IMG/VR virus record: IMGVR_UViG_3300025838_000001
Coordinates: 1-64,000 of that record
Origin: a virus
DNA: 64,000 nt
Reading direction: 5' to 3' (one strand)
The position numbers and the translations under genes are program-made. The notes beneath the pieces are model-generated. The model worked only from the letters and a program-made list of their open reading frames with translations, was not told where the DNA came from and made no database searches. Positions within the stretch are counted from its first letter, which is position 1. The number at the start of each line of letters is the position of its first letter. Below are positions 1 through 64,000 of the stretch, one piece after another.

Positions 1-156
1 TACCTGATCCCTTACCTGATCCCATACCTGAGCCCTTACCTGATCCCCTACCTGAGCCCATACCTGAGCCCCTACCTGATCCCATACCTGAGCCCATACC
101 TGAGCCCCTACCTGATCCCTTACCTGATCCCTTACCTGAGCCCCTACCTGAGCCGG
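1..156. repeat. In-frame 12-nt tandem repeat, 13 units (TACCTGA[T/G]CCCN), runs off the window edge
   Basis: Direct reading: units at 1-12, 13-24 ... 145-156. Variation is almost confined to unit positions 8 and 12. Confidence 0.95.
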
Positions 157-414
157 ACTAATTACTTTTGCAAGCACCCCACTATTAAAAATATTTTTCA
201 AATAACCGACAGCATACTGGCAAGCCATAGGGGAGTCAACAAAAATAACTATAGGATTTTTGTATCCGGCTAATTGATACATCCAATTAATCCCCTTAAT
301 ACACTCTTCTTTATTTAATTCTGTTTTGCAAGAAAAAAAACGGTCTAGCCATTCATCCCTCACTTGATACATTAATTCAACTTGTTCGGGTGTTAATTTT
401 TCTATCTTATTCAT
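1..414 (-). CDS. Hypothetical protein, N-terminal part only; becomes Q-V-x-[A/D] tetrapeptide repeats
   Basis: ATG at 414 (MNKIEKLTPEQVELMYQVRDEWLDRFF...), open to position 1. Absent from the ORF track because there is no stop in the window. The repeat translates AQVGAQVRDQVRDQVGAQVWAQVWDQV... Confidence 0.7.
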   Translation of the reverse strand, partial: MNKIEKLTPEQVELMYQVRDEWLDRFFSCKTELNKEECIKGINWMYQLAGYKNPIVIFVDSPMACQYAVGYLKNIFNSGVLAKVISPAQVGAQVRDQVRDQVGAQVWAQVWDQVGAQVWAQVGDQVRAQVWDQVRDQV

Positions 415-420
415 ATTTGG

Positions 421-660
421 TTAGTTTAAAATTAATTGATCTTGCCATTGCTTCCAGTGTGGAGTCTCATCTACCACATCAAATAAATCAGCCTCAAATC
501 CAAAACGGCTACCGAATTCAATAAGGGTATAGTAAAACTTATCGTAATGGTATTCTACTGAAAGCAAATGGTATTTAGCCCCTTCAACAAGAATAGACTC
601 TACTTCTATACCTAATGTGCGATTAAATACCGGTGGTTCTTTGCAGATTAAAGTAGTCAA
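421..660 (-). CDS. Hypothetical protein (79 aa, TTG start)
   Basis: ORF track. Sits directly downstream of the duplicated promoter/operator element. No recognisable motifs. Confidence 0.45.
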   Translation of the reverse strand: MTTLICKEPPVFNRTLGIEVESILVEGAKYHLLSVEYHYDKFYYTLIEFGSRFGFEADLFDVVDETPHWKQWQDQLILN

Positions 661-678
661 GGTGGGTAGTTTTTAGAT

Positions 679-731
679 TGCTAAGATAATGTACATTACA
701 TTACAATCCAAATAAATTGAAAAATATTTTT
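679..731 (-). promoter_or_regulatory. 53-bp promoter/operator element, copy 1 (identical copy at 9013-9065)
   Basis: Identical 53-mer at two loci, each upstream of a minus-strand gene. Minus strand reads TTTG, then 20 nt, then TATCTTAG (near TAnnTTTG). A perfect 12-bp palindrome TAATGTACATTA (687-698) lies between the boxes. Confidence 0.6.
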
Positions 732-1140
732 ACACTTCTTTTATGTCTATATTATGCACCTTTTTCATCAACTTCTTCTTTTTCTTATACTCTTTAGTCA
801 GGTACCCCTTACAGTCCTCCACAATAACCAGACCGGTATGCTTATCTACATATTGGAAATCGGCTACATATACTAGGGAAAAAGATCCATCGGTGTTAAG
901 TTCGTACTCTACCTGCCTGGCTAAAAAGGCTATCTCCCCGGCTTTAAGTAATTTCTTCAAAACGGTGTAACGCCTAGCCTCTTTCTTGCTATCAAATACC
1001 TCCCCATCAACCTCCCCTTTCTGGCTGCTGTACTTATGTTTCTTTTCTTTTTTAGGTGGGTCTGTAAACAGGTGGGTATTGAGATTCCCTACGGCAGAAT
1101 TCTTAATATCTTCTATCGTAAATACCCTTCCCTTAGCCAT
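730..1140 (-). CDS. DUF1064-family phage protein (nuclease-fold)
   Basis: C-terminal pattern EVDGEVFDSKKEARRY...AGEI...YVADFQYV...VEDCKGYLTKEYKKKKKL matches DUF1064. Likely start is the ATG at 1140 (MAKGRVF), abutting the dnaB stop at 1142. Confidence 0.6.
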   Translation of the reverse strand: MAKGRVFTIEDIKNSAVGNLNTHLFTDPPKKEKKHKYSSQKGEVDGEVFDSKKEARRYTVLKKLLKAGEIAFLARQVEYELNTDGSFSLVYVADFQYVDKHTGLVIVEDCKGYLTKEYKKKKKLMKKVHNIDIKEV

Positions 1141-1141
1141 G

Positions 1142-2614
1142 TTAAAAAGGATTGGTGTCGTTGTCTGTGGAAGAAAATGTCTTTGGCATATTACCCTGGG
1201 AAATAGGCTTGAAATTAGACGGTAACCCGGTATCTGGCACTTCTTCAAATTTCTGTATCTCTAGCCTAGCCCTAAGCCTTGTGACTCCCAATTTCCCATT
1301 ACGGTTTTTTGCGGTCTTTATATGCGTTTCTCCTGCTGTAGAATCTCCGTTCTCGTTGGTGTCTATATCGTAGTATTCTGGCCGATAAATGAACATAACG
1401 CAATCCGAATCCTGTTCGAGACTACCCGACTCCCTCAGATCGCTAAGCATAGGCATTTTGCTTTCTTTGCGATTTTCTACTTGCCTGGATAGTTGAGATA
1501 ACGCAATGATTGGAACGTTTAACTCCTTGGCTATTATTTTAATATTCCTAGAAATGTTACTAATTTCTTGCTCCCGGTTACCTGATCGGTCTTTATCGCC
1601 AGACATAAGCTGCAAGTAATCAATAATGATTAAACCTACATTATGCTTATTCACCATCTTGCGAGACTTGGATCTAAAATCATAAATGTTTAATCCAGCG
1701 GTATCGTCTATGTAAATAGGAGCTTTCTCCATAATAGCAACCCCTTTTTCCATAAAACCTTTATACTCAAAATCAGATAAGGTTCCCCTTTGTACCCGTT
1801 CAAATAATATCCCAGACTCCGCTGATAGCATCCTGTTCATACACTGAGAAGCAGACATCTCCAAAGAAAAAAAACCAACCGGGGTGGGCTTTATTTTATG
1901 CAAGGCTGCGTTCTTAGCTAGATTTAAAGCCAACGCAGACTTCCCTATACTCGGTCTAGCTGCAATAATAATAAAATCAGTAGGCTGCCATCCGTAGGTT
2001 ATCTTATCCAGCGACTCAAACCCGGTAGGTACACCGGTAAATAAATCCTGAGAGTTTCTTTGCTGATCAATAATGCTTAGCGTCTTTGCTATAATAGAAG
2101 GAGCATCCTCAAAGTTCTTCTTCATTACGCTGTTAGCTATACCAAAAACATCTTTTTCTAGGCTATTGAGCAAATCAAATACGTCCGTGGTATCATCATA
2201 CCCCCTTTCGTAAAAATTACCCGATATGCGTATTATCTCCCTCTTTATGTGATATTGTAAAAGTATCCTTGCGTTCTGCTCTAAAGAAGCCGTTGAGGTA
2301 ACCCGGTCCTGTAACTTGGTAATAAAATAAGGGCCCCCGACAGAATCTAGCTCACCCATAGCTTTTAACTCTTCAACTACCGAAGTTAAATCTATGATCA
2401 TACTTCTACGGCTGAGCCCAACCATAGCCTTAAAAACCTTCTGGTGTTCTGTTTTGTAAAAACAATCCTGGTGAAGTATATCGGAAACTATCTCAAAAGC
2501 ATTAGGTTCTAAAGTAATAGCACCCAGTATAGTCTGTTCCAACTCTACTGCGTGTGGTAATACCTTATTAAAAGACATATCTGGTATGTCATCCGAGTGC
2601 TTTAATTTAGCCAT
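1142..2614 (-). CDS. dnaB: Replicative DNA helicase DnaB
   Basis: Walker A AARPSIGKSALALNLA, IIIDYLQLM, SQLSRQVE and LRESGSLEQDSD motifs. Likely start MAKLKHS at 2614, rather than 2683 as in the ORF track. Confidence 0.9.
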   Translation of the reverse strand: MAKLKHSDDIPDMSFNKVLPHAVELEQTILGAITLEPNAFEIVSDILHQDCFYKTEHQKVFKAMVGLSRRSMIIDLTSVVEELKAMGELDSVGGPYFITKLQDRVTSTASLEQNARILLQYHIKREIIRISGNFYERGYDDTTDVFDLLNSLEKDVFGIANSVMKKNFEDAPSIIAKTLSIIDQQRNSQDLFTGVPTGFESLDKITYGWQPTDFIIIAARPSIGKSALALNLAKNAALHKIKPTPVGFFSLEMSASQCMNRMLSAESGILFERVQRGTLSDFEYKGFMEKGVAIMEKAPIYIDDTAGLNIYDFRSKSRKMVNKHNVGLIIIDYLQLMSGDKDRSGNREQEISNISRNIKIIAKELNVPIIALSQLSRQVENRKESKMPMLSDLRESGSLEQDSDCVMFIYRPEYYDIDTNENGDSTAGETHIKTAKNRNGKLGVTRLRARLEIQKFEEVPDTGLPSNFKPISQGNMPKTFSSTDNDTNPF

Positions 2615-2615
2615 T

Positions 2616-3201
2616 TTATATCCCCCATTGATTAGCCATAGCGTTTGCGATACCAGGAAAAGTCTTTGATCTATTTTTTGCACTTGTGTTATCAGAGTAC
2701 CACTTTGGAAGCGTCTTGCCAGATGGAGTTGTTACAAAATCTCCTTTCTCTACAATATTAGTAGGCTTCAATAACGGTAACCCCGTAAGCCAAAGACAGG
2801 TAGTTTTTTGGTACCTGTCCCCAAATTGCCAAGGCTGAATTATTTGATCAGGCTTTCTATATTCAGTACTCATAATTCCAACTGGGTTTTCAATAGCCAT
2901 AACCGGAATCCCACAATTAACAATATCCATAAAAAACTTAATACCTTCTTGCTGTCTTCCATCCTCACGTTTCTTAGCAAAGTGCTTAGCTCCGGAAACA
3001 GCTAAATGAGTGCAAGGAGGAAAAAAAATAGCCATATCCCATTGCCCCCCCCCCAATCACTTTAAATATATCTTCTTGGTAATGCCATTCGGGGTGTCCT
3101 CCTGAACATGGAAGTATATCACAACTAAAAGCATTATGACCAAGCGCCCTAAATGCTTTACATACAGTTTGAGATTCTTCACACCCTATGAGTACATTCA
3201 T
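2616..3201 (-). pseudogene. C5-cytosine-methyltransferase-like gene split by a +1 frameshift in a G10 tract
   Basis: Frame A: MNVLIGCEESQ...DIFKVIGGG. Frame B: QWDMAIFFPPCTHLAVSG...AIENP...FPGIANAMANQW (PPC and ENP motifs). The frames join at the homopolymer 3045-3054. G9 would give one 194-aa ORF. Confidence 0.6.
3045..3054. repeat. C10/G10 homopolymer at the frameshift point of the methyltransferase-like gene
   Basis: Direct reading of attgCCCCCCCCCCaatcac. Confidence 0.95.
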
Positions 3202-3263
3202 GATAAATGGTGCAGGAAACCCACCGTGCTTTAGCAGCGGGATGAATGCGACCTGCTTTCGTT

Positions 3264-4601
3264 TTAGTTGTTTGAAAATGTTCCAAAGTGGAATGCTTTT
3301 TGAATATTTTTCAGTGCGATACTTTTTTTGTCTACAATCACTCTTCTGCCCAATTGATGAACTCCACCTGTTACTTTTCTTTCTCCTTCTATCCACACCA
3401 AATCCTTTGGCTGTATGGCATAACGCTGTTTGCGGATAGAAGGCGCAAAGCCTTTTCGATTGAGTTGCAATACCCGATTATTCTTGTGTTTCTGAATGAT
3501 CTCTACCGGCTCAATCCTTTGCTGATCGCCTCCACCGGCAATGACAAAAGCATCATTATAATGCGTCTTTTCTATCTGCAGTGCTATTCTGTTCACAAAA
3601 GTGATATAGCCGTAGCTTACTTTTAGATCAGGCACATCGGCCCAAAATTTCTTTCTGATAATAGCCATGTAGGTATTTGGCTTATAGCTTTTTGGTGCGG
3701 CTAATTTGAGTTTCTTTTGATGCAATCGGTCATGGCACTTTTTATGTAGTATTGCCAAGTTCTTTGCACGATTACTGCCGGTTTTATTTCTTTCCAGGCA
3801 GTGGTGAATATGTGATGGCTGGCCTTTAGTAAAGGGCTTATGGCATAATTGGCAACATCCCCTTTCTCTTGCCATCAGGTAGCTGCGCATATTCTGATAT
3901 CCGTACATATCACCCTGCTGATAATCCACACCTTCAATTTGAAAATTCTCAATTTTGGCAATATCGAAATTGGCTACTTCGATGGTAACACTACTGATGG
4001 GCAGTACTTTCTTTAACTGCCTGATGATCTTTAGATGGGTGTCATAACGCCGTTGGGTAGATGGCGGCAACCATCCTTCTTTTTTCTTACGATTCAAAAA
4101 ACGTGGTTTACGATACCAAAGTTTGTTCCTACGACCTCTGCGGTACATGCGTCTTTCAGTCAGCCGTTCAGAAGTCTTGCCATCCATAACTACGGTTCCA
4201 CAAGCAAGCTCTTGAGTTGCCGATACGCATGAATACCCAATATTCTGATAACCGCTATCAATACCCATCTGTACGTCCTGTATCTTGTTCTCACAAACAA
4301 AATTCAGGCGGATGGTAAAAGGATAACAGGTAACCACACTGGCTCTTTGAGATTTAAGCAGCTTGCGAGCTTTAGCCTGGCTACAGGGCATGAGCGGTGA
4401 TCCTTCAATGGATAATACATACACAACGGCTTTAGGCCCACCTGTATGTTGGTGTAGATCCACATCGAGATTGTTAGCAGAGGTTTTTGAGCCTGCCACA
4501 CTAAGAGTTTCCTCTTTGTTTAATGGCAGACCACAGTTGCTACGGACTTGTGGAGCATCCGTAGGTGTGTTCGTTGTCGTTCTCTTTGCTAACTGCTGCA
4601 T
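3264..4601 (-). CDS. iscB: IscB, RuvC-HNH RNA-guided nuclease (OMEGA system, Cas9 ancestor)
   Basis: PLMP domain VVYVLSIEGSPLMPC; RuvC-I GIDSGYQNIGYS; Arg-rich bridge helix RRMYRRGRRNKLWYRKPRF; RuvC-II VTIEVANFD; HNH CQLCHK...HIHHC...N...LHKKCHDRLH; RuvC-III THYNDAFVIAGG. The true start is probably the GTG at 4424 (386 aa). Confidence 0.9.
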   Translation of the reverse strand: MQQLAKRTTTNTPTDAPQVRSNCGLPLNKEETLSVAGSKTSANNLDVDLHQHTGGPKAVVYVLSIEGSPLMPCSQAKARKLLKSQRASVVTCYPFTIRLNFVCENKIQDVQMGIDSGYQNIGYSCVSATQELACGTVVMDGKTSERLTERRMYRRGRRNKLWYRKPRFLNRKKKEGWLPPSTQRRYDTHLKIIRQLKKVLPISSVTIEVANFDIAKIENFQIEGVDYQQGDMYGYQNMRSYLMARERGCCQLCHKPFTKGQPSHIHHCLERNKTGSNRAKNLAILHKKCHDRLHQKKLKLAAPKSYKPNTYMAIIRKKFWADVPDLKVSYGYITFVNRIALQIEKTHYNDAFVIAGGGDQQRIEPVEIIQKHKNNRVLQLNRKGFAPSIRKQRYAIQPKDLVWIEGERKVTGGVHQLGRRVIVDKKSIALKNIQKAFHFGTFSNN

Positions 4602-4693
4602 AAATTCTAAAATTTAGTGGCCCTCTAATCAACCAATTGCTCTTGCAGATCACTCCGCAAGCCCCTTAGGCTTTAGCCTAGGGGGTGATTGAC
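4425..4693 (-). ncRNA. Candidate IscB omega-RNA (HEARO-type) scaffold
   Basis: Lies immediately 5' of the IscB-homologous region. The first 59 annotated codons have no IscB counterpart. Hairpins at 4662-4684 (9 bp plus bulge) and 4540-4564 (7 bp). Inferred from position only, not from a covariance-model search. Confidence 0.5.
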
Positions 4694-5401
4694 CTACTTT
4701 TTCTTTTCAAGTATTTTCAAATACTTAGTATCGTTCTCAAAAATATAATCCCAGGTAACCTTCCAATCTGAACCATCATTTAGACCACGGTAAAAATTAT
4801 CTTTTTTTATCACCTCCAAGATACCGAAAAAGTCAAAAGCCTCCTCTTTTATCCGTGACCCAAACTTCTTCCTTCTGGATTCCGTGATAGATTCAATCTG
4901 TGGTAGCTTATAGTTCTGTGCAAATATGTTCCAGGCACTAGCGTAGGGTTCTATGAATTCAGGCTTATTGTTGGTGATAAATTCTTTTATCGCTATCCAC
5001 CGATCTGATGGTTTAGCCGGAAGGGATACCTCTAACAAAGACCACTTTTTCTCTAGTTCTTTATTAGGACGGTATGTACTTACCCGGTTAGCCGGCACCT
5101 TCTTTAAGGTACTAGGCTGTATGGTCTCCTCCCAAAAATAGTCCCCATCAGTAGCAAATAACTCACATTCGTTGATCATATCACTAATAATCAACTCTAC
5201 ATCTTCTGGTGGCACAAGCATCTGTGACCCTATGGCATCGTATAGATACTTCTTCAGTTGTAACTTATTCGACTCTTCTAGCTGCAGCATCTCTATGATA
5301 CGCCAATATATTCCGTACCCCACAGCCCCGTTTTTGCCAATCAGGGCTAGTAACTTAATGTTTTTTGTAGGGTCTAGCGGGTGAGGGAAACCTGCTTCCA
5401 T
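4694..5401 (-). CDS. DUF4373-domain phage replication protein (DnaD/replisome-organiser-like)
   Basis: N-terminus ...KLLALIGKNGAVGYGIYWRIIEMLQ matches the DUF4373 signature. Located in the helicase module. Confidence 0.6.
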   Translation of the reverse strand: MEAGFPHPLDPTKNIKLLALIGKNGAVGYGIYWRIIEMLQLEESNKLQLKKYLYDAIGSQMLVPPEDVELIISDMINECELFATDGDYFWEETIQPSTLKKVPANRVSTYRPNKELEKKWSLLEVSLPAKPSDRWIAIKEFITNNKPEFIEPYASAWNIFAQNYKLPQIESITESRRKKFGSRIKEEAFDFFGILEVIKKDNFYRGLNDGSDWKVTWDYIFENDTKYLKILEKKK

Positions 5402-5403
5402 AA

Positions 5404-5673
5404 CTATATCTTTTTGGGTTGTTCTGCCTTACCGTGCATCTTGTCCATATCCCGTAATCCACGGCTGTAGGCTTCTGATTCTATTTTTTTTATGAATTTA
5501 CTCATCTCGTTAGAAAACACAATCATATCTCCTGCACTCTTCTCTACTATCCTCCAGGCAAAAGCAACATTAACAGAAGTATAGTCCTTCTCTTGCTTAA
5601 AAGGTAAAGGATAGGGCTCCCTTGGGTCACCGACAGGAAACCTTGGATTTTCTTTAGTCTTTGGATGAGTCAT
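5404..5673 (-). CDS. Hypothetical protein
   Basis: ORF track. The ATG at 5673 forms an ATGA overlap with the upstream stop. Confidence 0.5.
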   Translation of the reverse strand: MTHPKTKENPRFPVGDPREPYPLPFKQEKDYTSVNVAFAWRIVEKSAGDMIVFSNEMSKFIKKIESEAYSRGLRDMDKMHGKAEQPKKI

Positions 5674-6029
5674 AATTTTTCCCAGAGGGTAGAAAAACAT
5701 CGGTGTGCCGTCACGTTCTTAACCGTAGCGTGTCCGACTTTCTTAATGAGATGCTGGTTTGCGGCCCGTACCACAACCCCGCCATACGCTCTTTTGCTTG
5801 GTGGTGACGTAATACGATTACTCAACTCACACCACAAACGAAAATCCTCTGCCTGGAACTTGTGTCCAGATGGGTATTCTCTCAGATAATCAACTAATAA
5901 GTTAAATGCCTTCTGAGCCCACTGGGGAGTCACCTGTTCCGCATGATCAATAGCCTGAGCGATACCAGCGTCTCTTAGCCTCTCGCCTTCAGCTATTATA
6001 TCAAGGATATTCGCTTGTGTGTAAGTCAT
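5670..6029 (-). CDS. Hypothetical protein (119 aa)
   Basis: ORF track; tight operon packing. Confidence 0.55.
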   Translation of the reverse strand: MTYTQANILDIIAEGERLRDAGIAQAIDHAEQVTPQWAQKAFNLLVDYLREYPSGHKFQAEDFRLWCELSNRITSPPSKRAYGGVVVRAANQHLIKKVGHATVKNVTAHRCFSTLWEKL

Positions 6030-6035
6030 TATAGA

Positions 6036-6341
6036 TTATTTTATTCCTAAAAACTTCTGGAACCAAGCTGTATATGGATTAGCAAACTTAGCCGGGTACT
6101 CCTGGATATTGTTAAGGATAAAATTGATATCATCCACAGTAAGGTAAATACCAGGCTTTCCTAATATACCAGATTGATACAAGGTGTTTCCTATCCGGAT
6201 AACCTTGTATTTCACCGTGTCAACAACTAAGGTGTCAGCTACCTTTTCAATAACTGGTTTTGCTGCAGGAACTCCCTTGCTTTGGGAAAAGCCGATAGTT
6301 GCAATCAACGCAAAAGCGATAAATAGAATTGTTTTTTTCAT
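6036..6341 (-). CDS. Small secreted protein (signal peptide)
   Basis: N-terminus MKKTILFIAFALIATIGFSQS looks like a cleavable Sec signal. Confidence 0.55.
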   Translation of the reverse strand: MKKTILFIAFALIATIGFSQSKGVPAAKPVIEKVADTLVVDTVKYKVIRIGNTLYQSGILGKPGIYLTVDDINFILNNIQEYPAKFANPYTAWFQKFLGIK

Positions 6342-6350
6342 GTTAAGTTA

Positions 6351-6851
6351 TTATAGTTCTTGTAATAAAATATCCGGTATGTATTTTAACTCATCCTTAG
6401 CTATTGATGGGTACATAGCTTTAAACCTTTCTACAATCTTTGGCCAGCACTTCAGATCCTGTATCTCAATCATCTTTCGATCATAGTTCCCGTGACAGTC
6501 TGTATTCCAAAAGCAAAGCTCAATAAAGTTTAACGGATGAGTAGCTATTGATTTAAACAGGTTTTTGGGGAGTATATGAGCAATGCTGTATTTATACCGC
6601 TTAGGATCATCCTTACATGTTTTACCACCACAATGCTCGCAAACACCAGTAAGCTCCTTTCTTCTTTCAATAAACCATAGATTCAATTCCTCAGCATGTG
6701 CTTTTTCCGTTGATTCCTTAGCCTTATTCTTCTCGCTAACCTTTGGTATCACATACACCTTTTTCTCAGCCTTCTCACCTTTAGGCTTATGCCTTGGGCA
6801 GTATTGACCATCGGGTGCATGAAATGAACAACCAGGGAATATGCAGGACAT
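6351..6851 (-). CDS. Cys-rich zinc-binding, HNH/NinG-like protein
   Basis: CxxC...CPRH at the N-terminus; CEHCGG...AHILPK...N..ELC...CHGNYD resembles a degenerate HNH-type core. Confidence 0.3.
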   Translation of the reverse strand: MSCIFPGCSFHAPDGQYCPRHKPKGEKAEKKVYVIPKVSEKNKAKESTEKAHAEELNLWFIERRKELTGVCEHCGGKTCKDDPKRYKYSIAHILPKNLFKSIATHPLNFIELCFWNTDCHGNYDRKMIEIQDLKCWPKIVERFKAMYPSIAKDELKYIPDILLQEL

Positions 6852-7777
6852 TACTCTTGAATTAAAGCTACCAATGAATTTATATGATGCGATATAACAA
6901 AGTGTACCATCTCAACAAACTCCATAAGATCAGGTTCAAAAAACTCAGGAAATTCAATCTTTCGCAAATCGTGTACCAATCGCTTCAGACTTTCATTATC
7001 CGCTTCGATCTTAGCAACCTGTTCGTTTATCTTTTCGTGATTAAAAACAAAAGACTGATACCCTCCGTTTTCTGTGACATAAAAGCTAAACGTTTCCCCA
7101 CTCATAATTTTATTATGGATATGTGGGTGTAAGTGCTCCTGAGCCTTCTCAACAGGCGAAATAACTATCTTTGAAACAAGTGGATTGGCTTCAATAATTA
7201 TCGGATATTCTTTCCATTCAGAAATCTTTTCCTGTTCTTTTTTTAAGGCTTCTTCATCTTCCTTCCTTTTCTTCTCGTCTGCCATGCGATTAAACTCTGC
7301 TATTTCCCATGACTTCTTAGCCTCTGCAGCAAACTTCTCAAAATCTTTAGTGGACATCTTTTTTACAACAGCGTAGTCGTATATGCAGTGATACTTACCT
7401 AACTCGTCTATACGAGCCTGTATCTTCTCTTCTGCCAGCCTTTCTTTCTCTGCTTCTATCCTATCCTCCTCAGCCTGCAAAGGAGCCTCTAGTTCCTTCA
7501 TAGCGGCCACAAGCGGTGTAAGTTCAGAGTTAACCCTCCGCTGCCAGGCAAGCGCCTCTTCTTTGAGTTTATCCGCATGTTCAACAAGTGCTACTCTAGT
7601 CCTTTTGATCTCCAAACGAGTTTCACGCACTAAGGCTAACCCTTTGGTGTCTTTTACATCTTTAACCTTCAAACCGGTTGCCTTTTTACGAAAGGCTTCT
7701 ATAGCAGCGGCAGACTCGCTGAACTTTACTAACTCATTCTGCTGGTTGGGCTGAAGTATCACTACCGGGGTATCCAT
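6851..7777 (-). CDS. Coiled-coil protein of the recombination/replication module
   Basis: Long E/K/A-rich heptad-like segments. Positioned between a zinc-ribbon protein and the nuclease-like protein. Confidence 0.5.
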   Translation of the reverse strand: MDTPVVILQPNQQNELVKFSESAAAIEAFRKKATGLKVKDVKDTKGLALVRETRLEIKRTRVALVEHADKLKEEALAWQRRVNSELTPLVAAMKELEAPLQAEEDRIEAEKERLAEEKIQARIDELGKYHCIYDYAVVKKMSTKDFEKFAAEAKKSWEIAEFNRMADEKKRKEDEEALKKEQEKISEWKEYPIIIEANPLVSKIVISPVEKAQEHLHPHIHNKIMSGETFSFYVTENGGYQSFVFNHEKINEQVAKIEADNESLKRLVHDLRKIEFPEFFEPDLMEFVEMVHFVISHHINSLVALIQE

Positions 7778-8081
7778 CTAACTGTTTTTTAAACGTGTTA
7801 AAATATGCTTGTTTATCTCCTGTTTGCAGGTATAATCCTATTGACTCATCCTCTCTCTGTTCCTTTTGTATTGCCTTTCTTATCCTTTCTTCTTCCGTAA
7901 CAATCTTTCTTGGCTTGATCACTCGAACCGGCTTGGGTTTCAAATCTGCCTCTGTTCCTTCTATTACATTCATTGCTGATTTACATTGAGGACAAACACC
8001 TTCGTTTGGTCCATCCTCATCAAAACCAAATATTGCTAGATGGTTGAAGTGTATGTTACAAGATGTACAGACGTAACTCAT
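7734..8081 (-). CDS. Zinc-ribbon protein
   Basis: CTSC...(24 aa)...CPQC pair. Confidence 0.5.
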   Translation of the reverse strand: MSYVCTSCNIHFNHLAIFGFDEDGPNEGVCPQCKSAMNVIEGTEADLKPKPVRVIKPRKIVTEEERIRKAIQKEQREDESIGLYLQTGDKQAYFNTFKKQLDGYPGSDTSAQPAE

Positions 8082-8087
8082 TTAATA

Positions 8088-8711
8088 TCAAAACGGTAAA
8101 TCGTCTAAAGGTTCTTTTAATTCTGCCGGATTTTGAATTGAATTTTCCTTAGACAATCCCGATTCTGTACCAGGCTGATCAAACTCAGTCTCTCCTTCAG
8201 CCAAGAACTCAGAAACAAAAGTTAAACTCAACAACCATTTCTTCCAGAACTCAATCTGTTTAGATCCGTCCCATTCAACATCACCCTTCCACTCACGGCT
8301 TTCCACCGGAGGAAGTTCACCCATGTTATCCTTAGTAAAAGCGTGTTTAAGCGGCTTCCCTGATTGAGTAACAAAACAGGTTGTTTGTGGCTTACCATCT
8401 TTTAATTTATGGCTGGCAGATATACGAACTTTCATCGTAGGATCACCAGTACGCAGGGAATTGCAAAAACCACGGAAGTATCCGCTGTCTGTACGCATCT
8501 GCAATAAAAACCGTTCCCCTTTGTCTACTATTGTAAACTGGGCAACCTCATACTTCTTACCATTGTACTCGTCCTGTTTAAAATCCACCTTAACGATAGT
8601 GCCGGAGAGTGATTGGAAGAAGTCTGGCTCACCACCTTTCTCTTTGGTGTACAGTTTGCCCTCTTTGATATTGACATACGTAACTCTTCCTGAATCTTTT
8701 TCAAGTCCCAT
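8088..8711 (-). CDS. Single-stranded DNA-binding protein (non-canonical body, canonical acidic tail)
   Basis: C-terminus ...EPLDDLPF is the SSB-type protein-interaction tail. Beta-rich N-terminal body; replication-module context. Confidence 0.55.
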   Translation of the reverse strand: MGLEKDSGRVTYVNIKEGKLYTKEKGGEPDFFQSLSGTIVKVDFKQDEYNGKKYEVAQFTIVDKGERFLLQMRTDSGYFRGFCNSLRTGDPTMKVRISASHKLKDGKPQTTCFVTQSGKPLKHAFTKDNMGELPPVESREWKGDVEWDGSKQIEFWKKWLLSLTFVSEFLAEGETEFDQPGTESGLSKENSIQNPAELKEPLDDLPF

Positions 8712-8818
8712 TTTGTTTTTGTTTTATGTTTTTTACGGAAAATGTTTTCAATATACTCTTTACTGTGACCACTGGCCGCTAGTGAAAGAGCCTCCATAGC
8801 GTCATCGGTTATCATACC

Positions 8819-8968
8819 CTACTTCTTTTTGTTTTTCCTTGCCGCCAAAGCCTCCTGAACAAGGAGACATACCATGCTGCTAAAAGAAGTCTCTCTCTTC
8901 TCCTTAGCCCTTTCCTTATGTACTTCCGCTATTACGGTATCTGGGAAAGACGAGTTGATCTGTGCCAT
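8819..8968 (-). CDS. Small basic protein (49 aa), possible RHH-type regulator
   Basis: ATG at 8968, TAG at 8819-8821 (MAQINSSFPDTVIAEVHKERAKEKRETSF...). Below the ORF-track cutoff. First gene downstream of promoter/operator copy 2. Confidence 0.4.
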   Translation of the reverse strand: MAQINSSFPDTVIAEVHKERAKEKRETSFSSMVCLLVQEALAARKNKKK

Positions 8969-9012
8969 TGATTTTTGTTTGGTGAATAATACTTTTCTGA
9001 CATGTATTGAAA

Positions 9013-9065
9013 TGCTAAGATAATGTACATTACATTACAATCCAAATAAATTGAAAAATATTTTT
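9013..9065 (-). promoter_or_regulatory. 53-bp promoter/operator element, copy 2
   Basis: Identical to 679-731; palindrome TAATGTACATTA at 9021-9032. Confidence 0.6.
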
Positions 9066-9153
9066 TAGGCGGGTAGAATTTAGCGTATAGGGACCGTGGC
9101 ATAATCGAGTACCAAGCCCACGCACAGACCCTTTGCTTCTCTTTTTAGCGAAA

Positions 9154-9297
9154 GTTTTGATCAATAATAGTTTTTACTTTCACGGGAGATTCTTGGCTTT
9201 TAAAAGCACCGAAAAGAAAGATAATCAGAAAGGAAATGGGAAAGCTAATAACTAATCTTTATGTTAAATGGCGCACAGCGAACTTCCTTGTTTTTTT
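9154..9297 (+). repeat. Inverted-repeat arm L (44-nt perfect core 9154-9197, then diverged blocks)
   Basis: The core GTTTTGATCAATAATAGTTTTTACTTTCACGGGAGATTCTTGGC is the exact reverse complement of 10676-10719. Further shared blocks: AAAAG[C/T][A/G]CCGAAAAGAAAGA, AAATGGGAAAG, TAATAACT, TTATGTTA, AACTTCCTTGTTTTTTT. Confidence 0.9.
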
Positions 9298-9366
9298 CCC
9301 ACGCTTCACTTGTAACGGTGAGGAGTATTAAAGGGAGAAACAATGACAAGTCATTGTGTGGAGTTT

Positions 9367-10272
9367 CTAATTAAAAAGTTCAGGAGGTTTGCTATCGTTT
9401 CGAGAATTGTGTTTTAAAATCTTTGTTACTACATAAGATTTATTTACAAAAGTATTTGCTATTGCATCATATTCCATTAAAATATCCATTTCAACTTCTA
9501 GTGTATCTCCCAATCTAAACGCTTCGCCTTTTTCTATTTTCCCCGAAAAAGCATCATCGTTTATTTTGGCAACTATTCTATTCCCTTTATAATAGAACTC
9601 CCACTTCTTTTTTAGAGAAAAATCAATTCCGCCTATAATGTTTAAAAGTGCGTCTTGAACTGTTTCATTTTTTTGGGTAGGCCCAATTTTATCTGACCCA
9701 GATTGAGCAATATCTGCGAAATCTTCTTTTGGTATTTCAACTGAATTTTCTTTGTTTTTAGGATCAATTACCTCAAATCCAGTAACACCATTATCCGCAT
9801 CTAATGTTTCAAAAGTTTGTGACATGTGCTTTTCGATTGCACTATTTTGATATATTTTATATACCCTATTGTCAATGTAGGTAACATTTCCTTTTACATC
9901 CTCAATTTTTACTCCATTATTTGTTGTTTCAATATTCTTTGGGCTTTTCCCTTTTAGAAATTTGAATATTTTATACGCACCCGTTAAAAGACCAATAACA
10001 TCTTTGGCATGGGTTAAGTTTTCATGGGTAAAAAGTTGAGCTACATTTTGTATGCTTTGAGATAAAATAATTAAATCTATTTCAAAACTTCCGGGCTTCG
10101 GACTGGCGTTAATTCTGACTTCTATTTTTTTTGTTTCATCTATCTCTGCACTTATTTCTTGTATGATAGCTGTAAAGTGCAGAAAAGAATTAATAAAGGT
10201 ATTAGCCTCTATTTGGTGAGATGGGCCATCAAATTTTACTTTTAACTCTTGCATACCCGTAACATTAGACAT
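9367..10272 (-). CDS. Orphan 301-aa protein, unknown function, AT-rich cargo between the inverted repeats
   Basis: Long ORF that is visibly more AT-rich than its flanks. Own TACTTTTG -7 box (complement of 10353-10360). 8-bp hairpin ACAATGAC..GTCATTGT lies just 3' of the stop. No motif recognised. Confidence 0.7.
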   Translation of the reverse strand: MSNVTGMQELKVKFDGPSHQIEANTFINSFLHFTAIIQEISAEIDETKKIEVRINASPKPGSFEIDLIILSQSIQNVAQLFTHENLTHAKDVIGLLTGAYKIFKFLKGKSPKNIETTNNGVKIEDVKGNVTYIDNRVYKIYQNSAIEKHMSQTFETLDADNGVTGFEVIDPKNKENSVEIPKEDFADIAQSGSDKIGPTQKNETVQDALLNIIGGIDFSLKKKWEFYYKGNRIVAKINDDAFSGKIEKGEAFRLGDTLEVEMDILMEYDAIANTFVNKSYVVTKILKHNSRNDSKPPELFN

Positions 10273-10480
10273 ATAAATAGATTTGGTTGCGGGGGGAGAT
10301 ATTAAACTTAAAGATTATAATTGATTCCCTAACCTTCTATTTTTTAATAGAACAAAAGTACAGTATTATACTAAAAATTTAGAATAAACTACTATAAAAT
10401 ATAAATTAATTAGGATAAAACACTTTGGTGCCCATGGGGCACCCCTTCCCAATTGATTATAGCGAAGGGCCCCGCCACAC

Positions 10481-10719
10481 AAAAAAACAAGGAAGTTCTT
10501 CCCGCAACGTGGCTTTTTTAAGCTACGCAAAATAAAAAAGCCCCTTCACAGGGGCTAACCAAGTAACATAATGTTGAGTTATTATCTTTCCCATTTATCT
10601 GTTTAAACTCTTTCTTTTCGGCACTTTTAGGGATTTTGTCCCACCTACACATTACCTGGAAAACAAAATCCCTACGCCAAGAATCTCCCGTGAAAGTAAA
10701 AACTATTATTGATCAAAAC
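10481..10719 (-). repeat. Inverted-repeat arm R (44-nt perfect core 10676-10719, diverged blocks, two arm-specific insertions)
   Basis: Block-by-block alignment to arm L. Arm R-specific insert 1 is a 12-bp perfect hairpin (10628-10674). Insert 2 carries back-to-back terminators (about 10473-10556). Confidence 0.9.
10529..10556 (-). terminator. Rho-independent terminator inside arm R
   Basis: Minus strand: AGCCCCT-GTGA-AGGGGCT followed by TTTTTTATTTT. No protein gene lies upstream on that strand. Confidence 0.6.
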
Positions 10720-10809
10720 AATGCCTTCGTGAAATATTTTTCATAAAATTTTATAAATATTTTTCTTCCAGTAGCCCTGTGGGTATTTTATAGTCTAAAA
10801 ATAATCACC

Positions 10810-11028
10810 ATGGCTTCAAATGCGTTTAAAGTAAACGTCTACGAGATCAACGGTATTCCGCAGAAAAACATCTATCAGATCGGTTTCCCAGATTCCGGTG
10901 CGTGTTTGTTTTTAAACTACACGGGTAATAACCCTTTGTGTAATGCGTATGTACAAACGTTGAGTAATCAGTACCAGTATTCTGTTGCTGAAACTGTAGC
11001 GGCTCTGGTTACCCTGGCTAACACCTAG
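10810..11028 (+). CDS. Hypothetical protein (72 aa)
   Basis: ORF track; followed by a terminator. Confidence 0.5.
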   Translation: MASNAFKVNVYEINGIPQKNIYQIGFPDSGACLFLNYTGNNPLCNAYVQTLSNQYQYSVAETVAALVTLANT

Positions 11029-11054
11029 TGGTAATTGAGTTAAGAACCTATTAA

Positions 11055-11082
11055 ATAGCCCTGCTTGTTGGGGCTATTTTTG
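11055..11082 (+). terminator. Rho-independent terminator
   Basis: ATAGCCC-loop-GGGCTAT followed by a T-run. Overlaps the stop of the convergent gene 11074-11463. Confidence 0.55.
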
Positions 11083-11463
11083 TTCCCTTTCATTAGCCCT
11101 TAACTCTATGAGAGGAACACCTTTAGACTCCATTTCTTCCAGCTCCGCATCTGTGTTGGTATTCAAGTATTTTTTACGCAAACTGATCACCGCTGCAAAC
11201 GTGTCTTCCATCTTCTTAACCATCTCCTGATAGTTTTTTATTGAATTGTCTTCAAGTGATAACTTAGATCCGTTTAACACCTTGGCCATCTCATTATTTT
11301 TTCTGTTCATGGCAAAATAAAGAGCAAACGGACTGTCTTTTTCAAAGCTGTCTACTACGTCCCGGAGGTATTCATTTTCTTCCGTTAAAGCGGCTATTTT
11401 TTGCGATTCCGTCATCTCGCCAGTAGGCTTTTTTTCAGGTATTCTTGTTTTTGTCGTTCCCAT
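11074..11463 (-). CDS. Hypothetical coiled-coil protein (129 aa)
   Basis: ORF track. Confidence 0.55.
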   Translation of the reverse strand: MGTTKTRIPEKKPTGEMTESQKIAALTEENEYLRDVVDSFEKDSPFALYFAMNRKNNEMAKVLNGSKLSLEDNSIKNYQEMVKKMEDTFAAVISLRKKYLNTNTDAELEEMESKGVPLIELRANEREQK

Positions 11464-11537
11464 TATTCAAAAATATTTATAAATTTTTTGTATAAAAAAT
11501 TATTTTAAAAATATTTATTCATTACTTTGTAGGCGTT

Positions 11538-11759
11538 ATGAATCAACCTAAACTCACAAAAGAAGCCGGTTACTTCCTGTTGGAGAACCCGGACCTTCTG
11601 GTAGAAGCCGCAAAAATGACCGGTATTAGCTATGCAGGTGTTACCTCTGCGGCTAAGAGAAGATCCACAACGCTTACTACCTACCACTTGGTAATGCTCC
11701 TGTCACGGAGAATGTACTTACCCCCTGAAAAAATAGTTGAGATAACTGAAAAGCAATAA
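11538..11759 (+). CDS. Small HTH-like protein, first gene of the chaperonin operon
   Basis: AAKMTGISYAGVTSAAKRR is a helix-turn-helix-like segment. Its stop lies 2 nt before groES. Confidence 0.4.
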   Translation: MNQPKLTKEAGYFLLENPDLLVEAAKMTGISYAGVTSAAKRRSTTLTTYHLVMLLSRRMYLPPEKIVEITEKQ

Positions 11760-11761
11760 TT

Positions 11762-12046
11762 ATGATTCCTATTGACAACAGAGTGCTTATCCTCCCTGAA
11801 CCTGCAGAAGACAAAGGACAGTTTATAACACCAGATACGGCTAGGCCAAAACCCATGAGAGGGAAAGTTATTGCCGTAGGTGCCGGGGAAAGGCGTAAAT
11901 CAGACGGAGGTCTTATGCCTATGACCTGTGAGGTGGGAGATACTGCCGTGTACTCTAAGTTTGGTGGGACAGATGTGGAGATTGATGGAGTCGAGTATGT
12001 GGTTATGAAAGAAAGCGAAGTATTAATGGTTCTTAAACCCGAATGA
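11762..12046 (+). CDS. groES: Co-chaperonin GroES (Cpn10)
   Basis: MIPIDNRVLILPEP...KPMRGKVIAVGAGER...EVGDTAVYSKFGGTDVEIDGVEYVVMKESEVLMVL aligns along the whole Cpn10 pattern. Confidence 0.85.
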   Translation: MIPIDNRVLILPEPAEDKGQFITPDTARPKPMRGKVIAVGAGERRKSDGGLMPMTCEVGDTAVYSKFGGTDVEIDGVEYVVMKESEVLMVLKPE

Positions 12047-13647
<1,601 letters not shown>

Positions 13648-13648
<1 letters not shown>

Positions 13649-14379
13649 TGGAAAAGAAAAATCTTCCATATAGAGGTAGTACGGAGAATTTTGTTAACGC
13701 ATCTGTGACAATAACAGGGGTGTATCCCAATAGAAAAGCCCGTAGGGAAAAAGAAAAGATCAGAGAGAAAAAAATAGCAAAACACATGATACCTACAGGA
13801 GAAAACATAATCATCCGTTCTGCCCTTAACCAGAAACAGGCTTTTTCCTTTAAAAGAGAAGACGGTTCTACCATGTCGCTAAGTTTTATCCCGAACAGGC
13901 ATAAATATGAAAGCAATGGTATTGTTACTAATCCGGTAGTGGCCGAGGTGATTGTAGATAATAAACAGTTCCCGTACATAAAGAAAGGAGACTTTATCAT
14001 CCTTCACCACAATATTATCTTCAATAAAGCTATGGAGATAGAAACAGATGATCAAGAACAGTGGAGACTACAGGCTATCCCGGTAGATAGGTGGATTATG
14101 GGTTCTATTGTTGAAGGGGAGGTTATGCCTTTCCCTGATAATGTGGTTTGTGAAAGAGTATTACAGGAAGAGTCTGGAATGTTCCTTATGCCTGAGATTA
14201 TCAAAGAAAAGCCATTAGCCGACAAGTGTACAGTACTTAGGTCCGGTGATGAAAACTTTGAACCTGGTCAAACAGTGGTGATCAAAAAATGGGCAGATTA
14301 TGAGGTTGTGTTTATGTGGGACGGAGAAGAAAAAAGAAGAGTTATCGTTTGGAAAGAAGATATTGAAATGATTTTGTAG
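13648..14379 (+). CDS. Tandem Cpn10-like (double GroES-fold) protein
   Basis: TAATG overlap with groEL. Two GroES-like units: MIPTGENIIIR...VVAEVIVDNKQFPYIKKGDFIIL, and VVCERVLQEESGMFLMPEIIKEKPLADKCTVLRSGDENFEPGQTVVIKKW...VIVWKEDIEMIL. Confidence 0.5.
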
Positions 14380-14452
14380 TTTTACACAGAACGGAGGTGC
14401 AATCTATCCATTGAACGAAGCAGGTTAACTTAAAACGTTAGCCTGTTTTCTT

Positions 14453-15238
14453 TTAAAACATTGTTTGCATCTGCAATAATGGTTCTATTCTTTTATTTGA
14501 CAACTCGCAATATTCTGAACTTATTTCACTTAAAATAAAATTTCGTCTATTTCTTATTGCTGATTTAGCAGTTGTGCCTGACCCGCCAAAAGGATCATAT
14601 ATTAGATCGCCTTCATTGCTCCAAGATTGTATTTGATCAGAACACAATTTCTCTGGAAAAGGTGCAGGATGCCCGGTTATTTCAGAACCTAATGTATAAT
14701 AAAATATATTCCCTTTTATTTTGTGAGTATTCGTAACAACAATTTCATCTCTTCGTCTTTGAGCACCTTCTTTTATTGTTGAACAATATCCCTTTCTCTT
14801 TAAATTATATGATTCTCCTCCACCCTTACACTCAACTTTAATAGGATTAAACGTTTTTGGTTTCCCTTTGCTAAAACAAAACATATACTCAAATTCTTGC
14901 TCATAACGATTATGCGTTAAAGGGATAAAATTTTCTTTAGCATAAATCATGGTATCATGTAATAAAAAACCTTCATATGTAAACTTTATCGCTTGTTTAA
15001 AAGAAGTAAGAGATTCTGTTCCGTTTATGGTGGAATCTCCTACAACCCATATAACACAACCTCCGGGTTTCATTATTCGATAAAGTTGTTTAGATATTGA
15101 ATCGAAATCAAAAGAGAATCCATTGTATTTTCTAAGTTTATCATAAGGAGGGCTTGTTACAACAAGATCAATATAATCATCTGACATATTAGACATTGTT
15201 ACTAAACAATCTTCGTTATAAATTTTATTTATTATCAT
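14453..15238 (-). CDS. Orphan N4/N6 DNA methyltransferase (beta-class, SPPY)
   Basis: Motif IV VVTSPPYD precedes motif I DPFGGSGTT. No adjacent endonuclease gene. Visibly AT-rich. Confidence 0.85.
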   Translation of the reverse strand: MIINKIYNEDCLVTMSNMSDDYIDLVVTSPPYDKLRKYNGFSFDFDSISKQLYRIMKPGGCVIWVVGDSTINGTESLTSFKQAIKFTYEGFLLHDTMIYAKENFIPLTHNRYEQEFEYMFCFSKGKPKTFNPIKVECKGGGESYNLKRKGYCSTIKEGAQRRRDEIVVTNTHKIKGNIFYYTLGSEITGHPAPFPEKLCSDQIQSWSNEGDLIYDPFGGSGTTAKSAIRNRRNFILSEISSEYCELSNKRIEPLLQMQTMF

Positions 15239-15626
15239 TTTTTATATTTTGTTATTACATAACACCCCTATTTACTCACCCTATGTTGGGTTGCATTTAA
15301 CTAGCTAAGTTTTATCTCACCCTTCATTTACAGCATAAGTATTTAACTACTTATCCCTTCTGTAAATTAAGCATAATAAAGGACTTATTGATATAGCCAT
15401 CATTAGCACAGATAAAGGCAATCTTAGTACTTAGGAGTACTTGGTGATTTCTTGTTAAGGGTCTTCGGGTGTGGTACGGAAGTTGCCCATGATTGCCACG
15501 TAGAAACGCAAATAACTATTTTTTATTTTTGAGATTTTGCTGCTTTGTAAAGGCAATCCGGTCAAATTGTTTCAAAACACCGGATTTATTTAAAATCCAA
15601 TGTTTTATTTGTAAGTAAATAACATA

Positions 15627-15768
15627 AATAAAAAGCCCCGAAGGTTAGTTGAGGTAGAACCGGTCTGGATTTTACTCCTCGCCTCTCAACCACCCTTCGG
15701 GGCGGTAATTATTCTCAATAATTCAGGGTTCTACGTCTGAACTAATTTTTTTGTGCTATCTGAATATC
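15627..15768 (-). ncRNA. Candidate small RNA (orphan promoter box, long hairpin, T-run)
   Basis: Minus-strand TATTTTTG box (complement of 15775-15782). The 10-bp outer stem GCCCCGAAGG/CCTTCGGGGC (15635-15703) has an inner stem, followed on the minus strand by TTTTATTT. No ORF. Confidence 0.3.
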
Positions 15769-15871
15769 ATTTACCAAAAATAGAAAAAATTTTTAAACAA
15801 CAAAACTTTTATATTTTCACACTATCATTAACCCGGAGCACTGATTAACAGCCCTCCACAAAACGTTAAGT

Positions 15872-16831
15872 ATGGCACCCAAACCAGGCCCCATTCAACA
15901 AAAAGCACCTGCCGCTACGGTTTACTTCCGTAGAATCGTTCCTATCAACCCGGAACTGAAATCAGGTCAAACAAAGCCACCCACGTACATTAAGACAGAA
16001 GACACTATCCTTTGGCCTTACCGGCTGCATGAGGATAAAGAACCTTCGGCTATCCCTGTTTCAACTACCCCTGAAGCATTTCAGGAAATGTTTAAGAAAG
16101 GATGGAACATCCAATGGCTACCCAGAACAATCCGGTATGTACATGGATTGCAGACCTTCTTCAAAGACGAGCAGGAACCCGGTGGAAGGGAATTAAGCAG
16201 AAACGTACTGGATAACTACGTTAACCGTGACGCATTGGTTATGATAGACGGAGAAATAAAAATACCAGGATTCGATTCAGTTCGTATCGGATACCTTACT
16301 TGTATGAACCAGTGCGAAAACCAGCATCACTTGGCTAAAAGATACCAAAACGCTACCCCGCTGTACAGATTACTTGACTTTTCTATCAAGGATAGAGAGA
16401 AAGTTGAACTCGGTAAACTCAGGGAGAAAGCATACAAGCTGGCTACCGATGCAAGAACGCAGGATATGTTACCACATGCAAAATACCTGGGTATTCAATT
16501 CCTGATTCCAGAAACAGGAGAAGACAGGGATATCGCTTCAATCAAAGAGGATTACAAAGAATATGCTTTGAATCGCCCTCAGCACTTTGTTGATAGCTTC
16601 TCTGATCCTAAAGTGAAGATTGTATTCTGGTTACAGGATCTGATCGAAAAAGCACATATCGTAATTAACTCAGGAAGAGCTATCTGGCAACAGACGGGAA
16701 CCGAAATTATGGTTATTCCCCCTGATAAAACTCCTACCGATGCCTTAGCCTCATTTGCTATGTCTGAAGCAGGGGACGAGTTTGCTGCACAGCTCAGGGC
16801 TTTCAAAACAACACAATTAGAAGAAGCCTAA
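15872..16831 (+). CDS. Hypothetical protein upstream of terminase (possible small-terminase/DNA-recognition role)
   Basis: ORF track. The role is suggested by position only; no motif recognised. Confidence 0.6.
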   Translation: MAPKPGPIQQKAPAATVYFRRIVPINPELKSGQTKPPTYIKTEDTILWPYRLHEDKEPSAIPVSTTPEAFQEMFKKGWNIQWLPRTIRYVHGLQTFFKDEQEPGGRELSRNVLDNYVNRDALVMIDGEIKIPGFDSVRIGYLTCMNQCENQHHLAKRYQNATPLYRLLDFSIKDREKVELGKLREKAYKLATDARTQDMLPHAKYLGIQFLIPETGEDRDIASIKEDYKEYALNRPQHFVDSFSDPKVKIVFWLQDLIEKAHIVINSGRAIWQQTGTEIMVIPPDKTPTDALASFAMSEAGDEFAAQLRAFKTTQLEEA

Positions 16832-16853
16832 ATCATAAAGACCGATAAGGTCG

Positions 16854-16883
16854 GCCCCGGTTCCATTGCCGGGGCTTATTTTT
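16854..16883 (+). terminator. Hairpin plus T-run between 15872-16831 and terL
   Basis: GCCCCGG-loop-CCGGGGC followed by TTATTTTT. Confidence 0.5.
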
Positions 16884-18977
16884 ATGTTACAGAAGATAAC
16901 CATATACGGTATTGAGGGTGAGATACCCGATGTTCCTAAGCTAAACACAATAGAGGGGCATGATTTACCTATAGAAGAACAGTACTTCCGTAGGCGTGAA
17001 CTACCTGTGTACATGCAGGCAGAAAATATCGTTTTTGATGATGACGGGGACCCGATATACACTGATCAGCAATTAGCCTATGCCAAGGAAGAACTAGACC
17101 GATGTGAGCATGGCCACTGGGTTATGATCAAAGGAGTACCTACGTTTTTTAACATGTGGTACTACTATTGGCTAACTTACTGGACCTTGGAAGATGGAAA
17201 CCGACCAGAGCACCGGGAATGTGACAGGATATTCTTTTTATTTTTCCAGTTTTGTTATCGAAATCCGTTTATAGCTGGGATTCTTAGAGGAAAGGCTAGA
17301 CGGGAAGGGGCTACATCTCATGGTACGTGCATAGAGATGCACATAGCTACTTTTGATTATAACAAGCGTATTGGTAATATCTCAAAGACCGGTCCGGACG
17401 TATCGGATATGTTTACCAATATGATTGTTTACGCTTTTAAAGCGCTGCCTATATTTCTAAGACCACGTACTGACGGTCCAGAAGATCCTAAAAATGAAAT
17501 ATCGTTTAAGCGCCCAACAAAAAAGAAAAGCCAGAAAGGGGTAGCCGATACCTCCCGGAAAGGTCTTAACTCGATAATCACTAAGCGTGACACTACCCTA
17601 AACTCATACGACTCAGGTAGATGGTCTTTTATCCTGATAGATGAAGGCGCAAAATGGATAAGTGTTAATATTTCTAAATACTGGAACATTGTAAAACAAG
17701 TGTTAGTAAGGGGTGCCTCCCGTGTGGGCTTTGCTTATTTGCCCACTACGGTCAATCCTCCGAACCAAGGGGGCTCTAATTTCCGTACCCTGTATAATCT
17801 AGCTGACCAGTTTAAATACCCGCTAAATCGGCTCCCTAAAGGCTTGGTGAAGTATTTCAAGCCGGCTTATGACGGATTATCTGGGTTTATTGATAAATAC
17901 GGGCACAGTATCATTGAACCACCTGATGAAAAAACACTAGAGTTTTTAATACAAAAAAACCGGGAGGCTAAAGAAGAAGAGCGTATACCAGAAGAGTATT
18001 TAAACCTAGGGGCTAAACAATACCTGGCTTACAAGCGATCTCTGCTAGAGGACGATGACGATATATCCGAAGAAAAAAGGATGTACCCCGTTATCGAATC
18101 CGACATGTTTGACTTCGGAGATGTGATCAGTCCTTTCTCTATTGAAAAGATAGAAGCCCAGGAAGCATGGCTTAAAGAAAATCCTCAGCCGCTAAGACGG
18201 GGTGATTTTGTTTACAACATGATCACCAAAAAAGTAGAGTTTCAGGATAATAAAAAAGGCTTCTGGCTATTACGTAAAACACTTAACGATGGGGAGTCTA
18301 ATAAATTCAGCATTGATGCCAGAAATGTGTGTCACCCGCTAAATACCCATAACTACGGTGGGGGTGCCGATACCTTCAGGTTTGACAATACCCAGGAACT
18401 AGGTTCTAAGGGTACCATCTGGATAGGTAGTAAACTTGATATAAGCAAACCGGAAGAGCAGGAAGGCGGCGAACCTGTTGCTTTCTACATAGGCCGGCCT
18501 AAGCTGACGGAAATGTTCTGGCGGGAGTTGTTACTAGCCTCACTTTACTACGGGTGTACAATCACAGTCGAAAAAGATGCTACCCAGGAATTCATTAAAT
18601 ACTTTCAGGGGACTATGCCCAATTTTATGCAGGCTAACTGCTTGCCGATGCTGGGTAAAAAGCCTGATATCGCTATTGATCAGACAAGAAAAAGAAACAA
18701 AGACAAGGATATGGGTTACGGAGCTTCTTCTGCCGATCCTTTTGTATTTGCTAAACAGATAGAAATTGCTGTACTGTATGTCTATAAATACTGCTACAAA
18801 ATACACTATCCGGATCTGCTCGCTGAACTAAAGATGTTTGACCCGTCTAACCGGACACAATTTGACCAGACTATCGGGTTTATGATGATGCTCCTTAACT
18901 GCATGGGAGACTTCCAGCAAAGAAAGATTGAGAAAAAGAAGTTTAAGCTACTTCGCTATTACCAAAAAGTAGCCTAA
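16884..18977 (+). CDS. Terminase large subunit (candidate)
   Basis: Walker-A-like GKARREGATS and Walker-B-like SFILIDEGAKW. About 700 aa; convergent with the portal-like gene. The ATG at 16884 is preferred over the TTG at 16866, which lies in the terminator. Confidence 0.6.
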   Translation: MLQKITIYGIEGEIPDVPKLNTIEGHDLPIEEQYFRRRELPVYMQAENIVFDDDGDPIYTDQQLAYAKEELDRCEHGHWVMIKGVPTFFNMWYYYWLTYWTLEDGNRPEHRECDRIFFLFFQFCYRNPFIAGILRGKARREGATSHGTCIEMHIATFDYNKRIGNISKTGPDVSDMFTNMIVYAFKALPIFLRPRTDGPEDPKNEISFKRPTKKKSQKGVADTSRKGLNSIITKRDTTLNSYDSGRWSFILIDEGAKWISVNISKYWNIVKQVLVRGASRVGFAYLPTTVNPPNQGGSNFRTLYNLADQFKYPLNRLPKGLVKYFKPAYDGLSGFIDKYGHSIIEPPDEKTLEFLIQKNREAKEEERIPEEYLNLGAKQYLAYKRSLLEDDDDISEEKRMYPVIESDMFDFGDVISPFSIEKIEAQEAWLKENPQPLRRGDFVYNMITKKVEFQDNKKGFWLLRKTLNDGESNKFSIDARNVCHPLNTHNYGGGADTFRFDNTQELGSKGTIWIGSKLDISKPEEQEGGEPVAFYIGRPKLTEMFWRELLLASLYYGCTITVEKDATQEFIKYFQGTMPNFMQANCLPMLGKKPDIAIDQTRKRNKDKDMGYGASSADPFVFAKQIEIAVLYVYKYCYKIHYPDLLAELKMFDPSNRTQFDQTIGFMMMLLNCMGDFQQRKIEKKKFKLLRYYQKVA

Positions 18978-21331
18978 GCCGCCTGCTGCTGTGGTTGCGG
19001 TTGCCCCTGTGGCTGTCCCTGACCTTGTTGCTGTGGAGGCTGGTGAGCCTGGTCGTTCTGTGCTACCGTATTGCTGATAATATAATCCATCAAAGGCATC
19101 ATTTTAGCCAACCCATCTTTATCACCAGAGGCAATAGACTCTTCGTATACCTTAGCCACCAATTTAACCACTTCTTTATAGGCCTCGTTATCTCCGTGGG
19201 CTTTTTCAATAAGTATTTTAGCCTGCGCCTGTGCTTCAAGCTCTTTAATCTTACCCTGAGTCTTTGTTTCAGTAGACATCTGCTGTACTTTCTGATTCAT
19301 CTCCATCTGCATCTGAGCCTGTGCACGTGCTTGTTTCTTAGCCCTTTTCTCCATCTGATCAAGATACATAGTAGCGTTCTCGTGTGACATCTTCTGTATT
19401 TTGAGCGCCTGAGAAGGTGTGAGTGTACCCCTCTGCAGAGATGCTTCTACCATCATTTCAAGATATTGTGCATCGGCAGATTTAGATACCATGTTGATAT
19501 TAACATCAAACGTAGCATCCATCATATCCCGGTTGATACCGGCCATCTGCTTATATTCTTCTCCTTCAAGAACAATCATGTCCCACAAAGCATAGGCTAT
19601 CTTAGTAGCGTTCTGCTCCATAATCTCTATGTAGGCATCGTACACGTATTCTGTATTGTTATTAGCCGCCTGCACCTGGTTATCGCTAACTGCTTTACCT
19701 CTTTTAGCCGGTACCGCACCACCCAAACTATCCTGGTTAACACCCCACTCGTCATTAAGCCTCTGTAGCCAGAAGTTATACAACTGGATAAGCATAGTTA
19801 TCTGAGCTACGTTTCCACCAGTTTTTATCTCCCTAAAAGGTGACTTGCCAGGTTCCCCAAACCCGGTACCTGACTGATCGGTGCTGTCGTAGTATGCCCG
19901 GCCCGTTGCATCGTATATCTTCATTAGTTCCAACGGTTCCTGTGGACCTTGCCCTAAATCAAGGGAATGTAGGTTAGCGATATCAACCTCTAACCCGTCT
20001 GACTTCATCTGTGACACCATCTTGGCAATGTTCAGGACAGTCATAATCATAGCCCTTACTGCTGGGATACCTCTTTCGAGCAAAGAAGGTACATAATACC
20101 CGTCTGCGTTAGGATACACCACAGAATAGTTTAAAAAGCAATCAACCCCATTTTGGTAAGGTCGTATGATATAGGGGGACACATCCCAGTGAAGCATGAT
20201 CTTGGTATTCACGGCCCATACGCCACAGTATACGTTAAAGCGCTCTGTTTCTATCGGGGTTGTGGAGTTTGACGGCCCAGGTCTTCCCTTCTTTTGGTGT
20301 ACCCCGGTGGTTCCATCTTCACGCTTAAAAGAAACATGGTATTCCTTGTCGTAAACCTTTACCTCATAATCGTAAACAAGGATAGAATAATCGTCATAAG
20401 GACGGTTAAAAGAAGAAATGTATGATTCGTACCAGGTAAGGTTATCCGTCTGATTTAAGCCTGTCTGTGCGTTTTGGGCAAGATCAAACCACTCTTTTTC
20501 TGTAACCTTGGGGTATTTACGCCTGGCTTCTGATATTTTTATCGGGTAAGCCTCTCCGAAAATAGATACATCACTACCGTTATCGTTCTCGAATATGTTG
20601 TAAACGCAGTTCTTTGGCTTGCATCTGCGTATAAATAACCGGTTGGCCAGCGTCTTACCGCTGGTTTTAGGCATCTTCTCTAGCTTGGTTGCCATCAGGT
20701 TAGTTACACATCCATCACGCAATAGTTTACGTTTCAGGTAGTCTTTGCCGCTATTCTCAATTATCTGGTCAATGGTTTTCTGGAAAAAAGCCTCTTCCGG
20801 CAGCCGGTATTCAATTTTGTAGTAAAGATCAAGTTCGTCATCGTCTTCCGGAACATACCCCTTTTGCAGTTTAAGACCAGATATTTTCTCCATATTCTTG
20901 ATCTTCTCCTGCTCTTCCATGTACATCTTAGAAACCTGCTTCTCCTTTTTCTTGGTCTGCTCTGCCAGAGCATCGGTAGCCTTAACTGATGGTTTTTCGT
21001 CACGGTTCATAAAACCACCCAAAATATTAGCCAGGTACCGGGGAATCAGTTTTACTATACCTCGGTCTATATTGATCAGGGACTCGTTACCCTGTATCCC
21101 CATCAACTGAAGGAATTCTCTATTGTCTGTGGTACCCTTAGCATACTCCTCATTCTTATTCCACTGTTCGTATCTGTTCTGGTAGTACCCATTGTTTCCA
21201 AAGGATACAAATGTCCACATCTGCTCAGATAATTTAAGCCCGTATTCAGGCTTCCTTTTCTCAGAAGGTACTTCAAACTGGATTTTAAGTAAGGCATCAA
21301 AATCCGGGGTGTTGAATGGGCTAGAGCTCAC
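18974..21331 (-). CDS. Portal protein (candidate) with Q/P/G low-complexity C-terminus
   Basis: 785 aa, next to the terminase gene, last gene of the late operon. C-terminus ...HQPPQQQGQGQPQGQPQPQQQAA. Assigned by size and position only. Confidence 0.45.
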   Translation of the reverse strand: MSSSPFNTPDFDALLKIQFEVPSEKRKPEYGLKLSEQMWTFVSFGNNGYYQNRYEQWNKNEEYAKGTTDNREFLQLMGIQGNESLINIDRGIVKLIPRYLANILGGFMNRDEKPSVKATDALAEQTKKKEKQVSKMYMEEQEKIKNMEKISGLKLQKGYVPEDDDELDLYYKIEYRLPEEAFFQKTIDQIIENSGKDYLKRKLLRDGCVTNLMATKLEKMPKTSGKTLANRLFIRRCKPKNCVYNIFENDNGSDVSIFGEAYPIKISEARRKYPKVTEKEWFDLAQNAQTGLNQTDNLTWYESYISSFNRPYDDYSILVYDYEVKVYDKEYHVSFKREDGTTGVHQKKGRPGPSNSTTPIETERFNVYCGVWAVNTKIMLHWDVSPYIIRPYQNGVDCFLNYSVVYPNADGYYVPSLLERGIPAVRAMIMTVLNIAKMVSQMKSDGLEVDIANLHSLDLGQGPQEPLELMKIYDATGRAYYDSTDQSGTGFGEPGKSPFREIKTGGNVAQITMLIQLYNFWLQRLNDEWGVNQDSLGGAVPAKRGKAVSDNQVQAANNNTEYVYDAYIEIMEQNATKIAYALWDMIVLEGEEYKQMAGINRDMMDATFDVNINMVSKSADAQYLEMMVEASLQRGTLTPSQALKIQKMSHENATMYLDQMEKRAKKQARAQAQMQMEMNQKVQQMSTETKTQGKIKELEAQAQAKILIEKAHGDNEAYKEVVKLVAKVYEESIASGDKDGLAKMMPLMDYIISNTVAQNDQAHQPPQQQGQGQPQGQPQPQQQAA

Positions 21332-21383
21332 TTGGGTATATTTTGATTACAAAATAACGAAATTATGCGATTGGTTGCAGGTA

Positions 21384-21415
21384 TTAAAAAGCCCCCTTAA
21401 CCAAAAAAGGGGGCT
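21384..21415 (-). terminator. Rho-independent terminator after the endolysin gene
   Basis: Minus strand: AGCCCCCTT-loop-AAGGGGGCT followed by TTTTAATA. Confidence 0.6.
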
Positions 21416-21459
21416 CCCATAACCAAAAAACAAAATGAATTCAGATTACAAAGATAGTG

Positions 21460-21987
21460 TTATGCGCTGAATTGTATTGCGTTTACCCTGTTAATCCAGC
21501 CGTTATAATATTCTTGATCAGATGGATTAGACGCTACGATTGCCTGATACCTAGCAATACGCTTTTGTTTTAATGACTCAAATAAAGAAGCCTGATCTGC
21601 TGCATTAATAGCGGCTAAGGTATTTGCTCCAGGATGCCCATCTACTGTCACGCCTACTATTGACTGAACAAATTTGGCTATTAGCACCCTTCCTTGATTT
21701 AACCCTGCATCTACGACATACTCAGCTACTAACTGATTGTTGATACTATCAGCGCTAAAATGGTCCCAGTATAGTTTTTTAAGCACCTTGGCAGCATCTT
21801 CAGCGGGTAACGCCTTTACGTCCTGCCAATCAATTTTCCCGTCTCCATTTTCATCCAGGTTATATTCCTGAAGATCGTCTACTGTAAGACCGAATTTTGT
21901 AGCCCCTCCGGTGTCGTTTGGGTCGTTTTCAAAAACTGTTCCCTCTAGTTTATTTTCTAGGGGAAAATATTGATTAAAATTTGCCAT
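21460..21987 (-). CDS. Endolysin, GH108 lysozyme plus PG_binding_3 domain
   Basis: LEGTVFENDPNDTGGATKFGLT (GH108 catalytic region) and ...DAGLNQGRVLIAKFVQSIVGVTVDGHPGANT (PG_binding_3 pattern). Confidence 0.8.
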   Translation of the reverse strand: MANFNQYFPLENKLEGTVFENDPNDTGGATKFGLTVDDLQEYNLDENGDGKIDWQDVKALPAEDAAKVLKKLYWDHFSADSINNQLVAEYVVDAGLNQGRVLIAKFVQSIVGVTVDGHPGANTLAAINAADQASLFESLKQKRIARYQAIVASNPSDQEYYNGWINRVNAIQFSA

Positions 21988-22697
21988 TACGTTTTGCTTT
22001 TAATATATGATGTAACAGAAGAAATTGCCTGTGGTATTACTTTTTTAAAGTCAAAGAATATAGCCAGGGCAAGTAATACCAGAATCCCGGTTATAATCCA
22101 ACGAAGACTAGATATCGTCCCATCCTTATTTTTTATCTCGGTGTTTAATACCCCAATCATCCCGTCACGGTTAGCAATTACCTGGTAAGCCTTATTGGTG
22201 CTATCCCTCCATCTATCGGCTTCTGAGTGATCGGTAATGGTTGTATCTCCAGGGACTATTACCTTAACCGGATGTGCTAGGTATTGCTTCTCCGCTTGAT
22301 CATAACCTAGATCATAGGCTTCGATAGCGGCCTGTGCACAGTCCTTTACGGTATCCTTGGCCAGTTCTTTTTTAAGGCTATCAATTAAAAATCGCTCGTA
22401 GTTGGTATCCCTCACCAAAACATCGTTGTTTACGTATATAGTTTTAGGGGGTGATACTTTAACGGAAGTGTCTTTTGGGTGGGCATCGTCCCACTTGCTT
22501 ACCACTTGCTGCTGTAGTGGTTCAGAAGCGTTTACCCGGTTAACCGCTGCAGTATCCTTTCTGGCAGCTATTTTTTCCGGATTACAGCTACTAAATAACA
22601 AAGCCGCAATAAATACGGCTAAGGCTATTAAAAGAGCAATCTTCACTCTTTTAACCCACCATGGGTTTATATCATTAAACAGACTCATCGGTATCAT
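21987..22697 (-). CDS. Unimolecular-spanin-like protein (lipobox plus C-terminal TM)
   Basis: N-terminal signal with lipobox LLFSSC and C-terminal TM WIITGILVLLALAIFFDF. Its stop overlaps the endolysin start. Confidence 0.4.
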   Translation of the reverse strand: MIPMSLFNDINPWWVKRVKIALLIALAVFIAALLFSSCNPEKIAARKDTAAVNRVNASEPLQQQVVSKWDDAHPKDTSVKVSPPKTIYVNNDVLVRDTNYERFLIDSLKKELAKDTVKDCAQAAIEAYDLGYDQAEKQYLAHPVKVIVPGDTTITDHSEADRWRDSTNKAYQVIANRDGMIGVLNTEIKNKDGTISSLRWIITGILVLLALAIFFDFKKVIPQAISSVTSYIKSKT

Positions 22698-23016
22698 TTT
22701 GTATTTGGTTTTTTAAGTGTCGCTGACGTATTTGGTAGGCTCTTTCGTTATTACTGATATGCGCTTCTCTCCATTTCTCAAAAGACCTGGCTATTGTAGT
22801 CATTAAAAATACAATAGCTAAGACGCTTACTACTGACTGATACGGTTCCGATAACTGGAATATCTGTTCTTTCGGAATTCCTAGAAACGTAGCCCATTTA
22901 CCGAAAACGGACATTAGCGTAATTGGCCAGCCAAGGCACTGTATGATTATCCAAGTTATCTTAGCCGATGCCATTTTATCAGTTTTTTGATTTGTGGGTA
23001 TAAGGTGATTATACAT
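22675..23016 (-). CDS. Membrane protein (holin/antiholin candidate)
   Basis: Hydrophobic helices (WIIIQCLGWPITLMSVF; VVSVLAIVFLMTTIA). Lysis-cassette context. The start may be the internal ATG at 22974. Confidence 0.45.
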   Translation of the reverse strand: MYNHLIPTNQKTDKMASAKITWIIIQCLGWPITLMSVFGKWATFLGIPKEQIFQLSEPYQSVVSVLAIVFLMTTIARSFEKWREAHISNNERAYQIRQRHLKNQIQNDTDESV

Positions 23017-23330
23017 ATCAATAGTATTTCTACCAAAAATAGTCCAAATATTACAGAAATCCTATTAGCAGAAGCATAGTCACGGATAGCGAAAAATTGC
23101 CAAACCCATCTCACTAAAAAGAAGCCACCTATTAATACCCATACAGCCTTATACGCTTTTGCTGGATATACAATGCAAAGGGACAAGAGAATGTCTTTTC
23201 CCTTGTCCCAAGCATAGTAGTATTTATTCCATAATCCGTTAGGATCATAACCATAATCAGCCGAACAGTACCCTAATAGCAGCCCAATTAGAATAAACGA
23301 TATAGTTAGTGGGTGCAGGTACTTTCTCAT
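22956..23330 (-). CDS. Multi-pass membrane protein (holin candidate)
   Basis: 3-4 predicted TM helices by eye. Confidence 0.45.
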   Translation of the reverse strand: MRKYLHPLTISFILIGLLLGYCSADYGYDPNGLWNKYYYAWDKGKDILLSLCIVYPAKAYKAVWVLIGGFFLVRWVWQFFAIRDYASANRISVIFGLFLVEILLICIITLYPQIKKLIKWHRLR

Positions 23331-23815
23331 TATTCTGGTTTTATAGGCGGTACTGGTGGCGTATCTCCGCTATCCTGTACCTGTTGTACTGGCGCAGGCG
23401 TTGTAGTTGGAGTCGCTGATACCGGAGTAGTCGGTGCAGGCGCTCCTAACCCAAACTTAACAGCAAGATAAGATCCAGCGACACCGGCTGCAGTGTGCAA
23501 TAGCAAGTTCCAATCTATAGCCGTAGCGGTAATAGCCGCTGCCGCAAAAGAGATAATCCCTGATCCTATAGCCAGAACAAGGCCACTGATCAAATCTGTT
23601 ACGCTAACGTGTCCCAGAAAGGATGTTGAACTTAAAGACGGGAATACCAGGTTCTTTCCTAAGTAAACCAATAAGTTTCCAATCAGGGTAATAGCCAGAA
23701 CTGTCCAGGCAGTCTTCGTTGCCGGGAATCCGTTCTGCTGGAAGAAACTTACAGCCACGGCTCCCAGAGCTGTAGCCAGTGCGGTAATTGATAACTTTGT
23801 TGTTGTCGTTGCCAT
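23330..23815 (-). CDS. Multi-pass membrane protein with P/T-rich C-terminal tail
   Basis: Four hydrophobic helices, then APAPTTPVSATPTTTPAPV...PPVPPIKPE. Confidence 0.5.
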   Translation of the reverse strand: MATTTTKLSITALATALGAVAVSFFQQNGFPATKTAWTVLAITLIGNLLVYLGKNLVFPSLSSTSFLGHVSVTDLISGLVLAIGSGIISFAAAAITATAIDWNLLLHTAAGVAGSYLAVKFGLGAPAPTTPVSATPTTTPAPVQQVQDSGDTPPVPPIKPE

Positions 23816-23898
23816 GATTTTACAAATTTAGTGTTGATTTAAACGTTTTGTTAGGGTGTTTTAACTGTAAAAATTTCGGTGTTTTTCTATTTGGTAAA

Positions 23899-24270
23899 TC
23901 AGTTTGTTTTTACTATTAAGCCTAATGAATTAATCTGTAACGATACCCATGTTTGTCCGTTGTCGGTAGTTATACATACCCATTGATTATTCCCCTTAAT
24001 TGGGTCGGTAGTTGATTGGGAATTGTACAAAGACATACCTACTGCTATTACGGGTAAATCTCTGTAATAAGGCCTGCCTGAATTTCTGTTATTATACGCA
24101 TCGGTAGCACTTGCGTATAACCCTGCCGTACCCATGTAAAAGTATTTGGCATTTGCGTTGGGTGTAATGTTTGTTGATGTTTGAGTCGGTAATGTTACCG
24201 AAGGTGTACAGTATGACAATGATACTGCCATTAAAATTAAAATGTATTTCATTGGTTTTATTTTTAACAT
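23899..24270 (-). CDS. Small lipoprotein/secreted protein
   Basis: Signal MKYILILMAVSLSYC (lipobox-like). Confidence 0.5.
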   Translation of the reverse strand: MLKIKPMKYILILMAVSLSYCTPSVTLPTQTSTNITPNANAKYFYMGTAGLYASATDAYNNRNSGRPYYRDLPVIAVGMSLYNSQSTTDPIKGNNQWVCITTDNGQTWVSLQINSLGLIVKTN

Positions 24271-25094
24271 GATGATGAGAATGATAATAAGTTACCGCCT
24301 GAATCAATTTGACAACCATATTTTACTCCGCCTATACTTATACTGTAATAAGTTCCTGCACCTGCCCCTACAAATGGAATTGATAAAGCGGGATCTGTAT
24401 AGAATTTAGTAATCGTTGGTGTAGGTGTTGTGCTCATTGTGTTTATGCTTGCATACATTGAAGTACCCCCACTTGCTGCCGCCCTTGCTGCCGTACAGCT
24501 ACCGTATGTTGTAGGATAGTTATTAAATATAAAGGCGTAACTAACGGGGCAAGAACCGCTTTGTGCTATGTAGTATCCCGAATACGCATTTTGCCTAAGA
24601 TAGTACCAGTTTCCCCCATTATAAACATAAGTTTTATCAGTCCAACAACAATTAATAACCGTTCCTATACTTAAAGATGTGTTATAACTTAAATTATCTG
24701 TTCTTCCTGAAAGGTAATTATCACAAGCTAGTGCAGACGAATACCACCCTGAAGGGTTGCTATGGTTTAATGCACTATCGTAAACCGTTATTGTATTGGG
24801 TAAGTAGGGGGTTAAGTCGGATTGCCAAATAAGTTGTTTATTACCCCTAGATGCAAAACCCGCATTTCCAACCGTATCTATGTAAATATAATATGCAATA
24901 CTATCCCTTTCTATTAGTCTATACAATCCGTTTGTAGGCAGTGCATTTTTAATTTGGAATACATAGTTTGTGGTTGCATCGGTTATAGCCCCCCATGAAA
25001 CGCATTGCCCTGAAGTAAGCGAACCCCATGTTTGTTGAGAAAAACAAGAGTTAATAGAAATAAGTAATATCAATAATGTTTTAACTAATCTCAT
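24264..25094 (-). CDS. Secreted-type protein downstream of the fibre gene
   Basis: Signal MRLVKTLLILLISINSCFSQQ; Cys/Tyr/Gly-rich beta-type body. Confidence 0.55.
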   Translation of the reverse strand: MRLVKTLLILLISINSCFSQQTWGSLTSGQCVSWGAITDATTNYVFQIKNALPTNGLYRLIERDSIAYYIYIDTVGNAGFASRGNKQLIWQSDLTPYLPNTITVYDSALNHSNPSGWYSSALACDNYLSGRTDNLSYNTSLSIGTVINCCWTDKTYVYNGGNWYYLRQNAYSGYYIAQSGSCPVSYAFIFNNYPTTYGSCTAARAAASGGTSMYASINTMSTTPTPTITKFYTDPALSIPFVGAGAGTYYSISIGGVKYGCQIDSGGNLLSFSSSC

Positions 25095-28000
25095 TTCAAT
25101 TTAGATTTAAGTTTAATTAATTCTTTTTTTAATTCAATAACTTCTTTTTGTAGGTCGTATATTTCCTTTGTATGTAATTCTGTATAGTTTACTGATTTCA
25201 TACCATTACCATCCGTATTAACTAAGAAAGGATATACTTTTTCTACTTCTTGTGCTATATACCAAAAATGTTTTTGTTTGGTTGAATCTGATTTCCAACT
25301 ACCTACTACAAAATCAAACCCGTTATCAGTTTTATATCTATTTGTAATGTTCTTTAATCTAATATCTGAACTATTATAAAACGAACTTGCTGTAACAGAA
25401 GAAGCAAAAGTAGCCTGTTGTGAACTGTTAAATGATAAAGCAGTTATACCACCACTTACTAACGAGAGGTTTACCCCAGTTTGTGCAAGCAGTTGCATTA
25501 TTGTTGAACTAGCATATAAGTACCCATTCCCGGCAAGTGTTACAAATTGGTCTGTAGAACCATTTACATTTAACACGCCTCTTGTAGCAGAGGGAGCAAC
25601 AGCGAAATTATTTCCGCCTGCGCTAATACCATTACCTGCTGTAGTGTTCAATAAGCCACTAAACGCACCTGCACCCGCATATAACGCACCTGTACCTGTG
25701 CCTGAAGTAGAGCCAAGAGTAAATGAACTATTTGTACCGTCAAATATCCCAAATAAGGTATTCTTACCATTATAGATATTTAATGACCTGAATTGAGTGC
25801 TTCCATTATTATAACCATTATAATTTATGTTTAAGGTTGCAGATGCGTTTGAATTATAATAGCTGTTTATTTGGTCACTATTTGTATAGATATATTTAGA
25901 AGAATTGAAAAAGATATTTCCATTAACATATAAATCACCTGTCATTGGTGTACCTGAACCCGCAGATATTGGGAAATAAGTACTACTTGCTGAACCCGTT
26001 GTCAAATAAGTATTCACATCAAGCGCAAAAGTTCCCGCTGCCGTCATTTTAACGAATGAAGTACTGGCATAGGATAGCCCCGCTAAACTTGTTAGGTTGG
26101 TAGCCAATGGCTGCGCTCCTACGGTATTATAACTAATGGTTAAAGCAGATGAACCATTATACGTTGAACCACTGGCTGCACCCGAACCACTATTATTAAT
26201 AGTTAAAGAATTTGGATTATTTGCAGTAATGGTTATTGCTCCGCCTAAAGAAACGGCAGTACTATTTATTGTTATTGAACTGTTGGCAAGGTTAGCATTT
26301 GTTATCCCGGCACTACCTGAAAGGTTACTATTTACTAAACCAGTAATACCTGACCCTGAACCACTAAACGAACTTGCTGTAACAGAAGAAGCAAAAGTAG
26401 CCTGTTGTGAACTGTTAAATGATAAAGCAGTTATACCACCACTTGCTAACGAGAGGTTTACCCCAGTTTGTGCAAGCAGTTGCATTATTGTTGAACTAGC
26501 ATATAAGTACCCATTCCCGGCAAGTGTTACAAATTGGTCTGTAGAACCATTTACATTTAACACGCCTCTTGTAGCAGAGGGAGCAACAGCGAAATTATTT
26601 CCGCCTGCGCTAATACCATTACCTGCTGTAGTGTTCAATAAGCCACTAAACGCACCTGCACCCGCATATAACGCACCTGTACCTGTGCCTGAAGTAGAGC
26701 CAAGAGTAAATGAACTATTTGTACCGTCAAATATCCCAAATAAGGTATTCTTACCATTATAGATATTTAATGACCTGAATTGAGTGCTTCCATTATTATA
26801 ACCATTATAATTTATGTTTAAGGTTGCAGATGCGTTTGAATTATAATAGCTGTTTATTTGGTCACTATTTGTATAGATATATTTAGAAGAATTGAAAAAG
26901 ATATTTCCATTAACATATAAATCACCTGTCATTGGTGTACCTGAACCCGCAGATATTGGGAAATAAGTACTACTTGCTGAACCCGTTGTCAAATAAGTAT
27001 TCACATCAAGCGCAAAAGTTCCCGCTGCCGTCATTTTAACGAATGAAGTACTGGCATAGGATAGCCCCGCTAAACTTGTTAGGTTGGTAGCCAATGGCTG
27101 CGCTCCTACGGTATTATAACTAATGGTTAAAGCAGATGAACCATTATACGTTGAACCACTGGCTGCACCCGAACCACTATTATTAATAGTTAAAGAATTT
27201 GGATTATTTGCAGTAATGGTTATTGCTCCGCCTAAAGAAACGGCAGTACTATTTATTGTTATTGAACTGTTGGCAAGGTTAGCATTTGTTATCCCGGCAC
27301 TACCTGAAAGGTTACTATTTACTAAACCAGTAATACCTGACCCTGAACCACTAAACGAACTTGCTGTAACAGCCCCTGTTGCAGAAAGTGTATAAATCTT
27401 AGTCCATGAACCGTTATAATTCCAAATATCCTCTCCATAAGAAGCATTTAATTGGTGCAACATTTGATAACTGTTACCAGAATTTGCAATACTGAAATAA
27501 GGGCCTGCTGCAACTGAATTTGATGCTGTGCCTAACGCATTCATTAATGTGCCAGTAATTTGGCCAGCATAAAAAGAGCCAACACCAGTTCCAACCGTAC
27601 TTCCTAATGTAAGGGAACCCTGTGGCATAGTTGCATTCAAAGAACTATTGAAAACAAAAACATCAGAATAGGTTGACCCTGTTTGAGTAGTACTAATTTG
27701 TAAATGCCAATCGCCATAAGAAACCAGATCATTCATCATTCGCCAACTTCTTGAAGAAGTATTAGGTGCATAGTCAAAATAAAAAGCTGCTAAGTTTCCG
27801 CTACTATTTGAAGGAATGTGAAATGCTGCTGCTGCGGTTATTACCTGTGAACTATTTATTGTTAATGCAGTAGTATTACCGTTTGTACCTATGTACATTA
27901 TCCCCCCATAAGCGGAAATTTCTCCTTGCAAAGAGGCTCCTGTTGTAAAGTTTAATGAAGGTATTGCGGAACTCCCTGCGTTTACAGTCAATGCTATTGA

Positions 28001-29941
28001 TGTACTACCGCCAACGCCACTACCAAAAAGACCAGTACTTGATGATGTTATTGCACCCGCATATAACGCACCTGTACCTGTGCCTGAAGTAGAGCCAAGA
28101 GTAAATCCTGTACTATTTAATATTGCAGCATTTGTATTGTTGTATAATAAATAGACGGTTTTTGTTGCGCCTGAAAGCTGAATGCCCGCATCAATAGTGC
28201 TGCCCCCGCTTGTAGCATTTGAATACAAATTCGGATTATTGCTAAATACTAAATTACCTGTAATTGGTACAGAAGAAGTTGAACCTGCAAGAGGTACATA
28301 AGTACTTGCCCCTGTTGTTCTTACAAATGTTTTAGTAGCCACCCCGTAATATGCTGCGGTATCTGTTTGTGCAATTATTTTAGTGGTATCTACTGTCCAT
28401 GTTTGTGTTAATGCACCATTATAAGCAGTTCCAGTAAGACCATAACCAGTATTTAAATAATTAGCAGAAGCGGTACTTATTGATATATTAGCAGAGCCAT
28501 CAAAAGCTACACCGTTAATAGTTCTAGGTGTTTGTAATGTAGATGCGGTTGTAGCATTTCCCGTTAATGCCCCCACAAAAGTTGAAGTAGTTAAAGAACC
28601 TGAAGATGGGTTAAATGTTATTTTAGAAGATGAAGTATTTAAACTTTGAAAACCACCCCCACTATTTGTAACCCATAAAGGGTAATAAGTTGCGTTGGTT
28701 GAATTATTATCTGTTATTGCAGTTGTGTTTGAAGAAGAAGAATTACCGCTTAATGTGCCTATAAATAAATTAGCATACACGTTACCGCTTACATCTCTAG
28801 CCATTAATGTTGAACCTACGTTATTAGGAGTTGCATTTGTGGATATTGTTGCTGCCGTACTACCGTTATATGATGTACTACTGTACTGTAAATAAGTATC
28901 GAATGTTAATGTAGCCAAGTTGCTACCCAATGATATACCGCTTATTGTTGAGTTGGCTAAATCACTATTGGTTATTTTGGTTGTAGTTCGCCTATAAGGT
29001 GATAGCATTGTACTTGTATCGTAATACTTTACCCCTGCTTGTTTTTGTAAATAAGGTGATAGCATAAAGGCAGTATCGCTATACTTTATTCTTGTTGATA
29101 GCATACTAGCCGTATCTGAATATTTAACTATATTACCTGCATATACATTTGTAGCGGTCATATTACCACTTACTACTACTGATGACGGGGTAATATTTCC
29201 TAATGTTATTGTTAAATTTGGCGTTGTAGTTGGATTTGATACAGTACCCGAAACACCGTTAGCAGTAGTCATTGAAAAGGAAGAAACCCCTGATACTGCC
29301 GCTTGAATATTTTTTTGTAAACTATCTCTTACTGAAACTAAATCGCCCCCAGTTACAAGCTGTCCGACTGCCCGACCCGTATCAGCAACTAATGTTAAGT
29401 TACCTGTTAATGCACCTGCACCCCTTAAAGGATAGTTCGTATTAACATACAGTGATTTTCTAACGTAATAGGAATATGCTGTAGCGGTATCGGATATTTT
29501 TAAACGATTAGATAAAGCGTAGGCGGTATCCGATATTTTTAAACGATTAGATAACATGCCAGATGTATCATAATACTTTACCCCTGCCTGAAACTGTAGG
29601 TAAGGAGAAAGCATGGCTGCCGTATCTGAAATTTTTAAATAAGGATTACCCTGAGATGTTATTAAATTCCATTTATTGGGAGTTAGAGTACGATAGTATA
29701 GCAACCCACCAGATACTTGTATAATAGCACCTGAATAATACGCCAGGTAACTAAAATTAGCAGTTGTTGTATCTGGGAATACTCTCCGACTTACAATTAA
29801 CCCGGTATCTGCTATAAGTCCCCCTTTGGCATTATTTAAAGTAGTAGGAGCCCCCATAGGGCTGGTGTTGGGAAACTGAGAGTACCCCGCTATTGATCCT
29901 AAGACCAATAATAGGGCTATAAATATTTTTTTCATATTCAT
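25091..29941 (-). CDS. Tail fibre/spike-like protein with C-terminal S74 intramolecular chaperone domain
   Basis: 1616 aa, S/T/G/N-rich fibre-like body. C-terminus SSDIRLKNI...WYIAQEVEKVYPFLV...VNYTEL...coiled coil matches the Peptidase_S74 chaperone (about 25094-25385). The N-terminus looks like a signal peptide. Confidence 0.8.
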   Translation of the reverse strand: MNMKKIFIALLLVLGSIAGYSQFPNTSPMGAPTTLNNAKGGLIADTGLIVSRRVFPDTTTANFSYLAYYSGAIIQVSGGLLYYRTLTPNKWNLITSQGNPYLKISDTAAMLSPYLQFQAGVKYYDTSGMLSNRLKISDTAYALSNRLKISDTATAYSYYVRKSLYVNTNYPLRGAGALTGNLTLVADTGRAVGQLVTGGDLVSVRDSLQKNIQAAVSGVSSFSMTTANGVSGTVSNPTTTPNLTITLGNITPSSVVVSGNMTATNVYAGNIVKYSDTASMLSTRIKYSDTAFMLSPYLQKQAGVKYYDTSTMLSPYRRTTTKITNSDLANSTISGISLGSNLATLTFDTYLQYSSTSYNGSTAATISTNATPNNVGSTLMARDVSGNVYANLFIGTLSGNSSSSNTTAITDNNSTNATYYPLWVTNSGGGFQSLNTSSSKITFNPSSGSLTTSTFVGALTGNATTASTLQTPRTINGVAFDGSANISISTASANYLNTGYGLTGTAYNGALTQTWTVDTTKIIAQTDTAAYYGVATKTFVRTTGASTYVPLAGSTSSVPITGNLVFSNNPNLYSNATSGGSTIDAGIQLSGATKTVYLLYNNTNAAILNSTGFTLGSTSGTGTGALYAGAITSSSTGLFGSGVGGSTSIALTVNAGSSAIPSLNFTTGASLQGEISAYGGIMYIGTNGNTTALTINSSQVITAAAAFHIPSNSSGNLAAFYFDYAPNTSSRSWRMMNDLVSYGDWHLQISTTQTGSTYSDVFVFNSSLNATMPQGSLTLGSTVGTGVGSFYAGQITGTLMNALGTASNSVAAGPYFSIANSGNSYQMLHQLNASYGEDIWNYNGSWTKIYTLSATGAVTASSFSGSGSGITGLVNSNLSGSAGITNANLANSSITINSTAVSLGGAITITANNPNSLTINNSGSGAASGSTYNGSSALTISYNTVGAQPLATNLTSLAGLSYASTSFVKMTAAGTFALDVNTYLTTGSASSTYFPISAGSGTPMTGDLYVNGNIFFNSSKYIYTNSDQINSYYNSNASATLNINYNGYNNGSTQFRSLNIYNGKNTLFGIFDGTNSSFTLGSTSGTGTGALYAGAGAFSGLLNTTAGNGISAGGNNFAVAPSATRGVLNVNGSTDQFVTLAGNGYLYASSTIMQLLAQTGVNLSLASGGITALSFNSSQQATFASSVTASSFSGSGSGITGLVNSNLSGSAGITNANLANSSITINSTAVSLGGAITITANNPNSLTINNSGSGAASGSTYNGSSALTISYNTVGAQPLATNLTSLAGLSYASTSFVKMTAAGTFALDVNTYLTTGSASSTYFPISAGSGTPMTGDLYVNGNIFFNSSKYIYTNSDQINSYYNSNASATLNINYNGYNNGSTQFRSLNIYNGKNTLFGIFDGTNSSFTLGSTSGTGTGALYAGAGAFSGLLNTTAGNGISAGGNNFAVAPSATRGVLNVNGSTDQFVTLAGNGYLYASSTIMQLLAQTGVNLSLVSGGITALSFNSSQQATFASSVTASSFYNSSDIRLKNITNRYKTDNGFDFVVGSWKSDSTKQKHFWYIAQEVEKVYPFLVNTDGNGMKSVNYTELHTKEIYDLQKEVIELKKELIKLKSKLK
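25379..27372. repeat. Tandem duplication, 2 x 987 bp plus about 20 bp of a third unit, inside the fibre gene
   Basis: Register 25381/26368/27355. The 329-aa units differ by one residue (LSLASGG vs LSLVSGG). The antisense ORFs 26136.. and 27123.. begin identically, offset by 987. Confidence 0.95.
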
Positions 29942-30519
29942 TATTTAGTATACGGTATAACTAAAGTATCCCCCGTCTGGAAAGTATTGCCTCCAAGAAG
30001 GGTAATAGTACCTGTGGTGTAATCAACACTAAACTGATCACTAGGTCCAAGAGATACTATAGGTACATTGTTATATATAATGTAGTTCACATTAGAGGCT
30101 CCTTTCAATATTGGGGTAGTACCATTTAATGGTATCCAAGAGGTCGTTCCCGCAGTAGGTCCACCACCGGTTCCCACCACAGCAGCTATTTGGTAACTTC
30201 CGGTTACTGGGTTTGAAGAGAAAGGGTTTGTAATTACCTGGCCGGTAGCATTAGTGATGATCTGGGACGCTGCCGGGATATATCTTCCACAAAGTCCATA
30301 TAAATAAATAGCTACTTCTCCTAGTGACGCTGCACCAGAAAAAGGTGTTTCAGCCCAGTTTACCACATCGGAAAAGAAATTAAGCAGGAAGTTTAGTTGC
30401 CTATCTGATTTATTCGCTCCTGCATAAAACATGTCGGATGTCTTAACATCATTCGCAGACAGGTATGAACTCACGTTAGCAAGCTGTACCCATAGTTGTA
30501 TCGTGCTGGTGTTTATCAT
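29941..30519 (-). CDS. Virion-module hypothetical protein (192 aa)
   Basis: ORF track; ATGA-type overlap with its neighbours. Confidence 0.6.
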   Translation of the reverse strand: MINTSTIQLWVQLANVSSYLSANDVKTSDMFYAGANKSDRQLNFLLNFFSDVVNWAETPFSGAASLGEVAIYLYGLCGRYIPAASQIITNATGQVITNPFSSNPVTGSYQIAAVVGTGGGPTAGTTSWIPLNGTTPILKGASNVNYIIYNNVPIVSLGPSDQFSVDYTTGTITLLGGNTFQTGDTLVIPYTK

Positions 30520-31025
30520 CCGAAAAACGTTGATTTATTTTGAATCATCAGGTATATGTCATCCAAGAATCCCTGAGCAGAGTACTGATCAGAATAATTC
30601 CCTGCGTTAGTAGCGTTTTTGAGATCCGTCCAGGCTCTTTCTAGGTTCTGGTAATACTCTACCTGGTTCTTGATTGACGGGTTAGCGGTAATATCCTGAG
30701 CTATCCCGTATAAGAATAAATATGAATAATTAGTCAAAACAGCAACCCCGGTAGCTACATAGGTACTACCTGATTGTGGATTGGTAGACACAAGAGTTAG
30801 CACTATTTTTAACGACAAGTCTTTTAGCGTTGTGAAGCTATATGAATTGCCGGCAGAAAATGGGAAAGGCACCGAACCCAACTCATTCCCGTAAATATCC
30901 TGTATGCTCAGTGATCTGCTTGAAAAGGTTCCTTGACCCTCATTCGCATAGCTACTAGAATCTGTCACAGTTACAGGACTGCCTGCAGATGCCTGAGAAA
31001 TCGTGAATTGGGCTGTAAATGACAT
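30516..31025 (-). CDS. Virion-module hypothetical protein (169 aa)
   Basis: ORF track. Confidence 0.6.
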   Translation of the reverse strand: MSFTAQFTISQASAGSPVTVTDSSSYANEGQGTFSSRSLSIQDIYGNELGSVPFPFSAGNSYSFTTLKDLSLKIVLTLVSTNPQSGSTYVATGVAVLTNYSYLFLYGIAQDITANPSIKNQVEYYQNLERAWTDLKNATNAGNYSDQYSAQGFLDDIYLMIQNKSTFFG

Positions 31026-31040
31026 TTTTTAAAAGTTTAC

Positions 31041-31048
31041 CAAAACTA
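31041..31048 (-). promoter_or_regulatory. TAnnTTTG -7 box upstream of 30516-31025
   Basis: Minus strand TAGTTTTG, about 15 nt upstream of the ATG at 31025. Confidence 0.35.
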
Positions 31049-31069
31049 ATCATTTTCCTCAAACCCCCC

Positions 31070-34000
31070 TTATTTGTCAGCCGGTACGTCATGGTGTGTT
31101 ATTTCCTTGTACGCCTGCCTAATCTTAGGGTCTTCAAAAAACTCTGGTTTTGTGTGTGCTAAATTGATAAATGAATTTATTTTATTGATATACTCCTTGT
31201 ATTCTTTTTTATCGGTATCCTTCATCTGAGACCAAACCTCTAATTGCTGCTGGGAACCCAGATCCCTGAATAACCGGTGATACGGGTTCAGTTTGGCATC
31301 CCTGATATATTGCTGTGACCCACGATAGGTTAACCTGGCCTTCTGTTTTAGATCCTTGGGTATCTCGTTCCAGGATTTGCCTTCATATAATTCGTTCCGG
31401 ATATCTCTTCTGGCCACTATACGTTCAGCATCCTGTTTTGTCTTAACCTCATCCTGAAAAGACTTAGCCGAAGCGGCTGCAATAGCGTTCTGCAAGTCTG
31501 TACGCTGAAACTCCTTAGTAGCTGGCATAATACCAAACATCTGTTCTATTTGCTGCCTTAATGTGCTCTTTTCGGAAGACTGTTGTTTAAATGAAAACGG
31601 TTCAAATGACTCAGCCTCATACTTCAATATGTCAATACCCTTCTGAAGTATATTGTCATTTTTGTTATATATCTCAGTACCGTAAAAATCTTTGTCGTTA
31701 AATATATTAGCTACCTCGTTGAATGTAGGACTCAGCTTATTCACCAAAGTCTGTACTGGGTGATTTTTATATGAGAAAAAATCTTTCATATAGGAAGGAA
31801 GCGACACCCTGTGATCAGTACCGTCTGCGTTCTTAGAACCGTCTTTAGGGAAGAAATAATCTTTCCAATCTGTAGGACCTTTACCAGTCATTGCATATTG
31901 GTACATGGCCCCAAAAGCACCTACGGTTACAGGTAAAGCCAATAACCAGGCAGTGTTAGGAGATAACCCTTGTCCCTTTGCTAAACGCTTAGCACTTTCA
32001 GGAGCCTCGCCTACTCCTTTGCCAAAGGCTCGTATAGTACCTCCGGTCCAACCAAAAGAACGGATAGACATAAAGGCTAAATCTTTCATTGTTTTATCCC
32101 AGAAGATATTATCGTAAACCATTTGCCCAAGCCTATCGTCCATACTATCCCATATTTTTTGTCTCAGTTTGGTTATTTGATCAGGAGTCAAGTCTTTTCT
32201 TAGTGCCAACTCGGTTTCCATTGTTTTTATAAAACCACCAACTTTCAACCTAGGTACATACCATTCCATTAATGGTTTAGCAAGTAACTCTGGAAGAGTC
32301 AAAACTGCGTTTCCTACAATTTTTGGTAATTGGCTAAAATCCTTATCTGCACTCAATTTACCTATAGCCTTTCTCATATTATAGTATGAGTCAAGGGTAT
32401 ATATTTTGCTAAGTCCAGTGCGACCATTTGCATCAATCAAACCCTGCACTTCATAGTTAATTAATCCAGTTCTAAATCTTTTTATAGTTTTATCTCCTTT
32501 TATTAAAGTATCTGCTATGTTGGGCAAAACTGTAAAAGAAGACGCTAATTGTAATAATCCGTCTATCTTGCCAGCAGACAATAAACTAAGAGCATTACCT
32601 ACACCTGTTACAGTGGTGTCTACCGTTGTTGTTGTAAAGTGAAATGCTCCCAATCCAAGCTGAAATAAATTTTTAACATTATTCCATGCTCTTATACCCT
32701 GGTATAGATTTTTTGCGATTGGTCCTTTACCAGAAAACCCCCTACTTAGGTAATTATTTACAACATTTGCTACCGATTCTGGCATATAATATCCACCAGA
32801 ACTCATAGCAGCGTCACCCTCTTCTGATGTAAATAATGTCATCCTTTTAAACAACGGATCTTCTACCAACTTCCAGTTTTCAGGCTGCTCACCGGTCCTA
32901 TAGTATTTAAGAAGTCCTTTAGACTTCATTTCACCAAAAACGTCATGTGCTGCCTGAAACTTCCAAGCATTAGATTCTGCCAATCTAACCATCTCTTCCG
33001 GATTATCTGTAGCCAACTTAAAACCAGCCTCTAATCCTTCTAAAATATCAGCAAAAAATCTTTGTTTTAAAAATGATTTATTACCCTCAAACGGAGATTT
33101 AGCATGAATAGAGGCAAAGTGGTTAGCTACCTTATCTGGTTTTTCCCAAAAGTGAGGAAAATAGTCTTCTGTATAAGGAAGGTTTTTTATTTTACTTAAC
33201 ACATCAAAAACATCATCCATGCGCTTTCTGTACATTTTAGCCAATTCCTTAAACTGAGAGGGAACGTTGCCATATTTTTCTTCATTTTCAATAGAAAGGA
33301 TAAATAAAAGTTTTTGTATTTTAGGCACTTTGTTCCAATCATTCATCAATTTCCTATGTGCAAAGTCGGCTATTTCATTTTGCCTATTTTCTTCTCCTTT
33401 ACGTTTTCTAATTAAAGACATAGTATCCCTAGCTAATTCTTTGCCTTCAAAAGTAGCTGCATGGAAAGCTCGTATACCGGATTTTATTATATCCTTCAAT
33501 TTTTCTACCGCTCCTAATTTTTTAAATTCTTGCCATAGATTTTTGTTCTTTTTTGAAGTCTCTAAAGCAGCCTTCAACCTTTCTCTGGTAATATCAATTT
33601 TTTGATCACTGGTTAATCCTGCCTCAGCCAGTGACGTATGTAGTGCAGAAATAATGTCTTTGTCCTGTAGTGGCTCTTTGTGGTTATCTCTGATATAATC
33701 AACAGCGTCTTTAATAGCATCTGAGATAGCCTTACCCGCTTCAACTCCTTTAGCAATTAACTCTAGCGCTCCATCATAAATAGCCACAGGTATACCCAAA
33801 GCAGCATCGTATAATTTATCTGGATTAGATTTTAAAGAACGTATTTTATCAGCTAACGACTTAGCCTGGTCTTTATCTACCGGCTTAGAAAAATCCATCC
33901 TTTCTTCTTTCGGAAACAATTTTAAGGCTATATCTGATATCTTATCACCAAATACTTTTCTGGCTGTTTCTGCTTCATCTTTATCCCCGTGTAGCTGATC

Positions 34001-34267
34001 AGCGGCCTCTCTCATTGCCTGCTCCGGGTTTTCTTTAAACACATCCTTGTAAAATCCTCCCACTTCATCCGCATGCTTAACCGCTTCAGCTATCAACTTT
34101 GGTCTATCCTCAGCTTTATTCATTTTAGCCTTATCCGTAACCTCATCCTTAAAATTGTGCACTTCCCCTTCCGCTAAGTGCTGTTTAAACGCATCTTCTC
34201 CTTTGAAGGTTTTTACAGTACCATCAGCAAGTGTAAGAAAGAAATCACAGTCTTTATAATTAGGCAT
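31070..34267 (-). CDS. Large helical virion/ejection-type protein (1065 aa)
   Basis: Long ORF, alpha-helical composition. Hydrophobic segment AWLLALPVTVGAFGAMYQYAM. No catalytic motif recognised. Confidence 0.65.
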   Translation of the reverse strand: MPNYKDCDFFLTLADGTVKTFKGEDAFKQHLAEGEVHNFKDEVTDKAKMNKAEDRPKLIAEAVKHADEVGGFYKDVFKENPEQAMREAADQLHGDKDEAETARKVFGDKISDIALKLFPKEERMDFSKPVDKDQAKSLADKIRSLKSNPDKLYDAALGIPVAIYDGALELIAKGVEAGKAISDAIKDAVDYIRDNHKEPLQDKDIISALHTSLAEAGLTSDQKIDITRERLKAALETSKKNKNLWQEFKKLGAVEKLKDIIKSGIRAFHAATFEGKELARDTMSLIRKRKGEENRQNEIADFAHRKLMNDWNKVPKIQKLLFILSIENEEKYGNVPSQFKELAKMYRKRMDDVFDVLSKIKNLPYTEDYFPHFWEKPDKVANHFASIHAKSPFEGNKSFLKQRFFADILEGLEAGFKLATDNPEEMVRLAESNAWKFQAAHDVFGEMKSKGLLKYYRTGEQPENWKLVEDPLFKRMTLFTSEEGDAAMSSGGYYMPESVANVVNNYLSRGFSGKGPIAKNLYQGIRAWNNVKNLFQLGLGAFHFTTTTVDTTVTGVGNALSLLSAGKIDGLLQLASSFTVLPNIADTLIKGDKTIKRFRTGLINYEVQGLIDANGRTGLSKIYTLDSYYNMRKAIGKLSADKDFSQLPKIVGNAVLTLPELLAKPLMEWYVPRLKVGGFIKTMETELALRKDLTPDQITKLRQKIWDSMDDRLGQMVYDNIFWDKTMKDLAFMSIRSFGWTGGTIRAFGKGVGEAPESAKRLAKGQGLSPNTAWLLALPVTVGAFGAMYQYAMTGKGPTDWKDYFFPKDGSKNADGTDHRVSLPSYMKDFFSYKNHPVQTLVNKLSPTFNEVANIFNDKDFYGTEIYNKNDNILQKGIDILKYEAESFEPFSFKQQSSEKSTLRQQIEQMFGIMPATKEFQRTDLQNAIAAASAKSFQDEVKTKQDAERIVARRDIRNELYEGKSWNEIPKDLKQKARLTYRGSQQYIRDAKLNPYHRLFRDLGSQQQLEVWSQMKDTDKKEYKEYINKINSFINLAHTKPEFFEDPKIRQAYKEITHHDVPADK

Positions 34268-35528
34268 CTGGGTATAGTTTTATTCCGAACTCTTTTAATT
34301 TTTCAATTTGTTCAACAGAAGAGTATAGTGGCTTACTATCTACATCAATACAATCACCCTTAACCGTTTCTGCTATTTTTTCAGCCATTTTAATAGCTTC
34401 TTCAAGCGTATCACCCGTGCCTACAATGCTACCTATCTGGCTCATCTCTAATACTGGCACATAGTAGTATGTATCATCGGTGATCATAAGGTTTTTTATC
34501 TTGATATAATCCTTATACTTTTCATCAAAATAAATAGCCTGTGGTGATTGCTCGGCCCAGGCAGAACGTATGATCAACTGTACACCAAACTTATGCTTGT
34601 ATTTTATTTCAGGAACTATTCCATGAGCAATGTCCCAAATATTCTCAGAAAAGCTAGTATACAACTCCATCATTAAATCACCGGGAGGGCTAGCTTTACG
34701 GCAAGTGATATCAATAAAGAAAGCCTTCCCGTCTTTTTGATACCTTACCTCATTAGAATAAAAGCATTTATACCCGGCACCCATAAACACAGGAGCAAAC
34801 TTTTTGTTGATTTTTTTCAAGCAGTCGGGTAACTTATTGTACTCAACAATCCCTCCACAGTACCCACAATCTTTAATTTCTATCCCGGTAAGGGCTACAT
34901 CCGGATACTGGCCATCAATACAAAATCCATCATAACCAATCTCTACTGCCTCCGTGATGGGATCTTCCACAATAAAAATAGCATGTTCAGCATAAGCTCC
35001 TAACTCCTTATCGAGTTCTTTTAAACGACTAAGGGATAGCTTCTCGTCTATATAATGAAACGACTCCATGTTACCACGGAGCATATTAACCTTTATGTAT
35101 TTATCAGACTTGCCTTTCAGGTGTTTGCGTAAGGCTGTCATGCCTTCAATGATCTCATATTTGTTTACATCAAGGCTTAGCTTTTTAAGCAATTCTTTGA
35201 ATTCATCCCGGTAAATCTCTAAATCCTCTCCTGTACGAGCTCCGAAAACAGGCTTCCCGTGTGCCACAGCCCACTCTTGAAAAGTCCCCTGAAACATATC
35301 TGGGCAAACAATTATATCAATCTCATCCCAAACGGACCAGAATTCATCTATCCTTTCAATTTCCTCAACCCCCATACCTATGCAATATTTATTCCAGGTA
35401 GGGTAAGCGGTCTGCCACATGGAGCAGTAGTACACTTTCTTGAAGTCTCTTGCAAGCCTCATAGCTATAGCAACATCATTGCCATAGTCCAATACTAACG
35501 CTGTTTTATCGGCTACTTTTGACTTCAT
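34260..35528 (-). CDS. ATP-grasp-fold ligase-like protein
   Basis: KYIKVNMLRGNMESF (ATP-binding Lys region), IFIVEDPITEAVEIGYDGFCIDG and FFIDITCRKASPPG (analogous to the E/N-x-R Mg-ATP loop). Motif recognition only. Confidence 0.5.
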   Translation of the reverse strand: MKSKVADKTALVLDYGNDVAIAMRLARDFKKVYYCSMWQTAYPTWNKYCIGMGVEEIERIDEFWSVWDEIDIIVCPDMFQGTFQEWAVAHGKPVFGARTGEDLEIYRDEFKELLKKLSLDVNKYEIIEGMTALRKHLKGKSDKYIKVNMLRGNMESFHYIDEKLSLSRLKELDKELGAYAEHAIFIVEDPITEAVEIGYDGFCIDGQYPDVALTGIEIKDCGYCGGIVEYNKLPDCLKKINKKFAPVFMGAGYKCFYSNEVRYQKDGKAFFIDITCRKASPPGDLMMELYTSFSENIWDIAHGIVPEIKYKHKFGVQLIIRSAWAEQSPQAIYFDEKYKDYIKIKNLMITDDTYYYVPVLEMSQIGSIVGTGDTLEEAIKMAEKIAETVKGDCIDVDSKPLYSSVEQIEKLKEFGIKLYPDA

Positions 35529-36118
35529 AATAAAATATTTATCAACCTGGTTAAACCATGGATGGCTTTTCTAATCACTTTCACATCAACGGTACAATCA
35601 TCTACATGCCACCCTGTATCTTTTGAACCCGGTTGTATTGGTATAATAAAAGAAATAACACTGTTACCCTTATCCTTCCACTGCCAGGCTTCGTCTTCGT
35701 CATCTGGGTTGCCATCAAAAACTTTTGTCTTTAGCTTAAACCCCTCCCATTCCAAATGCTCACGGATATCCTTTACCATTTTCTTATCAATACCCCAGAT
35801 GTTTTCTAAAGCAAAATCAACCCCTTTGTATTGATCACCACAAGCAACATCAACTACTATGCAAATATCATCCGGATTAAGTATAGGAAAATCGTTACTC
35901 ATTCCCCACTCTTCCTGTGTGCTGTAAAAAACCTTTATCCTCCCTTCCTTTTCCAGTTCGGACACATTAACCTCAGATATAAGTACACTATTGGTCACCA
36001 AAACCCCTATAAAGTTATCAAGAAGCCCTTTATATACTCCATTTTTATAGGATAGTTTATAGTTAGGCATTACGGTATCCCTGTGAGCCGATAGTAATAT
36101 GGTATGTTTTTTTGTCAT
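35525..36118 (-). CDS. Clan-MH (M20/M28/M42-like) metallopeptidase-like protein, compact
   Basis: Ordered ligand pattern LSAHRDTV / LLDNFIGV / STQEEWG / VVDVACGD / GWHVDD. Overlaps the ATP-grasp gene by 4 nt. Confidence 0.4.
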   Translation of the reverse strand: MTKKHTILLSAHRDTVMPNYKLSYKNGVYKGLLDNFIGVLVTNSVLISEVNVSELEKEGRIKVFYSTQEEWGMSNDFPILNPDDICIVVDVACGDQYKGVDFALENIWGIDKKMVKDIREHLEWEGFKLKTKVFDGNPDDEDEAWQWKDKGNSVISFIIPIQPGSKDTGWHVDDCTVDVKVIRKAIHGLTRLINILL

Positions 36119-39100
36119 TTACCTAGTCCTGATAACGATTTAATGAATTTACTTCCTCTTGGAGTCCCTTTAGTTGGACACTTGATCTTTAACACTCCTT
36201 CGTCTTTCATCTGTTTAATAACTTCTTCAGGCTTTCTGCCATAGCGTTCCTGTATCTTGTCATCGTGGATACCTGCATTTTCTTTCTGTTCTGCCTTAGC
36301 AGCTTCTTTAGGGTCAATCTTTTTTCCATCTTTATAAGCGCTTCCGTTATCAAAATCTTTTTCTTTCAGGTATTCAGCCTTAGCCTTCTCATTCCACTCC
36401 CCATTATTCTTATCAAGAACATCCATTAGCTTTAAAACTTTGCTATGGGTTATTACCGCTGTTTTATCATTGAGTCCCTTAATTTCTTCCTTGGCACCCT
36501 GTACCCTAGATAAAAATTCATTAAAACTTTCTCCACCGGCAGGTTTTTCGTCCGGATGGTTAACATAGTACTTCTCATCAAAAGAAGACGAAGGTGATCC
36601 TTCTTGGCCCGTCTTCCATTCGTTCAACTTCTCGTTCACGATAGCCTTACCACCAGTTTCTTTCACAACGGCTTCTCCTGTTTCTACAGACCGGTCAAGT
36701 CCCGAAGTAACCACATTCTCTATGCCTTGGGCTTTAAATTGCTTACCCAATTCTTTTGCCTGCTGTTTACCCTTCTCGTTCAAAGGTTCATTTTCTGCAC
36801 CGATAATACCTCTACGGTTAGCTTCTGTTTCTCCGTGACGGGCTATTACAGGAGAAGTTGCCGACTTTTCTTCTACCCCTTCTGGTGCTGGTTTCGCTTC
36901 CGGCTTAGGCTTGTCAAAATAGCCTTCAGCCTCCATCTTTTTGTATAAGGGGTCTGATATTTTATCCAGGTGCTTCTCTGCCGCTGTTTGTTTATCTGCA
37001 ATATCCCGTAATTGATCATCAATGTATTTTATTTTGTTTTTATAGGATTCGTGAAAGGCTTCATCTGAACCAGCCATTTCTTTCTCTAATTCCTGCTTCT
37101 TTTTTACCAGGTCAAAAGTCGCTATCCGTTGCTCACGACTAAAATCTGCCGGGTACTTCATTTGTAAGGCTTCCCCTACCTCTGACTTTAATTTGTGCAG
37201 GGCTATTTCGTTATAAGATTTATCTGTCTTAGCCAGTACCAAAGCGTCATCAATAGATCGTAATGTAGCCAGTGGATGTGCTTCTGCAGCCTGTATTACC
37301 ATAGCCCTTGCAGCATCTTTACTCCCGAAATTTGCTATTGAGTTAGTCACAGATGCCATAACCCCAAACATAAGTCCCTGTTTAAGCAAGTTTTCTGGGT
37401 CTAGCTGATCAGTATTAAAATTAGTTCCCTTAGTAGCATTTAGGTATGAGTTCATAGCGTAGTCGGCTAATCCATTAGCTGTTACTGCTGCTAGTCCATG
37501 GCCTCCACCTTCTACAAACTTTTTAAAGAAATCTACCAGCATGCTTTTATCTACCGTACCCTTCGCTACCAGATCAGATATTTCTTTATTGATTAAACCT
37601 CTATCTAGCATCTGTCCTTTAGGTACCAAAGACTGACTAAGAAGTAATGCTGTCCCACCTAAAACCCCTTTTAACCTAGCTTCGTTTTCTGTTAGCCCCT
37701 GTCCTCTAGCTTCTCGGTAATAATCGTTATATCCTGAAGTAAAGAACGGAGCACCCTCCCTCATTAAAAAAGATGGTAAGCCTGTAGCACCTTCACCACC
37801 CGTTGCAGCGGTTACTGCTATGTATGGTACCATTGAGCCTACAAATTCGGCTGTATTATCGGTAAAATTGGCAATAGAATTCCACACAGAACCTTTGGTA
37901 TCTCTTACCGGGGTACGTAAATCCCACTGGCCAGCTTTCTCTCTGGTTACCTCGTTTCCTATAGCTTCTTCAGTAAACCCTAACCCCCTCATAGCCCCTG
38001 CACGAAGATTCTCAACTGAGTTTTGAATACCCCGTACAAAAGTTTTTACTGCTGAAAATTTATCGCTTTTGTCATTTAGCTTATCCTGCTCTTTTTCTGC
38101 TTTCTTAACGCCAGGGAAATAATCCGGAAGCCTTTTCTGTAATTCGTATCCCTTAGCCTGCGTAGATAATAAATTCAAGGCCGCCTGACCCTCTTCTGTA
38201 CCAAGTAATTCTACGTCTTTTATGTGTTTTTTATACCTGTCCTGGTATTCGTTAGCCTGAATCTTAAAAGCATTTGATAGCGGAGAGTCTTTCATAGCCT
38301 CTACCGTTTTTGTAGTAAGTAGTACTTTAAGCCGGTTGTATTCTTTTTGATCAGGAGGTGTCACACTTTTAGGATCACGCATCATTTGTGCCTCTAGTTC
38401 ATGCAACCGGTCAAACTCTTTGGGCATCGTCTTATATAAATCAGCCTCTCCTGCCAGACGTATCTTAGCAGAAAGGTTATCCATATTCTGATTAAATTTA
38501 TCAGTATAGTCAACAAAATCATTTTGCTTTTGTATAGCATCCATGATAGACCACTCTGTATAATGTGGGGCTACACTTGATAACGGCTGGTCCATCTTAA
38601 AAGATTTTTCCAGTGCCTTCTGAGCCGCCTGCATACTACCTTCTTCAGTTAAATCTTGTCCGGTAAGGTATTCTGTCTGTTTTTTGAATTCAGACCATAA
38701 TTCAGGGTTATTAGCCATCAATTTTGTTACCCTGTAATTACCTGCCGACTCCATCTTTTTAAGCAGCCCTGTTGCTCGTATTGCCCCTTCGCTGTAATCT
38801 TTGCTGTTAGCATCTTTGTCCCAGAACTTTTTTATATCATCGGTAGGCACCTTAACTTTTAATCCGGTAACCGGATCTGTTTGTTCGGTAAAGCCTTCGT
38901 CTTTGAATTTAGTGCTATAAACAGTGATATCACCCTTCCCCTCTACTACAGAAGGTTTATTGTACCCCTGCCATGATAAATCACCCGTATCCGGGTCTTT
39001 TCGTAGTTGGATATAATTACCGGTCCAAGCCGGGTTTTTTACCCCTATTTTATCAAGGTAATCGCTTTTGTATCCCTTTGGTATTGGGATAATAACCCCT

Positions 39101-39510
39101 TCCTTTCTTTTATCCGCAGGTATATCGTATTTGCCAAAGAAGTCACGGTTAAACTCTTCTTTCTGTTTTTTTAGTTCTTTTTGTGCAGCATCATCAGGAG
39201 CCTGTATATCCGGTTGGGTATTGATAGAATTGACTACATCTGCCTTCTGGGCTATCATTCGGTTAGATAGCTGTTCGTCTGATTTTTTTACCCCTTGGTA
39301 GTTCTTTTTTTGATCAATAAGGTAATCGGCCATGGAGTTGCTAAGAAGTTCCCCATCATTTTTAGGCTTGCCGGCTTTGATCATTTCCTGTAACTCCATC
39401 TCATTTGGAGCAATAGTCCAAACGTCATTAACGTAATCAGCTTTGGGGCTAAATGGGATGCCTCCCTGTGATGGTGGTGGTAACGTTTCTGGTGTTTGGG
39501 TATCTGCCAT
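36115..39510 (-). CDS. Large virion-module protein (1131 aa) with embedded histidine-phosphatase (PGAM-type) domain
   Basis: VIARHGETEANRRG (RHG motif) ... GGESFNEF ... AVITHSKV, at about aa 888-1038 (nt 36397-36849). Confidence 0.65.
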   Translation of the reverse strand: MADTQTPETLPPPSQGGIPFSPKADYVNDVWTIAPNEMELQEMIKAGKPKNDGELLSNSMADYLIDQKKNYQGVKKSDEQLSNRMIAQKADVVNSINTQPDIQAPDDAAQKELKKQKEEFNRDFFGKYDIPADKRKEGVIIPIPKGYKSDYLDKIGVKNPAWTGNYIQLRKDPDTGDLSWQGYNKPSVVEGKGDITVYSTKFKDEGFTEQTDPVTGLKVKVPTDDIKKFWDKDANSKDYSEGAIRATGLLKKMESAGNYRVTKLMANNPELWSEFKKQTEYLTGQDLTEEGSMQAAQKALEKSFKMDQPLSSVAPHYTEWSIMDAIQKQNDFVDYTDKFNQNMDNLSAKIRLAGEADLYKTMPKEFDRLHELEAQMMRDPKSVTPPDQKEYNRLKVLLTTKTVEAMKDSPLSNAFKIQANEYQDRYKKHIKDVELLGTEEGQAALNLLSTQAKGYELQKRLPDYFPGVKKAEKEQDKLNDKSDKFSAVKTFVRGIQNSVENLRAGAMRGLGFTEEAIGNEVTREKAGQWDLRTPVRDTKGSVWNSIANFTDNTAEFVGSMVPYIAVTAATGGEGATGLPSFLMREGAPFFTSGYNDYYREARGQGLTENEARLKGVLGGTALLLSQSLVPKGQMLDRGLINKEISDLVAKGTVDKSMLVDFFKKFVEGGGHGLAAVTANGLADYAMNSYLNATKGTNFNTDQLDPENLLKQGLMFGVMASVTNSIANFGSKDAARAMVIQAAEAHPLATLRSIDDALVLAKTDKSYNEIALHKLKSEVGEALQMKYPADFSREQRIATFDLVKKKQELEKEMAGSDEAFHESYKNKIKYIDDQLRDIADKQTAAEKHLDKISDPLYKKMEAEGYFDKPKPEAKPAPEGVEEKSATSPVIARHGETEANRRGIIGAENEPLNEKGKQQAKELGKQFKAQGIENVVTSGLDRSVETGEAVVKETGGKAIVNEKLNEWKTGQEGSPSSSFDEKYYVNHPDEKPAGGESFNEFLSRVQGAKEEIKGLNDKTAVITHSKVLKLMDVLDKNNGEWNEKAKAEYLKEKDFDNGSAYKDGKKIDPKEAAKAEQKENAGIHDDKIQERYGRKPEEVIKQMKDEGVLKIKCPTKGTPRGSKFIKSLSGLGK

Positions 39511-39539
39511 AGATGTGAAAATCTTAGATAAAAATAAGA

Positions 39540-41192
39540 CTATTCTTCTTCATCTTGTGACAGAGCTTGTAAGTTGCTGATATAATTGGGATTCTGCCGT
39601 GACATTTGAGCAGCCTTCTTGCTATTTACTATGTTGGAAATAATAGAATGGAACTGAGATCCGTCATTAGTAGCCGGGTTAGCAAATATGGGGTTAACTA
39701 CAATCTTCTGACCGGTTCCAAATTGATCTGCCTGGTATTTTTTGCTTATAAATACAGGGATGCCATAACGGTTAACATCATCAATTTTAATGTTTTGACC
39801 GTATGTTTCATTGATTTTGTCAATAATATGCTGGACTCCTTTATTGCGATCATCCCCTACCGGCTCGGTAATAAGTTCTTCCCTTTCCGCAGAGCCAAGG
39901 TTGGGAAGCAGTTTTTCTACAATACTCCTTCTGGCATCTTTGCTAACCAAATTGAATCGGTTCAACTGTATAGCTTCAACGTTTTTAGGATTATTCCCGG
40001 CAATAGCCTGTATGCCAGAATTCAATATTTCTGAACCAGATAAAGACATGGTTTTACCATCCTTCATTTTGATAGAAAATGTCTGAGTAGGATTCTTTGC
40101 AGCATTATAAAGAATATCTGTATTTACCTGATCAGGTTCTTCTCCTTTCCTTTTAAGAGCATTGCTCAGGTATATATTGCTAACCCGTCCTTTCTGCAAC
40201 TTATCAGCCATCATTATCTTAAACGCCTCATCTTTCTGGCGTTTATATTCAGGGTCTTCACGATAATTTTTGCTGCCTAAATCTTTAGACTCGGTTTTCA
40301 ATATATTTCTAGCCGTTTCATACCCTATATAATCGTTTGTCAGCTTTGGTTTTACTTTATCATCCGCTGTTGCATCAATAATTTTTTGGGCTTTTTCGAT
40401 AGTGTTTTGAACCACCTCTGGTCTGTCTTTCATATCGGCAGTGTAGTTCAACTGGGCGCCTGCACGAATATCATAAACTCCACGCAAATACTTAGACGTT
40501 TCAGATGCTACCTGAGCTGGCGAGTTGGGGTATTTTGTCATTATTCTGTCTTGCCTGGCTATAACTTGTCCGTTAGCATTTTTAACTTCTTCGGTATGGC
40601 TATATTCTTTTGGTGCACCAATTACATTTTTTTCGTAATCTGCCTTAGAGTAAAGATCCGGTGGCAGCGTCCAAGGAATAGGAGTATCTAACCCCTTTTT
40701 AGAAATATCAGCATAGTAAGTGTTGTCGTACTCGTTGAATATTGGGTTTAGCTCTTCCTGTGACTTAAACCCAACACCTTTGGCCTTAAAAATGTCATTT
40801 ACAATATCATTTTTCCTTTTAACGGCAGCTTTGCTTCCTTCGGCTATAGTAATAGCTTCCATGTAAGCATCGTTCTTTTTTTGAGTCCACTGAGCCAATA
40901 ATTTTGGATTCTTTTGTACATCAGGGGATGCTGCTACTAAAGCTGCATTAGTAAATTTATCTGCCGCCTCTTTAAATTTGGGTATTTCAATAGCTCTTAT
41001 TCCTTTTTGCGCTTCTGCAACTTCAAGAGAACTTTTAGCCACCGCATCCCTGATCATCTTCTGGTTAGTCAGGTCTTCCTGGTGTATAGAGTTGACTGTA
41101 TTATAAAAATTCTCCCAATGGTTTATATGGGCGTAACCCTCACCTGCCTTAGTGGCTACATTTAACCCTGAAAAATTGCTATTTGATGCCAT
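39540..41192 (-). CDS. Virion-module hypothetical protein (550 aa)
   Basis: ORF track. Confidence 0.65.
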   Translation of the reverse strand: MASNSNFSGLNVATKAGEGYAHINHWENFYNTVNSIHQEDLTNQKMIRDAVAKSSLEVAEAQKGIRAIEIPKFKEAADKFTNAALVAASPDVQKNPKLLAQWTQKKNDAYMEAITIAEGSKAAVKRKNDIVNDIFKAKGVGFKSQEELNPIFNEYDNTYYADISKKGLDTPIPWTLPPDLYSKADYEKNVIGAPKEYSHTEEVKNANGQVIARQDRIMTKYPNSPAQVASETSKYLRGVYDIRAGAQLNYTADMKDRPEVVQNTIEKAQKIIDATADDKVKPKLTNDYIGYETARNILKTESKDLGSKNYREDPEYKRQKDEAFKIMMADKLQKGRVSNIYLSNALKRKGEEPDQVNTDILYNAAKNPTQTFSIKMKDGKTMSLSGSEILNSGIQAIAGNNPKNVEAIQLNRFNLVSKDARRSIVEKLLPNLGSAEREELITEPVGDDRNKGVQHIIDKINETYGQNIKIDDVNRYGIPVFISKKYQADQFGTGQKIVVNPIFANPATNDGSQFHSIISNIVNSKKAAQMSRQNPNYISNLQALSQDEEE

Positions 41193-41207
41193 TGTTTTGT
41201 ATTAAAT

Positions 41208-41837
41208 CTAGCTTGCAGGATTAGCTACAGATGCTAGGTTAGAACCCATATTACCCATCTTTCCGAGACCACCCAACAACTTACTCAAAAACCCTGTTTT
41301 CTGGTTTCCGGTTAACAATCCTCCAAGAATTTCTCCTGTTCCCTGGTTTCCTTCTTCTGCTCCGGCTCCCTGCAGGGCTCTGATAGCGGCTGCGTTTTCT
41401 TCGTATCGCTGTCTCTCATTGTAATCCCATACCTTATCTTTCCACTGGGCAGTAATATCGCTACGGGTAGCCAGATTCTTGATATTAGCGACTCTTTGTT
41501 CTGCACTAGCGACATTGAGTTTATTGGTAGCATCATTTGTTTGTTGTTGTACAGCCCCAACGGTAGCCAGCGCTGATCTACGATCTCCGGAAGCAGCTAT
41601 AGCTGTCTGAGCATTTTTAGCTATTTCTTGCTGTGCCTGGTTATATTCTGCAGCCGGTAATCCTTCGTTAGATAGTTGTTCTGCCTTAGCCTGAGCAGCT
41701 AGTACCTCAGCGGGTACAGTTTCTACAGGTCTAGGGTTATCAGCCATGAGTTGATCAGCCTTTTTCTTCTTGAAAATGCCGGATATCTTATCATACACAC
41801 CTATACCGAGTTCTGCGACTGAAACTGGGTCTATCAT
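41208..41837 (-). CDS. Virion-module hypothetical protein (209 aa, A/Q-rich helical)
   Basis: ORF track. Confidence 0.6.
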   Translation of the reverse strand: MIDPVSVAELGIGVYDKISGIFKKKKADQLMADNPRPVETVPAEVLAAQAKAEQLSNEGLPAAEYNQAQQEIAKNAQTAIAASGDRRSALATVGAVQQQTNDATNKLNVASAEQRVANIKNLATRSDITAQWKDKVWDYNERQRYEENAAAIRALQGAGAEEGNQGTGEILGGLLTGNQKTGFLSKLLGGLGKMGNMGSNLASVANPAS

Positions 41838-41880
41838 AAATAATTTTTTACATGGTAAAAGTAACGAAAAATATATGACT

Positions 41881-44800
41881 CTATAGTACCTTCTGTGACA
41901 CCCTATAATTCACGAATGGAGAATACATCCAGGTAAAACCATAAGTGTTACACTGTAAGTGCATCTGCAACCACAGCCCCTTGAGGTAATCACCGCTAAC
42001 TATATCATATATATTATAAACATTACTATAAACAGCGTTTCTCCAAAATCCGGAGTAATAGAAGTTCTCCCTAGCATCAAAGTTCTGGTACACCAAAGCG
42101 CTCTGCTGGCCAAGAGAAGTCTTTATATGCCCAACTGTTGGTGATTCCCAGATTGGTACCGTTGGAGGTAATAAGTTCTGTATAGGGGAAGTGTAACCTA
42201 CTGAACTGAATTCTTTTTTAATATTTGGCTGATCACTACCAAATACCAGGTCAATAGAAGGTTTGTACTGGGTGCCAAAGAAGTTTGCGTTGGTAGATGT
42301 GTTATCCTGTACAAATACCCGTCCATTCCAAAACATAAACAGTTTGTTGCCAGCACAGATTATTTGATCACAGTTATAATCATAAAAACTACCAAACTGA
42401 TTTTCTTCTTCATCCCACGATAAAGTATACGGTGTTTTATCGGATGCCCCCTGAAGCATAAAAATAACTTCCGGGTGTCGGTCTTTGAGATAATTAATTG
42501 TCCCTAGCAATTTAGCCTTACCCCCAAACTGGTAGCTGCTATCGGTATTATACGCTGATATATTAGCCCCGGCCCATGTCTGCATGTGGTAAAGATCACT
42601 AATAGGAGTAATGCCATCTTGGCTCAACCGGCACAGGTACCCTTTATTTACATAATAAAACCAATCCACATTTCCGGAAGATATAATACCTCCCGGCTGA
42701 TTGCCTAGTCCAAAATCACCTATGTAATACTGGATATTATTTGGTGTGATAATAGCATCTGTCGTTACCAGGTTATTATTGCCTTGCTGATCTTTAATAT
42801 ACCTAGCATAAATACCTGTCACACCCACTCGTATCTGCTGGTATATCCTCAGTTCCCGCTGGTGCACAATCATACGGACTATTGACCCAAAATCCTTAGA
42901 GAACTCATCCTGGTTCTCAGGGAAAAAGTAACTCATCCCATTTATATTTGTGTCGGGTTCGTATGGACGGCTGAATCTAAATAAAACACCGTTAGTTATT
43001 TGCTTTGCATTAGGATCATAAACAGATGGTCTACCGTTGCTGTTTATTTTCATGCTATACACATCACTAAAGCTGGTTTCGTAAATAGGTATTGTTACAG
43101 ATTCTATAACATCAAGAATAAGGTTTGTTGATCCTATTTGTTGGTTTACAAAGTTTGAAGCGTTTGTTATGATTATTTTCAGGTGGTTAAGAGGTGGTAT
43201 GGTTATGTACGAATCCACTACAATATTATAGCTTGTTCCAGAAACCATAGAAACCCCATTATTGGCTACCACTGAAGTATAAGCACCACTAGAAGCTACT
43301 GCCTGTAAAATTACCCCGGTAGACGTTTGCCCATTTGCATCAAGGGAAACGGGTACACTCATCCTTACCCTTACCGTTATTGGTGTGGTTGATGATAAGT
43401 TAAGGAAAGGCGAGTTTGCCGAAGTATAATCACCAGGATAAAGCGTATTTGAAGACGTTTGGTTGGCTGTCTGTACAGTATAAAGACTGTTTGTAATAGG
43501 AGAAGTACCTCCATTTAACGTCCAGCCGAGGCTTATATACCCAAAACCGTTAGAATAGTGAGCAGAAGTAAGAGAATAGCTTTGCCCGATAGGCACAGTC
43601 CGAGTTCTGTTAAAATAATCTCCATTCATTATGCCTATTAGTGCCGGCTGGCTAGATACCCCACCTGATACGACCTGACTTTGTTCAATACCTATGTGAT
43701 ATGCTGTTGCTGTGCCCGCATTACCAATACCATAACACCGGCCAAACTCGAAGTAAGTCTGGTTGTTATCTACAGCGTGTTTTGTATACCCATAAACCTG
43801 TATCTGGTAAGACATGAAGTTTTGGGTTCCATCAAACTTGAAGTTTGAAGTGATATCTGCTGTAGGATAGTATATTTTAATGAATGTTCCGGTCTTCACT
43901 ATCCCGTTAATGATTACGCTATTAACTGTCCCAAGTACTTCATAGTCATAAACTGCCCCCAATGTAGCGGTAGAGGAGTCTGCGTTAAACCTTCCATAAA
44001 TACGTACTCGATCACCAGGGGTAAATGAATAGCTTACCACGCCTTCACTTGCCTGTATTTGATCATTGTATTGATTGATATTATCAATTTCCAAGTAAGC
44101 GTAACGTAACCCCAAAATATTAGCCTGAGCATCTGAGAAAGCTCCGTTTGTTACCCAGAAAAGGTTATTTGCATAGGTAAGGTTTGGTGATCTTACTATC
44201 TGATAATACACAGCCCATGATGGAGGTAAGTGACCTATTGACATGGAAGCGTATATCATATTACCATTATTGGCAGGTGTGGTAAAAGAACCTCCCGCTG
44301 AAACAATAGCACCGTTTGTCTTACCGTAGGCATCAAAATACATGATACCATAGTTATAGTTAGACTGAGGCTGTAATTGATATGTTGCTGTGTTAAAGTT
44401 AGCACCACCTCCTCCTGTCTTAGTACCGCTGGTAAGCAGGGTAATAGCAGATGGGTAACTCATTGTCAATACGTTGCCAACTAAGGAAACCTGAGTCCAT
44501 CCATTAGCAACTAAGTTAGTAGATACACCAGCAAGTCCCGTAGCGACTACCAACGAATCCGACCCGTTATTATAAGTCATCCCCTTCGCTGTATTTGAGC
44601 CGTCTACACAGTTAATAAAGAAAAGTGCCTGAGCATTATTTAGTGTAGTAACAGCACCGGCAGTATTGGTACCTGTACCAAATAAATATATTTTCATTGT
44701 GGTACCCTGAGCACCGCTATCAACGCCACTGATAGTAGCAAAGAAAAGTAACCCATTAAAGTCGAACATGTACTGGCCAGACAGGTAATTTGGCGTTACC

Positions 44801-45840
44801 GATAGTACCGGAGTCACAGGATCATAACCCTCTGTAATATTTCCGTAAGCAATTACGTTACCATTAAGTAACGCCTGGGTACCTGCTTTTTGTGGAACCA
44901 ATGACTGTAAAAGAACCTGTTCTTCCTCTAAAATTGGTATGTAGTTGCTGTCATTGTAAAACTTAAACCAATAAATATCGTTGTCGGCTAAGGATAAGTT
45001 AGCCTTGATAAAACTAGAAATAAGAAAATAGGAACTCACTACCCCGTCTTTTACATATCGGAAAGCCACCTCAATCTGGGTAACATTGCTAGGCCCCGTT
45101 GGTATAAATATCGATATGCGAGAATTTAGTGTATAATCGCTTTGGGCTAACTGCAATGATGGCTGGTTAGGCAGCGGGACAATACTCGCAGTGCTCCATA
45201 CAGACTTATCGTTATCGTCATACCAATACCGGTAAATAAACTGAAAAAGGCTATTGCGAAGGTTATTGCTGTTTACAGTAGTGTCGTTCTCATAGGTGCA
45301 CTTAATAGGCATCTGAGGTGGTGCTTTGGCCACATCAATATAAGAACGCACTATCGGGTTGTAAGTGCCGGCTAAAAATCTGTTTACATTAATCTTAGTC
45401 GGACGTAAAAGGCTGTCACAGAAATAAATAATATCTCCTATGGTTGAATCTCCATAAAAGATATCAACCGAATCAATGGTGACGGTGGCTAAAAACCCTA
45501 ACGGATCTCCTGTCGTATTAACCCCAGTTTGTATCAGGGTGTTAATTGACTCATCGTTGTTTATAATATAAATACCATGGTATCCGGCACTATTAAAGTT
45601 GAAATAAAAAACCCTCTTTTTAACAGAATCCCAGTAACGGCCAATACACACATTAGTACCCGTTGCCGGTAAAGACGAGTTGATTATCTCCCTTGTGCCA
45701 GGTATGATCTCTGCTCTTTTGTTACCCTTTGGACCTTTGAAAATAATATTCCTTGCCGTCTTGTGACGACCAGGAACCCACACCTCATTAGGCGTGTCGT
45801 AGTCCATGTAGCCTAAAAGCTGCAGAGCCTGTGTTGGCAT
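41881..45840 (-). CDS. Very large beta-rich virion protein (1319 aa; tail/adsorption apparatus candidate)
   Basis: Long ORF; N/S/T/G/Y-rich beta-type composition. Confidence 0.65.
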   Translation of the reverse strand: MPTQALQLLGYMDYDTPNEVWVPGRHKTARNIIFKGPKGNKRAEIIPGTREIINSSLPATGTNVCIGRYWDSVKKRVFYFNFNSAGYHGIYIINNDESINTLIQTGVNTTGDPLGFLATVTIDSVDIFYGDSTIGDIIYFCDSLLRPTKINVNRFLAGTYNPIVRSYIDVAKAPPQMPIKCTYENDTTVNSNNLRNSLFQFIYRYWYDDNDKSVWSTASIVPLPNQPSLQLAQSDYTLNSRISIFIPTGPSNVTQIEVAFRYVKDGVVSSYFLISSFIKANLSLADNDIYWFKFYNDSNYIPILEEEQVLLQSLVPQKAGTQALLNGNVIAYGNITEGYDPVTPVLSVTPNYLSGQYMFDFNGLLFFATISGVDSGAQGTTMKIYLFGTGTNTAGAVTTLNNAQALFFINCVDGSNTAKGMTYNNGSDSLVVATGLAGVSTNLVANGWTQVSLVGNVLTMSYPSAITLLTSGTKTGGGGANFNTATYQLQPQSNYNYGIMYFDAYGKTNGAIVSAGGSFTTPANNGNMIYASMSIGHLPPSWAVYYQIVRSPNLTYANNLFWVTNGAFSDAQANILGLRYAYLEIDNINQYNDQIQASEGVVSYSFTPGDRVRIYGRFNADSSTATLGAVYDYEVLGTVNSVIINGIVKTGTFIKIYYPTADITSNFKFDGTQNFMSYQIQVYGYTKHAVDNNQTYFEFGRCYGIGNAGTATAYHIGIEQSQVVSGGVSSQPALIGIMNGDYFNRTRTVPIGQSYSLTSAHYSNGFGYISLGWTLNGGTSPITNSLYTVQTANQTSSNTLYPGDYTSANSPFLNLSSTTPITVRVRMSVPVSLDANGQTSTGVILQAVASSGAYTSVVANNGVSMVSGTSYNIVVDSYITIPPLNHLKIIITNASNFVNQQIGSTNLILDVIESVTIPIYETSFSDVYSMKINSNGRPSVYDPNAKQITNGVLFRFSRPYEPDTNINGMSYFFPENQDEFSKDFGSIVRMIVHQRELRIYQQIRVGVTGIYARYIKDQQGNNNLVTTDAIITPNNIQYYIGDFGLGNQPGGIISSGNVDWFYYVNKGYLCRLSQDGITPISDLYHMQTWAGANISAYNTDSSYQFGGKAKLLGTINYLKDRHPEVIFMLQGASDKTPYTLSWDEEENQFGSFYDYNCDQIICAGNKLFMFWNGRVFVQDNTSTNANFFGTQYKPSIDLVFGSDQPNIKKEFSSVGYTSPIQNLLPPTVPIWESPTVGHIKTSLGQQSALVYQNFDARENFYYSGFWRNAVYSNVYNIYDIVSGDYLKGLWLQMHLQCNTYGFTWMYSPFVNYRVSQKVL

Positions 45841-46043
45841 TATAGATGCACTAAGTTGGTTACAGTTAAATTACCTGCGTTGTCAAATGTTCCCAATGCG
45901 GTATAGTTGCCATTCTGGTTGTCTACACCCGTTAAGTTCCATATAACACCGTTGTTATTTGGATCTGTATAGGATGTTGTAAACGAAAATGTAATGAACA
46001 ACTGTCCACCATTGTACGACATAATAAGTGTTACTTTATTCAT
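45840..46043 (-). CDS. Small virion-module protein (67 aa)
   Basis: ORF track; overlapping stop/start with the downstream gene. Confidence 0.5.
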   Translation of the reverse strand: MNKVTLIMSYNGGQLFITFSFTTSYTDPNNNGVIWNLTGVDNQNGNYTALGTFDNAGNLTVTNLVHL

Positions 46044-46046
46044 GAT

Positions 46047-46832
46047 TTAGCCTTTTACTCCGTATAAAAATGATTGTCTGTAATATTGTTCTGCTTCTGC
46101 AATATTGAATGGTCTGTACATCTTCTTAGCCAATTTCAACTGAGACGCAAAAGTTTTAGCCCTCATGGCCACATTGTTATTATTCACATGTCCGGTAGAT
46201 GGTAAGTTAGATATATCTTGGTAAGCCAGCCACGCAATCATAGCCTCTTCATATTGCATGGGTATCTCGTAATCAAATGACTGTGACGGTGATCTCAGAT
46301 ACATAAGGTATACAAACTGAAACTGGTAGTTTGTATTAAGTAGTATCACTCGATTAAGCTCATCCACATTAAACTCTCCCGGTTGTAGCAACTGACTACC
46401 AGCGCCAAACTCCGGGTTAGGGTTAAATGAATTATCGTAATTGGACCCATAGAAACCTTCTCCGTTAAACCAGTATGGTCCCAACAAAGCAGCCTGAGTC
46501 TCAGGGGTAAGATCATTTACCCTGTTTGGTCCGTTATCCCGATAGCTGTTTAAGTTAAGATTTCTCGCTAGTGTCTGGAACTCTCCCCGGCTATTGGTCG
46601 TGCCTACCTTAACCCATTTGATGCAATCACCTGGTAAACTAGCCGTCATGTTAGCGTTTACAATCAATTTAGTAGTCCTTGGCTCCCAAAAACCATTCAA
46701 ACCCATCTGCTTAAAACCACGAAAACAGATACGCCATAGTCTCAAAAACTCCGCTTCGCTCTTCTTAGCAGACTCACTGTAAGAATACACGACATCTCTC
46801 AGCTTTATGGTTTGATTAACAGGAGCCGGCAT
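46047..46832 (-). CDS. Virion-module hypothetical protein (261 aa)
   Basis: ORF track. Confidence 0.6.
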   Translation of the reverse strand: MPAPVNQTIKLRDVVYSYSESAKKSEAEFLRLWRICFRGFKQMGLNGFWEPRTTKLIVNANMTASLPGDCIKWVKVGTTNSRGEFQTLARNLNLNSYRDNGPNRVNDLTPETQAALLGPYWFNGEGFYGSNYDNSFNPNPEFGAGSQLLQPGEFNVDELNRVILLNTNYQFQFVYLMYLRSPSQSFDYEIPMQYEEAMIAWLAYQDISNLPSTGHVNNNNVAMRAKTFASQLKLAKKMYRPFNIAEAEQYYRQSFLYGVKG

Positions 46833-46863
46833 GATGCTTATTTTTGCACTAAATTAATGATTT

Positions 46864-47538
46864 TCACTTCCCTATTGGGATATTATTGCCATCATTTGTT
46901 AAAACCTGTGGCCTTGCTACTCTTCCGGTTATTTTATCAACCACATCTTTGAACACAAATTCTAGTGCATCGTCTGGTGCGTTAATAATATCTGTGTCAT
47001 TTCCGGTAGCACTTCTGGGACTCAGCATAGGAACATTTAAGGTTAGCCCCGTGTGGGTAATATCCTGTCCATTACTATCTATAAATAATGTTTGTCCCTG
47101 AACGAAACCGTATAATCCAAAATTAGGAGTAGGTAATTTCTTAGCATACCCACGGTGGTATGTCTCAATCCACATTAGGGGATAACTTTCTGATTGGTTG
47201 CCTACAAAAGTAGGTGCCTGTATAGAGTATCCTAACGGTAAATTAACTGGTGGCTGAGGAAGTGTGACCTTGAAATAACCCGTTAGCGGGTCTCTGGTAA
47301 ACGTGCTCGCAGCAAACTGGTAAGAGGTGATAAACCCTTCTGGCGTAGAGAATATCCCTGAAATATTGTAGTCGTTATTCGATGCTGTGGTAATAGCTAC
47401 AGCCAAGCTAGAATACACATACATCAATATCTCATTATCGGTGTAGTTATCAGCTATGTCTGGCCATCCATTAGAGATATGACGTTTGATCTGCTCTACG
47501 AACTGTCCGAATGATATGGATGATATGATTGTACTCAT
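46864..47538 (-). CDS. Virion-module hypothetical protein (224 aa)
   Basis: ORF track. Confidence 0.6.
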   Translation of the reverse strand: MSTIISSISFGQFVEQIKRHISNGWPDIADNYTDNEILMYVYSSLAVAITTASNNDYNISGIFSTPEGFITSYQFAASTFTRDPLTGYFKVTLPQPPVNLPLGYSIQAPTFVGNQSESYPLMWIETYHRGYAKKLPTPNFGLYGFVQGQTLFIDSNGQDITHTGLTLNVPMLSPRSATGNDTDIINAPDDALEFVFKDVVDKITGRVARPQVLTNDGNNIPIGK

Positions 47539-47541
47539 AAT

Positions 47542-48228
47542 TTATTCGCCTTGGACGAGGACTTCTTTACCGAATTCAACTAAACTTTGTTGTTCAAAAG
47601 AGAAACCTAGTATTGTACAAGCTCTACCTAGCACTTCTTCCATAGCTATATCGTTAAACTGTGGATCTACACTTCCAATCGGATTGTAGACCGGTAACCC
47701 TGTATTTGGGTCTGGGTACCAGTTAAATATAACATCAACTGGTTTGGTATAGTAATACAAAAATACTGTACTGATCAAATTCTGAGGGTAAATATTCCAG
47801 CCGGTCTTACCTATTGTATAAAAACCTTTGCTACTATCTGTAATAGGATCAATTTTAGAATTGAGCCTACCTGGTAATTTGCTATCGGCTAACCTTTCAA
47901 TTTTACGACCGCTAGAGTCGGTCATAAGAGAAAGGAAGTTAAAATTGGTAGGGTAAGGGACAATATTGCTGGTAACGGTAGCAGATTGGGCATCTACTTT
48001 GAAAGGAGATAAGTCAAGTTCAATCTTGGTACCCATCCCTAGTCCCACCTTTGGTATTGGTTTACCATAAGTAAACTGCTGTACTCGTCCCATCAGGAAC
48101 TCATAGTAACCTTTTTGCCCAGCGGTGATGGCTAACTGTACTTCCAAAGGAGATATCTGTCCCCCGAACTGGTTTTTTCGGGATAGGAAACTCAAAAATT
48201 GGAAGCAGTAATTAATTGTCATACTCAA
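47542..48228 (-). CDS. Virion-module hypothetical protein (228 aa)
   Basis: ORF track. Confidence 0.6.
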   Translation of the reverse strand: MSMTINYCFQFLSFLSRKNQFGGQISPLEVQLAITAGQKGYYEFLMGRVQQFTYGKPIPKVGLGMGTKIELDLSPFKVDAQSATVTSNIVPYPTNFNFLSLMTDSSGRKIERLADSKLPGRLNSKIDPITDSSKGFYTIGKTGWNIYPQNLISTVFLYYYTKPVDVIFNWYPDPNTGLPVYNPIGSVDPQFNDIAMEEVLGRACTILGFSFEQQSLVEFGKEVLVQGE

Positions 48229-48275
48229 AAATACAAAGAAGCCCCCACAATATGCGAGGGCTTCCTATTTTTTTA
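48228..48275 (-). terminator. Hairpin with T-runs on both strands, immediately after the capsid-candidate gene
   Basis: GAAGCCC-loop-GGGCTTC (48238-48264), flanked by T-runs on both strands. Confidence 0.55.
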
Positions 48276-48286
48276 ATCTTCAGATA

Positions 48287-49699
48287 CTATGATCCTAAGA
48301 ACAGAGCATACTGTACAGGTGCAATGGTACGCACACCGAAGTAGCTGATCATGGAGATGTTACGCTCCATAACGGTTGTTTTGTTCATAGGTGCAGCACC
48401 ACCAGTTTCCCAGGTTTGAATCCTGTTACCATCTGGCGCTTTCTGCCAAACGATTTGGAAAGAAGGAAGAGATACAGCCGTACCGTCTCCGTTTCTCATT
48501 TTAGGATCTTGGTTGATACGCTGAGGAATAGCGATGGCATAACCACGGTATGAACTACCGGTAGTAGCCTGCGGTACTCTTTTGTACACCATTTCAGTGT
48601 TGTACATAGCGTTCTGGTACATGTGGAAAGTGATGTTGTCCAGTTTGAAAGTGTCGAACCCGTAGGCAGCGGCAGCTTCTTTTGAACCACCCACAGACTC
48701 CCAGGTACAAGCGTTGAAAGTTCCTTTGAACAGATCAAACAGCATGTTTGAGATAGCCTGTTTAGCGTAAAACTCGTTCAGCATGTGGTATTCACCAGGA
48801 GCGCCAAAGAAGTTCAGGGCTCTTGTAAGAGTCTGGAAGTCTGTACGCAGCGGGTTACCGGAAGTGTACTGAACGGTAGAACCGTTAGCAGCAACTCTTT
48901 GTTGAACACCCACAGTACCATAAGTACCGTTGTTCAGGTTGTTCACAGTGTTACCTTCCATCACTTTGAAGAACATGTTGTTCATGAACCTTTTGTTCAT
49001 GTCATCCTGAGCCAGATTGTAGTAGTACTGTTGGCCATCAACCAGCATAACCTCCTGTTTTTCAATCAAGGCAAAGTCAGAAATATCGAAATCGTCACGG
49101 TGTTCTGTGGTCGTATTTGTGATTTTGTCATACACAGGTGCGATACCGGATGTTTTGGTTGAACCTTCACCAGCGTCCATGTTACCACGGAATAAGAAGG
49201 CATCACCAGCCAAAATTTGTGTACTGTTGGCAGAACGGATGTTATCAGTATTCAGCAAAGGAACTACTGTTACCTGGAAGGCGTTAGCCGTTGTCACAGG
49301 AATAGCAGTGATTTTACACTGGATACCAGATGAATCCAATACCATTGTTTCACCTACACGGGCAGGAGTTTTGTTACCTGACTCATAGTATGAATCAGAA
49401 CCTACTGTGAAAGTTACAGCGTTACCAGCACCGGTAGAGGCAACCGAAGTAGCCACAGAAAGAGACGGGTGTTGCTGTCTTTTCTCATAGTGGTAAAACT
49501 GTTTGTTTTCTGTGCGTTCGTATGTAGCTGTTTTGCCCATCAAGAGCTGCCAGAGGCCGTAGTTTTCTACGCCATATTTACGAACCAGCTTGTGTAAGAA
49601 GCTACGGTCATTTGAGTTAAGGTCATTCAACAGGACAGGGTAGGCAAACTGCGAGGTTGCAAAGCCTGACTGTGAAAAACCCGGTAATGTACTAGCCAT
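48287..49699 (-). CDS. Major capsid protein (candidate)
   Basis: 470 aa, directly after the scaffold-like gene and followed by a strong terminator. Codon usage is visibly distinct (C/G-ending, highly-expressed look). Confidence 0.5.
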   Translation of the reverse strand: MASTLPGFSQSGFATSQFAYPVLLNDLNSNDRSFLHKLVRKYGVENYGLWQLLMGKTATYERTENKQFYHYEKRQQHPSLSVATSVASTGAGNAVTFTVGSDSYYESGNKTPARVGETMVLDSSGIQCKITAIPVTTANAFQVTVVPLLNTDNIRSANSTQILAGDAFLFRGNMDAGEGSTKTSGIAPVYDKITNTTTEHRDDFDISDFALIEKQEVMLVDGQQYYYNLAQDDMNKRFMNNMFFKVMEGNTVNNLNNGTYGTVGVQQRVAANGSTVQYTSGNPLRTDFQTLTRALNFFGAPGEYHMLNEFYAKQAISNMLFDLFKGTFNACTWESVGGSKEAAAAYGFDTFKLDNITFHMYQNAMYNTEMVYKRVPQATTGSSYRGYAIAIPQRINQDPKMRNGDGTAVSLPSFQIVWQKAPDGNRIQTWETGGAAPMNKTTVMERNISMISYFGVRTIAPVQYALFLGS

Positions 49700-49738
49700 T
49701 TTATGAGTTTTTTACTATTAATAATATGTTGTGGTACC

Positions 49739-51052
49739 CTATACTGGGCTACCAGGTTGTTTTGCGGGAATTCCGAAGAATCTTTCCCACGCTTGATCGG
49801 TTGCCGCTTGTTGAGCGTCATCAAATCCTCCGGCTGGCGTTTGTGGTGCGGGGACATAGTTCTTAGCCCTTTTTAACATCTCAATTTGTGTTTGAGATAG
49901 GACTTGACTAGCCACCTGCTTAGCGATAGCCTCCCGATTTGAGTTGGCATAAATATCCTGGGCAAGTACATCTTTGCGGAACTCCCCGTTTTTCGTGAAG
50001 TAGCGGTTCAGAAAATACAATTCCGGATTATCACCAATAGCGTTCTGTATCTCTGTGATCTTTTCCTGCGGGAAAGGTATGTCCCCTCCTACGGTAATGG
50101 GATTTTCAGGGCTATCAGAAGTGAAAGTGAAAGAAAGTTTCTCAACCGGATTAGCCTCTGGCAGTAGTTTGATAAAGTCCAGTGCTCTTTTAGCTTCTGG
50201 GCTCTCAGTATCAACTGCTGGGGGCACACTCGCAGGCTGGCCGGCAGGCGAGAAGTCGGGTAACTTAATATCCACTAGCTTGTTAGTGAAATATGCTTTA
50301 GCCTCTTCGGCATCAATCCTTTTTCTGTCTTCTGCCATGGTCTTAGCTGTACTAAGTCCTAGCTCATCTCCATCATAATCCTCTTCTTTAACCGCATACC
50401 TACGGTTAATCTCATACTGCACTTGCTGATCATTAAGAGATGGGTATTGTTCTTTTATCCGGGCAGCAAGAATCGCTTCGGGTGCCTGGGTAGATAATTT
50501 CTGTATGAAAGCCCTTTGCTCTAAAATAGGTGTGACATCATCAATCTTACCTGCTGCAAGGGCATCGTATAATTTCTTAGACTCTTCGTTAGGGAATTCA
50601 GGGGCTTTAACCTCAACTACTTTTTCTGCCGGCTTATTAATAGCCGCTAACACCTCATCTTTTGTTTTGTATAATCCACCGGTAAGTTCAGTAAAGAAAC
50701 TTACTTCATCAAAGCCGGGAGGTACTTGGTTTGGTACGGGCGGTGTAGATCCGTCTGCTGCAGGTGGTGGGGGTGTGCCTCCATCGGCTGCTGCCGCCTC
50801 TGCTTGTCTTTTTGCTAACTCAAAACGATCTTCCTCAGACATCAGAATCATATCATCCTGTTTAGGATTTTGGTCTGGTACATCTAAAGAGGTAACGGGA
50901 GGAGTATCGGGTAAAATAGGAACCACGGGAGGTGGTGCCGGGGTAGTATCGTTATTCACGGGGGCTGCTGGGGCCGGAGCGCCAAGGGTCTGAGTCGCAG
51001 GGCTGCCACCACTAAGCATGGTTTGTAGCGCTGTTTCGTATTGGTCTGCCAT
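49739..51052 (-). CDS. Scaffolding-like protein (P/A-rich N-terminus, helical body)
   Basis: Composition and position upstream of the capsid candidate. Confidence 0.4.
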   Translation of the reverse strand: MADQYETALQTMLSGGSPATQTLGAPAPAAPVNNDTTPAPPPVVPILPDTPPVTSLDVPDQNPKQDDMILMSEEDRFELAKRQAEAAAADGGTPPPPAADGSTPPVPNQVPPGFDEVSFFTELTGGLYKTKDEVLAAINKPAEKVVEVKAPEFPNEESKKLYDALAAGKIDDVTPILEQRAFIQKLSTQAPEAILAARIKEQYPSLNDQQVQYEINRRYAVKEEDYDGDELGLSTAKTMAEDRKRIDAEEAKAYFTNKLVDIKLPDFSPAGQPASVPPAVDTESPEAKRALDFIKLLPEANPVEKLSFTFTSDSPENPITVGGDIPFPQEKITEIQNAIGDNPELYFLNRYFTKNGEFRKDVLAQDIYANSNREAIAKQVASQVLSQTQIEMLKRAKNYVPAPQTPAGGFDDAQQAATDQAWERFFGIPAKQPGSPV

Positions 51053-51091
51053 AATTGTGTTTTATGGCATAAAGTTGCGGAAAAAATGTCA

Positions 51092-51123
51092 CAAACAAAA
51101 AAAACTTGCCTTTTGAGCAAGTT
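51092..51123 (-). terminator. Rho-independent terminator
   Basis: Minus strand: AACTTGC-loop-GCAAGTT followed by TTTTTTTTG. Confidence 0.55.
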
Positions 51124-51152
51124 CTTCTATATATAAACCGGGGGTTAGTGTG

Positions 51153-51704
51153 TTATTTTGGTTCTCCTAAAACCTTTTCAAAATCAAAAGTATTCTGGTA
51201 CTCATTCGTTACAGAACCTCTTCCCTGAAAGGTGTCACGCTTATTTGTCATCTCGTTCCAGATACTTAAACAGTTGTTTAAATACTCGGCTAAAATAAAA
51301 TCAGGGGTGTCGCTTTTATTTTCCAGGCTGTGCATATTAATAAGCTGTTCAAGCCTTTTTACAAATCCATTTTCCTGTGACACACCTTCTGGTAAAGCCC
51401 ATTGGTTGTTAACGAATACCCAGATTGAGGATAGCAAAGCCACCGATACGTCATATTCAATACCCATCTGGGTAAACTGATTGATATACTTTTCCTCAAA
51501 GGCTGCCAGGTCTCCCTGTAGCTGGAAATTAACCATATTAGCCTGAGCCGGGATAGATGGAGTGGTTAAATTAGCTAATGAAATTATTTTTTCTAGTACT
51601 TGGTCACCTGTAAGATCAGTAAACTTTTCGGCCATCAGGATAGCAATAGCGGAGAATAATAGCCTACCGTATGTGCTTTCACGGTTAATTTGGTTAACGG
51701 TCAT
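51153..51704 (-). CDS. Hypothetical protein (183 aa)
   Basis: ORF track. Confidence 0.6.
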   Translation of the reverse strand: MTVNQINRESTYGRLLFSAIAILMAEKFTDLTGDQVLEKIISLANLTTPSIPAQANMVNFQLQGDLAAFEEKYINQFTQMGIEYDVSVALLSSIWVFVNNQWALPEGVSQENGFVKRLEQLINMHSLENKSDTPDFILAEYLNNCLSIWNEMTNKRDTFQGRGSVTNEYQNTFDFEKVLGEPK

Positions 51705-51889
51705 TTGGTTAGTTGTTTTGTTTTGAATTCGTTGTAATCCTTTTCTTCTTCCGTACCACCGTGTCTAGACTCTTTTTCAATCTCATCCTTCCACTCGCTG
51801 ATCATCTTAGTCTCTTGGTAAGACCGGCCAAAGTAAAAGGCTATGATGCCTATTAGTACACACGGGATAGCTAAATCAAAGAATTCCAT
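51701..51889 (-). CDS. Small single-pass membrane protein
   Basis: IPCVLIGIIAFYFG TM helix; 4-nt overlap with the downstream gene. Confidence 0.5.
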   Translation of the reverse strand: MEFFDLAIPCVLIGIIAFYFGRSYQETKMISEWKDEIEKESRHGGTEEEKDYNEFKTKQLTK

Positions 51890-51970
51890 TAGTGTTTTGG
51901 TTTACGGGTTGATAAATAAATGATCAAGAAAATACCTAAAGCAATTCCTATCGGTAACCAGGTAAAGAAA

Positions 51971-52219
51971 TCAATTTGGGTCATATTGTAGTTTTTCTGG
52001 TAAGCTATCGTGAAACCTGTTGAGCACACCCCAGATATGGGCGTAATCGTCTTTATATGTCACAGTTATTCTTTGTTGTCTGTAATTATTCTTTAACCTA
52101 CCTGTAATATGACACCATCCGCCTGATCTACTATATAACTTATGAACGTACTGGTACTTCCTGTTTTTAAAGAGTTTATCACATACGTTATGCCAGTGAA
52201 TAGTCTCTTGCTCGGTCAT
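51971..52219 (-). CDS. Hypothetical protein (82 aa)
   Basis: ORF track. Confidence 0.5.
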   Translation of the reverse strand: MTEQETIHWHNVCDKLFKNRKYQYVHKLYSRSGGWCHITGRLKNNYRQQRITVTYKDDYAHIWGVLNRFHDSLPEKLQYDPN

Positions 52220-52611
52220 AGCACAGGGTTTTCTGTTTTTGATGGAGGTAGGCCGTCTAGGTAAATCTCAGCCTGATTAAACAGTACCTCAATGATATCT
52301 TCTTCACGCAGAGTCCATTCGCCTTTACTATTTTCCTGTACATCAAAAGTAAAATCCTTCTGGAACCCTGTCTTATGTATAACCCTGGCGTGTATCCTGT
52401 GACCTTTATTCTTACTCAATGAACCAAAAAGGCTGATAGCGCTTATATCCGGATGGGTACAATGAAATACTGTCTGCTCAAATATCCATCTACCGTTGTA
52501 GCGGGTATGAGGTTTATAATAGTTACGATGCACCATACCAGAAAAAAGGTATCCAGCTATAGCAGCAAGAACGGTTACAATGGCTATCTCCATAAAAGAA
52601 TAGTCGGTCAT
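52216..52611 (-). CDS. Membrane-anchored hypothetical protein (131 aa)
   Basis: N-terminal TM helix IAIVTVLAAIAGYLFSG. Confidence 0.5.
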   Translation of the reverse strand: MTDYSFMEIAIVTVLAAIAGYLFSGMVHRNYYKPHTRYNGRWIFEQTVFHCTHPDISAISLFGSLSKNKGHRIHARVIHKTGFQKDFTFDVQENSKGEWTLREEDIIEVLFNQAEIYLDGLPPSKTENPVL

Positions 52612-52746
52612 AGGAAAGTGTGTAAGAAAAGAAACCCCTACCCAGTGCTCCTGTAAACTACCAAATTTCAGAACTCGATTAAAAGTTTTGACCGGGTAGG
52701 GGGATGTCCCGCATATTAAGGTCCTTGGGAACGATGGACACTATCT

Positions 52747-53256
52747 TTAAGCCGCTGGCTGCTCAGGTGTTGGTGTTTCTTCCACTGGCGTAGTAGCTTC
52801 TGTAGGCTCTACGAACTCAGGGAAATCAATTATCGGTGCTGGCTCAGGAACAACCTCTGCAGGAGTTTCTACCACAGGTTCAGGGGTAGGTTCAGCTACG
52901 GGTGGTTCCTCTATTGGTGCAGGCGTTTCTTCCACAATAGGTTCTGTGGGAGTTTCAGCAACAGGTTCCGCATGGGTAACTTCTTCTACGGGAGCCGGAG
53001 TTTCAACTACCGGGGCTGCTTCTGGCACACATGCCTCTACAGCGTCAACTAATGCCTGTCCTTTAGCACGATCTTCCGGTGTCTGCCAAGGGTTAGCCTG
53101 GATAGTAACGGCAGAGTTAAAAGGTAGTACGATAACCTCTACCCGTGAATTGATATCACCATCGGTAACAGCCCACCCGCCTCTTTCAGTGGTTAGCTTT
53201 GCAAAATCGCCTTCGGAGATCACGGCTCCGGTCTGGTTGTTAAAATAATTTGCCAT
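52747..53256 (-). CDS. Protein with a P/E/T/V/A-rich repetitive C-terminal half
   Basis: ORF track; ...PVVETPAPVEEV...PIVEETPAPIEEPPVAEPTPEPVVETPAEVVPEPAP... Confidence 0.6.
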   Translation of the reverse strand: MANYFNNQTGAVISEGDFAKLTTERGGWAVTDGDINSRVEVIVLPFNSAVTIQANPWQTPEDRAKGQALVDAVEACVPEAAPVVETPAPVEEVTHAEPVAETPTEPIVEETPAPIEEPPVAEPTPEPVVETPAEVVPEPAPIIDFPEFVEPTEATTPVEETPTPEQPAA

Positions 53257-53329
53257 AAAAATTTTTTGTTTGTTTAAATGTAGACAACAAAGTTTATAAA
53301 TAATATTTGTATTTCCAAATATTTTATTT

Positions 53330-53337
53330 TAAATTTG
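53330..53337 (+). promoter_or_regulatory. TAnnTTTG -7 box for the plus-strand early cluster
   Basis: TAAATTTG about 18 nt upstream of the ATG at 53355, in an AT-rich divergent intergenic region. Confidence 0.4.
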
Positions 53338-53354
53338 TAAATAAATATTCAATT

Positions 53355-53624
53355 ATGGCAAAAAAGAAACCCGTTAAGGTATTATCAGTAAGGCTCACAG
53401 ACGGGAAGGCTTCAATAGAACCGGATATGTTACATGAATGGGCGGTATTGAATAACAAGGTGATTACTTGGCTAAAAGAAAACACCCACATCAAGATCAG
53501 CCATATATGTGATGAAGCACAGATAAACCAAGGGAATTTATCTGTAGCGATAGGTAAGGGGCAGATAAGCCAGGAGAATTTAGAGAAGATTATTGAGGTG
53601 ATTAAAAAATTTGGGTACAAATAA
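53355..53624 (+). CDS. Small DNA-binding-like regulator (HTH candidate)
   Basis: MAKKKPVKV...ISHICDEAQINQGNLSVAIGKGQIS is an HTH-like segment. First gene after the divergent promoter region. Confidence 0.45.
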   Translation: MAKKKPVKVLSVRLTDGKASIEPDMLHEWAVLNNKVITWLKENTHIKISHICDEAQINQGNLSVAIGKGQISQENLEKIIEVIKKFGYK

Positions 53625-53644
53625 GTCACAGATAAACTCACAAT

Positions 53645-53947
53645 ATGTCAAAGTGTATAGTATGCGGTACTGAATTCGAGGCTAGGCGGCCAGAGGCTAA
53701 GACCTGCTCAGATAAGTGTAGGAAGCGGTTGCAGCGTAGTAATAAGAAGCCGGCTACGGTAGAACCGGTAAAGCCTAAAAAAGAACCCAGTAAAAAACCA
53801 AAGGAGCTCACTCGGACACCAGAACCCATACGAGTAGATAACCACCACCCCCTGTGGAAACACGATGACCCCAAGGAGGGTACGGCCTCTTTCTTTATGA
53901 AATACGGCTGCGAGACCTACGATGAGTTGGAGGAAATGAGAAAGTAA
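53645..53947 (+). CDS. Zinc-ribbon, basic protein
   Basis: CIVCG...(12 aa)...CSDKC, followed by a K/R-rich tract. Confidence 0.5.
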   Translation: MSKCIVCGTEFEARRPEAKTCSDKCRKRLQRSNKKPATVEPVKPKKEPSKKPKELTRTPEPIRVDNHHPLWKHDDPKEGTASFFMKYGCETYDELEEMRK

Positions 53948-53961
53948 AACCAATAAACAAT

Positions 53962-54537
53962 ATGAAACCAAAAATTACATCAGCGACTAATAAACACGGT
54001 GTAGAGTTCAAAATTTATGATGATGTGTCTATTTCTAGGTACAAAAGGAATATTACGTCATTATGGTTCATCAACGAGGATACCATCATAGCTAACATTT
54101 TGGAAGAAGGACCAGGTTTTAATTTTAGGGGCATCCAGATCAATATTGACTTTTTAGAGAAAGCCGACTCTAACCCTGGGATTCCTAAAGAAGCTCTTGG
54201 TAGCATAACCCTACATGATGGAACGGTAGTATACGCTCCTTGTAGCGTTATATACATAACTGTTAAGGATGGTAAAATGATTCCAACGTGTACTGTTTTT
54301 ACAGATTTGAGAAAACGAACTATACCAGAAGGTCCGTATTTTGGGAATTTCGAGCAAGCAAATGAGTATATAGAAACTCAGGAGATAATGACGATGCCTC
54401 TTCTGTCATATTCAGACGTAGAAAGGATTCTTTATAAATATAAAGAACTATCAATTCTATTCCCGTTTGAAGACGCAAAGAGACAGGTGTTAGATACCGC
54501 TAGGCGTAAGTACAAACTCAGAAAAAATGATCAATAG
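53962..54537 (+). CDS. Hypothetical protein (191 aa)
   Basis: ORF track. Confidence 0.55.
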   Translation: MKPKITSATNKHGVEFKIYDDVSISRYKRNITSLWFINEDTIIANILEEGPGFNFRGIQINIDFLEKADSNPGIPKEALGSITLHDGTVVYAPCSVIYITVKDGKMIPTCTVFTDLRKRTIPEGPYFGNFEQANEYIETQEIMTMPLLSYSDVERILYKYKELSILFPFEDAKRQVLDTARRKYKLRKNDQ

Positions 54538-54802
54538 AATAAAGCTATTTATACTCAAATGGGCAAGTAAACACCCAACGTTCAGGAAGAACTTGGAAGA
54601 AAAGATCCGCAAAGAATCCGAAATAGAGGCTATCGCTTTCCTTTTCTGGTGGGGTCACGTTAAGATGCACGAACCCCCGCTGAGGAAAGAAGGTAACAAA
54701 TGGCTTAGCTACTGGGAAGTATACGATATATTCCTGACAAGGACGGAGCAAAGGAATAGCTTTCGGAAGCATGCGGAGAACGGATTAGCTAAAAGGCAAT
54801 AA
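54527..54802 (+). CDS. Hypothetical protein (91 aa)
   Basis: ORF track. Confidence 0.5.
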   Translation: MINRIKLFILKWASKHPTFRKNLEEKIRKESEIEAIAFLFWWGHVKMHEPPLRKEGNKWLSYWEVYDIFLTRTEQRNSFRKHAENGLAKRQ

Positions 54803-54818
54803 CCAAAAACACAACAAT

Positions 54819-54935
54819 ATGACTCATTCAACCCCAAAAGTAACCATTGACCTAGCCGAATACCAGGAACTAAAAGACCGACTAGCCAAGCGGAATGTAG
54901 CACCAAAGGATATTATCATTTCCAAAAAGAAATAA
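54819..54935 (+). CDS. Mini-ORF (38 aa)
   Basis: ATG at 54819, TAA at 54933-54935 (MTHSTPKVTIDLAEYQELKDRLAKRN...). Fills an otherwise empty gap. Confidence 0.3.
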   Translation: MTHSTPKVTIDLAEYQELKDRLAKRNVAPKDIIISKKK

Positions 54936-54937
54936 CC

Positions 54938-55093
54938 ATGCCATTAGGAAAACCACATAAACCTATAAAAAAACTACCGTTTGGAGCGCTGAATTCTTTT
55001 CGTAAAAGAATGGACATGGAATTTTTTATAATATCCTTCCTTTTCTGGTTATTTATTTTATGGGTACTTAATATCATATTACAGAATCAATAA
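54938..55093 (+). CDS. Mini membrane protein (51 aa)
   Basis: ATG at 54938, TAA at 55091-55093; TM helix FFIISFLFWLFILWVLNIIL. Confidence 0.35.
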   Translation: MPLGKPHKPIKKLPFGALNSFRKRMDMEFFIISFLFWLFILWVLNIILQNQ

Positions 55094-55099
55094 GCAGTC

Positions 55100-55435
55100 A
55101 TGACAATAGAACTCCATAAGCTAGAAGTAGACGTACTACCCCCCAGACCCAACTGGTGGCTAGATATCTTCAACCTATCCGTCATATCCTACGGTAAAGG
55201 AACCCCTATATCTATAATCAGAGCAGAAATACTGGTAGATCAAGCTACTGTAGGCTCCCAATATATAGACCAATCTGGCCAGCCATGGGGTTGTGTATCC
55301 TTTTTTGACGGTAAATACAGGCTACTAAACGCCAATACATACGCCAAACACTTTATCATGCCTACTGATCTTTACCAGATAGGGGGTGTGGCAGGAGAGG
55401 GGAGTACCAAAACACCTAGGTTTGTTAAGTTATAA
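55100..55435 (+). CDS. Hypothetical protein (111 aa)
   Basis: ORF track. Confidence 0.55.
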   Translation: MTIELHKLEVDVLPPRPNWWLDIFNLSVISYGKGTPISIIRAEILVDQATVGSQYIDQSGQPWGCVSFFDGKYRLLNANTYAKHFIMPTDLYQIGGVAGEGSTKTPRFVKL

Positions 55436-55496
55436 TAATTATATTTTTTATCTTTTTTAAAATAATAATTTGTATATTTATTATAAAAAGTATAAA

Positions 55497-55901
55497 ATGT
55501 ATAATGCTATTCAGGTTATGGTATTTAACCTAAAATACCACAAGATCACTTTACAGTTGGTAGAAAGAGAACTAGGCTTATCCAACGGTGTAATCGGTAG
55601 GGCAGCCAAAGGAACCCTTAAATTGACAGAAGTAAACATGTTTAAGCTAACCCAGCGGTACAATCAGATACTAGATCAGCTAGGCGTAAAGGAAATACAA
55701 CCACCGGAAAAAGTACCATCACTGCAGAAAACCCTTCTTGACAGCATAGTAAATATCCCAGAAGGCAAAAGAATAGCCAAAAAGGTTTTTGAGGACACAA
55801 TAGTCACCGGATCTGCCAACATACCCATGCCTAAAGGACTGTCAATAAACGAAAGAATAGCCTGGGAAGAAAGCCATAAGGTCGAAAACAGCCATAAATA
55901 G
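55497..55901 (+). CDS. HTH-like small protein
   Basis: ITLQLVERELGLSNGVIGRAAKG is an HTH-like segment. The ATG at 55497 is preferred over the TTG at 55470. Confidence 0.45.
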   Translation: MYNAIQVMVFNLKYHKITLQLVERELGLSNGVIGRAAKGTLKLTEVNMFKLTQRYNQILDQLGVKEIQPPEKVPSLQKTLLDSIVNIPEGKRIAKKVFEDTIVTGSANIPMPKGLSINERIAWEESHKVENSHK

Positions 55902-55955
55902 CTGATTTTAAGGTAAGGAATTATCCACAAAAGTTAATTTCTAAAAATAGTTTTT

Positions 55956-55977
55956 AGCCCCTTTTTGGGGCTTTTTT
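55956..55977 (+). terminator. Rho-independent terminator
   Basis: AGCCCC-TTTTT-GGGGCT followed by TTTTTT. Confidence 0.7.
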
Positions 55978-56392
55978 GCGTGTAGCAAGTACATGTTTTC
56001 TAGTGTATAACTACCCTGAAAGGGTTCATACCTCAAACCAGCCGGACCGGGGGCGGGGTGCAAACGGATTCAATAGCGACCGGGTACCCCTGAAATCGCA
56101 AATCACAAAATTATTCCGCAACAGATTGAAAACCAGCGAATAATAACGGCTAAAAATTCGGCTATAATGTTAATTATGTTAAGTGGACAGGATGGCATAG
56201 ACCAGCCGGCTCCTCCCCTACCCTATTGCATGGGAGGAAACCAGGCAAATGAGTGATCGTAACATGTTTGAACAGGTAGGCGGATAGCTCCCTGCGCTGC
56301 GCTTGGGAGTAAGTAAACTAAGAAAGGGGAAAAATACGGTCTTTTTAGCCATCATTACTGTACTATAGATTTTAGTTGGTTTACTTTTGGTT

Positions 56393-56806
56393 ATGGATTT
56401 AACATGGCAGCAAGCTCATAGATTTGCCGTTTTGAGGATGGTAGACGTTTTCCTTAACCAGAAGGGAAAGCAATATGTATTTGATATGAGAGAGATACCC
56501 TATCAGGTAGCAGTTGAATTCAGGGAATGGATGGAAAGCAGGGGAAAGGATGTATTTATCCGGAATAACCATATAAGGAATTATGTAAGGTATACCACTA
56601 AACACCGTTTATATACCAGACCAAAATTTAAGGCAGTAAAGAAGGCAACCGGGATGACAGACGAACATTTTGCGAAAGCATGCGGATATAAGAACGCAAA
56701 TGTATTTAAGAACTCCCCATTCAGATGGTATAAAGTTACCTGTATGCTTAACATGTATGACGCATTAGAGGAAAGGAAATATTTTAATGATCTTATTGCA
56801 GCCTAG
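56393..56806 (+). CDS. Hypothetical protein (137 aa)
   Basis: ORF track; ATG at 56393. Confidence 0.5.
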   Translation: MDLTWQQAHRFAVLRMVDVFLNQKGKQYVFDMREIPYQVAVEFREWMESRGKDVFIRNNHIRNYVRYTTKHRLYTRPKFKAVKKATGMTDEHFAKACGYKNANVFKNSPFRWYKVTCMLNMYDALEERKYFNDLIAA

Positions 56807-57028
56807 TTAAAAAGTATACTTCTCATCCTGTTTAACCTTTCCAGGCTTAAATATCCCGTACTATTGCCCGTTCATTTTCTTTTATTCAATTCTCAGGCGT
56901 TTCGTTGTAGTCATAAGTCACTGATTATCAATGCTGCAAAATTATTTTAAAAATATTTGTTTGTTTTCTTGGTTTTATTGTTTTTCTGATATAGATTAGC
57001 ATAATTATTCACTGTCAAAGTATAAATT

Positions 57029-57172
57029 ATGCAAATAACCAAGCGATTTAAGACTATTAAACAGGCAGAAAAATACCAAAATAGCCTGTACAACAAATTC
57101 CCATATGTTAGGCTTATATCTTACCCTATATTTTTGGAAGAGGGTTTATATATATGGGATGTTTCCATGTAG
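57029..57172 (+). CDS. Mini-ORF (47 aa)
   Basis: ATG at 57029, TAG at 57170-57172 (MQITKRFKTIKQAEKYQNSLYNKF...). Confidence 0.3.
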   Translation: MQITKRFKTIKQAEKYQNSLYNKFPYVRLISYPIFLEEGLYIWDVSM

Positions 57173-57281
57173 GTTAACTGAAGATGACTTTAATAGTCGA
57201 AATAGGACGGTGTTTTTACCGTTCTATCTTAACCAAAAAATATGCTTCCGGATTATAAGCATATAAAACACCGGATAAGCT

Positions 57282-57680
57282 ATGAAGAGCAAGAAACAAG
57301 TTTTAGCCGATAACCCTAGTTACAAAACTTTAATTAATGCCGTGTATAATCGTATTGGCAAAGATTATATTCAGGACGTTAACAGTCACGGAATGGAAGC
57401 CGGGTTTCCTGGTTTTACCTATTATTCAGATACCCATTCATTCGCTATGCGTTACCGGTCCATTATCGTTAGGTTACTGCAAGATACGGCAGATCAACTA
57501 GGGGAGGAGGTCGTAAACCTAGTATCTGGTTTTGGCGTATTCCGTCACTCCCCTATGGACATAGAAGATAAAAAAGACCTTTATAAGTACTTAGGAGGGG
57601 GTCGGACTACTCTGGGCACAATAACAAACGTTATGGCCTGGTTTGCAGCGGAGGAGGTTTGTAGAATGTTTGTAGACTAA
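57282..57680 (+). CDS. Hypothetical protein (132 aa)
   Basis: ORF track. Confidence 0.55.
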   Translation: MKSKKQVLADNPSYKTLINAVYNRIGKDYIQDVNSHGMEAGFPGFTYYSDTHSFAMRYRSIIVRLLQDTADQLGEEVVNLVSGFGVFRHSPMDIEDKKDLYKYLGGGRTTLGTITNVMAWFAAEEVCRMFVD

Positions 57681-57703
57681 TTAACAATTTAAAAAATATA
57701 AAT

Positions 57704-57955
57704 ATGAAAAGCAATAAATACGAATACTCAAAAGTAATACAACAATATTATGGGCAAGGTTGGGAAGACGTTAGCGAATACGAAACAGATAGCCAATTCG
57801 TTAACCGGGAAAAAATCGGGGTATTTAGAACAAATAAATTTGGCCGGCAGGTAGAAATAAGTCTAATAAACCACGATTTAGCCGAATACCGTCTAACCGG
57901 GTACCCTACTCGATTAATTAATCGTAGGACGTTAAAATGTGCTATACCAGCATAA
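57704..57955 (+). CDS. Hypothetical protein (83 aa)
   Basis: ORF track. Confidence 0.5.
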   Translation: MKSNKYEYSKVIQQYYGQGWEDVSEYETDSQFVNREKIGVFRTNKFGRQVEISLINHDLAEYRLTGYPTRLINRRTLKCAIPA

Positions 57956-58027
57956 AAACACTATCCCGGCAGGATGTCCTTAGCTTAGATCGTATCTAAG
58001 GCCGGGAACTAACCAAAACCCGAAACC

Positions 58028-58282
58028 ATGAGAAAACAAACATTATCAACCTTTACGGCCTACCGTTACCGGCCCAACGTAATTAGCGCTCGCCTATGGC
58101 CTGGTTATTCCTTTGAGTCCTTTACTTCTGACTTATCGGATGAGCTGGGGGAAACTTTAACGGGAATGTGTAAACCTTATACGGACGGTTTATCGGTATT
58201 CCTTACTATTCCTTTAGGCTGTGAACGTAGGGTTATCGAGACGGTTAAATTACTTACTAGGGAACAAACATTACAGAATTAA
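58028..58282 (+). CDS. Hypothetical protein (84 aa)
   Basis: ORF track. Confidence 0.5.
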   Translation: MRKQTLSTFTAYRYRPNVISARLWPGYSFESFTSDLSDELGETLTGMCKPYTDGLSVFLTIPLGCERRVIETVKLLTREQTLQN

Positions 58283-58315
58283 ACCAAATTCACAAACCAT
58301 AAAACCTAAAACAAA

Positions 58316-58948
58316 ATGAAACCAATCCACAAAGTATGTAGCAAAGACGATTTAAGACCGGCACTCGGTTACATTCAGATCAAAAATGGCTTCGCCTGGG
58401 CTACCGACGGCCATTGTGCCGTAAAAATACCATTGGATAGCTTGTTCTATCCATCCGGGACTATCTTACCAGAAGATGAGCTATATATTTCTGGTAAACT
58501 GTGGGACCTGTGTAAGTTTTCTACGGCTAAACACATTTTAAGAGAAGGTAACACCTTTACCAGCGACAAAGGATTATCCTTAAAAGCACTTACCCTGGAA
58601 GAATTCACTCAGCAAGTAGGCCGTTTCCCGGATATACCATCCGTTATGCCTGAAGAAAACAAACTACTCACACTGGTGGACTCTATTTCTTTTAATCTGG
58701 ATATTATGAGTAGAGCGTGTGGGATTTTTGACAAATCAGCTAAACTGGCTTTTTATTTCTATGGGAGAAGTAAGGCTATAATCGTTAGGACGGTTAACGA
58801 GTCTGTCAAAGAAACTGGCTTCGCTCTGGTTATGCCACAATTCATGGACAATATGGACGTTAGCCACCCATTCCTTACCGATGACGAGCTCGAAGCTATC
58901 CAAAATCCCGTAGCCGTGACTGAACCTGAACCAGCTATGGCAGATTAA
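58316..58948 (+). CDS. DnaN-like (sliding-clamp-fold) protein, short form
   Basis: DLRPALGYIQIKNGFAWATDGHCAV resembles the beta-clamp ...ATDGHRLA region. GRFPDIPSVMP resembles the clamp F/YPDY..V.P motif, and there is a C-terminal ...ALVMPQF. Only 210 aa. Confidence 0.3.
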   Translation: MKPIHKVCSKDDLRPALGYIQIKNGFAWATDGHCAVKIPLDSLFYPSGTILPEDELYISGKLWDLCKFSTAKHILREGNTFTSDKGLSLKALTLEEFTQQVGRFPDIPSVMPEENKLLTLVDSISFNLDIMSRACGIFDKSAKLAFYFYGRSKAIIVRTVNESVKETGFALVMPQFMDNMDVSHPFLTDDELEAIQNPVAVTEPEPAMAD

Positions 58949-59036
58949 ACCACAAACCATTCCTTACCAGCCTGGTATCCTAACCGATACCGGGCTTTTT
59001 AGGTGAAAACATTATTTAACCAAAAACACAAACATT

Positions 59037-59243
59037 ATGAAACTTACACAACTTAAATCGGTAGGCTGTTTTATAGACGAAAACGGCATAACCTACCCAG
59101 AACTATCTACCGGCACTCCGGACCTTAATTTACCGGTCCATATCAATGACGTAGATATCGAATGGCTATCTTCCCTCTCCCTGGAAGATACGGAGATCGT
59201 ACACAATATTCTTAACCAACTAACAATATCATCCCATGTCTAA
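59037..59243 (+). CDS. Hypothetical protein (68 aa)
   Basis: ORF track. Confidence 0.45.
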   Translation: MKLTQLKSVGCFIDENGITYPELSTGTPDLNLPVHINDVDIEWLSSLSLEDTEIVHNILNQLTISSHV

Positions 59244-59505
59244 ACGTATAACAAACATCTGCAAAATAGCGGACGTACCAAATAACCTTCTTTTACCTGA
59301 AACTATTTCCTTTCTGGAAGCGCAGGCAGATCCTATCTACAAAGATCAAGTACTAAGTGAGCACATGTACAATCTGGATAACCTTCTCGAAGAAGTAGAC
59401 GAGGGTAGCGTAGACAAACCGAAGAAACATGTCCGGGAGGAACTTGCTGAGCTCCTGGTTGAAATGGGTAAGCGGGATTGTGCCTACATGAGAATTATTT
59501 ACTAA
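59236..59505 (+). CDS. Hypothetical acidic protein (89 aa)
   Basis: ORF track. Confidence 0.5.
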   Translation: MSKRITNICKIADVPNNLLLPETISFLEAQADPIYKDQVLSEHMYNLDNLLEEVDEGSVDKPKKHVREELAELLVEMGKRDCAYMRIIY

Positions 59506-59524
59506 CCTTTTAACAAACATTACC

Positions 59525-59881
59525 ATGCCTAAAAAGAAACGTCCTAGGACCGGGCCGCAACCGTCTTTAATCAAACCAGACCAGATGCCTGAGTTCAGAT
59601 CAGAATACCCTACGACAAACAACAAAGTCCTCTGCCTGAAGTATAACCTTACCATTGACCAACTATACAACCTGGCTAAACGTATGGGGTTACGTAAAAC
59701 AAACTGGCTGTGGACTGAGAAAGACAAACAGTACCTACGGGATAACTTCTTCTGTACCCCTAAACTGTTAACCGCTGTACAGATAGCCAAAAACCTAAGG
59801 AGACCTAAACAGGGGGTTTATGAGATGATCAGGGAATTGAAGGAACAAACATTAGCCACCATAGATGACTCAGGGGAATAA
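59525..59881 (+). CDS. Hypothetical basic protein (118 aa), HTH-like
   Basis: ORF track; TAVQIAKNLRRPKQGVYEMIREL segment. Confidence 0.5.
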   Translation: MPKKKRPRTGPQPSLIKPDQMPEFRSEYPTTNNKVLCLKYNLTIDQLYNLAKRMGLRKTNWLWTEKDKQYLRDNFFCTPKLLTAVQIAKNLRRPKQGVYEMIRELKEQTLATIDDSGE

Positions 59882-59906
59882 CCTGGGTATCATTAAAACA
59901 AATATT

Positions 59907-60041
59907 ATGAGCACATATAAAAACAAAATAGCACTTGCCCTTATTGTAATTGTACTACTTTTTAGCTGTTCGGTTAGCCGGTATTCAAATACAAACTGCC
60001 CAACGGTAAACAAAAAGTTCTTTTTACAGCAAAACAGGTAA
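59907..60041 (+). CDS. Mini-lipoprotein (44 aa)
   Basis: ATG at 59907, TAA at 60039-60041. MSTYKNKIALALIVIVLLFSCSVS has a lipobox (LFSC). Last gene before the bidirectional terminator. Confidence 0.4.
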   Translation: MSTYKNKIALALIVIVLLFSCSVSRYSNTNCPTVNKKFFLQQNR

Positions 60042-60055
60042 CACAAACAGTACAA

Positions 60056-60091
60056 CTAAAAAGCCCTACCGGATAGATAGGGCTTTTTTAT
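60056..60091. terminator. Bidirectional terminator between convergent gene clusters
   Basis: AAAAAGCCCTA-loop-TAGGGCTTTTTT, with an A-run on one side and a T-run on the other. Confidence 0.75.
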
Positions 60092-60378
60092 TACCATGAC
60101 TTCAGAGATAGCCGACACAAATAAGTCGGGAATCCAACCCATATCATTTCTAGCAATCTTATATCATTATTAACCAACAACTCAAAAGCCTCGCTGAACG
60201 GTATAGTTAACAAACCTCCGTCACAGTTTTTTTCGGTATCGTTTAAGTATATAGACCAATAACAAACCATCCCTTTCTCACCAACAGTTTCACTTAAAGT
60301 AATACTAGCAAAAATATTTTTTAAAAATAATTCAGAAGGTAGTCCGATATCCTTACCGTGTAACTTAATCAATATCAT
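60091..60378 (-). CDS. Hypothetical protein (95 aa)
   Basis: ORF track. The ATG at 60378 abuts the upstream stop and is preferred over 60426. Confidence 0.45.
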   Translation of the reverse strand: MILIKLHGKDIGLPSELFLKNIFASITLSETVGEKGMVCYWSIYLNDTEKNCDGGLLTIPFSEAFELLVNNDIRLLEMIWVGFPTYLCRLSLKSW

Positions 60379-60379
60379 C

Positions 60380-60874
60380 TTAATCGTATTTAGGTTTTCT
60401 CTTTCTAATCGGCTTAGGGGTAGCACTTCTCTTCACTACTTCCCCGGCTATCCTTCTTATTACCGTAGTTAAATCTATCAACAATAACTTACCCTCCGCT
60501 GTAATAAACCAGGTCTTTACTTTCTGGTAACTGCTGTAATCTATCAATTTTGAGCGTTTGAGCCGGTATAACATCTTACTGAACTCCATCCTAGGGTCTT
60601 CTCCGTCCCGTAGGTGGGACTCGATTCCGTTTATCGCAGCCTTAGCCTCTTTGTTCTTGAAATATGGCTGTCTTCTGGCCCATTCTAGGAAAATAACATC
60701 AGCGACAAACAACTTACGCCTACCGTTTAAGAACTTATTTACCACATCTCGGAGCTCTGCAGCCAGGTATAACATCACAAACGGATCTCTCGTACACCTC
60801 ATTATGTGGATGAACAACTTATTTCTCTTGGTTATTATCTTACGAGCCTCATTTGCCATCTCTGAATACCTCAT
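60380..60874 (-). CDS. Hypothetical basic protein (164 aa), winged-helix-like
   Basis: ORF track; basic C-terminal tail ...TPKPIRKRKPKYD. Confidence 0.5.
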   Translation of the reverse strand: MRYSEMANEARKIITKRNKLFIHIMRCTRDPFVMLYLAAELRDVVNKFLNGRRKLFVADVIFLEWARRQPYFKNKEAKAAINGIESHLRDGEDPRMEFSKMLYRLKRSKLIDYSSYQKVKTWFITAEGKLLLIDLTTVIRRIAGEVVKRSATPKPIRKRKPKYD

Positions 60875-61190
60875 CGTAGTCTACTGCCAAACCTAACTTA
60901 ATCAGTCCAAACACATCAATACGGTTCATTACGCACCAGTGTACGAGCCGGTAGCCAGTATCAGACTTCAGCCTTTGTAACACTTCCTCCTCATCGTCCT
61001 TCAGGCTATCCATACGCCTGAGTATTGGCTTAAACCATTCAAAATTCTCCTGATTAGTTTCTTCCTCTCCTAAAGACACATACACATCAACCTGATCATC
61101 TCCTAGCTCAAACCCCGTGATTGTACCTATGCCCTTATCGGTTAACACCTGGCAGCCTAGGTAGTAATGAATAACATCTTGAATTTCCAT
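60849..61190 (-). CDS. Hypothetical protein (113 aa)
   Basis: ORF track. Confidence 0.5.
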   Translation of the reverse strand: MEIQDVIHYYLGCQVLTDKGIGTITGFELGDDQVDVYVSLGEEETNQENFEWFKPILRRMDSLKDDEEEVLQRLKSDTGYRLVHWCVMNRIDVFGLIKLGLAVDYDEVFRDGK

Positions 61191-61256
61191 GAGTTTTTGT
61201 TTTATCTGTGACTAGATTGGTTATTGATTAATAGATTTAAGGAATGATTGTTTTGG

Positions 61257-61580
61257 TTATTTTAAAGGGTAGTGTTTATCGAGATATTCATTTACATAAT
61301 GTTGTGGTGTATGATCGGAAAAATGGATAGCCACCTTCTCTGCTATATCTCTTTTATCTTGTTGGGTTAAAGTTTCTTGTTTGGGTAAAATTGTAACAAA
61401 AGCTGCTTCCCATCTTGTAGATGAGATATTGTATATTAAATCGGAGATAAAATATAAATTGTCGTCATCATCCCATTTTATTTTCATTCCAATAGATGGT
61501 GTGAAATCTATATCAAAATAAAATTCAATATTATCTTCATCATTTCCTGTTTCTGCATTATAAATTGCTACTATATTCAT
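61257..61580 (-). CDS. Hypothetical protein (107 aa), AT-rich block
   Basis: ORF track. Confidence 0.5.
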   Translation of the reverse strand: MNIVAIYNAETGNDEDNIEFYFDIDFTPSIGMKIKWDDDDNLYFISDLIYNISSTRWEAAFVTILPKQETLTQQDKRDIAEKVAIHFSDHTPQHYVNEYLDKHYPLK

Positions 61581-61585
61581 ATTGT

Positions 61586-62044
61586 TTACTTTAAGTTATT
61601 AAGGAATGATTCTTTGTCGGGATGTGGGTTTTCGCTAAAATCAAATCTTAATTTACCCTCTTCTATATACCAAAAAATAGCCGCATCCCATATCTTTTCA
61701 GCCGTTTCCCTATCCATCTTAATTGCTCCCATCTTACTGGCTTTTACCAATTCTATTACGGATTCACTATAATTGCACCATACACAATCCGGGGCGGTTA
61801 GTTTTCTTAAAGTGTATATTTCACCACAAGTACAACTACCTAATATAGATTCCACTTCTTTCTTTAACTCATCATCTGTCATTGCTGGGGGATGGAATTG
61901 GGCGGCATTTTTCTTTAAAAACTCAACCATATAAACAAGTGCTGTATCGTGTGATAAAGATGCCACTCCTTCTAACTCTTTTTCAGCAAGTTCATAAAGT
62001 TTTATTTCCATCTCCTCTGCACTAAGTATTTTATTTTTTGTCAT
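61586..62044 (-). CDS. Hypothetical protein (152 aa), AT-rich block
   Basis: ORF track. Confidence 0.5.
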   Translation of the reverse strand: MTKNKILSAEEMEIKLYELAEKELEGVASLSHDTALVYMVEFLKKNAAQFHPPAMTDDELKKEVESILGSCTCGEIYTLRKLTAPDCVWCNYSESVIELVKASKMGAIKMDRETAEKIWDAAIFWYIEEGKLRFDFSENPHPDKESFLNNLK

Positions 62045-62056
62045 AGGGTGTTGGGT

Positions 62057-62242
62057 TTAAATTGATTCTTGTTTTTCATAAATGTATTTGTCAATCAACT
62101 TGCATACTTCTTTCACGCTAATTTTTTTTGTAGTAGTAATTTGAGCAACAAACACCCGTATATCCATTAAATCCGAATCAAGTTTTTTAACGTGTGCAGA
62201 ATGGATGGCATCAATTACTACTGGCTTTTTTCTGAATTTCAT
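62057..62242 (-). CDS. Hypothetical protein (61 aa)
   Basis: ORF track. Confidence 0.4.
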   Translation of the reverse strand: MKFRKKPVVIDAIHSAHVKKLDSDLMDIRVFVAQITTTKKISVKEVCKLIDKYIYEKQESI

Positions 62243-62277
62243 ACTGTTTATTTTTAATTGTTAAAAGAACTTGTTTA

Positions 62278-62655
62278 TTACTTACCCATAAAATTTTTCC
62301 AGTCTTCCAAGTTATCGTTTACAAAACTCTCTGCTTCTTCTATCGAAAACGAGCAAAGGCGGGGACTGACGACCGTGTGAGAGTAGAAGTAGTTGACGTC
62401 ATTCAGCACAAAGCCATCATTTTCTCGACCTTTGTTATATGTTTTCATATTGAAATAAGGGAACCATTTTTTCTGACTGTAATCGTTCCAGTCAAATTTT
62501 CTGCCGTTGTGAATCACTTCATTGATTGTCTCCAATCTATGTAATGAGTAATGCGCTTTGCGCTGATTTTCTGGCATAAAATCGAAATGTGCAAGGGTTA
62601 AGGGGGTAATACCCTTACTCTTACAGGCTGACTCATATGTTACTTTTTTGGACAT
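62278..62655 (-). CDS. Hypothetical protein (125 aa)
   Basis: ORF track. Confidence 0.5.
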   Translation of the reverse strand: MSKKVTYESACKSKGITPLTLAHFDFMPENQRKAHYSLHRLETINEVIHNGRKFDWNDYSQKKWFPYFNMKTYNKGRENDGFVLNDVNYFYSHTVVSPRLCSFSIEEAESFVNDNLEDWKNFMGK

Positions 62656-62690
62656 AATTATTTGATTTAATTTTTTTATTACTTACCTAT

Positions 62691-62921
62691 TTAATTATTT
62701 TCTGCCTGATAATTAGCAATTATTCTCTCCATTGTTTGGTCTAATGTTTCATAAACAAATGGGTACAATCTTGTATCCTTTATAAGTTCAAGAACATGGT
62801 CAGGCTTTGTATTTCTGAACTTCATAAAACAAATCAAGCAGATAGCAGTCCATAATAATTGACCTTCGGGGGTGCTTTTGTCTATATCTTTTAAAGTAAT
62901 ATTTGCAACTGTTTTACTCAT
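62691..62921 (-). CDS. Hypothetical protein (76 aa)
   Basis: ORF track. Confidence 0.45.
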   Translation of the reverse strand: MSKTVANITLKDIDKSTPEGQLLWTAICLICFMKFRNTKPDHVLELIKDTRLYPFVYETLDQTMERIIANYQAENN

Positions 62922-62926
62922 ACAAT

Positions 62927-63229
62927 TTATTTTTTATTAAGGAATAGGTTATATAGTTCGATTATTGTTTTATTGTATCTGCCAGTATAACCAATATATA
63001 GTGCTACATTTCTTTCTTTATCAAATCCAATAGTATTTTTTAGACACCACTCTGCAAACTCAACTGCATCTGTTTCTTTGGGGAGGGATAGTAAATGTAA
63101 AAAATGCTTTGCTTCATTTACGGATAACAAAACACCTTCTAGACGCCTCCAATTTCTATCATCAGGATTTTCAGTATTACAATAATTTATTCTTTTTTTC
63201 AATTCTTCTGTCAGTTTATCTGTATTCAT
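62927..63229 (-). CDS. Hypothetical protein (100 aa)
   Basis: ORF track. Confidence 0.5.
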   Translation of the reverse strand: MNTDKLTEELKKRINYCNTENPDDRNWRRLEGVLLSVNEAKHFLHLLSLPKETDAVEFAEWCLKNTIGFDKERNVALYIGYTGRYNKTIIELYNLFLNKK

Positions 63230-63236
63230 TGGTTAG

Positions 63237-63875
63237 TTATTTACGGGTGATTGAAAAGTGATTTAATAGTTCTTTGATAATAAACGAAGCCTCTTTTTTA
63301 TAAACAGGAGTATAATGTTCAAAAAATGCTTCAAGTAAAATATTAATATCCTCCTGTGTTTCCTCTACTGGTTGTGTTTGAAATGCGCTTCCTAATTCTT
63401 TTTTCGCCCAATGTTTTGCATAACTGGTTGAATCATCTATTGTTCTTACTGATTCTACTGATTTTGTTGCAATCTGAATTTTCATCACTTCTTCTTTTTC
63501 TTTCTGAAGTAACTTTTCTGCTGCATACTTTTCTGGCTCATGTTTAGGACATGCATTATACTCCGGAACTTGTTTATAATAGTGTCCTTCAATTTCACAG
63601 TTACAATCCAGTTCTGATTCTTTTTGAGAAATCAGTTTATTAATAAAATCTATATTTACTTCCCCTTCTACATGTTGTGTTATTGGAATAACAATAAATG
63701 GAGCAGTAGCATAAAACCTAAAATCTCTCTTTTCCTCCCATATATCACCTTCTTTTCCTGTGAAGGTTCCGATGATGGGGTATCGTATGGGTTGACTCCA
63801 TGAGCTAGACAACGGATTAATTTTCCTTTCCAAATAAGGTTCCGGTAATAGATGTAGGGTGTATTGGTTATTCAT
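63237..63875 (-). CDS. Hypothetical protein (212 aa)
   Basis: ORF track. Confidence 0.55.
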   Translation of the reverse strand: MNNQYTLHLLPEPYLERKINPLSSSWSQPIRYPIIGTFTGKEGDIWEEKRDFRFYATAPFIVIPITQHVEGEVNIDFINKLISQKESELDCNCEIEGHYYKQVPEYNACPKHEPEKYAAEKLLQKEKEEVMKIQIATKSVESVRTIDDSTSYAKHWAKKELGSAFQTQPVEETQEDINILLEAFFEHYTPVYKKEASFIIKELLNHFSITRK

Positions 63876-63886
63876 TTGATAGTAGG

Positions 63887-64000
63887 TTATTCTGTTATTG
63901 ATTTAAATTCGTGTAAATCGCATTTGCTGTAAAATTCTCGTAATGTTTCCCAAGGAGATACTTTACCTTCTTCACAATCTTTTTCAGGGTACAATTCAGT
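63887..64000 (-). CDS. Hypothetical protein, C-terminal 37 codons only (start outside window)
   Basis: Open frame from the window edge to TAA at 63887-63889 (...ELYPEKDCEEGKVSPWETLREFYSKCDLHEFKSITE). Confidence 0.4.
   Translation of the reverse strand, partial: TELYPEKDCEEGKVSPWETLREFYSKCDLHEFKSITE

Follow-up and report, generated by a model that had tools for sequence, protein, structure and literature searches.

The segment between positions 3202 and 4693 (minus strand) of the window, i.e. the whole 64,000-nucleotide stretch of viral DNA analysed here, is very likely a non-autonomous insertion sequence of the IS200/IS605 superfamily (IscB/ISC type), inserted in the same orientation as the genes of a phage replication operon, with selfish homing or retention as its likely role. 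The element comprises 1,492 bp, contains no transposase gene and is typical of a family that was already known; IscB/HEARO elements in viral contigs have already been published (PMC9755519). The window carries terminase, portal and virion proteins and belongs to an uncultured phage, the host of which is probably a member of the Bacteroidota. Megablast of positions 1–12000 against deposited phages gave no match, indicating that there is no close reference genome.

The element encodes a complete IscB (3264–4601, 445 aa, ATG start), an RNA-guided nuclease of the type ancestral to Cas9, with a match far beyond chance. The ORF lies on the minus strand, which had been left unstated in the original prediction. 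That prediction had claimed an IscB with all hallmarks in canonical order and had proposed profile searches as a check. The IscB, RRXRR and HNH models were all passed: NCBIfam equivalog NF040563 ‘RNA-guided endonuclease IscB’ with 291.2 bits (cutoff 175; aa 60–355 of the ORF), Pfam RRXRR with 194.7 bits (cutoff 25; E 1.5e-57) and Pfam HNH with 29.6 bits (cutoff 21.4; E 7.7e-7). IscB chains in the PDB were matched by the ORF at E 1e-32 to 1e-36 (phmmer) and by the family profile at E 1e-49 to 1e-54. All quoted motifs were present in the order given. Within the canonical IscB body (aa 59–445, window 3264–4427), the PLMP domain (aa 59–73, VVYVLSIEGSPLMPC, aligning with OgeuIscB residues 2–16) is followed by RuvC-I (GIDSGYQNIGYS, aa 113–124), an Arg-rich bridge helix (aa 150–168), RuvC-II (VTIEVANFD, aa 205–213), the HNH insert that separates RuvC-II from RuvC-III (aa 250–295; CQLCHK at aa 250–255, HIHHC at 264–268 and LHKKCHDRLH at 285–294) and RuvC-III (THYNDAFVIAGG, aa 346–357).

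The catalytic residues, which had been described as intact, indeed form a complete RuvC and HNH set. Those of RuvC (D115, E208, H347 and D350) show no variation among 25 relatives and lie in motifs that align with the RuvC segments of OgeuIscB. In the HNH domain they are H266/H267, N281 and H290, accompanied by the cysteines Cys250/253/289; positions C250, C253, H266, H267, N281, C289, H290 and H294 are invariant in the same 25 relatives. The protein is predicted to perform RNA-guided, TAM-dependent double-strand cleavage, the TAM being the motif that must adjoin the target. Across the clade, third codon positions of the IscB core were the most variable, which is normal coding-type conservation.

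Domain order, catalytic residues and the HEARO-type RNA are shared with OgeuIscB and the other solved IscB-omega RNA complexes (PDB 7UTN, 7XHT, 8CSZ, 9K30). However, the window protein is ~20–30% identical to these, carries a 58-aa N-terminal extension and has a C-terminal region, the putative TAM-interaction domain of the original prediction, that did not align to the solved IscBs by sequence in a family-profile comparison. Residues ~380–445 are conserved within the clade and were modelled as beta strands (pLDDT 73–88) in an overall poor model: the AlphaFold prediction from 25 close relatives was of low confidence (pLDDT 52.5). The top ten Foldseek matches obtained with this low-confidence model were all IscB/IsrB. 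A length of 445 aa leaves no room for a REC lobe, so the protein must lack one. CRISPR-Cas9 (type II) was considered and rejected, given this length, the marginal matches to Cas9 structures and the lack of an array-like repeat family in the window. On the practical side, the locus supplies one more compact (387–445 aa) IscB with a clear RNA partner.

The ORF starts ~58 codons before the canonical IscB body, which begins at aa 59–60, and its first ~49 codons (1–49) overlap the omega RNA. In 42 of 42 clade members the frame of this extension is open, although its length takes 10 different values, and none of the 42 has either of the other two frames open; we therefore rejected the possibility that the extension is a gene-caller artefact. 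Codon-type conservation is absent from the 58 aa, indicating that the sequence is dictated by the RNA.

An associated RNA, on which the original prediction also depended, was found directly upstream of iscB. The omega RNA scaffold (4454–4693, minus strand) matched the Rfam HEARO model RF02033 over its full length (model 1–211) with 119.9 bits (gathering score 83, E 3.4e-24). The omega RNA of relatives begins at the identical boundary, and none was found in the IscB-free syntenic phages L024 and L029. The omega-RNA end of the element folds into a strong hairpin (z = -3.3). By the known IscB architecture (PMC10055086), the guide would be 5’-TGAAAAGAAAAAGTAG-3’ (4694–4709, minus strand), outside the element, with a length of 16 nt assumed from characterised IscBs. 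These are the final 16 nt of the upstream Lin1244_N/DUF4373 gene, TAG stop included. Within the 64-kb window no second site for this 16-mer was detected beyond chance. A promoter and terminator scan around the element yielded sites no more numerous than in shuffled sequence.

Both ends of the element could be placed by comparison with relatives. Similarity begins sharply at 4693, with unrelated flanks upstream, and in ~30 elements with all different flanks the 5’ boundary is equally sharp at GTCA(A/G)TCA. The last bases at the omega-RNA end are TTGAC (4689–4693, plus strand), GTCAA being the 5’ end of the RNA. At the other end, the iscB stop codon is followed by a TAM-proximal tail of 62 nt (3202–3263, minus strand) with a conserved two-tier stem-loop, GCAGG..TTCATC[CCGCTGC-TAAA-GCACGGTGG]GTTTCCTGC. 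This tail is common to relatives in unrelated contexts; L033, for instance, has unrelated flanks and the same 3’ tail and following motif as the window. In 19 elements, compensatory changes were present in 6 of the 7 predicted pairs of the TAM-proximal stem. The hairpin of the window copy is imperfect and folds no better than shuffled sequence (not significant). The element has discrete ends that recur in unrelated contexts and no terminal inverted repeats, and its flanks (AAGTAG and ATGAAT) show no target duplication.

The predicted TAM, ATGAAT (3196–3201, minus strand; TTCAT at 3197–3201 on the plus strand), abuts the element and includes the methyltransferase start codon. ATGAA(T/A) follows the element in the window, L033, L035, L040 and L044, in four different contexts, and ATAAA follows it in more distant relatives. 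The ATGAAA found after three close relatives fits the published NWRRNA TAM of OgeuIscB. We read TTCAT as the TAM because of this recurrence and because it matches the TTCAT TAM of the ISGst5 IscB (PMC10055086). That the end of the element itself supplies the methyltransferase start codon was rejected: ATGAA stands after the element in four other contexts too and equals a known TAM, so it belongs to the flank. Between the TTGAC end and the TAM, 2 of 5 positions do not agree, and by the logic of PMC10055086 the phage’s own locus should thereby escape cutting.

In silico removal of the element joins TAG directly to ATG, giving AAGAAAAAGTAGATGAATGTACTC as the reconstructed element-free junction. 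Such reconstructed empty sites are sensible gene junctions in three independent contexts: the window (TAG followed by ATG), TraG (stop and start overlapping in ATGA) and L116 (TAAA followed by ATG).

Using an HMM built from the TnpAs adjacent to distant IscBs, no Y1 (HUH) TnpA was detected within the 64-kb window at E <= 10. Most IscB copies are non-autonomous (PMC10055086), so the lack of TnpA is compatible with a non-autonomous IS605-family member. Likewise, the complete clade members sampled had no TnpA within 3 kb; a truncated clade copy (L141) has TnpA beside IscB.

Gene annotation bore out the neighbours named in the original prediction, DUF4373 on one side and a methyltransferase and DnaB on the other. 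Upstream lies the Lin1244_N (DUF4373) gene (4694–5401, minus strand), replication or helicase-loader-like, whose stop codon abuts the element. Downstream are a DNA methyltransferase-like gene (phrog_757; 2616–3201, minus strand), frameshifted in a C10 run at 3045–3054, and the DnaB gene. The methyltransferase-like ORF was named by PHROGs only; Pfam and NCBIfam gave no match, even after frameshift correction. The original prediction had described iscB as a passenger in a phage operon and not in a chromosomal IS. The phage context is real, but the passenger is itself an IS605-family element of the usual kind, complete with both its ends.

The comparison with related phages that had been suggested did reveal empty DUF4373-methyltransferase junctions. 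In IscB-free syntenic phages, DUF4373 is directly followed by a methyltransferase and DnaB. The methyltransferase in these phages (L024–L032) is a different (PF00145) gene, so nucleotide-exact boundaries cannot be obtained from them. They have three guide mismatches and no adjacent ATGAA, and hence would not be targets. An element-free allele of the phage itself was not found: exact-protein look-ups with the two flanking genes yielded no contigs other than filled or uninformative ones, the reconstructed junction had no exact match in IMG/VR, and the scan of a single metagenome gave distant DUF4373 homologues only. The element is fixed in ~19 contigs of the phage from several samples, with no presence/absence polymorphism.

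The closest IscBs (78–86% identity) are located on conjugative plasmid or ICE-like contigs and in other contexts, which indicates recent mobility. IscB homologues are present in 31 deposited phage genomes. Clade loci numbered 70 in viral contigs versus 37 in a genome collection of far greater size. In many viral and plasmid copies of the clade, the transposase-binding tail has disappeared and the omega RNA has been kept; the plasmid copies examined have kept the flanking ATGAA as well.

Experimentally characterised counterparts are the ISGst5-type IscB elements (IS200/IS605 superfamily) found in Geobacillus stearothermophilus (Meers et al. 2023, PMC10055086). These likewise have the omega RNA upstream, a flank-derived guide, a TTCAT TAM at the opposite end, an RNA-end motif 2 positions off the TAM and structure at both ends, and most copies lack TnpA. 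The proposed role for such elements is cutting of the element-free junction, leading to recombinational re-copying (PMC10055086). However, ISGst5 resides in the chromosome whereas the window copy resides in a phage operon; moreover, the window protein belongs to a distinct clade in which the ORF starts ~58 codons earlier, inside the omega RNA. More than 16% of HEARO-bearing fragments were classed as viral or prophage (Goltsman et al. 2022, PMC9755519), and Clostridium phage c-st is another phage with an RNA-guided IscB on its genome; insertion site, guide and TAM were not dissected in either report. The c-st copy belongs to a clade without the N-terminal extension, and TnpA remnants are present beside its IscB.

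A selfish role in RNA-guided homing or retention is likely for the element, judged from its anatomy, since the putative guide and TAM together specify exactly the junction of an element-free phage. In the model that we propose, the operon transcript would carry ~16 nt of flank (TGAAAAGAAAAAGTAG) ahead of the scaffold and be bound by IscB. The complex would recognise the 16-mer only with ATGAA directly after it, a combination expected only in an element-free genome, where the DUF4373 TAG abuts the methyltransferase ATG. The phage’s own genome would be spared, as the 16-mer there precedes GTCAA. The copy that is cut could be that of a co-infecting relative, or one from which the element has been excised by a host TnpA. 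Recombinational repair from an element-bearing genome would then copy the element in. To jump to new sites, the element would depend on a Y1 TnpA that the host provides in trans. This TnpA would insert beside TTCAT, which is an ATGAA gene start on the other strand, so that the element would come to lie precisely where one gene's stop codon meets the next gene's start codon, with neither gene broken. Guide length, TAM and cleavage activity are in each case predicted.

It is unlikely that the element is an inactive relic, a stranded insertion that neither cuts nor moves and is carried passively. Such a relic would agree with the lack of a transposase in cis, the lack of presence/absence polymorphism among recovered contigs, the weak TAM-proximal hairpin of the window copy and the frameshift in the neighbouring methyltransferase. 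However, the ORF is uninterrupted and has all catalytic and zinc-binding residues that do not vary among 25 relatives, the omega RNA matches the full-length model with a score far exceeding the threshold, the core shows coding-type conservation across the clade, and TAM and ends are intact.

Domestication of IscB as a phage weapon, with the host chromosome, a host defence locus or unrelated competitor elements as its target, is very unlikely. Fixation in all recovered contigs of the phage from several samples and location in an early/replication operon would suit a weapon, and the tail loss of many viral clade copies could be what a domesticated gene looks like. Yet the window copy keeps both structured ends, nothing but the adjacent flank occupies the guide position, which holds for every IS605-family element, the flanks at this position are unrelated in relatives, and the window contains no further match to the 16-mer beyond chance. 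The original prediction had also offered the host or competitors as targets; this option is unsupported, the putative guide being flanking sequence.

An ordinary protein-guided HNH homing endonuclease, the label used by phage annotation pipelines, carried by deposited phage homologues and suggested by the best PHROG matches (families named ‘HNH endonuclease’), is effectively refuted by the insertion of the HNH in a split RuvC together with a PLMP domain and bridge helix, by the IscB equivalog match and the alignment to solved IscB-omega RNA complexes, and by the cognate RNA upstream.

Free-standing homing endonuclease genes of T-even phages (SegA-G, Mob) are known to spread by ‘intronless homing’. 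As in these, the nuclease gene of the window is wedged between conserved phage genes and is predicted to cut element-free co-infectors and to spread by repair. In contrast to the T-even genes, recognition would depend on an RNA guide and a TAM and would hinge on whether the insert is there or missing and not on polymorphic sequence; in addition, the window element keeps transposon ends. A wider and more tentative possibility, which we consider somewhat doubtful at present, is that the Bacteroidota phage/plasmid clade whose ORF starts inside the omega RNA is as a whole a transposase-independent RNA-guided homing element. Observations in favour are the lack of a nearby TnpA, the loss of the tail, the 70 versus 37 loci and the phage and plasmid copies with 78–86% identity.

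The current understanding of IscB biology is not changed by this locus. Whether OMEGA elements home from one co-infecting phage or plasmid to another has hitherto been discussed only in theory (review PMC13565253), and the locus offers a fully specified test case for it: a 1.5-kb element with a predicted 16-nt guide and a predicted ATGAA TAM, a predicted target of 22 bp (TGAAAAGAAAAAGTAG plus ATGAAT) and a predicted protected self site (the 16-mer plus GTCAAT). With a TAM that also serves as start codon, the element would be able to sit between tightly packed genes without damage. The presence of near-identical elements in phage and conjugative plasmids points to a possible route by which RNA-guided nucleases pass between kinds of mobile element. 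If the clade does home without transposase, it would parallel the T-even free-standing homing endonuclease genes in an RNA-guided form, spreading between co-infecting genomes by cutting junctions of a stop codon with an ATGAA start codon, and this would allow it to reside inside essential operons without cost.

The original prediction placed an IscB gene at 3264-4601, and an ORF of 445 aa with an ATG start was indeed present there, on the minus strand, with all the quoted IscB motifs in the order claimed. The proposed search with IscB profiles gave a match of 291 bits (cutoff 175, aa 60-355) to the NCBIfam equivalog NF040563, 'RNA-guided endonuclease IscB'. Pfam matches were obtained to RRXRR (E 1.5e-57, aa 60-230) and HNH (E 7.7e-7, aa 250-295), the canonical IscB body begins at aa 59-60, and phrog_119, named 'HNH endonuclease', matches the protein at 4.6e-57. 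Among solved IscB chains, a single-sequence search matched TbaIscB at 1.5e-36 and OgeuIscB at about 3e-32; with a 25-sequence profile, solved chains were matched at 1e-49 to 1e-54. The catalytic residues had been described as intact, and in the 25-sequence alignment the RuvC residues (D115, E208, H347, D350) and HNH residues (C250, C253, H266, H267, N281, C289, H290, H294) are invariant and fall in motifs that align with the RuvC and HNH parts of OgeuIscB. An AlphaFold model from this shallow alignment was poor (pLDDT 52.5); its top ten PDB matches were all IscB or IsrB complexes.

The associated RNA was also found. A whole-length match to HEARO, the Rfam model of omega RNA, runs upstream of the ORF from 4693 to 4454 on the minus strand (119.9 bits, gathering score 83); no other Rfam family was matched within the window. 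The 5' end of this RNA lies one base past the upstream gene's stop codon, and the RNA overlaps codons 1-49 of the ORF. IscB has a 58-codon N-terminal extension, specific to the clade of relatives whose ORF begins inside the omega RNA; the clade also conserves the C-terminal domain (about aa 380-445), a putative TAM-reading domain that does not align to solved IscBs. Across the 42 distinct members that were selected as aligning from the N-terminus, the frame of the extension is always open, down to 43% identity and through ten different lengths, and the two other frames are always closed. Three or four more clade members apparently lack the extension. Codon-position periodicity is absent from it (0.32/0.37/0.30, versus 0.37/0.28/0.56 in the core). 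The RNA dictates the sequence of the extension, and its translation is apparently preserved. In the window (4427-4601, minus) and the 42 related loci, the ORF starts at an AUG that is conserved and lies within the omega RNA; about 58 codons precede the canonical start at PLMP, in a frame that stays open despite changes in length. Because conservation is not of the codon type, this region is dual-use, with the RNA dictating the peptide.

Relatives of this IscB (61-86% identity) occupy unrelated sites. In addition to other viral contigs, these include a conjugation operon, TraG-TraJ, carried by a Rep3 contig (its copies are in part binned as Sediminibacterium), a contig with ParB and another that is SSB/TraG-like. 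At the omega-RNA end, similarity is sharp from GTCA(A/G)TCA (window 4693) in all relatives, the sequence upstream is unrelated, and the 5' end of HEARO falls on the boundary base in each. At the other end, the 62 nt past the iscB stop are common to the window and locus L033, and L044 is loosely alike. The architecture of this tail (outer stem, TTCATC internal loop, inner hairpin and TCTTCTTGC-like return) also occurs in a more distant set, and compensatory changes were seen in six of seven predicted pairs (19-sequence alignment); the fold in the window copy alone was no better than that of shuffled sequence. Directly past the tail, every close relative has ATGAA (ATGAAT in the window and L033, ATGAAA in L035, L040 and L044); in more distant elements the motif is ATAAA or GATAAA. 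Where identical elements lie in different contexts (the pairs L077/L078 and L091/L092), identity runs through this motif and is lost directly after it. On the plus strand the order is TTCAT (3197-3201), the element from 3202 with iscB and omega RNA, TTGAC (4689-4693) and the flank. With TTCAT at one end and TTGAC, differing from it at two positions, at the other, the element is 3202-4693 (1,492 bp), as defined by the recurring ends and the TAM arrangement. The flank at the omega-RNA end would supply the guide TGAAAAGAAAAAGTAG (4709-4694, minus), whose length here, 16 nt, we assume from characterised IscBs.

In the IscB and TnpB elements of G. stearothermophilus, TnpA and the nuclease both read the TAM, which lies against one end of the transposon, and the guide is drawn from the flank at the opposite end (PMC10055086). 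The TAM of ISGst5 IscB is TTCAT; the RNA-end motif departs from the TAM at just two positions, and the locus of the element itself is thereby protected (PMC10055086). IscB omega RNAs are positioned upstream of the ORF (Meers et al., PMC10055086). The window element resembles the CHARACTERISED system in the TTCAT abutting one end, the two-position difference at the RNA end, the upstream omega RNA and the guide from the flank at that end.

In silico removal of 3202-4693 left GAA AAG AAA AAG TAG on one side of the junction and ATG AAT GTA CTC on the other, so that the DUF4373 stop codon abuts the methyltransferase start codon. Removal from plasmid copies (L039 type) gave a classic ATGA stop/start overlap of TraG and the next gene, and in L116 TAAA followed by ATG. 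Because these three independent junctions are sensible, they support the boundary calls; they show a putative insertion rule, the element landing immediately 5' of an ATGAA gene start. In the TraG-TraJ operon copies (L035-L043; Rep3 or Sediminibacterium-binned contigs, locus about 4914-6346), IscB shares 78-84% identity with the phage copy; there is no structured tail, and only 8 nt separate the iscB stop from the ATGAAA of the next gene. Insertion there displaced the ATGA overlap, so that TraG ends four codons inside the element.

'Empty' DUF4373-methyltransferase junctions, suggested as a check in the original prediction, were found in syntenic phages (DUF4373 62-63% identical) with the order DUF4373, methyltransferase, DnaB, DUF1064 ... 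DUF5672. These phages lack iscB, no HEARO was found in them, and the first two genes are 17 nt apart or overlapping. Their methyltransferase is a different gene, of PF00145 type, and the gene ends (e.g. GGAGAAGAAAAAGTAA in L024) have three mismatches to the guide and no adjoining ATGAA. These phages show the insertion to be derived, but offer no exact empty site and are unlikely targets.

The phage setting of iscB was confirmed by a large terminase (16866-18977), a portal (18974-21331) and virion proteins; GroES (94 aa) and GroEL (532 aa; phrog_5725, E 1e-143) are encoded at 11762-13648. Its neighbours are those named originally, the Lin1244_N/DUF4373 gene (4694-5401) on one side and a methyltransferase-like gene and DnaB (1142-2614) on the other, all on the minus strand. 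No close relative was found among deposited phages. About 19 metagenome contigs from several samples, a 71-kb JGI contig among them, contain the identical region, each time with the element.

The methyltransferase-like gene (2616-3201, minus) is frameshifted in a C10 run at 3045-3054 (G10 on the gene strand), of the same length in five assemblies. With G9 it encodes a single 194-aa protein that phrog_757, 'DNA methyltransferase', matches from end to end (E 1e-64); the gene could be phase-variable, be expressed through slippage or be a fixed pseudogene. An exact 53-bp direct repeat (679-731 and 9013-9065, both intergenic, 8,334 bp apart) flanks the entire minus-strand replication block including the element, and may be a site of recombination or a promoter/regulatory site present twice. 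The window edge (1-168) holds about 14 copies, in tandem, of a 12-nt unit (TACCTGATCCCN) that on the minus strand would encode a four-residue, Gly-rich repeat (roughly Gly-Ser-Gly-X); this probably belongs to a fibre or collagen-like protein that runs off the window. A very large structural gene (1,616-aa ORF, 25091-29941) has exact direct repeats of 300 nt and 55 nt at 25379-28106, spaced 987 and 1,395 bp, which suggests a recent duplication of domains within it.

A search of the 64-kb window with an HMM made from Y1 TnpAs adjoining distant IscBs, including the Clostridium phage c-st copy, found no Y1 TnpA at E <= 10. Likewise, none lay within 3 kb of complete clade members; TnpA adjoins IscBs of the distant clade and one truncated, unclassifiable copy (L141). 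By its predicted gene content the element is non-autonomous; most IscB copies are (PMC10055086). In several viral loci (L098, which is phage c-st, L086, L089, L096, L100-L106 and L113), Y1 TnpA or fragments lie directly downstream of an iscB of the distant clade, without N-terminal extension. Some phage-borne IscB elements are therefore autonomous, or were until recently. In L001, a viral IscB copy (66% identical) is followed directly by a 277-aa ORF (5486-6319) that resembles by eye the C-terminal half of TnpB, and this locus would hold two OMEGA-type elements side by side.

The original interpretation was supported overall: an intact IscB and its cognate RNA in a derived phage-operon insertion. 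We observed, with them, recurring discrete ends, a flank-derived guide position and a conserved flanking motif; comparison has shown a derived insertion with no recognisable transposase of its own. The RNP would cut TGAAAAGAAAAAGTAG where ATGAA comes next, a combination expected only in an element-free genome, and would spare the phage's own copy, which has GTCAA instead. Repair off an element-bearing genome would then copy the element in, and new insertions would need host TnpA. A second target within the phage is argued against, since no further guide site beyond chance was found in the window. The same pattern search gave 70 loci from IMG/VR versus 37 from a far larger genome collection, in which the close relatives are all on MAG contigs. 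The structured tail is absent from many viral and plasmid copies, and in several of these the next gene begins about 10-30 nt past the iscB stop. Together with the clade-specific extension, these counts and tail-less copies leave room for a transposase-independent homing lifestyle of the clade, which we propose tentatively, as the less probable course.

IscB in viral genomes is already published, over 16% of HEARO-bearing fragments being viral or prophage (Goltsman et al. 2022, PMC9755519), and the element is not a new kind of system. Homologues are present in 31 deposited phage records, mostly labelled 'HNH endonuclease' or 'hypothetical', and in 88 plasmids, where most among the matches listed are annotated iscB. 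Homing between co-infecting phages or plasmids is discussed as a theoretical extension in a 2026 review (PMC13565253), and no report of phage homing by IscB was found in the literature searched. In this phage operon the element is a canonical IscB-omega RNA insertion sequence, non-autonomous and apparently functional, and it offers a clean test case, with every part specified, for RNA-guided homing among phages.

Follow-up and report, generated by a model that had tools for sequence, protein, structure and literature searches.

The minus strand of the window (the whole 64-kb stretch of viral DNA that was analyzed) carries an iscB open reading frame whose 5′ part coincides with an omega-RNA, which raises the question of where translation of iscB begins. 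The candidates are the annotated ATG (4599 to 4601), which lies inside the RNA scaffold, and a GTG (4424 to 4422, codon 60 of the annotated frame) near the point where similarity to known IscB proteins sets in. A sequence-only reading of the locus had taken the GTG as the likely true start and the overlap as an annotation error. The comparison of relatives instead points to ATG 4601 as the probable start; we assign a probability of roughly 0.7 to the reading in which iscB is translated from within its own scaffold as part of a functional OMEGA-type element of the form proposed here. All features described below are on the minus strand.

The open reading frame (445 codons, 3264 to 4601) is matched by the Pfam families RRXRR (residues 60 to 230, 1.5e-57) and HNH (residues 250 to 295, 7.7e-7), by the NCBIfam equivalog guided_IscB (residues 60 to 355; 291.2 bits against a cut-off of 175), and by IscB entries of the PDB with E values of about 1e-32. 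As the sequence-only reading had stated, the similarity begins only at residues 58 to 60, with phmmer aligning A58 of the query to residue 2 of OgeuIscB. The conserved core (codons 60 to 445, 386 residues; 4424 to 3267) shares with OgeuIscB (PDB 7XHT, 7UTN) the PLMP motif, the split RuvC, the bridge helix, the HNH, and the C-terminal beta-rich domain, although it is shorter than OgeuIscB with its 496 residues. Residues D115, E208, H266, H267, H290, H347, and D350 are invariant in 70 homologs, and the catalytic residues line up with the GIDPG, HYHH, and DHYLDA motifs of OgeuIscB. The RuvC and HNH core thus appears intact, and RNA-guided cleavage is predicted. The first 57 to 59 codons had been described as having no IscB counterpart, which is true of the characterized IscBs but not of about 100 uncharacterized relatives, in which the extension is conserved. 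An apparent precedent for a translated extension, a match of residues 42 to 57 to the PDB chains of TbaIscB and HfmIscB, was discarded as an artifact, since the matched segment belongs to the bdSUMO tag (...LHQTGG) with which these proteins were expressed.

The RNA is a real IscB (HEARO) scaffold. The covariance-model search, set as a check beforehand, matched the Rfam family HEARO (RF02033) at 4454 to 4693 with 119.9 bits (E 1.9e-25), above the gathering score of 83 and across model positions 1 to 211 of 211 without truncation. The same family was matched in four related viral loci, and the RNA shares with the OgeuIscB locus its strand and its place directly 5′ of the gene. The second check that had been proposed, covariation among homologs, also came out in favor of the scaffold. 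The consensus structure built from 65 distinct homologs contains 64 base pairs, with 93.7% of cells paired compared to 73.7% in shuffles (0/500 reached 93.7%), 35 to 44% in slid controls, and compensatory change on both sides in 49/64 pairs; the sequences are phylogenetically related, so the shuffle-based figures overstate independence. All scaffold helices are able to pair in the window sequence, and a 278-nt stretch folds better than 200/200 shuffles (MFE z = -3.87). Two structures picked out earlier from the single sequence belong to this consensus: the hairpin at 4662 to 4684 (CCCCUAGGC/GCCUAAGGGG; 9 bp with one bulged base) is helix 2 (85.9% paired), and the stem CTACGGA/TCCGTAG (4564 to 4558 with 4546 to 4540) is helix 6 (98.8% paired), both with compensatory changes. 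An alternative CCACA/TGTGG pairing suggested at the same time is possible in the window sequence but is not maintained among relatives, with 50.5% of cells paired versus 46.7% in shuffles.

The RF02033 match and the covariation bear out the proposed extent of the omega-RNA, from 4693 to about 4425 and over the 5′ part of the annotated frame. The scaffold in fact reaches 4418, for a length of 276 nt (4418 to 4693), and gains two terminal hairpins and a pseudoknot beyond the Rfam model. Terminal hairpin 1 (4439 to 4454; CACC aaCAUACA GGUG), located 3′ of the model end, corresponds to helix 11, with compensatory changes in 4/4 pairs and 90.7% pairing, and is the positional counterpart of terminal hairpin 1 of the OgeuIscB omega-RNA (PMC9640706). 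Terminal hairpin 2 (4428 to 4438; GGC cuaaa GCC), seen in the alignment, corresponds to helices 12 and 13 and takes a longer CAGG...CCUG form in some relatives; it shows compensatory changes and 67 to 70% pairing, a value depressed by misaligned length variants. The order of the helices, with the two terminal hairpins last, is that of the OgeuIscB omega-RNA.

The pseudoknot is new and sets a new 3′ end for the scaffold. It is of the H type with 6 bp (4418 to 4448), formed between CAUACA (4448 to 4443) in the loop of terminal hairpin 1 and UGUAUG (4423 to 4418). Pairing reaches 93.1% compared with 77.4% in shuffles (0/500 as high), double-change cells number 52 against 13.3 expected, and ten covarying variants were found, among them CAAACA/UGUUUG, CGUACA/UGUACG, CAUAAG/CUUAUG, and CGAAUA/UAUUCG. 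Classic IscB loci, in which a Shine-Dalgarno precedes the start (AAGGAGG-N7-ATG before V-Y-V), have no such pseudoknot, and the solved OgeuIscB RNA stops at terminal hairpin 2.

The 3′ strand of the pseudoknot runs from position 2 of codon 60 through codon 61 to the first position of codon 62. Codon 60 is indeed GTG, as had been noted, and across relatives GTG makes up 74% of the Val codons at this position compared to 11% elsewhere in the gene (P = 7e-33). Such enrichment could be taken as the mark of a start codon; we replaced that interpretation with the covarying pseudoknot pairing, which explains the bias. A putative Shine-Dalgarno for GTG 4424, encoded at "HTGG" (ACAGGUGGG; AGGTGG), was likewise rejected, as its GGUG forms the 3′ side of a stem that covaries. 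Relatives carry stem variants such as UCGA/UCGA and GUUC/GAAC there, and no Shine-Dalgarno is conserved at that position.

If the ORF-track start were an artifact, the omega-RNA would be a pure 5′ UTR, and a 386-residue IscB (M-Y-V-L-S...) would begin at GTG 4424. The onset of homology to every characterized IscB agrees with this, classic relatives begin M-VYV right after the terminal hairpin, and curators routinely trim N-terminal insertions of this sort (PMC13180657). An untranslated leader would not, however, be expected to preserve a reading frame, and 86 unique relatives were compared for the frame. Between the ATG-4601 column and codon 60, it is open in 82/86, and the other two frames hold about 4.5 to 4.8 stops per sequence, with stops in 86/86. 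The 81 aligned extensions contain no stops, whereas 300 column shuffles averaged 91 and never fell below 67. Distinct non-modal segment lengths downstream of the ATG are mostly in frame (17 in frame, 4 out of frame), whereas those upstream are split 13:14:11 (P of about 1e-5 for the contrast; Fisher 5e-16 on sequences). In the classic layout, by comparison, in-frame stops fall inside the scaffold, unlike in the window and the 82/86 clade members that are stop free back to a scaffold-internal ATG.

The upstream start is itself conserved or compensated. The ATG-4601 column holds ATG in 76/86 relatives and GTG in one, six others have an in-frame ATG one to four codons upstream (MKQKL, MKKQKL, METKQQQL, MENIQQQF, MIRQQL), and in-frame stops occur just upstream of the start column in 85/86. 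The ATG is located at an A/U-rich scaffold junction (4602 to 4621), after scaffold base 92, and the 20 nt preceding it are 74% A+T compared with 58% in the rest of the scaffold. At codon 60, a non-start codon (GTT, GTA, GTC, GCT, ACT, or ATC) is present in 34/86 relatives (40%), and 16/86 have no ATG, GTG, or TTG in the 12 codons upstream of it. At the level of sequence comparison, these patterns show that the extension is under coding-type constraint and that an internal start is not conserved.

Given that ATG 4601 lies inside the scaffold, the 3′ two-thirds of the scaffold would also encode a 59-residue N-terminal tail. This dual-use segment (iscB codons 1 to 59, MQQLAKRTTTNTPTDAPQVRSNCGLPLNKEETLSVAGSKTSANNLDVDLHQHTGGPKAV; 4425 to 4601, about 180 bases), recognized by its frame, stop, and start conservation, holds 40/64 of the consensus base pairs. 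The sequence of the tail is dictated by the RNA and lacks protein-type conservation. Variation at the three codon positions is 0.875/0.972/0.85 in the extension versus 0.875/0.704/1.398 in the core, and this codon-position comparison revealed no amino-acid-level selection on the extension. Since there is no third-position excess, ordinary protein selection does not act on the peptide, and the argument that it is translated is based on the conservation of frame, stops, and start. The tail is predicted to be disordered, with an AlphaFold pLDDT of 38 to 53 over residues 1 to 57.

Predicted disorder and the missing protein-level conservation would also suit a start at GTG 4424, as would the GTG enrichment at codon 60 and the intact core without an intact extension in two relatives (L029/L030). 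The identity of codon 60 covaries, however, with the loop of terminal hairpin 1, the absence of a conserved Shine-Dalgarno follows from GGUGG being a covarying stem strand, and neither stop avoidance nor in-frame-only indels are expected of an untranslated leader. We therefore consider initiation solely at GTG 4424 quite unlikely.

The core is kept behind a broken extension in a few relatives (L029/L030, L147, L150, and L116), so an internal start must be usable in these, unless the copies are dead. The window could likewise produce two isoforms, a long tailed form from ATG 4601 and a form of classic length from an internal GTG (4424 or 4463), in a ratio set by the folding of the scaffold and pseudoknot. 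Codon 60 is GTG or TTG in 52/86 relatives, a start-type codon occurs within six codons upstream of it in 69/86, and the position of codon 47 is GTG almost without exception. Both GTGs are nevertheless constrained by the RNA, 4463 by the conserved HEARO 3′ linker and 4424 by the pseudoknot, and their conservation needs no start function. Both also lie in or beside stable structure, with neither an A/U-rich nor a Shine-Dalgarno context, and any candidate near codon 60 is missing in 20% of relatives. Two isoforms are thus a rather unlikely outcome, and initiation at ATG 4601 remains our preferred reading.

The embedded-start layout is common to a large clade of about 100 loci, most of them on contigs that are viral or associated with Bacteroidota, in which no Shine-Dalgarno and ATG follow right after the terminal hairpin. 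The window differs from OgeuIscB in the same way: its frame opens about 180 nt earlier, within the scaffold, and no Shine-Dalgarno plus ATG follows the terminal hairpin. The literature that we searched contained no description of an IscB start embedded in the omega-RNA; one may already stand in Altae-Tran et al. (2021), which was outside that search. A precedent for one DNA stretch serving as both nuclease gene and guide-RNA scaffold is provided by TnpB of IS200/IS605 and IS607, whose omega-RNA (reRNA) overlaps its open reading frame (Meers 2023). TnpB belongs to a different protein family (RuvC only), and its overlap is at the 3′ end of the frame with the guide 3′ of the scaffold, whereas the overlap in the window is at the 5′ end, including the start codon, with the guide 5′ of the scaffold.

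Translation would compete with scaffold folding and IscB binding on one transcript, an arrangement that could allow autoregulation. The scaffold might even be a true bifunctional RNA throughout this large, mostly Bacteroidota- and phage-associated clade. Ribosomes would load at the A/U-rich junction and translate through about 40 conserved pairs into an RNA-dictated disordered tail; folding, IscB binding, and the pseudoknot would compete with translation; the transcript would act as either guide or message; and IscB would repress itself. We advance this fuller model tentatively, with the odds somewhat against it.

The layout, rather than the element, is the noteworthy part of the locus. If the start codon is indeed within the scaffold, mining and engineering pipelines that automatically trim IscB N-terminal "insertions" to PLMP (PMC13180657) mis-define a whole clade of very compact nucleases (386-residue core) together with its RNAs. 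The locus would then be a clean natural case of a long structured RNA and an open reading frame on shared sequence, with a peptide under no selection of its own, and useful for the study of dual-coding evolution. It would also suggest a switch, built into the locus, between making guides and translating the nuclease and show the adaptation of a mobile element to hosts without Shine-Dalgarno initiation.

The element itself is of a known kind, an ordinary IscB/omega-RNA insertion of the non-autonomous IS200/IS605 type (about 3202 to 4693). When the window was compared with 180 related loci by blastn, homology set in exactly at 4693 in most loci and stopped between 3193 and 3259, with unrelated flanks and none common to the copies. 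In plus-strand orientation, the left end is near 3202 and the right end is at 4693. It lies in the replication module, with the stop codon of a replication gene on one side and, on the other, the ATG that opens a methyltransferase-like gene; the surrounding genome is that of a tailed phage, with terminase, portal, and DnaB genes in the window. The neighboring methyltransferase-like gene is frameshifted.

The left end is marked by a nested subterminal hairpin (3212 to 3256; GCAGG ucgc auucau CCCGCUGC uaaa GCACGGUGGG uuu CCUGC) whose position is kept in many clade members, with variants such as GGCAA..TTGCC, GTCGC..GCGAC, and GTGACA..TGTCAC; its covariation was judged by eye only, without a formal count. 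Just outside this end is the target-adjacent motif ATGAA (3197 to 3201; TTCAT on the plus strand), which also supplies the opening codons (ATG AA-) of the methyltransferase-like gene downstream. Where one element is present at two different sites (L108 versus L109; the window versus L068), the copies diverge right after ATGAA, and ATGAA, ATAAA, or GTAAA is found 17 to 22 nt past the GGTTTYC of the hairpin in about 20 loci.

No TnpA-like open reading frame was detected in the 64-kb window (tblastn best E = 2.5, with an IS200 TnpA sequence as the query), hence the label non-autonomous. A search via the upstream protein found no empty site in viral contigs and only two distant loci, a degenerate empty-site junction pattern had 0 matches in viral contigs, and GenBank phages, searched at the DNA level with a 2.9-kb stretch spanning the locus, yielded distant methyltransferase matches only and no close relative. 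With neither an empty site nor TnpA in the window, the present-day mobility of the element is putative only. The same findings, with the lack of a second copy and the frameshift in the neighboring gene, would fit a decaying or domesticated relic in which RNA and reading frame are kept by descent only and do nothing in the phage. A relic is nonetheless very improbable, considering the full-length frame with every catalytic residue invariant, the scaffold scoring above the Rfam threshold with all helices able to pair, and the intact left-end hairpin and target-adjacent motif; TnpA is in any case missing from most IscB elements (Meers 2023).

For a functional element, the source of the guide can be proposed. 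The scaffold has its 5′ edge at 4693, immediately past the TAG stop of the replication-initiator-like gene upstream (Lin1244_N/DUF4373-like), and it is therefore the 3′ end of this gene that supplies the guide, in agreement with the sequence-only reading. The inferred guide (...UGAAAAGAAAAAGUAG; 4694 to 4709), directly 5′ of the first scaffold base and about 16 nt long on the assumption that known IscBs apply, would consist of the last codons and the TAG stop; its sequence occurs once in the window. IscB guides lie outside the transposon right end and are transcribed by read-through (Meers et al. 2023). Read-through from the upstream gene would here yield one RNA, with the last ∼16 gene-derived bases (4709 to 4694) as guide and the next 276 bases (4693 to 4418) as scaffold. 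IscB loaded with this RNA would cut any genome copy bearing the uninterrupted junction of ...AAAAAGTAG with ATGAA. By analogy with GstIscB, for which this was shown, cleavage of uninterrupted copies would favor retention or copying of the element, and a homing role in phage co-infection may be supposed.

The comparison with GstIscB of ISGst5 from Geobacillus stearothermophilus extends to the architecture. In both, the scaffold is on the transposon right end with the guide outside, transcription must read through from a co-oriented upstream gene, TnpA is absent from a non-autonomous element, and TTCAT lies beside the left end; for GstIscB this motif, 5′ of the left end, was determined experimentally (Meers et al. 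2023). The element in the window differs in being a single copy in a phage genome rather than in a bacterial chromosome, in having its start codon embedded in the RNA, and in that retention or homing is a presumed function, drawn from the analogy. Genomes of isolated phages also carry IscB homologs, annotated as "HNH endonuclease" in Clostridium phage c-st and the Ralstonia phages Adzire and Simangalove. All of these align only from query residue 55 to 60, the position of the classic start, with identities of 28 to 42%, and none belongs to the clade of the window.

The 445-codon iscB open reading frame (3264-4601, minus strand) was identified as IscB by Pfam, NCBIfam, and PDB matches. Pfam RRXRR covers residues 60 to 230 (1.5e-57) and HNH residues 250 to 295, and the NCBIfam equivalog guided_IscB spans residues 60 to 355 at 291 bits, against a cutoff of 175. 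Solved IscB structures were matched with an E value of ~1e-32, with A58 of the query paired to residue 2 of OgeuIscB. The sequence-only reading had placed the beginning of IscB homology at about residues 58 to 60 and noted that codon 60 is GTG (4424-4422), and both statements agree with these results. The top PDB match runs upstream of the PLMP motif solely because the end of the bdSUMO tag, ...LHQTGG, resembles the ...LHQHTGG of the window by chance. The likeness of residues 42 to 57 to TbaIscB and HfmIscB chains (PDB 9k30_A and 9k2z_A) was therefore discarded as the tag of the constructs, biologically meaningless, and such tagged chains are a pitfall for automated annotation.

The Rfam family HEARO (RF02033) matched the minus strand end to end at 4454-4693 (119.9 bits versus a gathering score of 83; E value of 1.9e-25), its first base immediately following the upstream gene's TAG stop. 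The family also occupies the equivalent position in related viral loci and, at greater distance, in 19 classic IscB loci, in which the protein starts at the PLMP motif after the terminal hairpin. To this covariance-model match, one of two checks suggested for a candidate omega-RNA here, the second adds covariation among homologs. From 180 related loci gathered from viral, genome, and metagenome collections, 65 distinct close-clade scaffolds were aligned, yielding a consensus structure of 64 pairs in 13 helices, with compensatory change at 49/64 pairs. Consensus pairing was 93.7%, compared to 73.7% in shuffled alignments (0/500 reached the observed value) and 35 to 44% when partners were slid, although the shuffle statistics for pairing and for stop codons are generous because the sequences share ancestry. 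The window's own scaffold sequence folds with a z score of -3.87. Two hairpins recognized from the sequence alone (4684-4662 and 4564-4558/4546-4540) are helices 2 and 6 of the consensus, but an alternative CCACA/TGTGG pairing proposed with them is unconserved (50.5% versus 46.7%). Rfam matches to RAGATH-18 and skipping-rope were also seen near classic IscB loci in viral contigs (L051, 1691-1751; L061, 4684-4812).

RF02033 does not include the downstream elements of the scaffold (Meers et al. 2023). Two terminal hairpins on the minus strand, CACC...GGUG (4454-4439) and GGC...GCC (4438-4428), covary in the alignment and match terminal hairpins 1 and 2 of the OgeuIscB RNA in position (PMC9640706). 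Complementarity and covariation further indicate a pseudoknot between CAUACA (4448-4443), the loop of terminal hairpin 1, and UGUAUG (4423-4418), the latter running from base 2 of codon 60 through base 1 of codon 62. At least 10 covarying variants were found, including CAAACA/UGUUUG, CGUACA/UGUACG, CAUAAG/CUUAUG, CGAAUA/UAUUCG, and CACAAA/UUUGUG; the pseudoknot is 93.1% paired versus 77.4% after shuffling (0/500 reached this level), with 52 double-change cells observed and 13 expected. It was not found in the classic IscB loci compared, and it does not form part of the solved OgeuIscB RNA. Because both terminal hairpins and the pseudoknot covary, the scaffold is taken to span 4693-4418.

The homologs fall into two layouts. 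Distant homologs (core identity of ≤44%) begin M-VYV, with stops just upstream and AAGGAGG 7 to 8 nt before the ATG. Three classic-type loci (L088, L039, and L043) lack this ATG but carry AAGGAGG-N7-TTG from ~25 nt ahead of the VYV codons, with the TTG lying two codons before VYV; judging from sequence, they probably start at this TTG. In the window's clade (45 to 86% identity), there is no ATG at VYV and the frame is open back to the position of the ATG at 4601. Among 86 unique clade loci with enough upstream sequence, this frame contains a stop between the ATG column and codon 60 in just 4, whereas the other two frames contain stops in 86/86 (means of 4.5 and 4.8). In the part of the scaffold that precedes the ATG, each frame carries ~2.8 stops. 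Column shuffling, generous as it is, gave a mean of 91 and a minimum of 67 stops in the extension (codons 1 to 59, 4601-4425), compared to 0 observed in 81 sequences. The 39 distinct lengths upstream of the ATG are even across mod 3 classes (34/24/28 sequences), whereas downstream, of the 21 distinct segment lengths other than the mode, 17 are divisible by three (P of ~1e-5), and the four out-of-frame lengths come from the same few exceptional sequences. The ATG column holds ATG in 76/86 loci and GTG in one; six loci that lost the ATG have an in-frame ATG 1 to 4 codons upstream instead. A+T content is 74% in the 20 nt preceding the ATG and 58% over the remainder of the scaffold. Most named sources in the clade belong to Bacteroidota, a phylum in which initiation is generally independent of Shine-Dalgarno pairing. 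On these comparative data, ATG 4601 is the probable start of iscB in the window.

Across the three codon positions, entropy stays flat in the extension (0.875/0.972/0.85), whereas the core (codons 60 to 445) shows the usual third-position excess (0.875/0.704/1.398). AlphaFold assigned a pLDDT of 38 to 53 to residues 1 to 57, and the fold starts at residue 60. The open frame, flat entropy, and low pLDDT together suggest that the tail peptide is kept translatable while its sequence follows the RNA.

The sequence-only reading was thus half right: the omega-RNA stands, but moving the start to GTG 4424 does not fit a clade in which the frame is open and codon 60 is GTT, GTA, GTC, GCT, ACT, or ATC in 34/86 loci (GTG in 51/86 and TTG in 1/86). 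Sixteen of the 86 have no in-frame ATG, GTG, or TTG in the 12 codons upstream of codon 60. GTG makes up 74% of the Val codons at position 60 but 11.3% of the 1,549 Val codons counted in these genes (P = 7e-33), a bias attributable to pseudoknot pairing; codon 60 is GCU, ACU, or GUU when the loop is CAUAAG and GUG when it is CAUACA. The AGGUGG before codon 60 was rejected as a Shine-Dalgarno sequence, being the 3′ arm of a stem that covaries. Initiation at GTG 4424 is therefore unlikely on comparative grounds, and a minor internal start may also be used. In L029/L030 (3001-3060 region), the 393-codon core is intact and two stops and a frameshift interrupt the extension encoded by the scaffold, so that, if the copy is alive, an internal start would be needed, e.g., the GTG of "DVN" (equivalent to window 4463). 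L116 has a frameshift and uses a different in-frame ATG. In L147 (~400-430) and L150 (~30-40), an in-frame TAG (GG*SLRV and M*KL) occupies the very position of a CAG/Gln codon shared by all relatives, and the 386- to 410-codon core is open; these are possibly dead copies, sequencing errors, or TAG-to-Gln recoded phage contigs.

Homology of the window to other loci starts exactly at 4693 and stops at 3193-3259, with unrelated flanks. A nested hairpin past the iscB stop (3256-3212, minus strand) is found again in many relatives with changes that, judged by eye, preserve its pairing, followed 17 to 22 nt later by ATGAA, ATAAA, or GTAAA, and element copies at differing sites split just past this motif (L108 versus L109; the window versus L068). 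On the plus strand, the window's ATGAA reads TTCAT, identical to the target-adjacent motif established by experiment for GstIscB, located 5′ of its left end (Meers et al. 2023). In GstIscB, the right end supplies the scaffold, the guide is located beyond it, and expression requires read-through from a same-orientation upstream gene (Meers et al. 2023); the scaffold at the right end, the predicted guide outside, and the upstream gene orientation are shared by the locus here. By its ends, motif, and context, the locus belongs to a known kind of element, in a variant layout. No TnpA was found in the 64-kb window. IscB homologs in isolated phages are of the classic type only, the literature surveyed treats the omega-RNA as a 5′ untranslated region, and IscB N-terminal insertions have been trimmed (PMC13180657). 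The proposed start inside the scaffold is provisionally novel and merits modest follow-up.

The element lies exactly between the replication-initiator-like TAG stop (4694-4696) and the methyltransferase-like ATG, and its motif (3197-3201) is the ATG-AA of the latter gene. The uninserted site would thus read ...AAAAAGTAG joined directly to ATGAATG, and the insertion has exchanged all of the downstream gene's upstream initiation context for the transposon left end. The surrounding genome is that of a tailed phage, with terminase, portal, virion protein, DnaB, and GroEL, the last a full-length GroEL-type chaperonin (12050-13648, plus strand; PHROG 5725, 1.2e-143). The downstream gene (2616-3201, minus strand; MNVLIGCEESQ...) resembles phage DNA methyltransferases, and neither of its halves matched Pfam or NCBIfam. 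It is split by a frameshift at a ten-G run (3045-3054) into two overlapping open reading frames (2986-3396 and 2616-3056), with a phase-variable homopolymer and a sequencing error as possible explanations.

Follow-up and report, generated by a model that had tools for sequence, protein, structure and literature searches.

A probable gene cassette of the dif-module kind in a 71-kb tailed phage

The window analysed here is the whole stretch of 64,000 nt (positions 1 to 64,000 of IMG/VR record IMGVR_UViG_3300025838_000001), and between positions 9154 and 10719 it carries a single gene enclosed by long inverted repeats. On balance we think it probable that this segment is a gene cassette of the kind known as a "dif module", carried by a 71-kb tailed phage. 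The arms are composite, each with a 29-bp site near its inner end that resembles a Xer (XerC/XerD) recombination core such as dif, where bacteria disentangle their chromosomes. Related phages and the likely host have other genes between this pair of sites, so that the segment has the look of a cassette that can be exchanged. Metagenome contigs from the same lakes connect phage sequence with that of the host or of another phage, and their crossovers map onto the sites; no recombinase was recognised in the phage. The initial annotation had seen a cargo-bearing exchangeable element at a divergent gene boundary, and this is borne out by the recurrence of the bracketing sequences in other phages and in a bacterial chromosome; its reading of an exchangeable element with a moron-like gene is supported, and the MITE, the invertible segment, the pair of RNA genes and the orphan status of the ORF that it also put forward are not.

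The arms and their dif-like sites

The features of the segment, together with a third dif-like site elsewhere in the window, are as follows.

9154-9197, plus: outer 44-bp perfect inverted repeat, left copy (44/44 reverse complement)
9198-9240, plus: conserved left-arm blocks, XerC-side of the core, common to the right arm
9241-9269, plus: L site, dif-like core, AAAGCTAATAA then CTAATCT then TTATGTTAAAT
9274-9279, plus: CACAGC, left copy of a 6-bp direct repeat, read in the sequence
9280-9297, plus: module-internal 18-bp inverted repeat GAACTTCCTTGTTTTTTT, left copy (18/18)
9298-9331, plus: conserved block downstream of the cargo stop, CCCACGCTTC...GGTGAGGAGTA, from sequence comparison
9339-9358, minus: short hairpin just past the ORF stop, ACAATGAC/GTCATTGT, a weak terminator candidate
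9367-10272, minus: cargo gene, 301 aa, phrog_3243 and PADLOC candidate PDC-S42 by profile matches
10353-10360, minus: Bacteroidota-type -7 promoter box TACTTTTG, from a pattern scan
10427-10443, minus: terminator-like hairpin GGTGCCCCATGGGCACC, within a block (10426-10500) conserved with the second phage, L026
10481-10498, minus: module-internal 18-bp inverted repeat, right copy (18/18)
10511-10542, minus: hairpin between the R site and the module-internal repeat, from folding
10539-10556, minus: intrinsic-terminator-like hairpin AGCCCCTGTGAAGGGGCT then a T run, from a terminator scan
10561-10589, minus: R site, dif-like core, AAAGATAATAA then CTCAACA then TTATGTTACTT
10590-10675, minus: right arm, XerC-side conserved blocks, with CCGAAAAGAAAGA at 10609-10621 and a 43-nt hairpin insertion
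10676-10719, minus: outer 44-bp perfect inverted repeat, right copy (44/44 reverse complement)
56157-56184, plus: third dif-like site, canonical 11-6-11, TTCGGCTATAA then TGTTAA then TTATGTTAAGT, the best hit of the weight matrix

The 44-bp repeat is perfect, as first reported, and marks the outer edge of the entire inserted segment, from where the similarity continues inward in diverged blocks as far as 9297 and 10481, with 76% identity between 9201-9271 and 10559-10629 and a complete 18/18 match between 9280-9297 and 10481-10498. The left-arm blocks include the short hairpin GGCTTTTAAAAGCaCC, CCGAAAAGAAAGA (9209-9221) and GGAAAT, and in the right arm the insertion that follows the 44-mer (10630-10672) is a hairpin in which 10630-10639 pairs with 10663-10672. 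Accessory sequences at plasmid Xer sites flank the XerC arm, and the left-arm blocks occupy that same place.

Two of the inward blocks, TAATAACT and TTATGTTA, had rightly been picked out as conserved, although it had gone unrecognised that they belong to dif-like sites. The L site has an 11-bp XerC-type arm, a 7-bp centre and an 11-bp XerD-type arm, and the XerD-type arms of L and R both point at the cargo gene. At the L site the XerD arm is identical (11/11) to the predicted dif of Chitinophaga pinensis, C. hutchinsonii and others, and the XerC arm matches the predicted C. pinensis dif at 8/11; XerC arms generally match at 8-10/11, and the corresponding site of a third phage (L088) matches at 21/22 over both arms. 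The R site is the weaker match, with 6.6 bits, 9/11 in its XerD arm and 7/11 in its XerC arm, and its arms and central region recur in L025, L026 and L001. The segment is thus bounded, as a dif module is, by sites whose arms resemble host-type dif, R being the weaker of the two.

When 128 kb of strand was scanned with a position weight matrix built from seven Bacteroidetes dif sequences, the site at 56157 scored best (20.9 bits) and the L site second (20.4 bits), with the next unrelated hit at 11; in shuffled sequence the maxima averaged 14.9 +/- 2.2 and 20 bits was reached in 3 of 100 runs. The third site, at 56157-56184, sits within a 480-nt intergenic region, and no junction variants of it were seen among 10 contigs.

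The central region is 7 bp long in all sites of the L and R types, as against the 6 bp of dif and pdif, so that L and R are not the 28-bp sites of a dif module; a 6-bp centre is present at a host site (L025, 2621-2648) and at the window site at 56157-56184. The inner motif of the XerC arm in the window sites reads AATAA and not TATAA or CATAA. The central regions of L and R differ from each other at 3 of 7 positions.

The cargo gene and the features around it

The ORF at 9367-10272 on the minus strand is present as described, and it is more AT-rich than its surroundings, with a GC content of 0.29-0.35 against 0.37-0.44 in the flanks. It is not, as had been thought, an orphan, having 40 homologues and matches to phrog_3243 (E 1.7e-35) and to the PADLOC profile PDLC05015 (PDC-S42; E 3.7e-34), the latter extending over residues 8-290 of 301 and therefore essentially full-length. 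The literature searched makes no mention of the name PDC-S42, and a Pfam search with the protein gave no match. An AlphaFold2 model of the protein (pLDDT 82) found no match below E 1e-3 in a fold search of the PDB, where its C-terminal part had only a weak resemblance to an OB fold, likewise with no E below 1e-3; in the viral library BFVD it matches proteins that are all uncharacterised phage proteins.

A -7 box belonging to the gene itself, TACTTTTG, was correctly noted and reads on the minus strand from 10360 to 10353, about 80 nt upstream of the ATG; it was the sole find of a scan for TAnnTTTG, and a scan for sigma-70-type promoters is not informative for Bacteroidota. With this box, two terminator-like hairpins upstream and a match to a family of defence candidates, the suggestion that the gene is a moron is supported, and the sequence features point to an insulated accessory gene that may be a candidate defence or exclusion gene. 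The hairpin at its 3' end (about 9339-9358) is visible in the sequence as claimed and did not pass the terminator scan.

Further repeats lie between the sites and the gene. A 6-bp direct repeat is found beside both XerD arms of every module (those of the window, L025, L026 and L088), and the "empty" module of L001/L002 has one copy of CACAGC only. The 18-bp pair of the window is shared with L026, and L025 and L088 carry a different, again matching, pair. Between the window and L026 identity is 95% over 9231-9331, and CCCACGCTTC from within this stretch is also present in L025 and L020, with a related block in L088. The hairpin at 10511-10542 is kept in position in the four modules with a different stem sequence in each, and the four homologous stretches fold at this place with z of -1.9 to -4.1. 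The terminator-like hairpin at 10539-10556 overlaps a CACAGG copy at 10547-10552.

Related loci and junction contigs

The L/R pair, with identical 7-bp centres, brackets a different gene in the second phage (L026), and the identical pair is also found in a Chitinophagaceae chromosome, where it adjoins a canonical 28-bp dif-like site. The third phage (L088) has a like architecture with other central regions: CTAATCT and CTCAACA are those of the window, L025 and L026, CACACTT and CTAAATA those of L088, and CTAACTT is found in a further phage contig, L089. Across lineages, then, the arms are kept and the central region varies, and between the replicons that show junctions the central regions are identical. 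L089 shares the XerC-side blocks of the left arm, its positions 211-315 being 76% identical to 9203-9307 of the window.

Four different cargos have been found between sites of the L and R types: the 301-aa protein of the window, one of 133 aa in L026, one of 74 aa in L088 and L090 and one of 148 aa in the Chitinophagaceae chromosome (L025/L091, orthologous to the MAG contig L038); the last three gave no family match. The gene for the 148-aa protein, gene148, occurs in its host context and also joined to two phages (L020 and L095), so that, as with dif modules, there are different cargos and different contexts. The order in the host array is dif-like site (forward), gene148, R (reverse), a 135-nt spacer and L (forward), and that of L001 is a forward and a reverse site, a spacer, and then a forward and a reverse site around the gene for the 301-aa protein. 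In the window (L on the plus strand, R on the minus), in the host array of L025/L091 and in L001, the two sites around a module face opposite ways and C modules alternate with D modules.

Searches for further copies were made in several collections. GenBank phages gave no DNA match to window positions 8000-12000, IMG/VR held no relatives of two neighbouring proteins, and a first module pattern found no match in IMG/VR; the outer arms matched none of the related loci. An IMG/VR scan for the outer block CCGAAAAGAAAG..GGAAAT matched 31 loci, L089 alone being related, and a scan of a genome collection for the module pattern gave 47 hits, 46 of them chance AT-rich or unrelated and one, L038 (Chitinophagaceae), homologous.

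The phage itself is tailed, with terminase and portal genes, and its 71-kb circular genome probably belongs to a virus of a Chitinophagaceae (Bacteroidota) host; the other carrier of the modules is the Chitinophagaceae chromosome. No PF00589 or other recombinase was found by hmmscan of 21 window ORFs of at least 180 aa together with precomputed Pfam hits for the genes called on contigs around the complete circular genome, a scan that left out the four largest ORFs (1065-1616 aa), and within that scan the phage, like the integrative mobile elements exploiting Xer (IMEX), lacks a recombinase of its own. No integrase lies near the host array, and a tRNA scan found no tRNA gene. The initial annotation needs correcting on a further point, in that a gene for an IscB-type nuclease with a HEARO RNA lies 4.5 kb away; a role for this element was considered and dropped, having no link to the arms.

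The junctions derive from metagenome assemblies. The bog-lake samples concerned are JGI 3300006112, 3300006113, 3300006120 and 3300025410 and ENA ERZ27271964, ERZ27271992 and ERZ27272004. L001/L002 (two samples, two assemblers), L009 and L020 follow the phage sequence as far as 9245-9282, beyond which they run into host-like sequence or that of phage L026; for variants B, C and D the crossovers fall within 9245-9331. In L095 phage L026 is joined to the host gene148 and a host kelch gene across an R site, the crossover lying in a 148-nt stretch around the R site of this second phage and not that of the window. The phage-host junction contigs L001/L002, L020 and L095 adjoin a canonical dif-like site, which may be the chromosomal dif and on whose identity GC skew along the host contig was uninformative; neither a complete prophage nor a finished cassette swap on one phage backbone was recovered from the assemblies.

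These crossovers are placed only within 24-148 nt of identical sequence, so that homologous recombination has to be weighed as well, and the flanks could be no more than anchors for it: shared regulatory or structural sequence, exchanged by ordinary or phage-promoted homologous recombination over 25-150 bp of identity, in the manner of the promoter/stem-loop (PeSL) cassettes by which T4-type phages reshuffle ORFs, with the dif resemblance incidental or vestigial. The intervals cannot be narrowed to the 7-bp centres, the 95% identity between window and L026 runs well beyond the core site, and the conserved hairpins and repeats of the modules are unexplained by Xer, all of which such anchoring would accommodate. 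We nevertheless regard it as unlikely, because it would make a coincidence of the near identity of both arms to dif of the host clade with a spacer of the right order, of arms conserved whilst centres vary across lineages, of a host array that adjoins a canonical 28-bp dif-like site, and of an orientation that strictly alternates.

Proposed exchange, known systems and other readings

Under the dif-module reading, each arm has the anatomy of a Xer core (XerC-type arm, 7-bp centre, XerD-type arm), and by the terms in use for Acinetobacter plasmids the cargo would count as a D module, with the remainder of the circular phage genome as the C module. The housekeeping XerC and XerD of the host would recombine the L site of the phage with an L-type site elsewhere, or R with R, the partner replicon being either another phage in the same cell or the host chromosome, next to its dif. 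A first exchange would give a cointegrate of phage and chromosome, or a hybrid phage, and a second at the other site would leave the cargo swapped. As the centres of L and R differ (CTAATCT and CTCAACA) the two should not recombine with each other, and the segment would not be flipped. That Xer proteins bind and cut the sites, and that the exchanges follow this order, we infer from the sequences. The L020 junction would require recombination of the phage L site, with its 7-bp centre, and a host site with a different, 6-bp centre (L025).

The closest known system is that of the dif (pdif) modules of Acinetobacter Rep_3 plasmids (PMC13141974; PMC11705084), in which inversely oriented XerC/D sites form the borders and C modules take turns with D modules (PMC13141974), and whose sites chiefly yield cointegrates governed by compatibility of site sequence (PMC11705084). 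In common with these there are inverse XerC-spacer-XerD sites around genes, C/D alternation with the replicon backbone counted as a C module, the same module in various contexts and various modules in the same context, a site compatibility that would be set by the central region, cointegrates as the probable main product and no dedicated recombinase. In contrast, the host phylum here is Bacteroidota and the carriers are a 71-kb tailed phage and a chromosome rather than an Acinetobacter Rep_3/OrfX plasmid, the centre is 7 bp and not 6, there are extra repeats and hairpins within the module, each site has 90-135 nt of conserved sequence next to its XerC arm, the cargo, in place of a resistance or toxin-antitoxin gene, is a candidate for defence, and the role of Xer is putative.

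In Bacteroidetes both xerC and xerD are present, and proviruses that lack an integrase reside there at dif-like sites (PMC3091885). The present phage resembles such IMEX (CTXphi, VGJphi and the Bacteroidetes microvirus proviruses; PMC3091885) in having dif-like sites and no integrase and in that junction contigs connect it with host DNA next to a dif-like site of the chromosome, although here a complete prophage was not seen. CTXphi-like phages and BMV4-6 likewise have two inverted dif-like sites within a single genome (PMC3091885); unlike known IMEX, which are small ssDNA viruses, the present phage is a large tailed dsDNA one, and its inverted pair encloses a gene, with 1.3 kb from site to site, instead of folding into one site. 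Plasmid Xer cores have central regions of 6-8 bp with adjacent accessory sequences (PMC2699498), and L and R are like cer, psi and mwr (PMC2699498) in their centre of more than 6 bp and in the conserved stretch that adjoins the core. They differ from cer-type sites, direct repeats that resolve dimers with PepA and ArgR or ArcA, in being inverted and in that the adjacent blocks are 90-135 nt long and without known binding motifs.

Integron cassettes are similar in being single-gene cassettes, with imperfectly palindromic elements between array genes and variable hairpins conserved in position, and the integron recombinase family (IntI) is close to Xer. Here, by contrast, neither IntI nor attI was found, and the palindromic spacers lack complementary boxes that agree with the R''/R' consensus. 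The cargo is also provided with a promoter, and inverted core sites flank the cassette in place of a single attC. PeSL cassettes are small ORFs in the early region of T4-type phages, flanked by conserved non-coding motifs that promote modular exchange; they have direct repeats and exchange by homologous recombination, without dif-like anatomy or a host chromosomal counterpart. The likeness to these cassettes of T4-type hyperplastic regions lies in a small phage accessory ORF between conserved non-coding motifs, and the difference in the dif-like anatomy and the host chromosomal counterpart seen here.

In the literature searched dif modules appear as something peculiar to Acinetobacter plasmids, and the phages that exploit Xer are described only as small ssDNA viruses. 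We put forward tentatively that large, integrase-less tailed dsDNA phages of Chitinophagaceae use the XerC and XerD of the host to join beside dif and to trade single-gene cassettes, of candidate defence or exclusion genes, with the host and with other phages. Tailed phages, and Bacteroidota, would then have a dif-module/IMEX system at work, a joint reading that we hold to be possible but somewhat doubtful. If it is correct, hijacked chromosome-dimer resolution would be a general route for the traffic of gene cassettes between phage and host, with a tailed-phage equivalent operating in an abundant freshwater lineage of Bacteroidota, and it would account for integrase-less phages that join host chromosomes. 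It would also flag phage accessory genes as candidates for defence or exclusion, giving a handle for finding them, and L and R would be a natural heterospecific site pair, like a built-in system for cassette exchange.

The outer 44-mer and several features within the modules remain unexplained, a simple Xer model needing neither the CACAGC repeats nor the co-varying internal repeats, the four-stem hairpin or the 44-mer. The extra hairpins and repeats conserved in the modules may hint at a further, structure-specific step outside any described Xer system. The 44-mer also bears on the foldback or MITE-like element of the initial annotation, a non-autonomous transposon with cargo whose 44-bp ends would be recognised by a transposase encoded elsewhere. 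The perfect 44-bp terminal repeats end exactly where unique phage DNA begins, and the L026 module too is bordered by a perfect inverted repeat, of 19 bp. We think such a transposon very improbable, as there is no target-site duplication (the flanks read GCGAAA up to the left border and AATGCC from the right, in agreement with what had been noted), the 71-kb genome yielded no transposase, the other modules have different ends and do not share the outer arms, and the 44-mer is confined to a single element: a search of IMG/VR for it gave no match, and it has just two copies in the 64 kb, with none in 100 shuffles even when 3 mismatches were tolerated.

Inverted repeats that enclose a complete gene would also suit a segment that flips the gene relative to outside promoters, whether by site-specific recombination or by homologous recombination between the 44-bp repeats, and in Acinetobacter inversions between inverse pdif sites with identical spacers are documented (PMC13141974). 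This idea has very little left to commend it, given that about a dozen distinct contigs cross the 44-mer into arm-specific sequence and all have the orientation of the window, that the centres of L and R are unlike, that the 71-kb genome yielded no invertase and that the gene, besides a promoter of its own, has terminators to shield it. Equally hard to credit is that the arms are two paralogous, convergent small-RNA genes, or duplicated leaders, around a protein gene: there is a minus-strand terminator within the right arm (10556-10539) and in each arm the 44-mer is followed, at the same place, by a hairpin whose length varies, set against which there is no Rfam match at the gathering cut-off or at E<=1, folding no better than that of shuffled sequence (z -1.78 and +1.66), no Bacteroidota-type promoter upstream of either arm and no terminator in the left arm.

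Three further comparisons were tried and set aside. Transposition of single-stranded DNA like that of IS200/IS605 was dropped because the hairpin sequences differ between modules, and a reading of the sites as integron attC was dropped on account of the boxes: an attC has complementary R'' (RYYYAAC) and R' (GTTRRRY), of which R' is matched by GTTAAAT at the L site, and the partner box (AAGTAAC or CCCTAAC) neither fits R'' nor complements its counterpart. The likeness of the CACAG repeats to a V(D)J heptamer was judged to be coincidence.

Dif-like sites in the inverted arms

ORF301, the 301-aa gene at 9367-10272 (-) whose extent and lower GC content have both been confirmed, is framed by an outer 44-bp inverted repeat that is indeed perfect, with 9154-9197 matching the reverse complement of 10676-10719 at 44/44 positions. 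The 44-mer occurs just twice in the window and was absent from 100 shuffles, with up to three mismatches allowed, and in searches of IMG/VR and the related loci it was private to the window phage. The similarity described further inward also holds, at 76% between 9201-9271 and 10559-10629 and at 18/18 between 9280-9297 and 10481-10498, and the sequence again gives no target-site duplication. The blocks TAATAACT and TTATGTTA, which the initial annotation listed separately, are conserved as claimed but are actually parts of one 29-bp dif-like unit that is present in each arm.

Dif-like sites in the window (L and R are written as XerC-type arm, centre, XerD-type arm)
9241-9269, plus strand: L site, AAAGCTAATAA - CTAATCT - TTATGTTAAAT
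10561-10589, minus strand: R site, AAAGATAATAA - CTCAACA - TTATGTTACTT
56157-56184, plus strand: third dif-like site, canonical 28-bp, TTCGGCTATAA - TGTTAA - TTATGTTAAGT; best dif weight-matrix hit in the window

The XerD-type arms of both L and R point towards ORF301. The stretch from the 44-mer to the core is diverged. Two additions make the right arm longer than the left: a hairpin insertion of 43 nt next to the 44-mer on its inner side, and ~50 nt that separate the R site from the 18-bp repeat. The L site ends in the same 11 nt as the XerD-binding arm of predicted dif sites in Chitinophaga pinensis, Cytophaga hutchinsonii and others, that of C. pinensis being AATACTTATAA-TTTATA-TTATGTTAAAT (Kono et al. 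2011, PMC3025954, supplementary file 2). Against the XerC arm of C. pinensis the first 11 nt of the L site match at 8/11 positions, host copies at 9/11 and a third phage, L088, at 10/11.

When both strands of the window were scanned, with a 6- or 7-nt gap, using a weight matrix built from seven published Bacteroidetes dif sequences, the top two hits were 56157-56184 (20.9 bits) and the L site (20.4 bits), the next reaching 11.1; the maximum in 100 locally shuffled windows averaged 14.9 +/- 2.2, with 20 bits reached in three of them. The R site by itself is a weak match (6.6 bits), and owes its standing to being the inverted paralogue of the L site and to its conservation elsewhere. A terminator precedes the site at 56157-56184, whose intergenic region measures 480 nt; the inner 14 nt of the site (ATAA TGTTAA TTAT) are the reverse complement of the core of a 28-bp host site, and no junction variants were seen there among 10 contigs.

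Related sites and recombinant junctions

Five informative relatives were recovered by pattern scans of public collections.

Related loci
L025/L091: fragment of a bacterial chromosome, carrying gyrA and RNase R
L026: second phage, 133-aa gene between L-type and R-type sites
L088/L090: third phage, 74-aa gene between AACACTTATAA - CACACTT - TTATGTTAAAT and AACAATTATAA - CTAAATA - TTATGTTACTT
L089: 45-kb viral contig, ATAACTGATAA - CTAACTT - TTATGTTAAAT, the XerC side with a window-like block CCGAAAAGAAAG..GGAAAT
L001/L002: "empty" module, 28-bp site and R site head to head with only GGCGCACAGCCCTAACC in between

The chromosome fragment is orthologous to contig L038 of a Chitinophagaceae MAG (gyrA identity 98%) and carries an array. 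First in it is a dif-like site of canonical 28-bp form, ATAACCTATAA-TTAACA-TTATGTTAAAT, directed at a 148-aa gene (gene148); an R-type site facing back at this gene, a 135-nt palindromic spacer and an L-type site facing the next gene then follow. Phage L026 is partially similar to the window phage in its DnaB-like and tail-fibre-like proteins. In the phage DNA around its module, TCAATTAAGCCCCAAAAAG-CTTTTTGGGGCTTAATTGA (11160-11180, 11970-11990) form a perfect 38-bp palindrome that the module splits exactly in the middle, and there is no such palindrome around the module of L088.

Across all copies the arms are kept and the centre varies by lineage, with the window phage, L026 and the host having the same centres (L = CTAATCT, R = CTCAACA). 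Such variation is what one would expect a tyrosine-recombinase core site to show, and not what an RNA gene or promoter should show.

The arrangement in the window, variant A, was seen in at least five samples, and other contigs depart from it precisely where these sites lie. In variant B (L001/L002; two samples, two assemblers), phage sequence running from 10907 to 9245 gives way to a host-type spacer, R site and 28-bp site. Variant C is a 17-kb contig (L009) whose first 545 nt are 100% phage L026, followed by window phage (9231-17028); both alignments cover 9231-9331, a stretch mostly common to both phages, and therefore the crossover lies within 9245-9331. In variant D (L020) the phage left flank and left arm to 9282 lead into the host gene148 module, and a further contig, L095, joins the GNAT-gene side of L026 to host gene148, the 28-bp site and a host kelch gene, its crossover being inside a 148-nt shared stretch that contains the R site. 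Among about a dozen distinct contigs crossing a 44-mer into arm-specific sequence, none has the inverted orientation.

L001 (1829-1886) and L002 (1466-1523) end at the same base, 32 nt past the 28-bp dif-like site, despite different samples and assemblers, and a single base sets their end stretch apart from the host contig L025, which suggests that this stretch either is a repeat boundary in its own right or comes from another strain or replicon.

Proposed exchange between replicons, and the cargo gene

Inversely oriented XerC-spacer-XerD sites surround genes in the dif modules of Acinetobacter plasmids, where modules with XerD arms inside (D) alternate with those with XerC arms inside (C) and the replicon backbone is a C module (PMC13141974). 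Experiments in A. baumannii have shown that the main outcome at such sites is the fusion of replicons into cointegrates, that site sequence sets compatibility and that gene exchange follows (PMC11705084). ORF301 likewise lies between inversely oriented sites, and by analogy its segment would be a D module and the phage backbone a C module, with the same alternation. We infer that host XerC/XerD could recombine the L site with an L-type site of another replicon, or the R site with an R-type one; a single exchange would give junctions as in B, C, D and L095, and a double exchange would swap the cargo. L and R are not expected to recombine together because their centres differ, which agrees with the single orientation observed. 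Bacteroidetes possess xerC and xerD, and integrase-less microvirus proviruses are found at their dif-like sites (PMC3091885). In the ~71-kb phage genome, apart from its four largest ORFs (1065-1616 aa), the scans gave no recombinase domain of the tyrosine or serine type.

Whilst dif and pdif have a 6-bp centre, that of the L and R sites is 7 bp, inside the 6-8 bp range of plasmid Xer cores, which have conserved accessory sequence adjoining them (PMC2699498); conserved blocks similarly adjoin the core here, in both arms and in L089, always on the XerC side. The segment would work like a dif module or IMEX element, although strictly it is not a member, because of the 7-bp centre, the tailed phage and Bacteroidota chromosome as carriers and the extra internal elements. 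In a non-exhaustive literature search we found no dif modules beyond Acinetobacter and no Xer-exploiting phages other than ssDNA viruses.

Homologous recombination across the conserved flanks may also have produced the junctions, as the crossover intervals span 24-148 nt; it leaves the dif anatomy unexplained. The remaining candidates are rejected: a TIR transposon by the missing target-site duplication, the copy number and ends that are not shared; an invertible switch by the orientation data and the failure to find an invertase; and RNA genes by both Rfam and folding.

Xer recombination itself does not account for the 44-bp outer repeat or the L026 palindrome, nor for three features of the modules: direct CACAGC repeats adjoin both XerD arms in every module; each module has an internal 18-22-bp inverted repeat of module-specific sequence whose partner always matches; and a hairpin between the R site and this repeat keeps its position with a stem in four unrelated sequences. 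Together these suggest a second, structure-dependent layer.

ORF301 proved not to be an orphan, having 40 homologues at 27-50% identity and matches to phrog_3243 (E 1.7e-35) and to the PADLOC candidate PDC-S42 (full-length, E 3.7e-34). Its -7 box TACTTTTG was verified at 10360-10353 and two terminator-like hairpins lie upstream on the same strand (10556-10539 and 10443-10427), and therefore it is an insulated accessory gene. The AlphaFold model (pLDDT 82) has a weakly OB-like C-terminal half, no PDB fold match with E < 1e-3, and otherwise matches only uncharacterised phage proteins. Homologues in L003 and L075 directly adjoin prophage integrases, others lie next to an SMC_N-like ATPase, and one, in a Bacteroidales MAG (JAQTZA010000005.1, L076 8001-8894), is inserted on its own into the dcw cell-division cluster, with rsmH and ftsL on either side. 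A defence or exclusion role is plausible for ORF301.

Other features of the phage genome

The window covers the greater part of a tailed phage genome, with genes for large terminase, portal, virion proteins, DnaB, GroES/GroEL and an N6/N4 methyltransferase, and the phage is present in many bog-lake metagenomes at 100% identity. Two JGI contigs (71,152 and 71,176 bp) join the window ends via ~7 kb of glycosyltransferase and methyltransferase genes, and therefore the genome is ~71 kb and circular or circularly permuted. In the former (L101/L104, Ga0007867_1000031) this block encodes DUF1064, DUF6745 and DUF5672 proteins, two glycosyltransferases and one methyltransferase, and is possibly a DNA- or surface-modification block.

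The GroES (Cpn10) and GroEL (Cpn60) pair (11762-13648, +) is directly right of the cassette region. Within the early-gene block is an IscB-type gene (445 aa, RRXRR and HNH domains) which, with its HEARO/omega RNA (4454-4693; Rfam RF02033, 119.9 bits), occupies 3264-4693 (-), so that the phage harbours an RNA-guided nuclease element. The 1616-aa tail-fibre-like ORF, partly common to L026, has a 987-bp internal tandem duplication that is 100% identical (25379-25724 / 26366-26711) and a further repeat at 28052-28106; a 12-nt tandem repeat that opens the window (1-160) is putatively collagen-like (Gly-X-Y).

A 53-bp perfect direct repeat (679-731 and 9013-9065, 8.3 kb apart) frames the entire minus-strand early operon, its right-hand copy 89 nt left of the left arm, and may reflect duplication of a promoter or regulatory region. 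Finally, an AT-rich motif resembling AAAATATTTATAAATTTTT occurs at 9045-9065, 10745-10764 and 11469-11489, just upstream of three gene starts and in alternating orientation, and may serve the phage as a promoter or in translation initiation.
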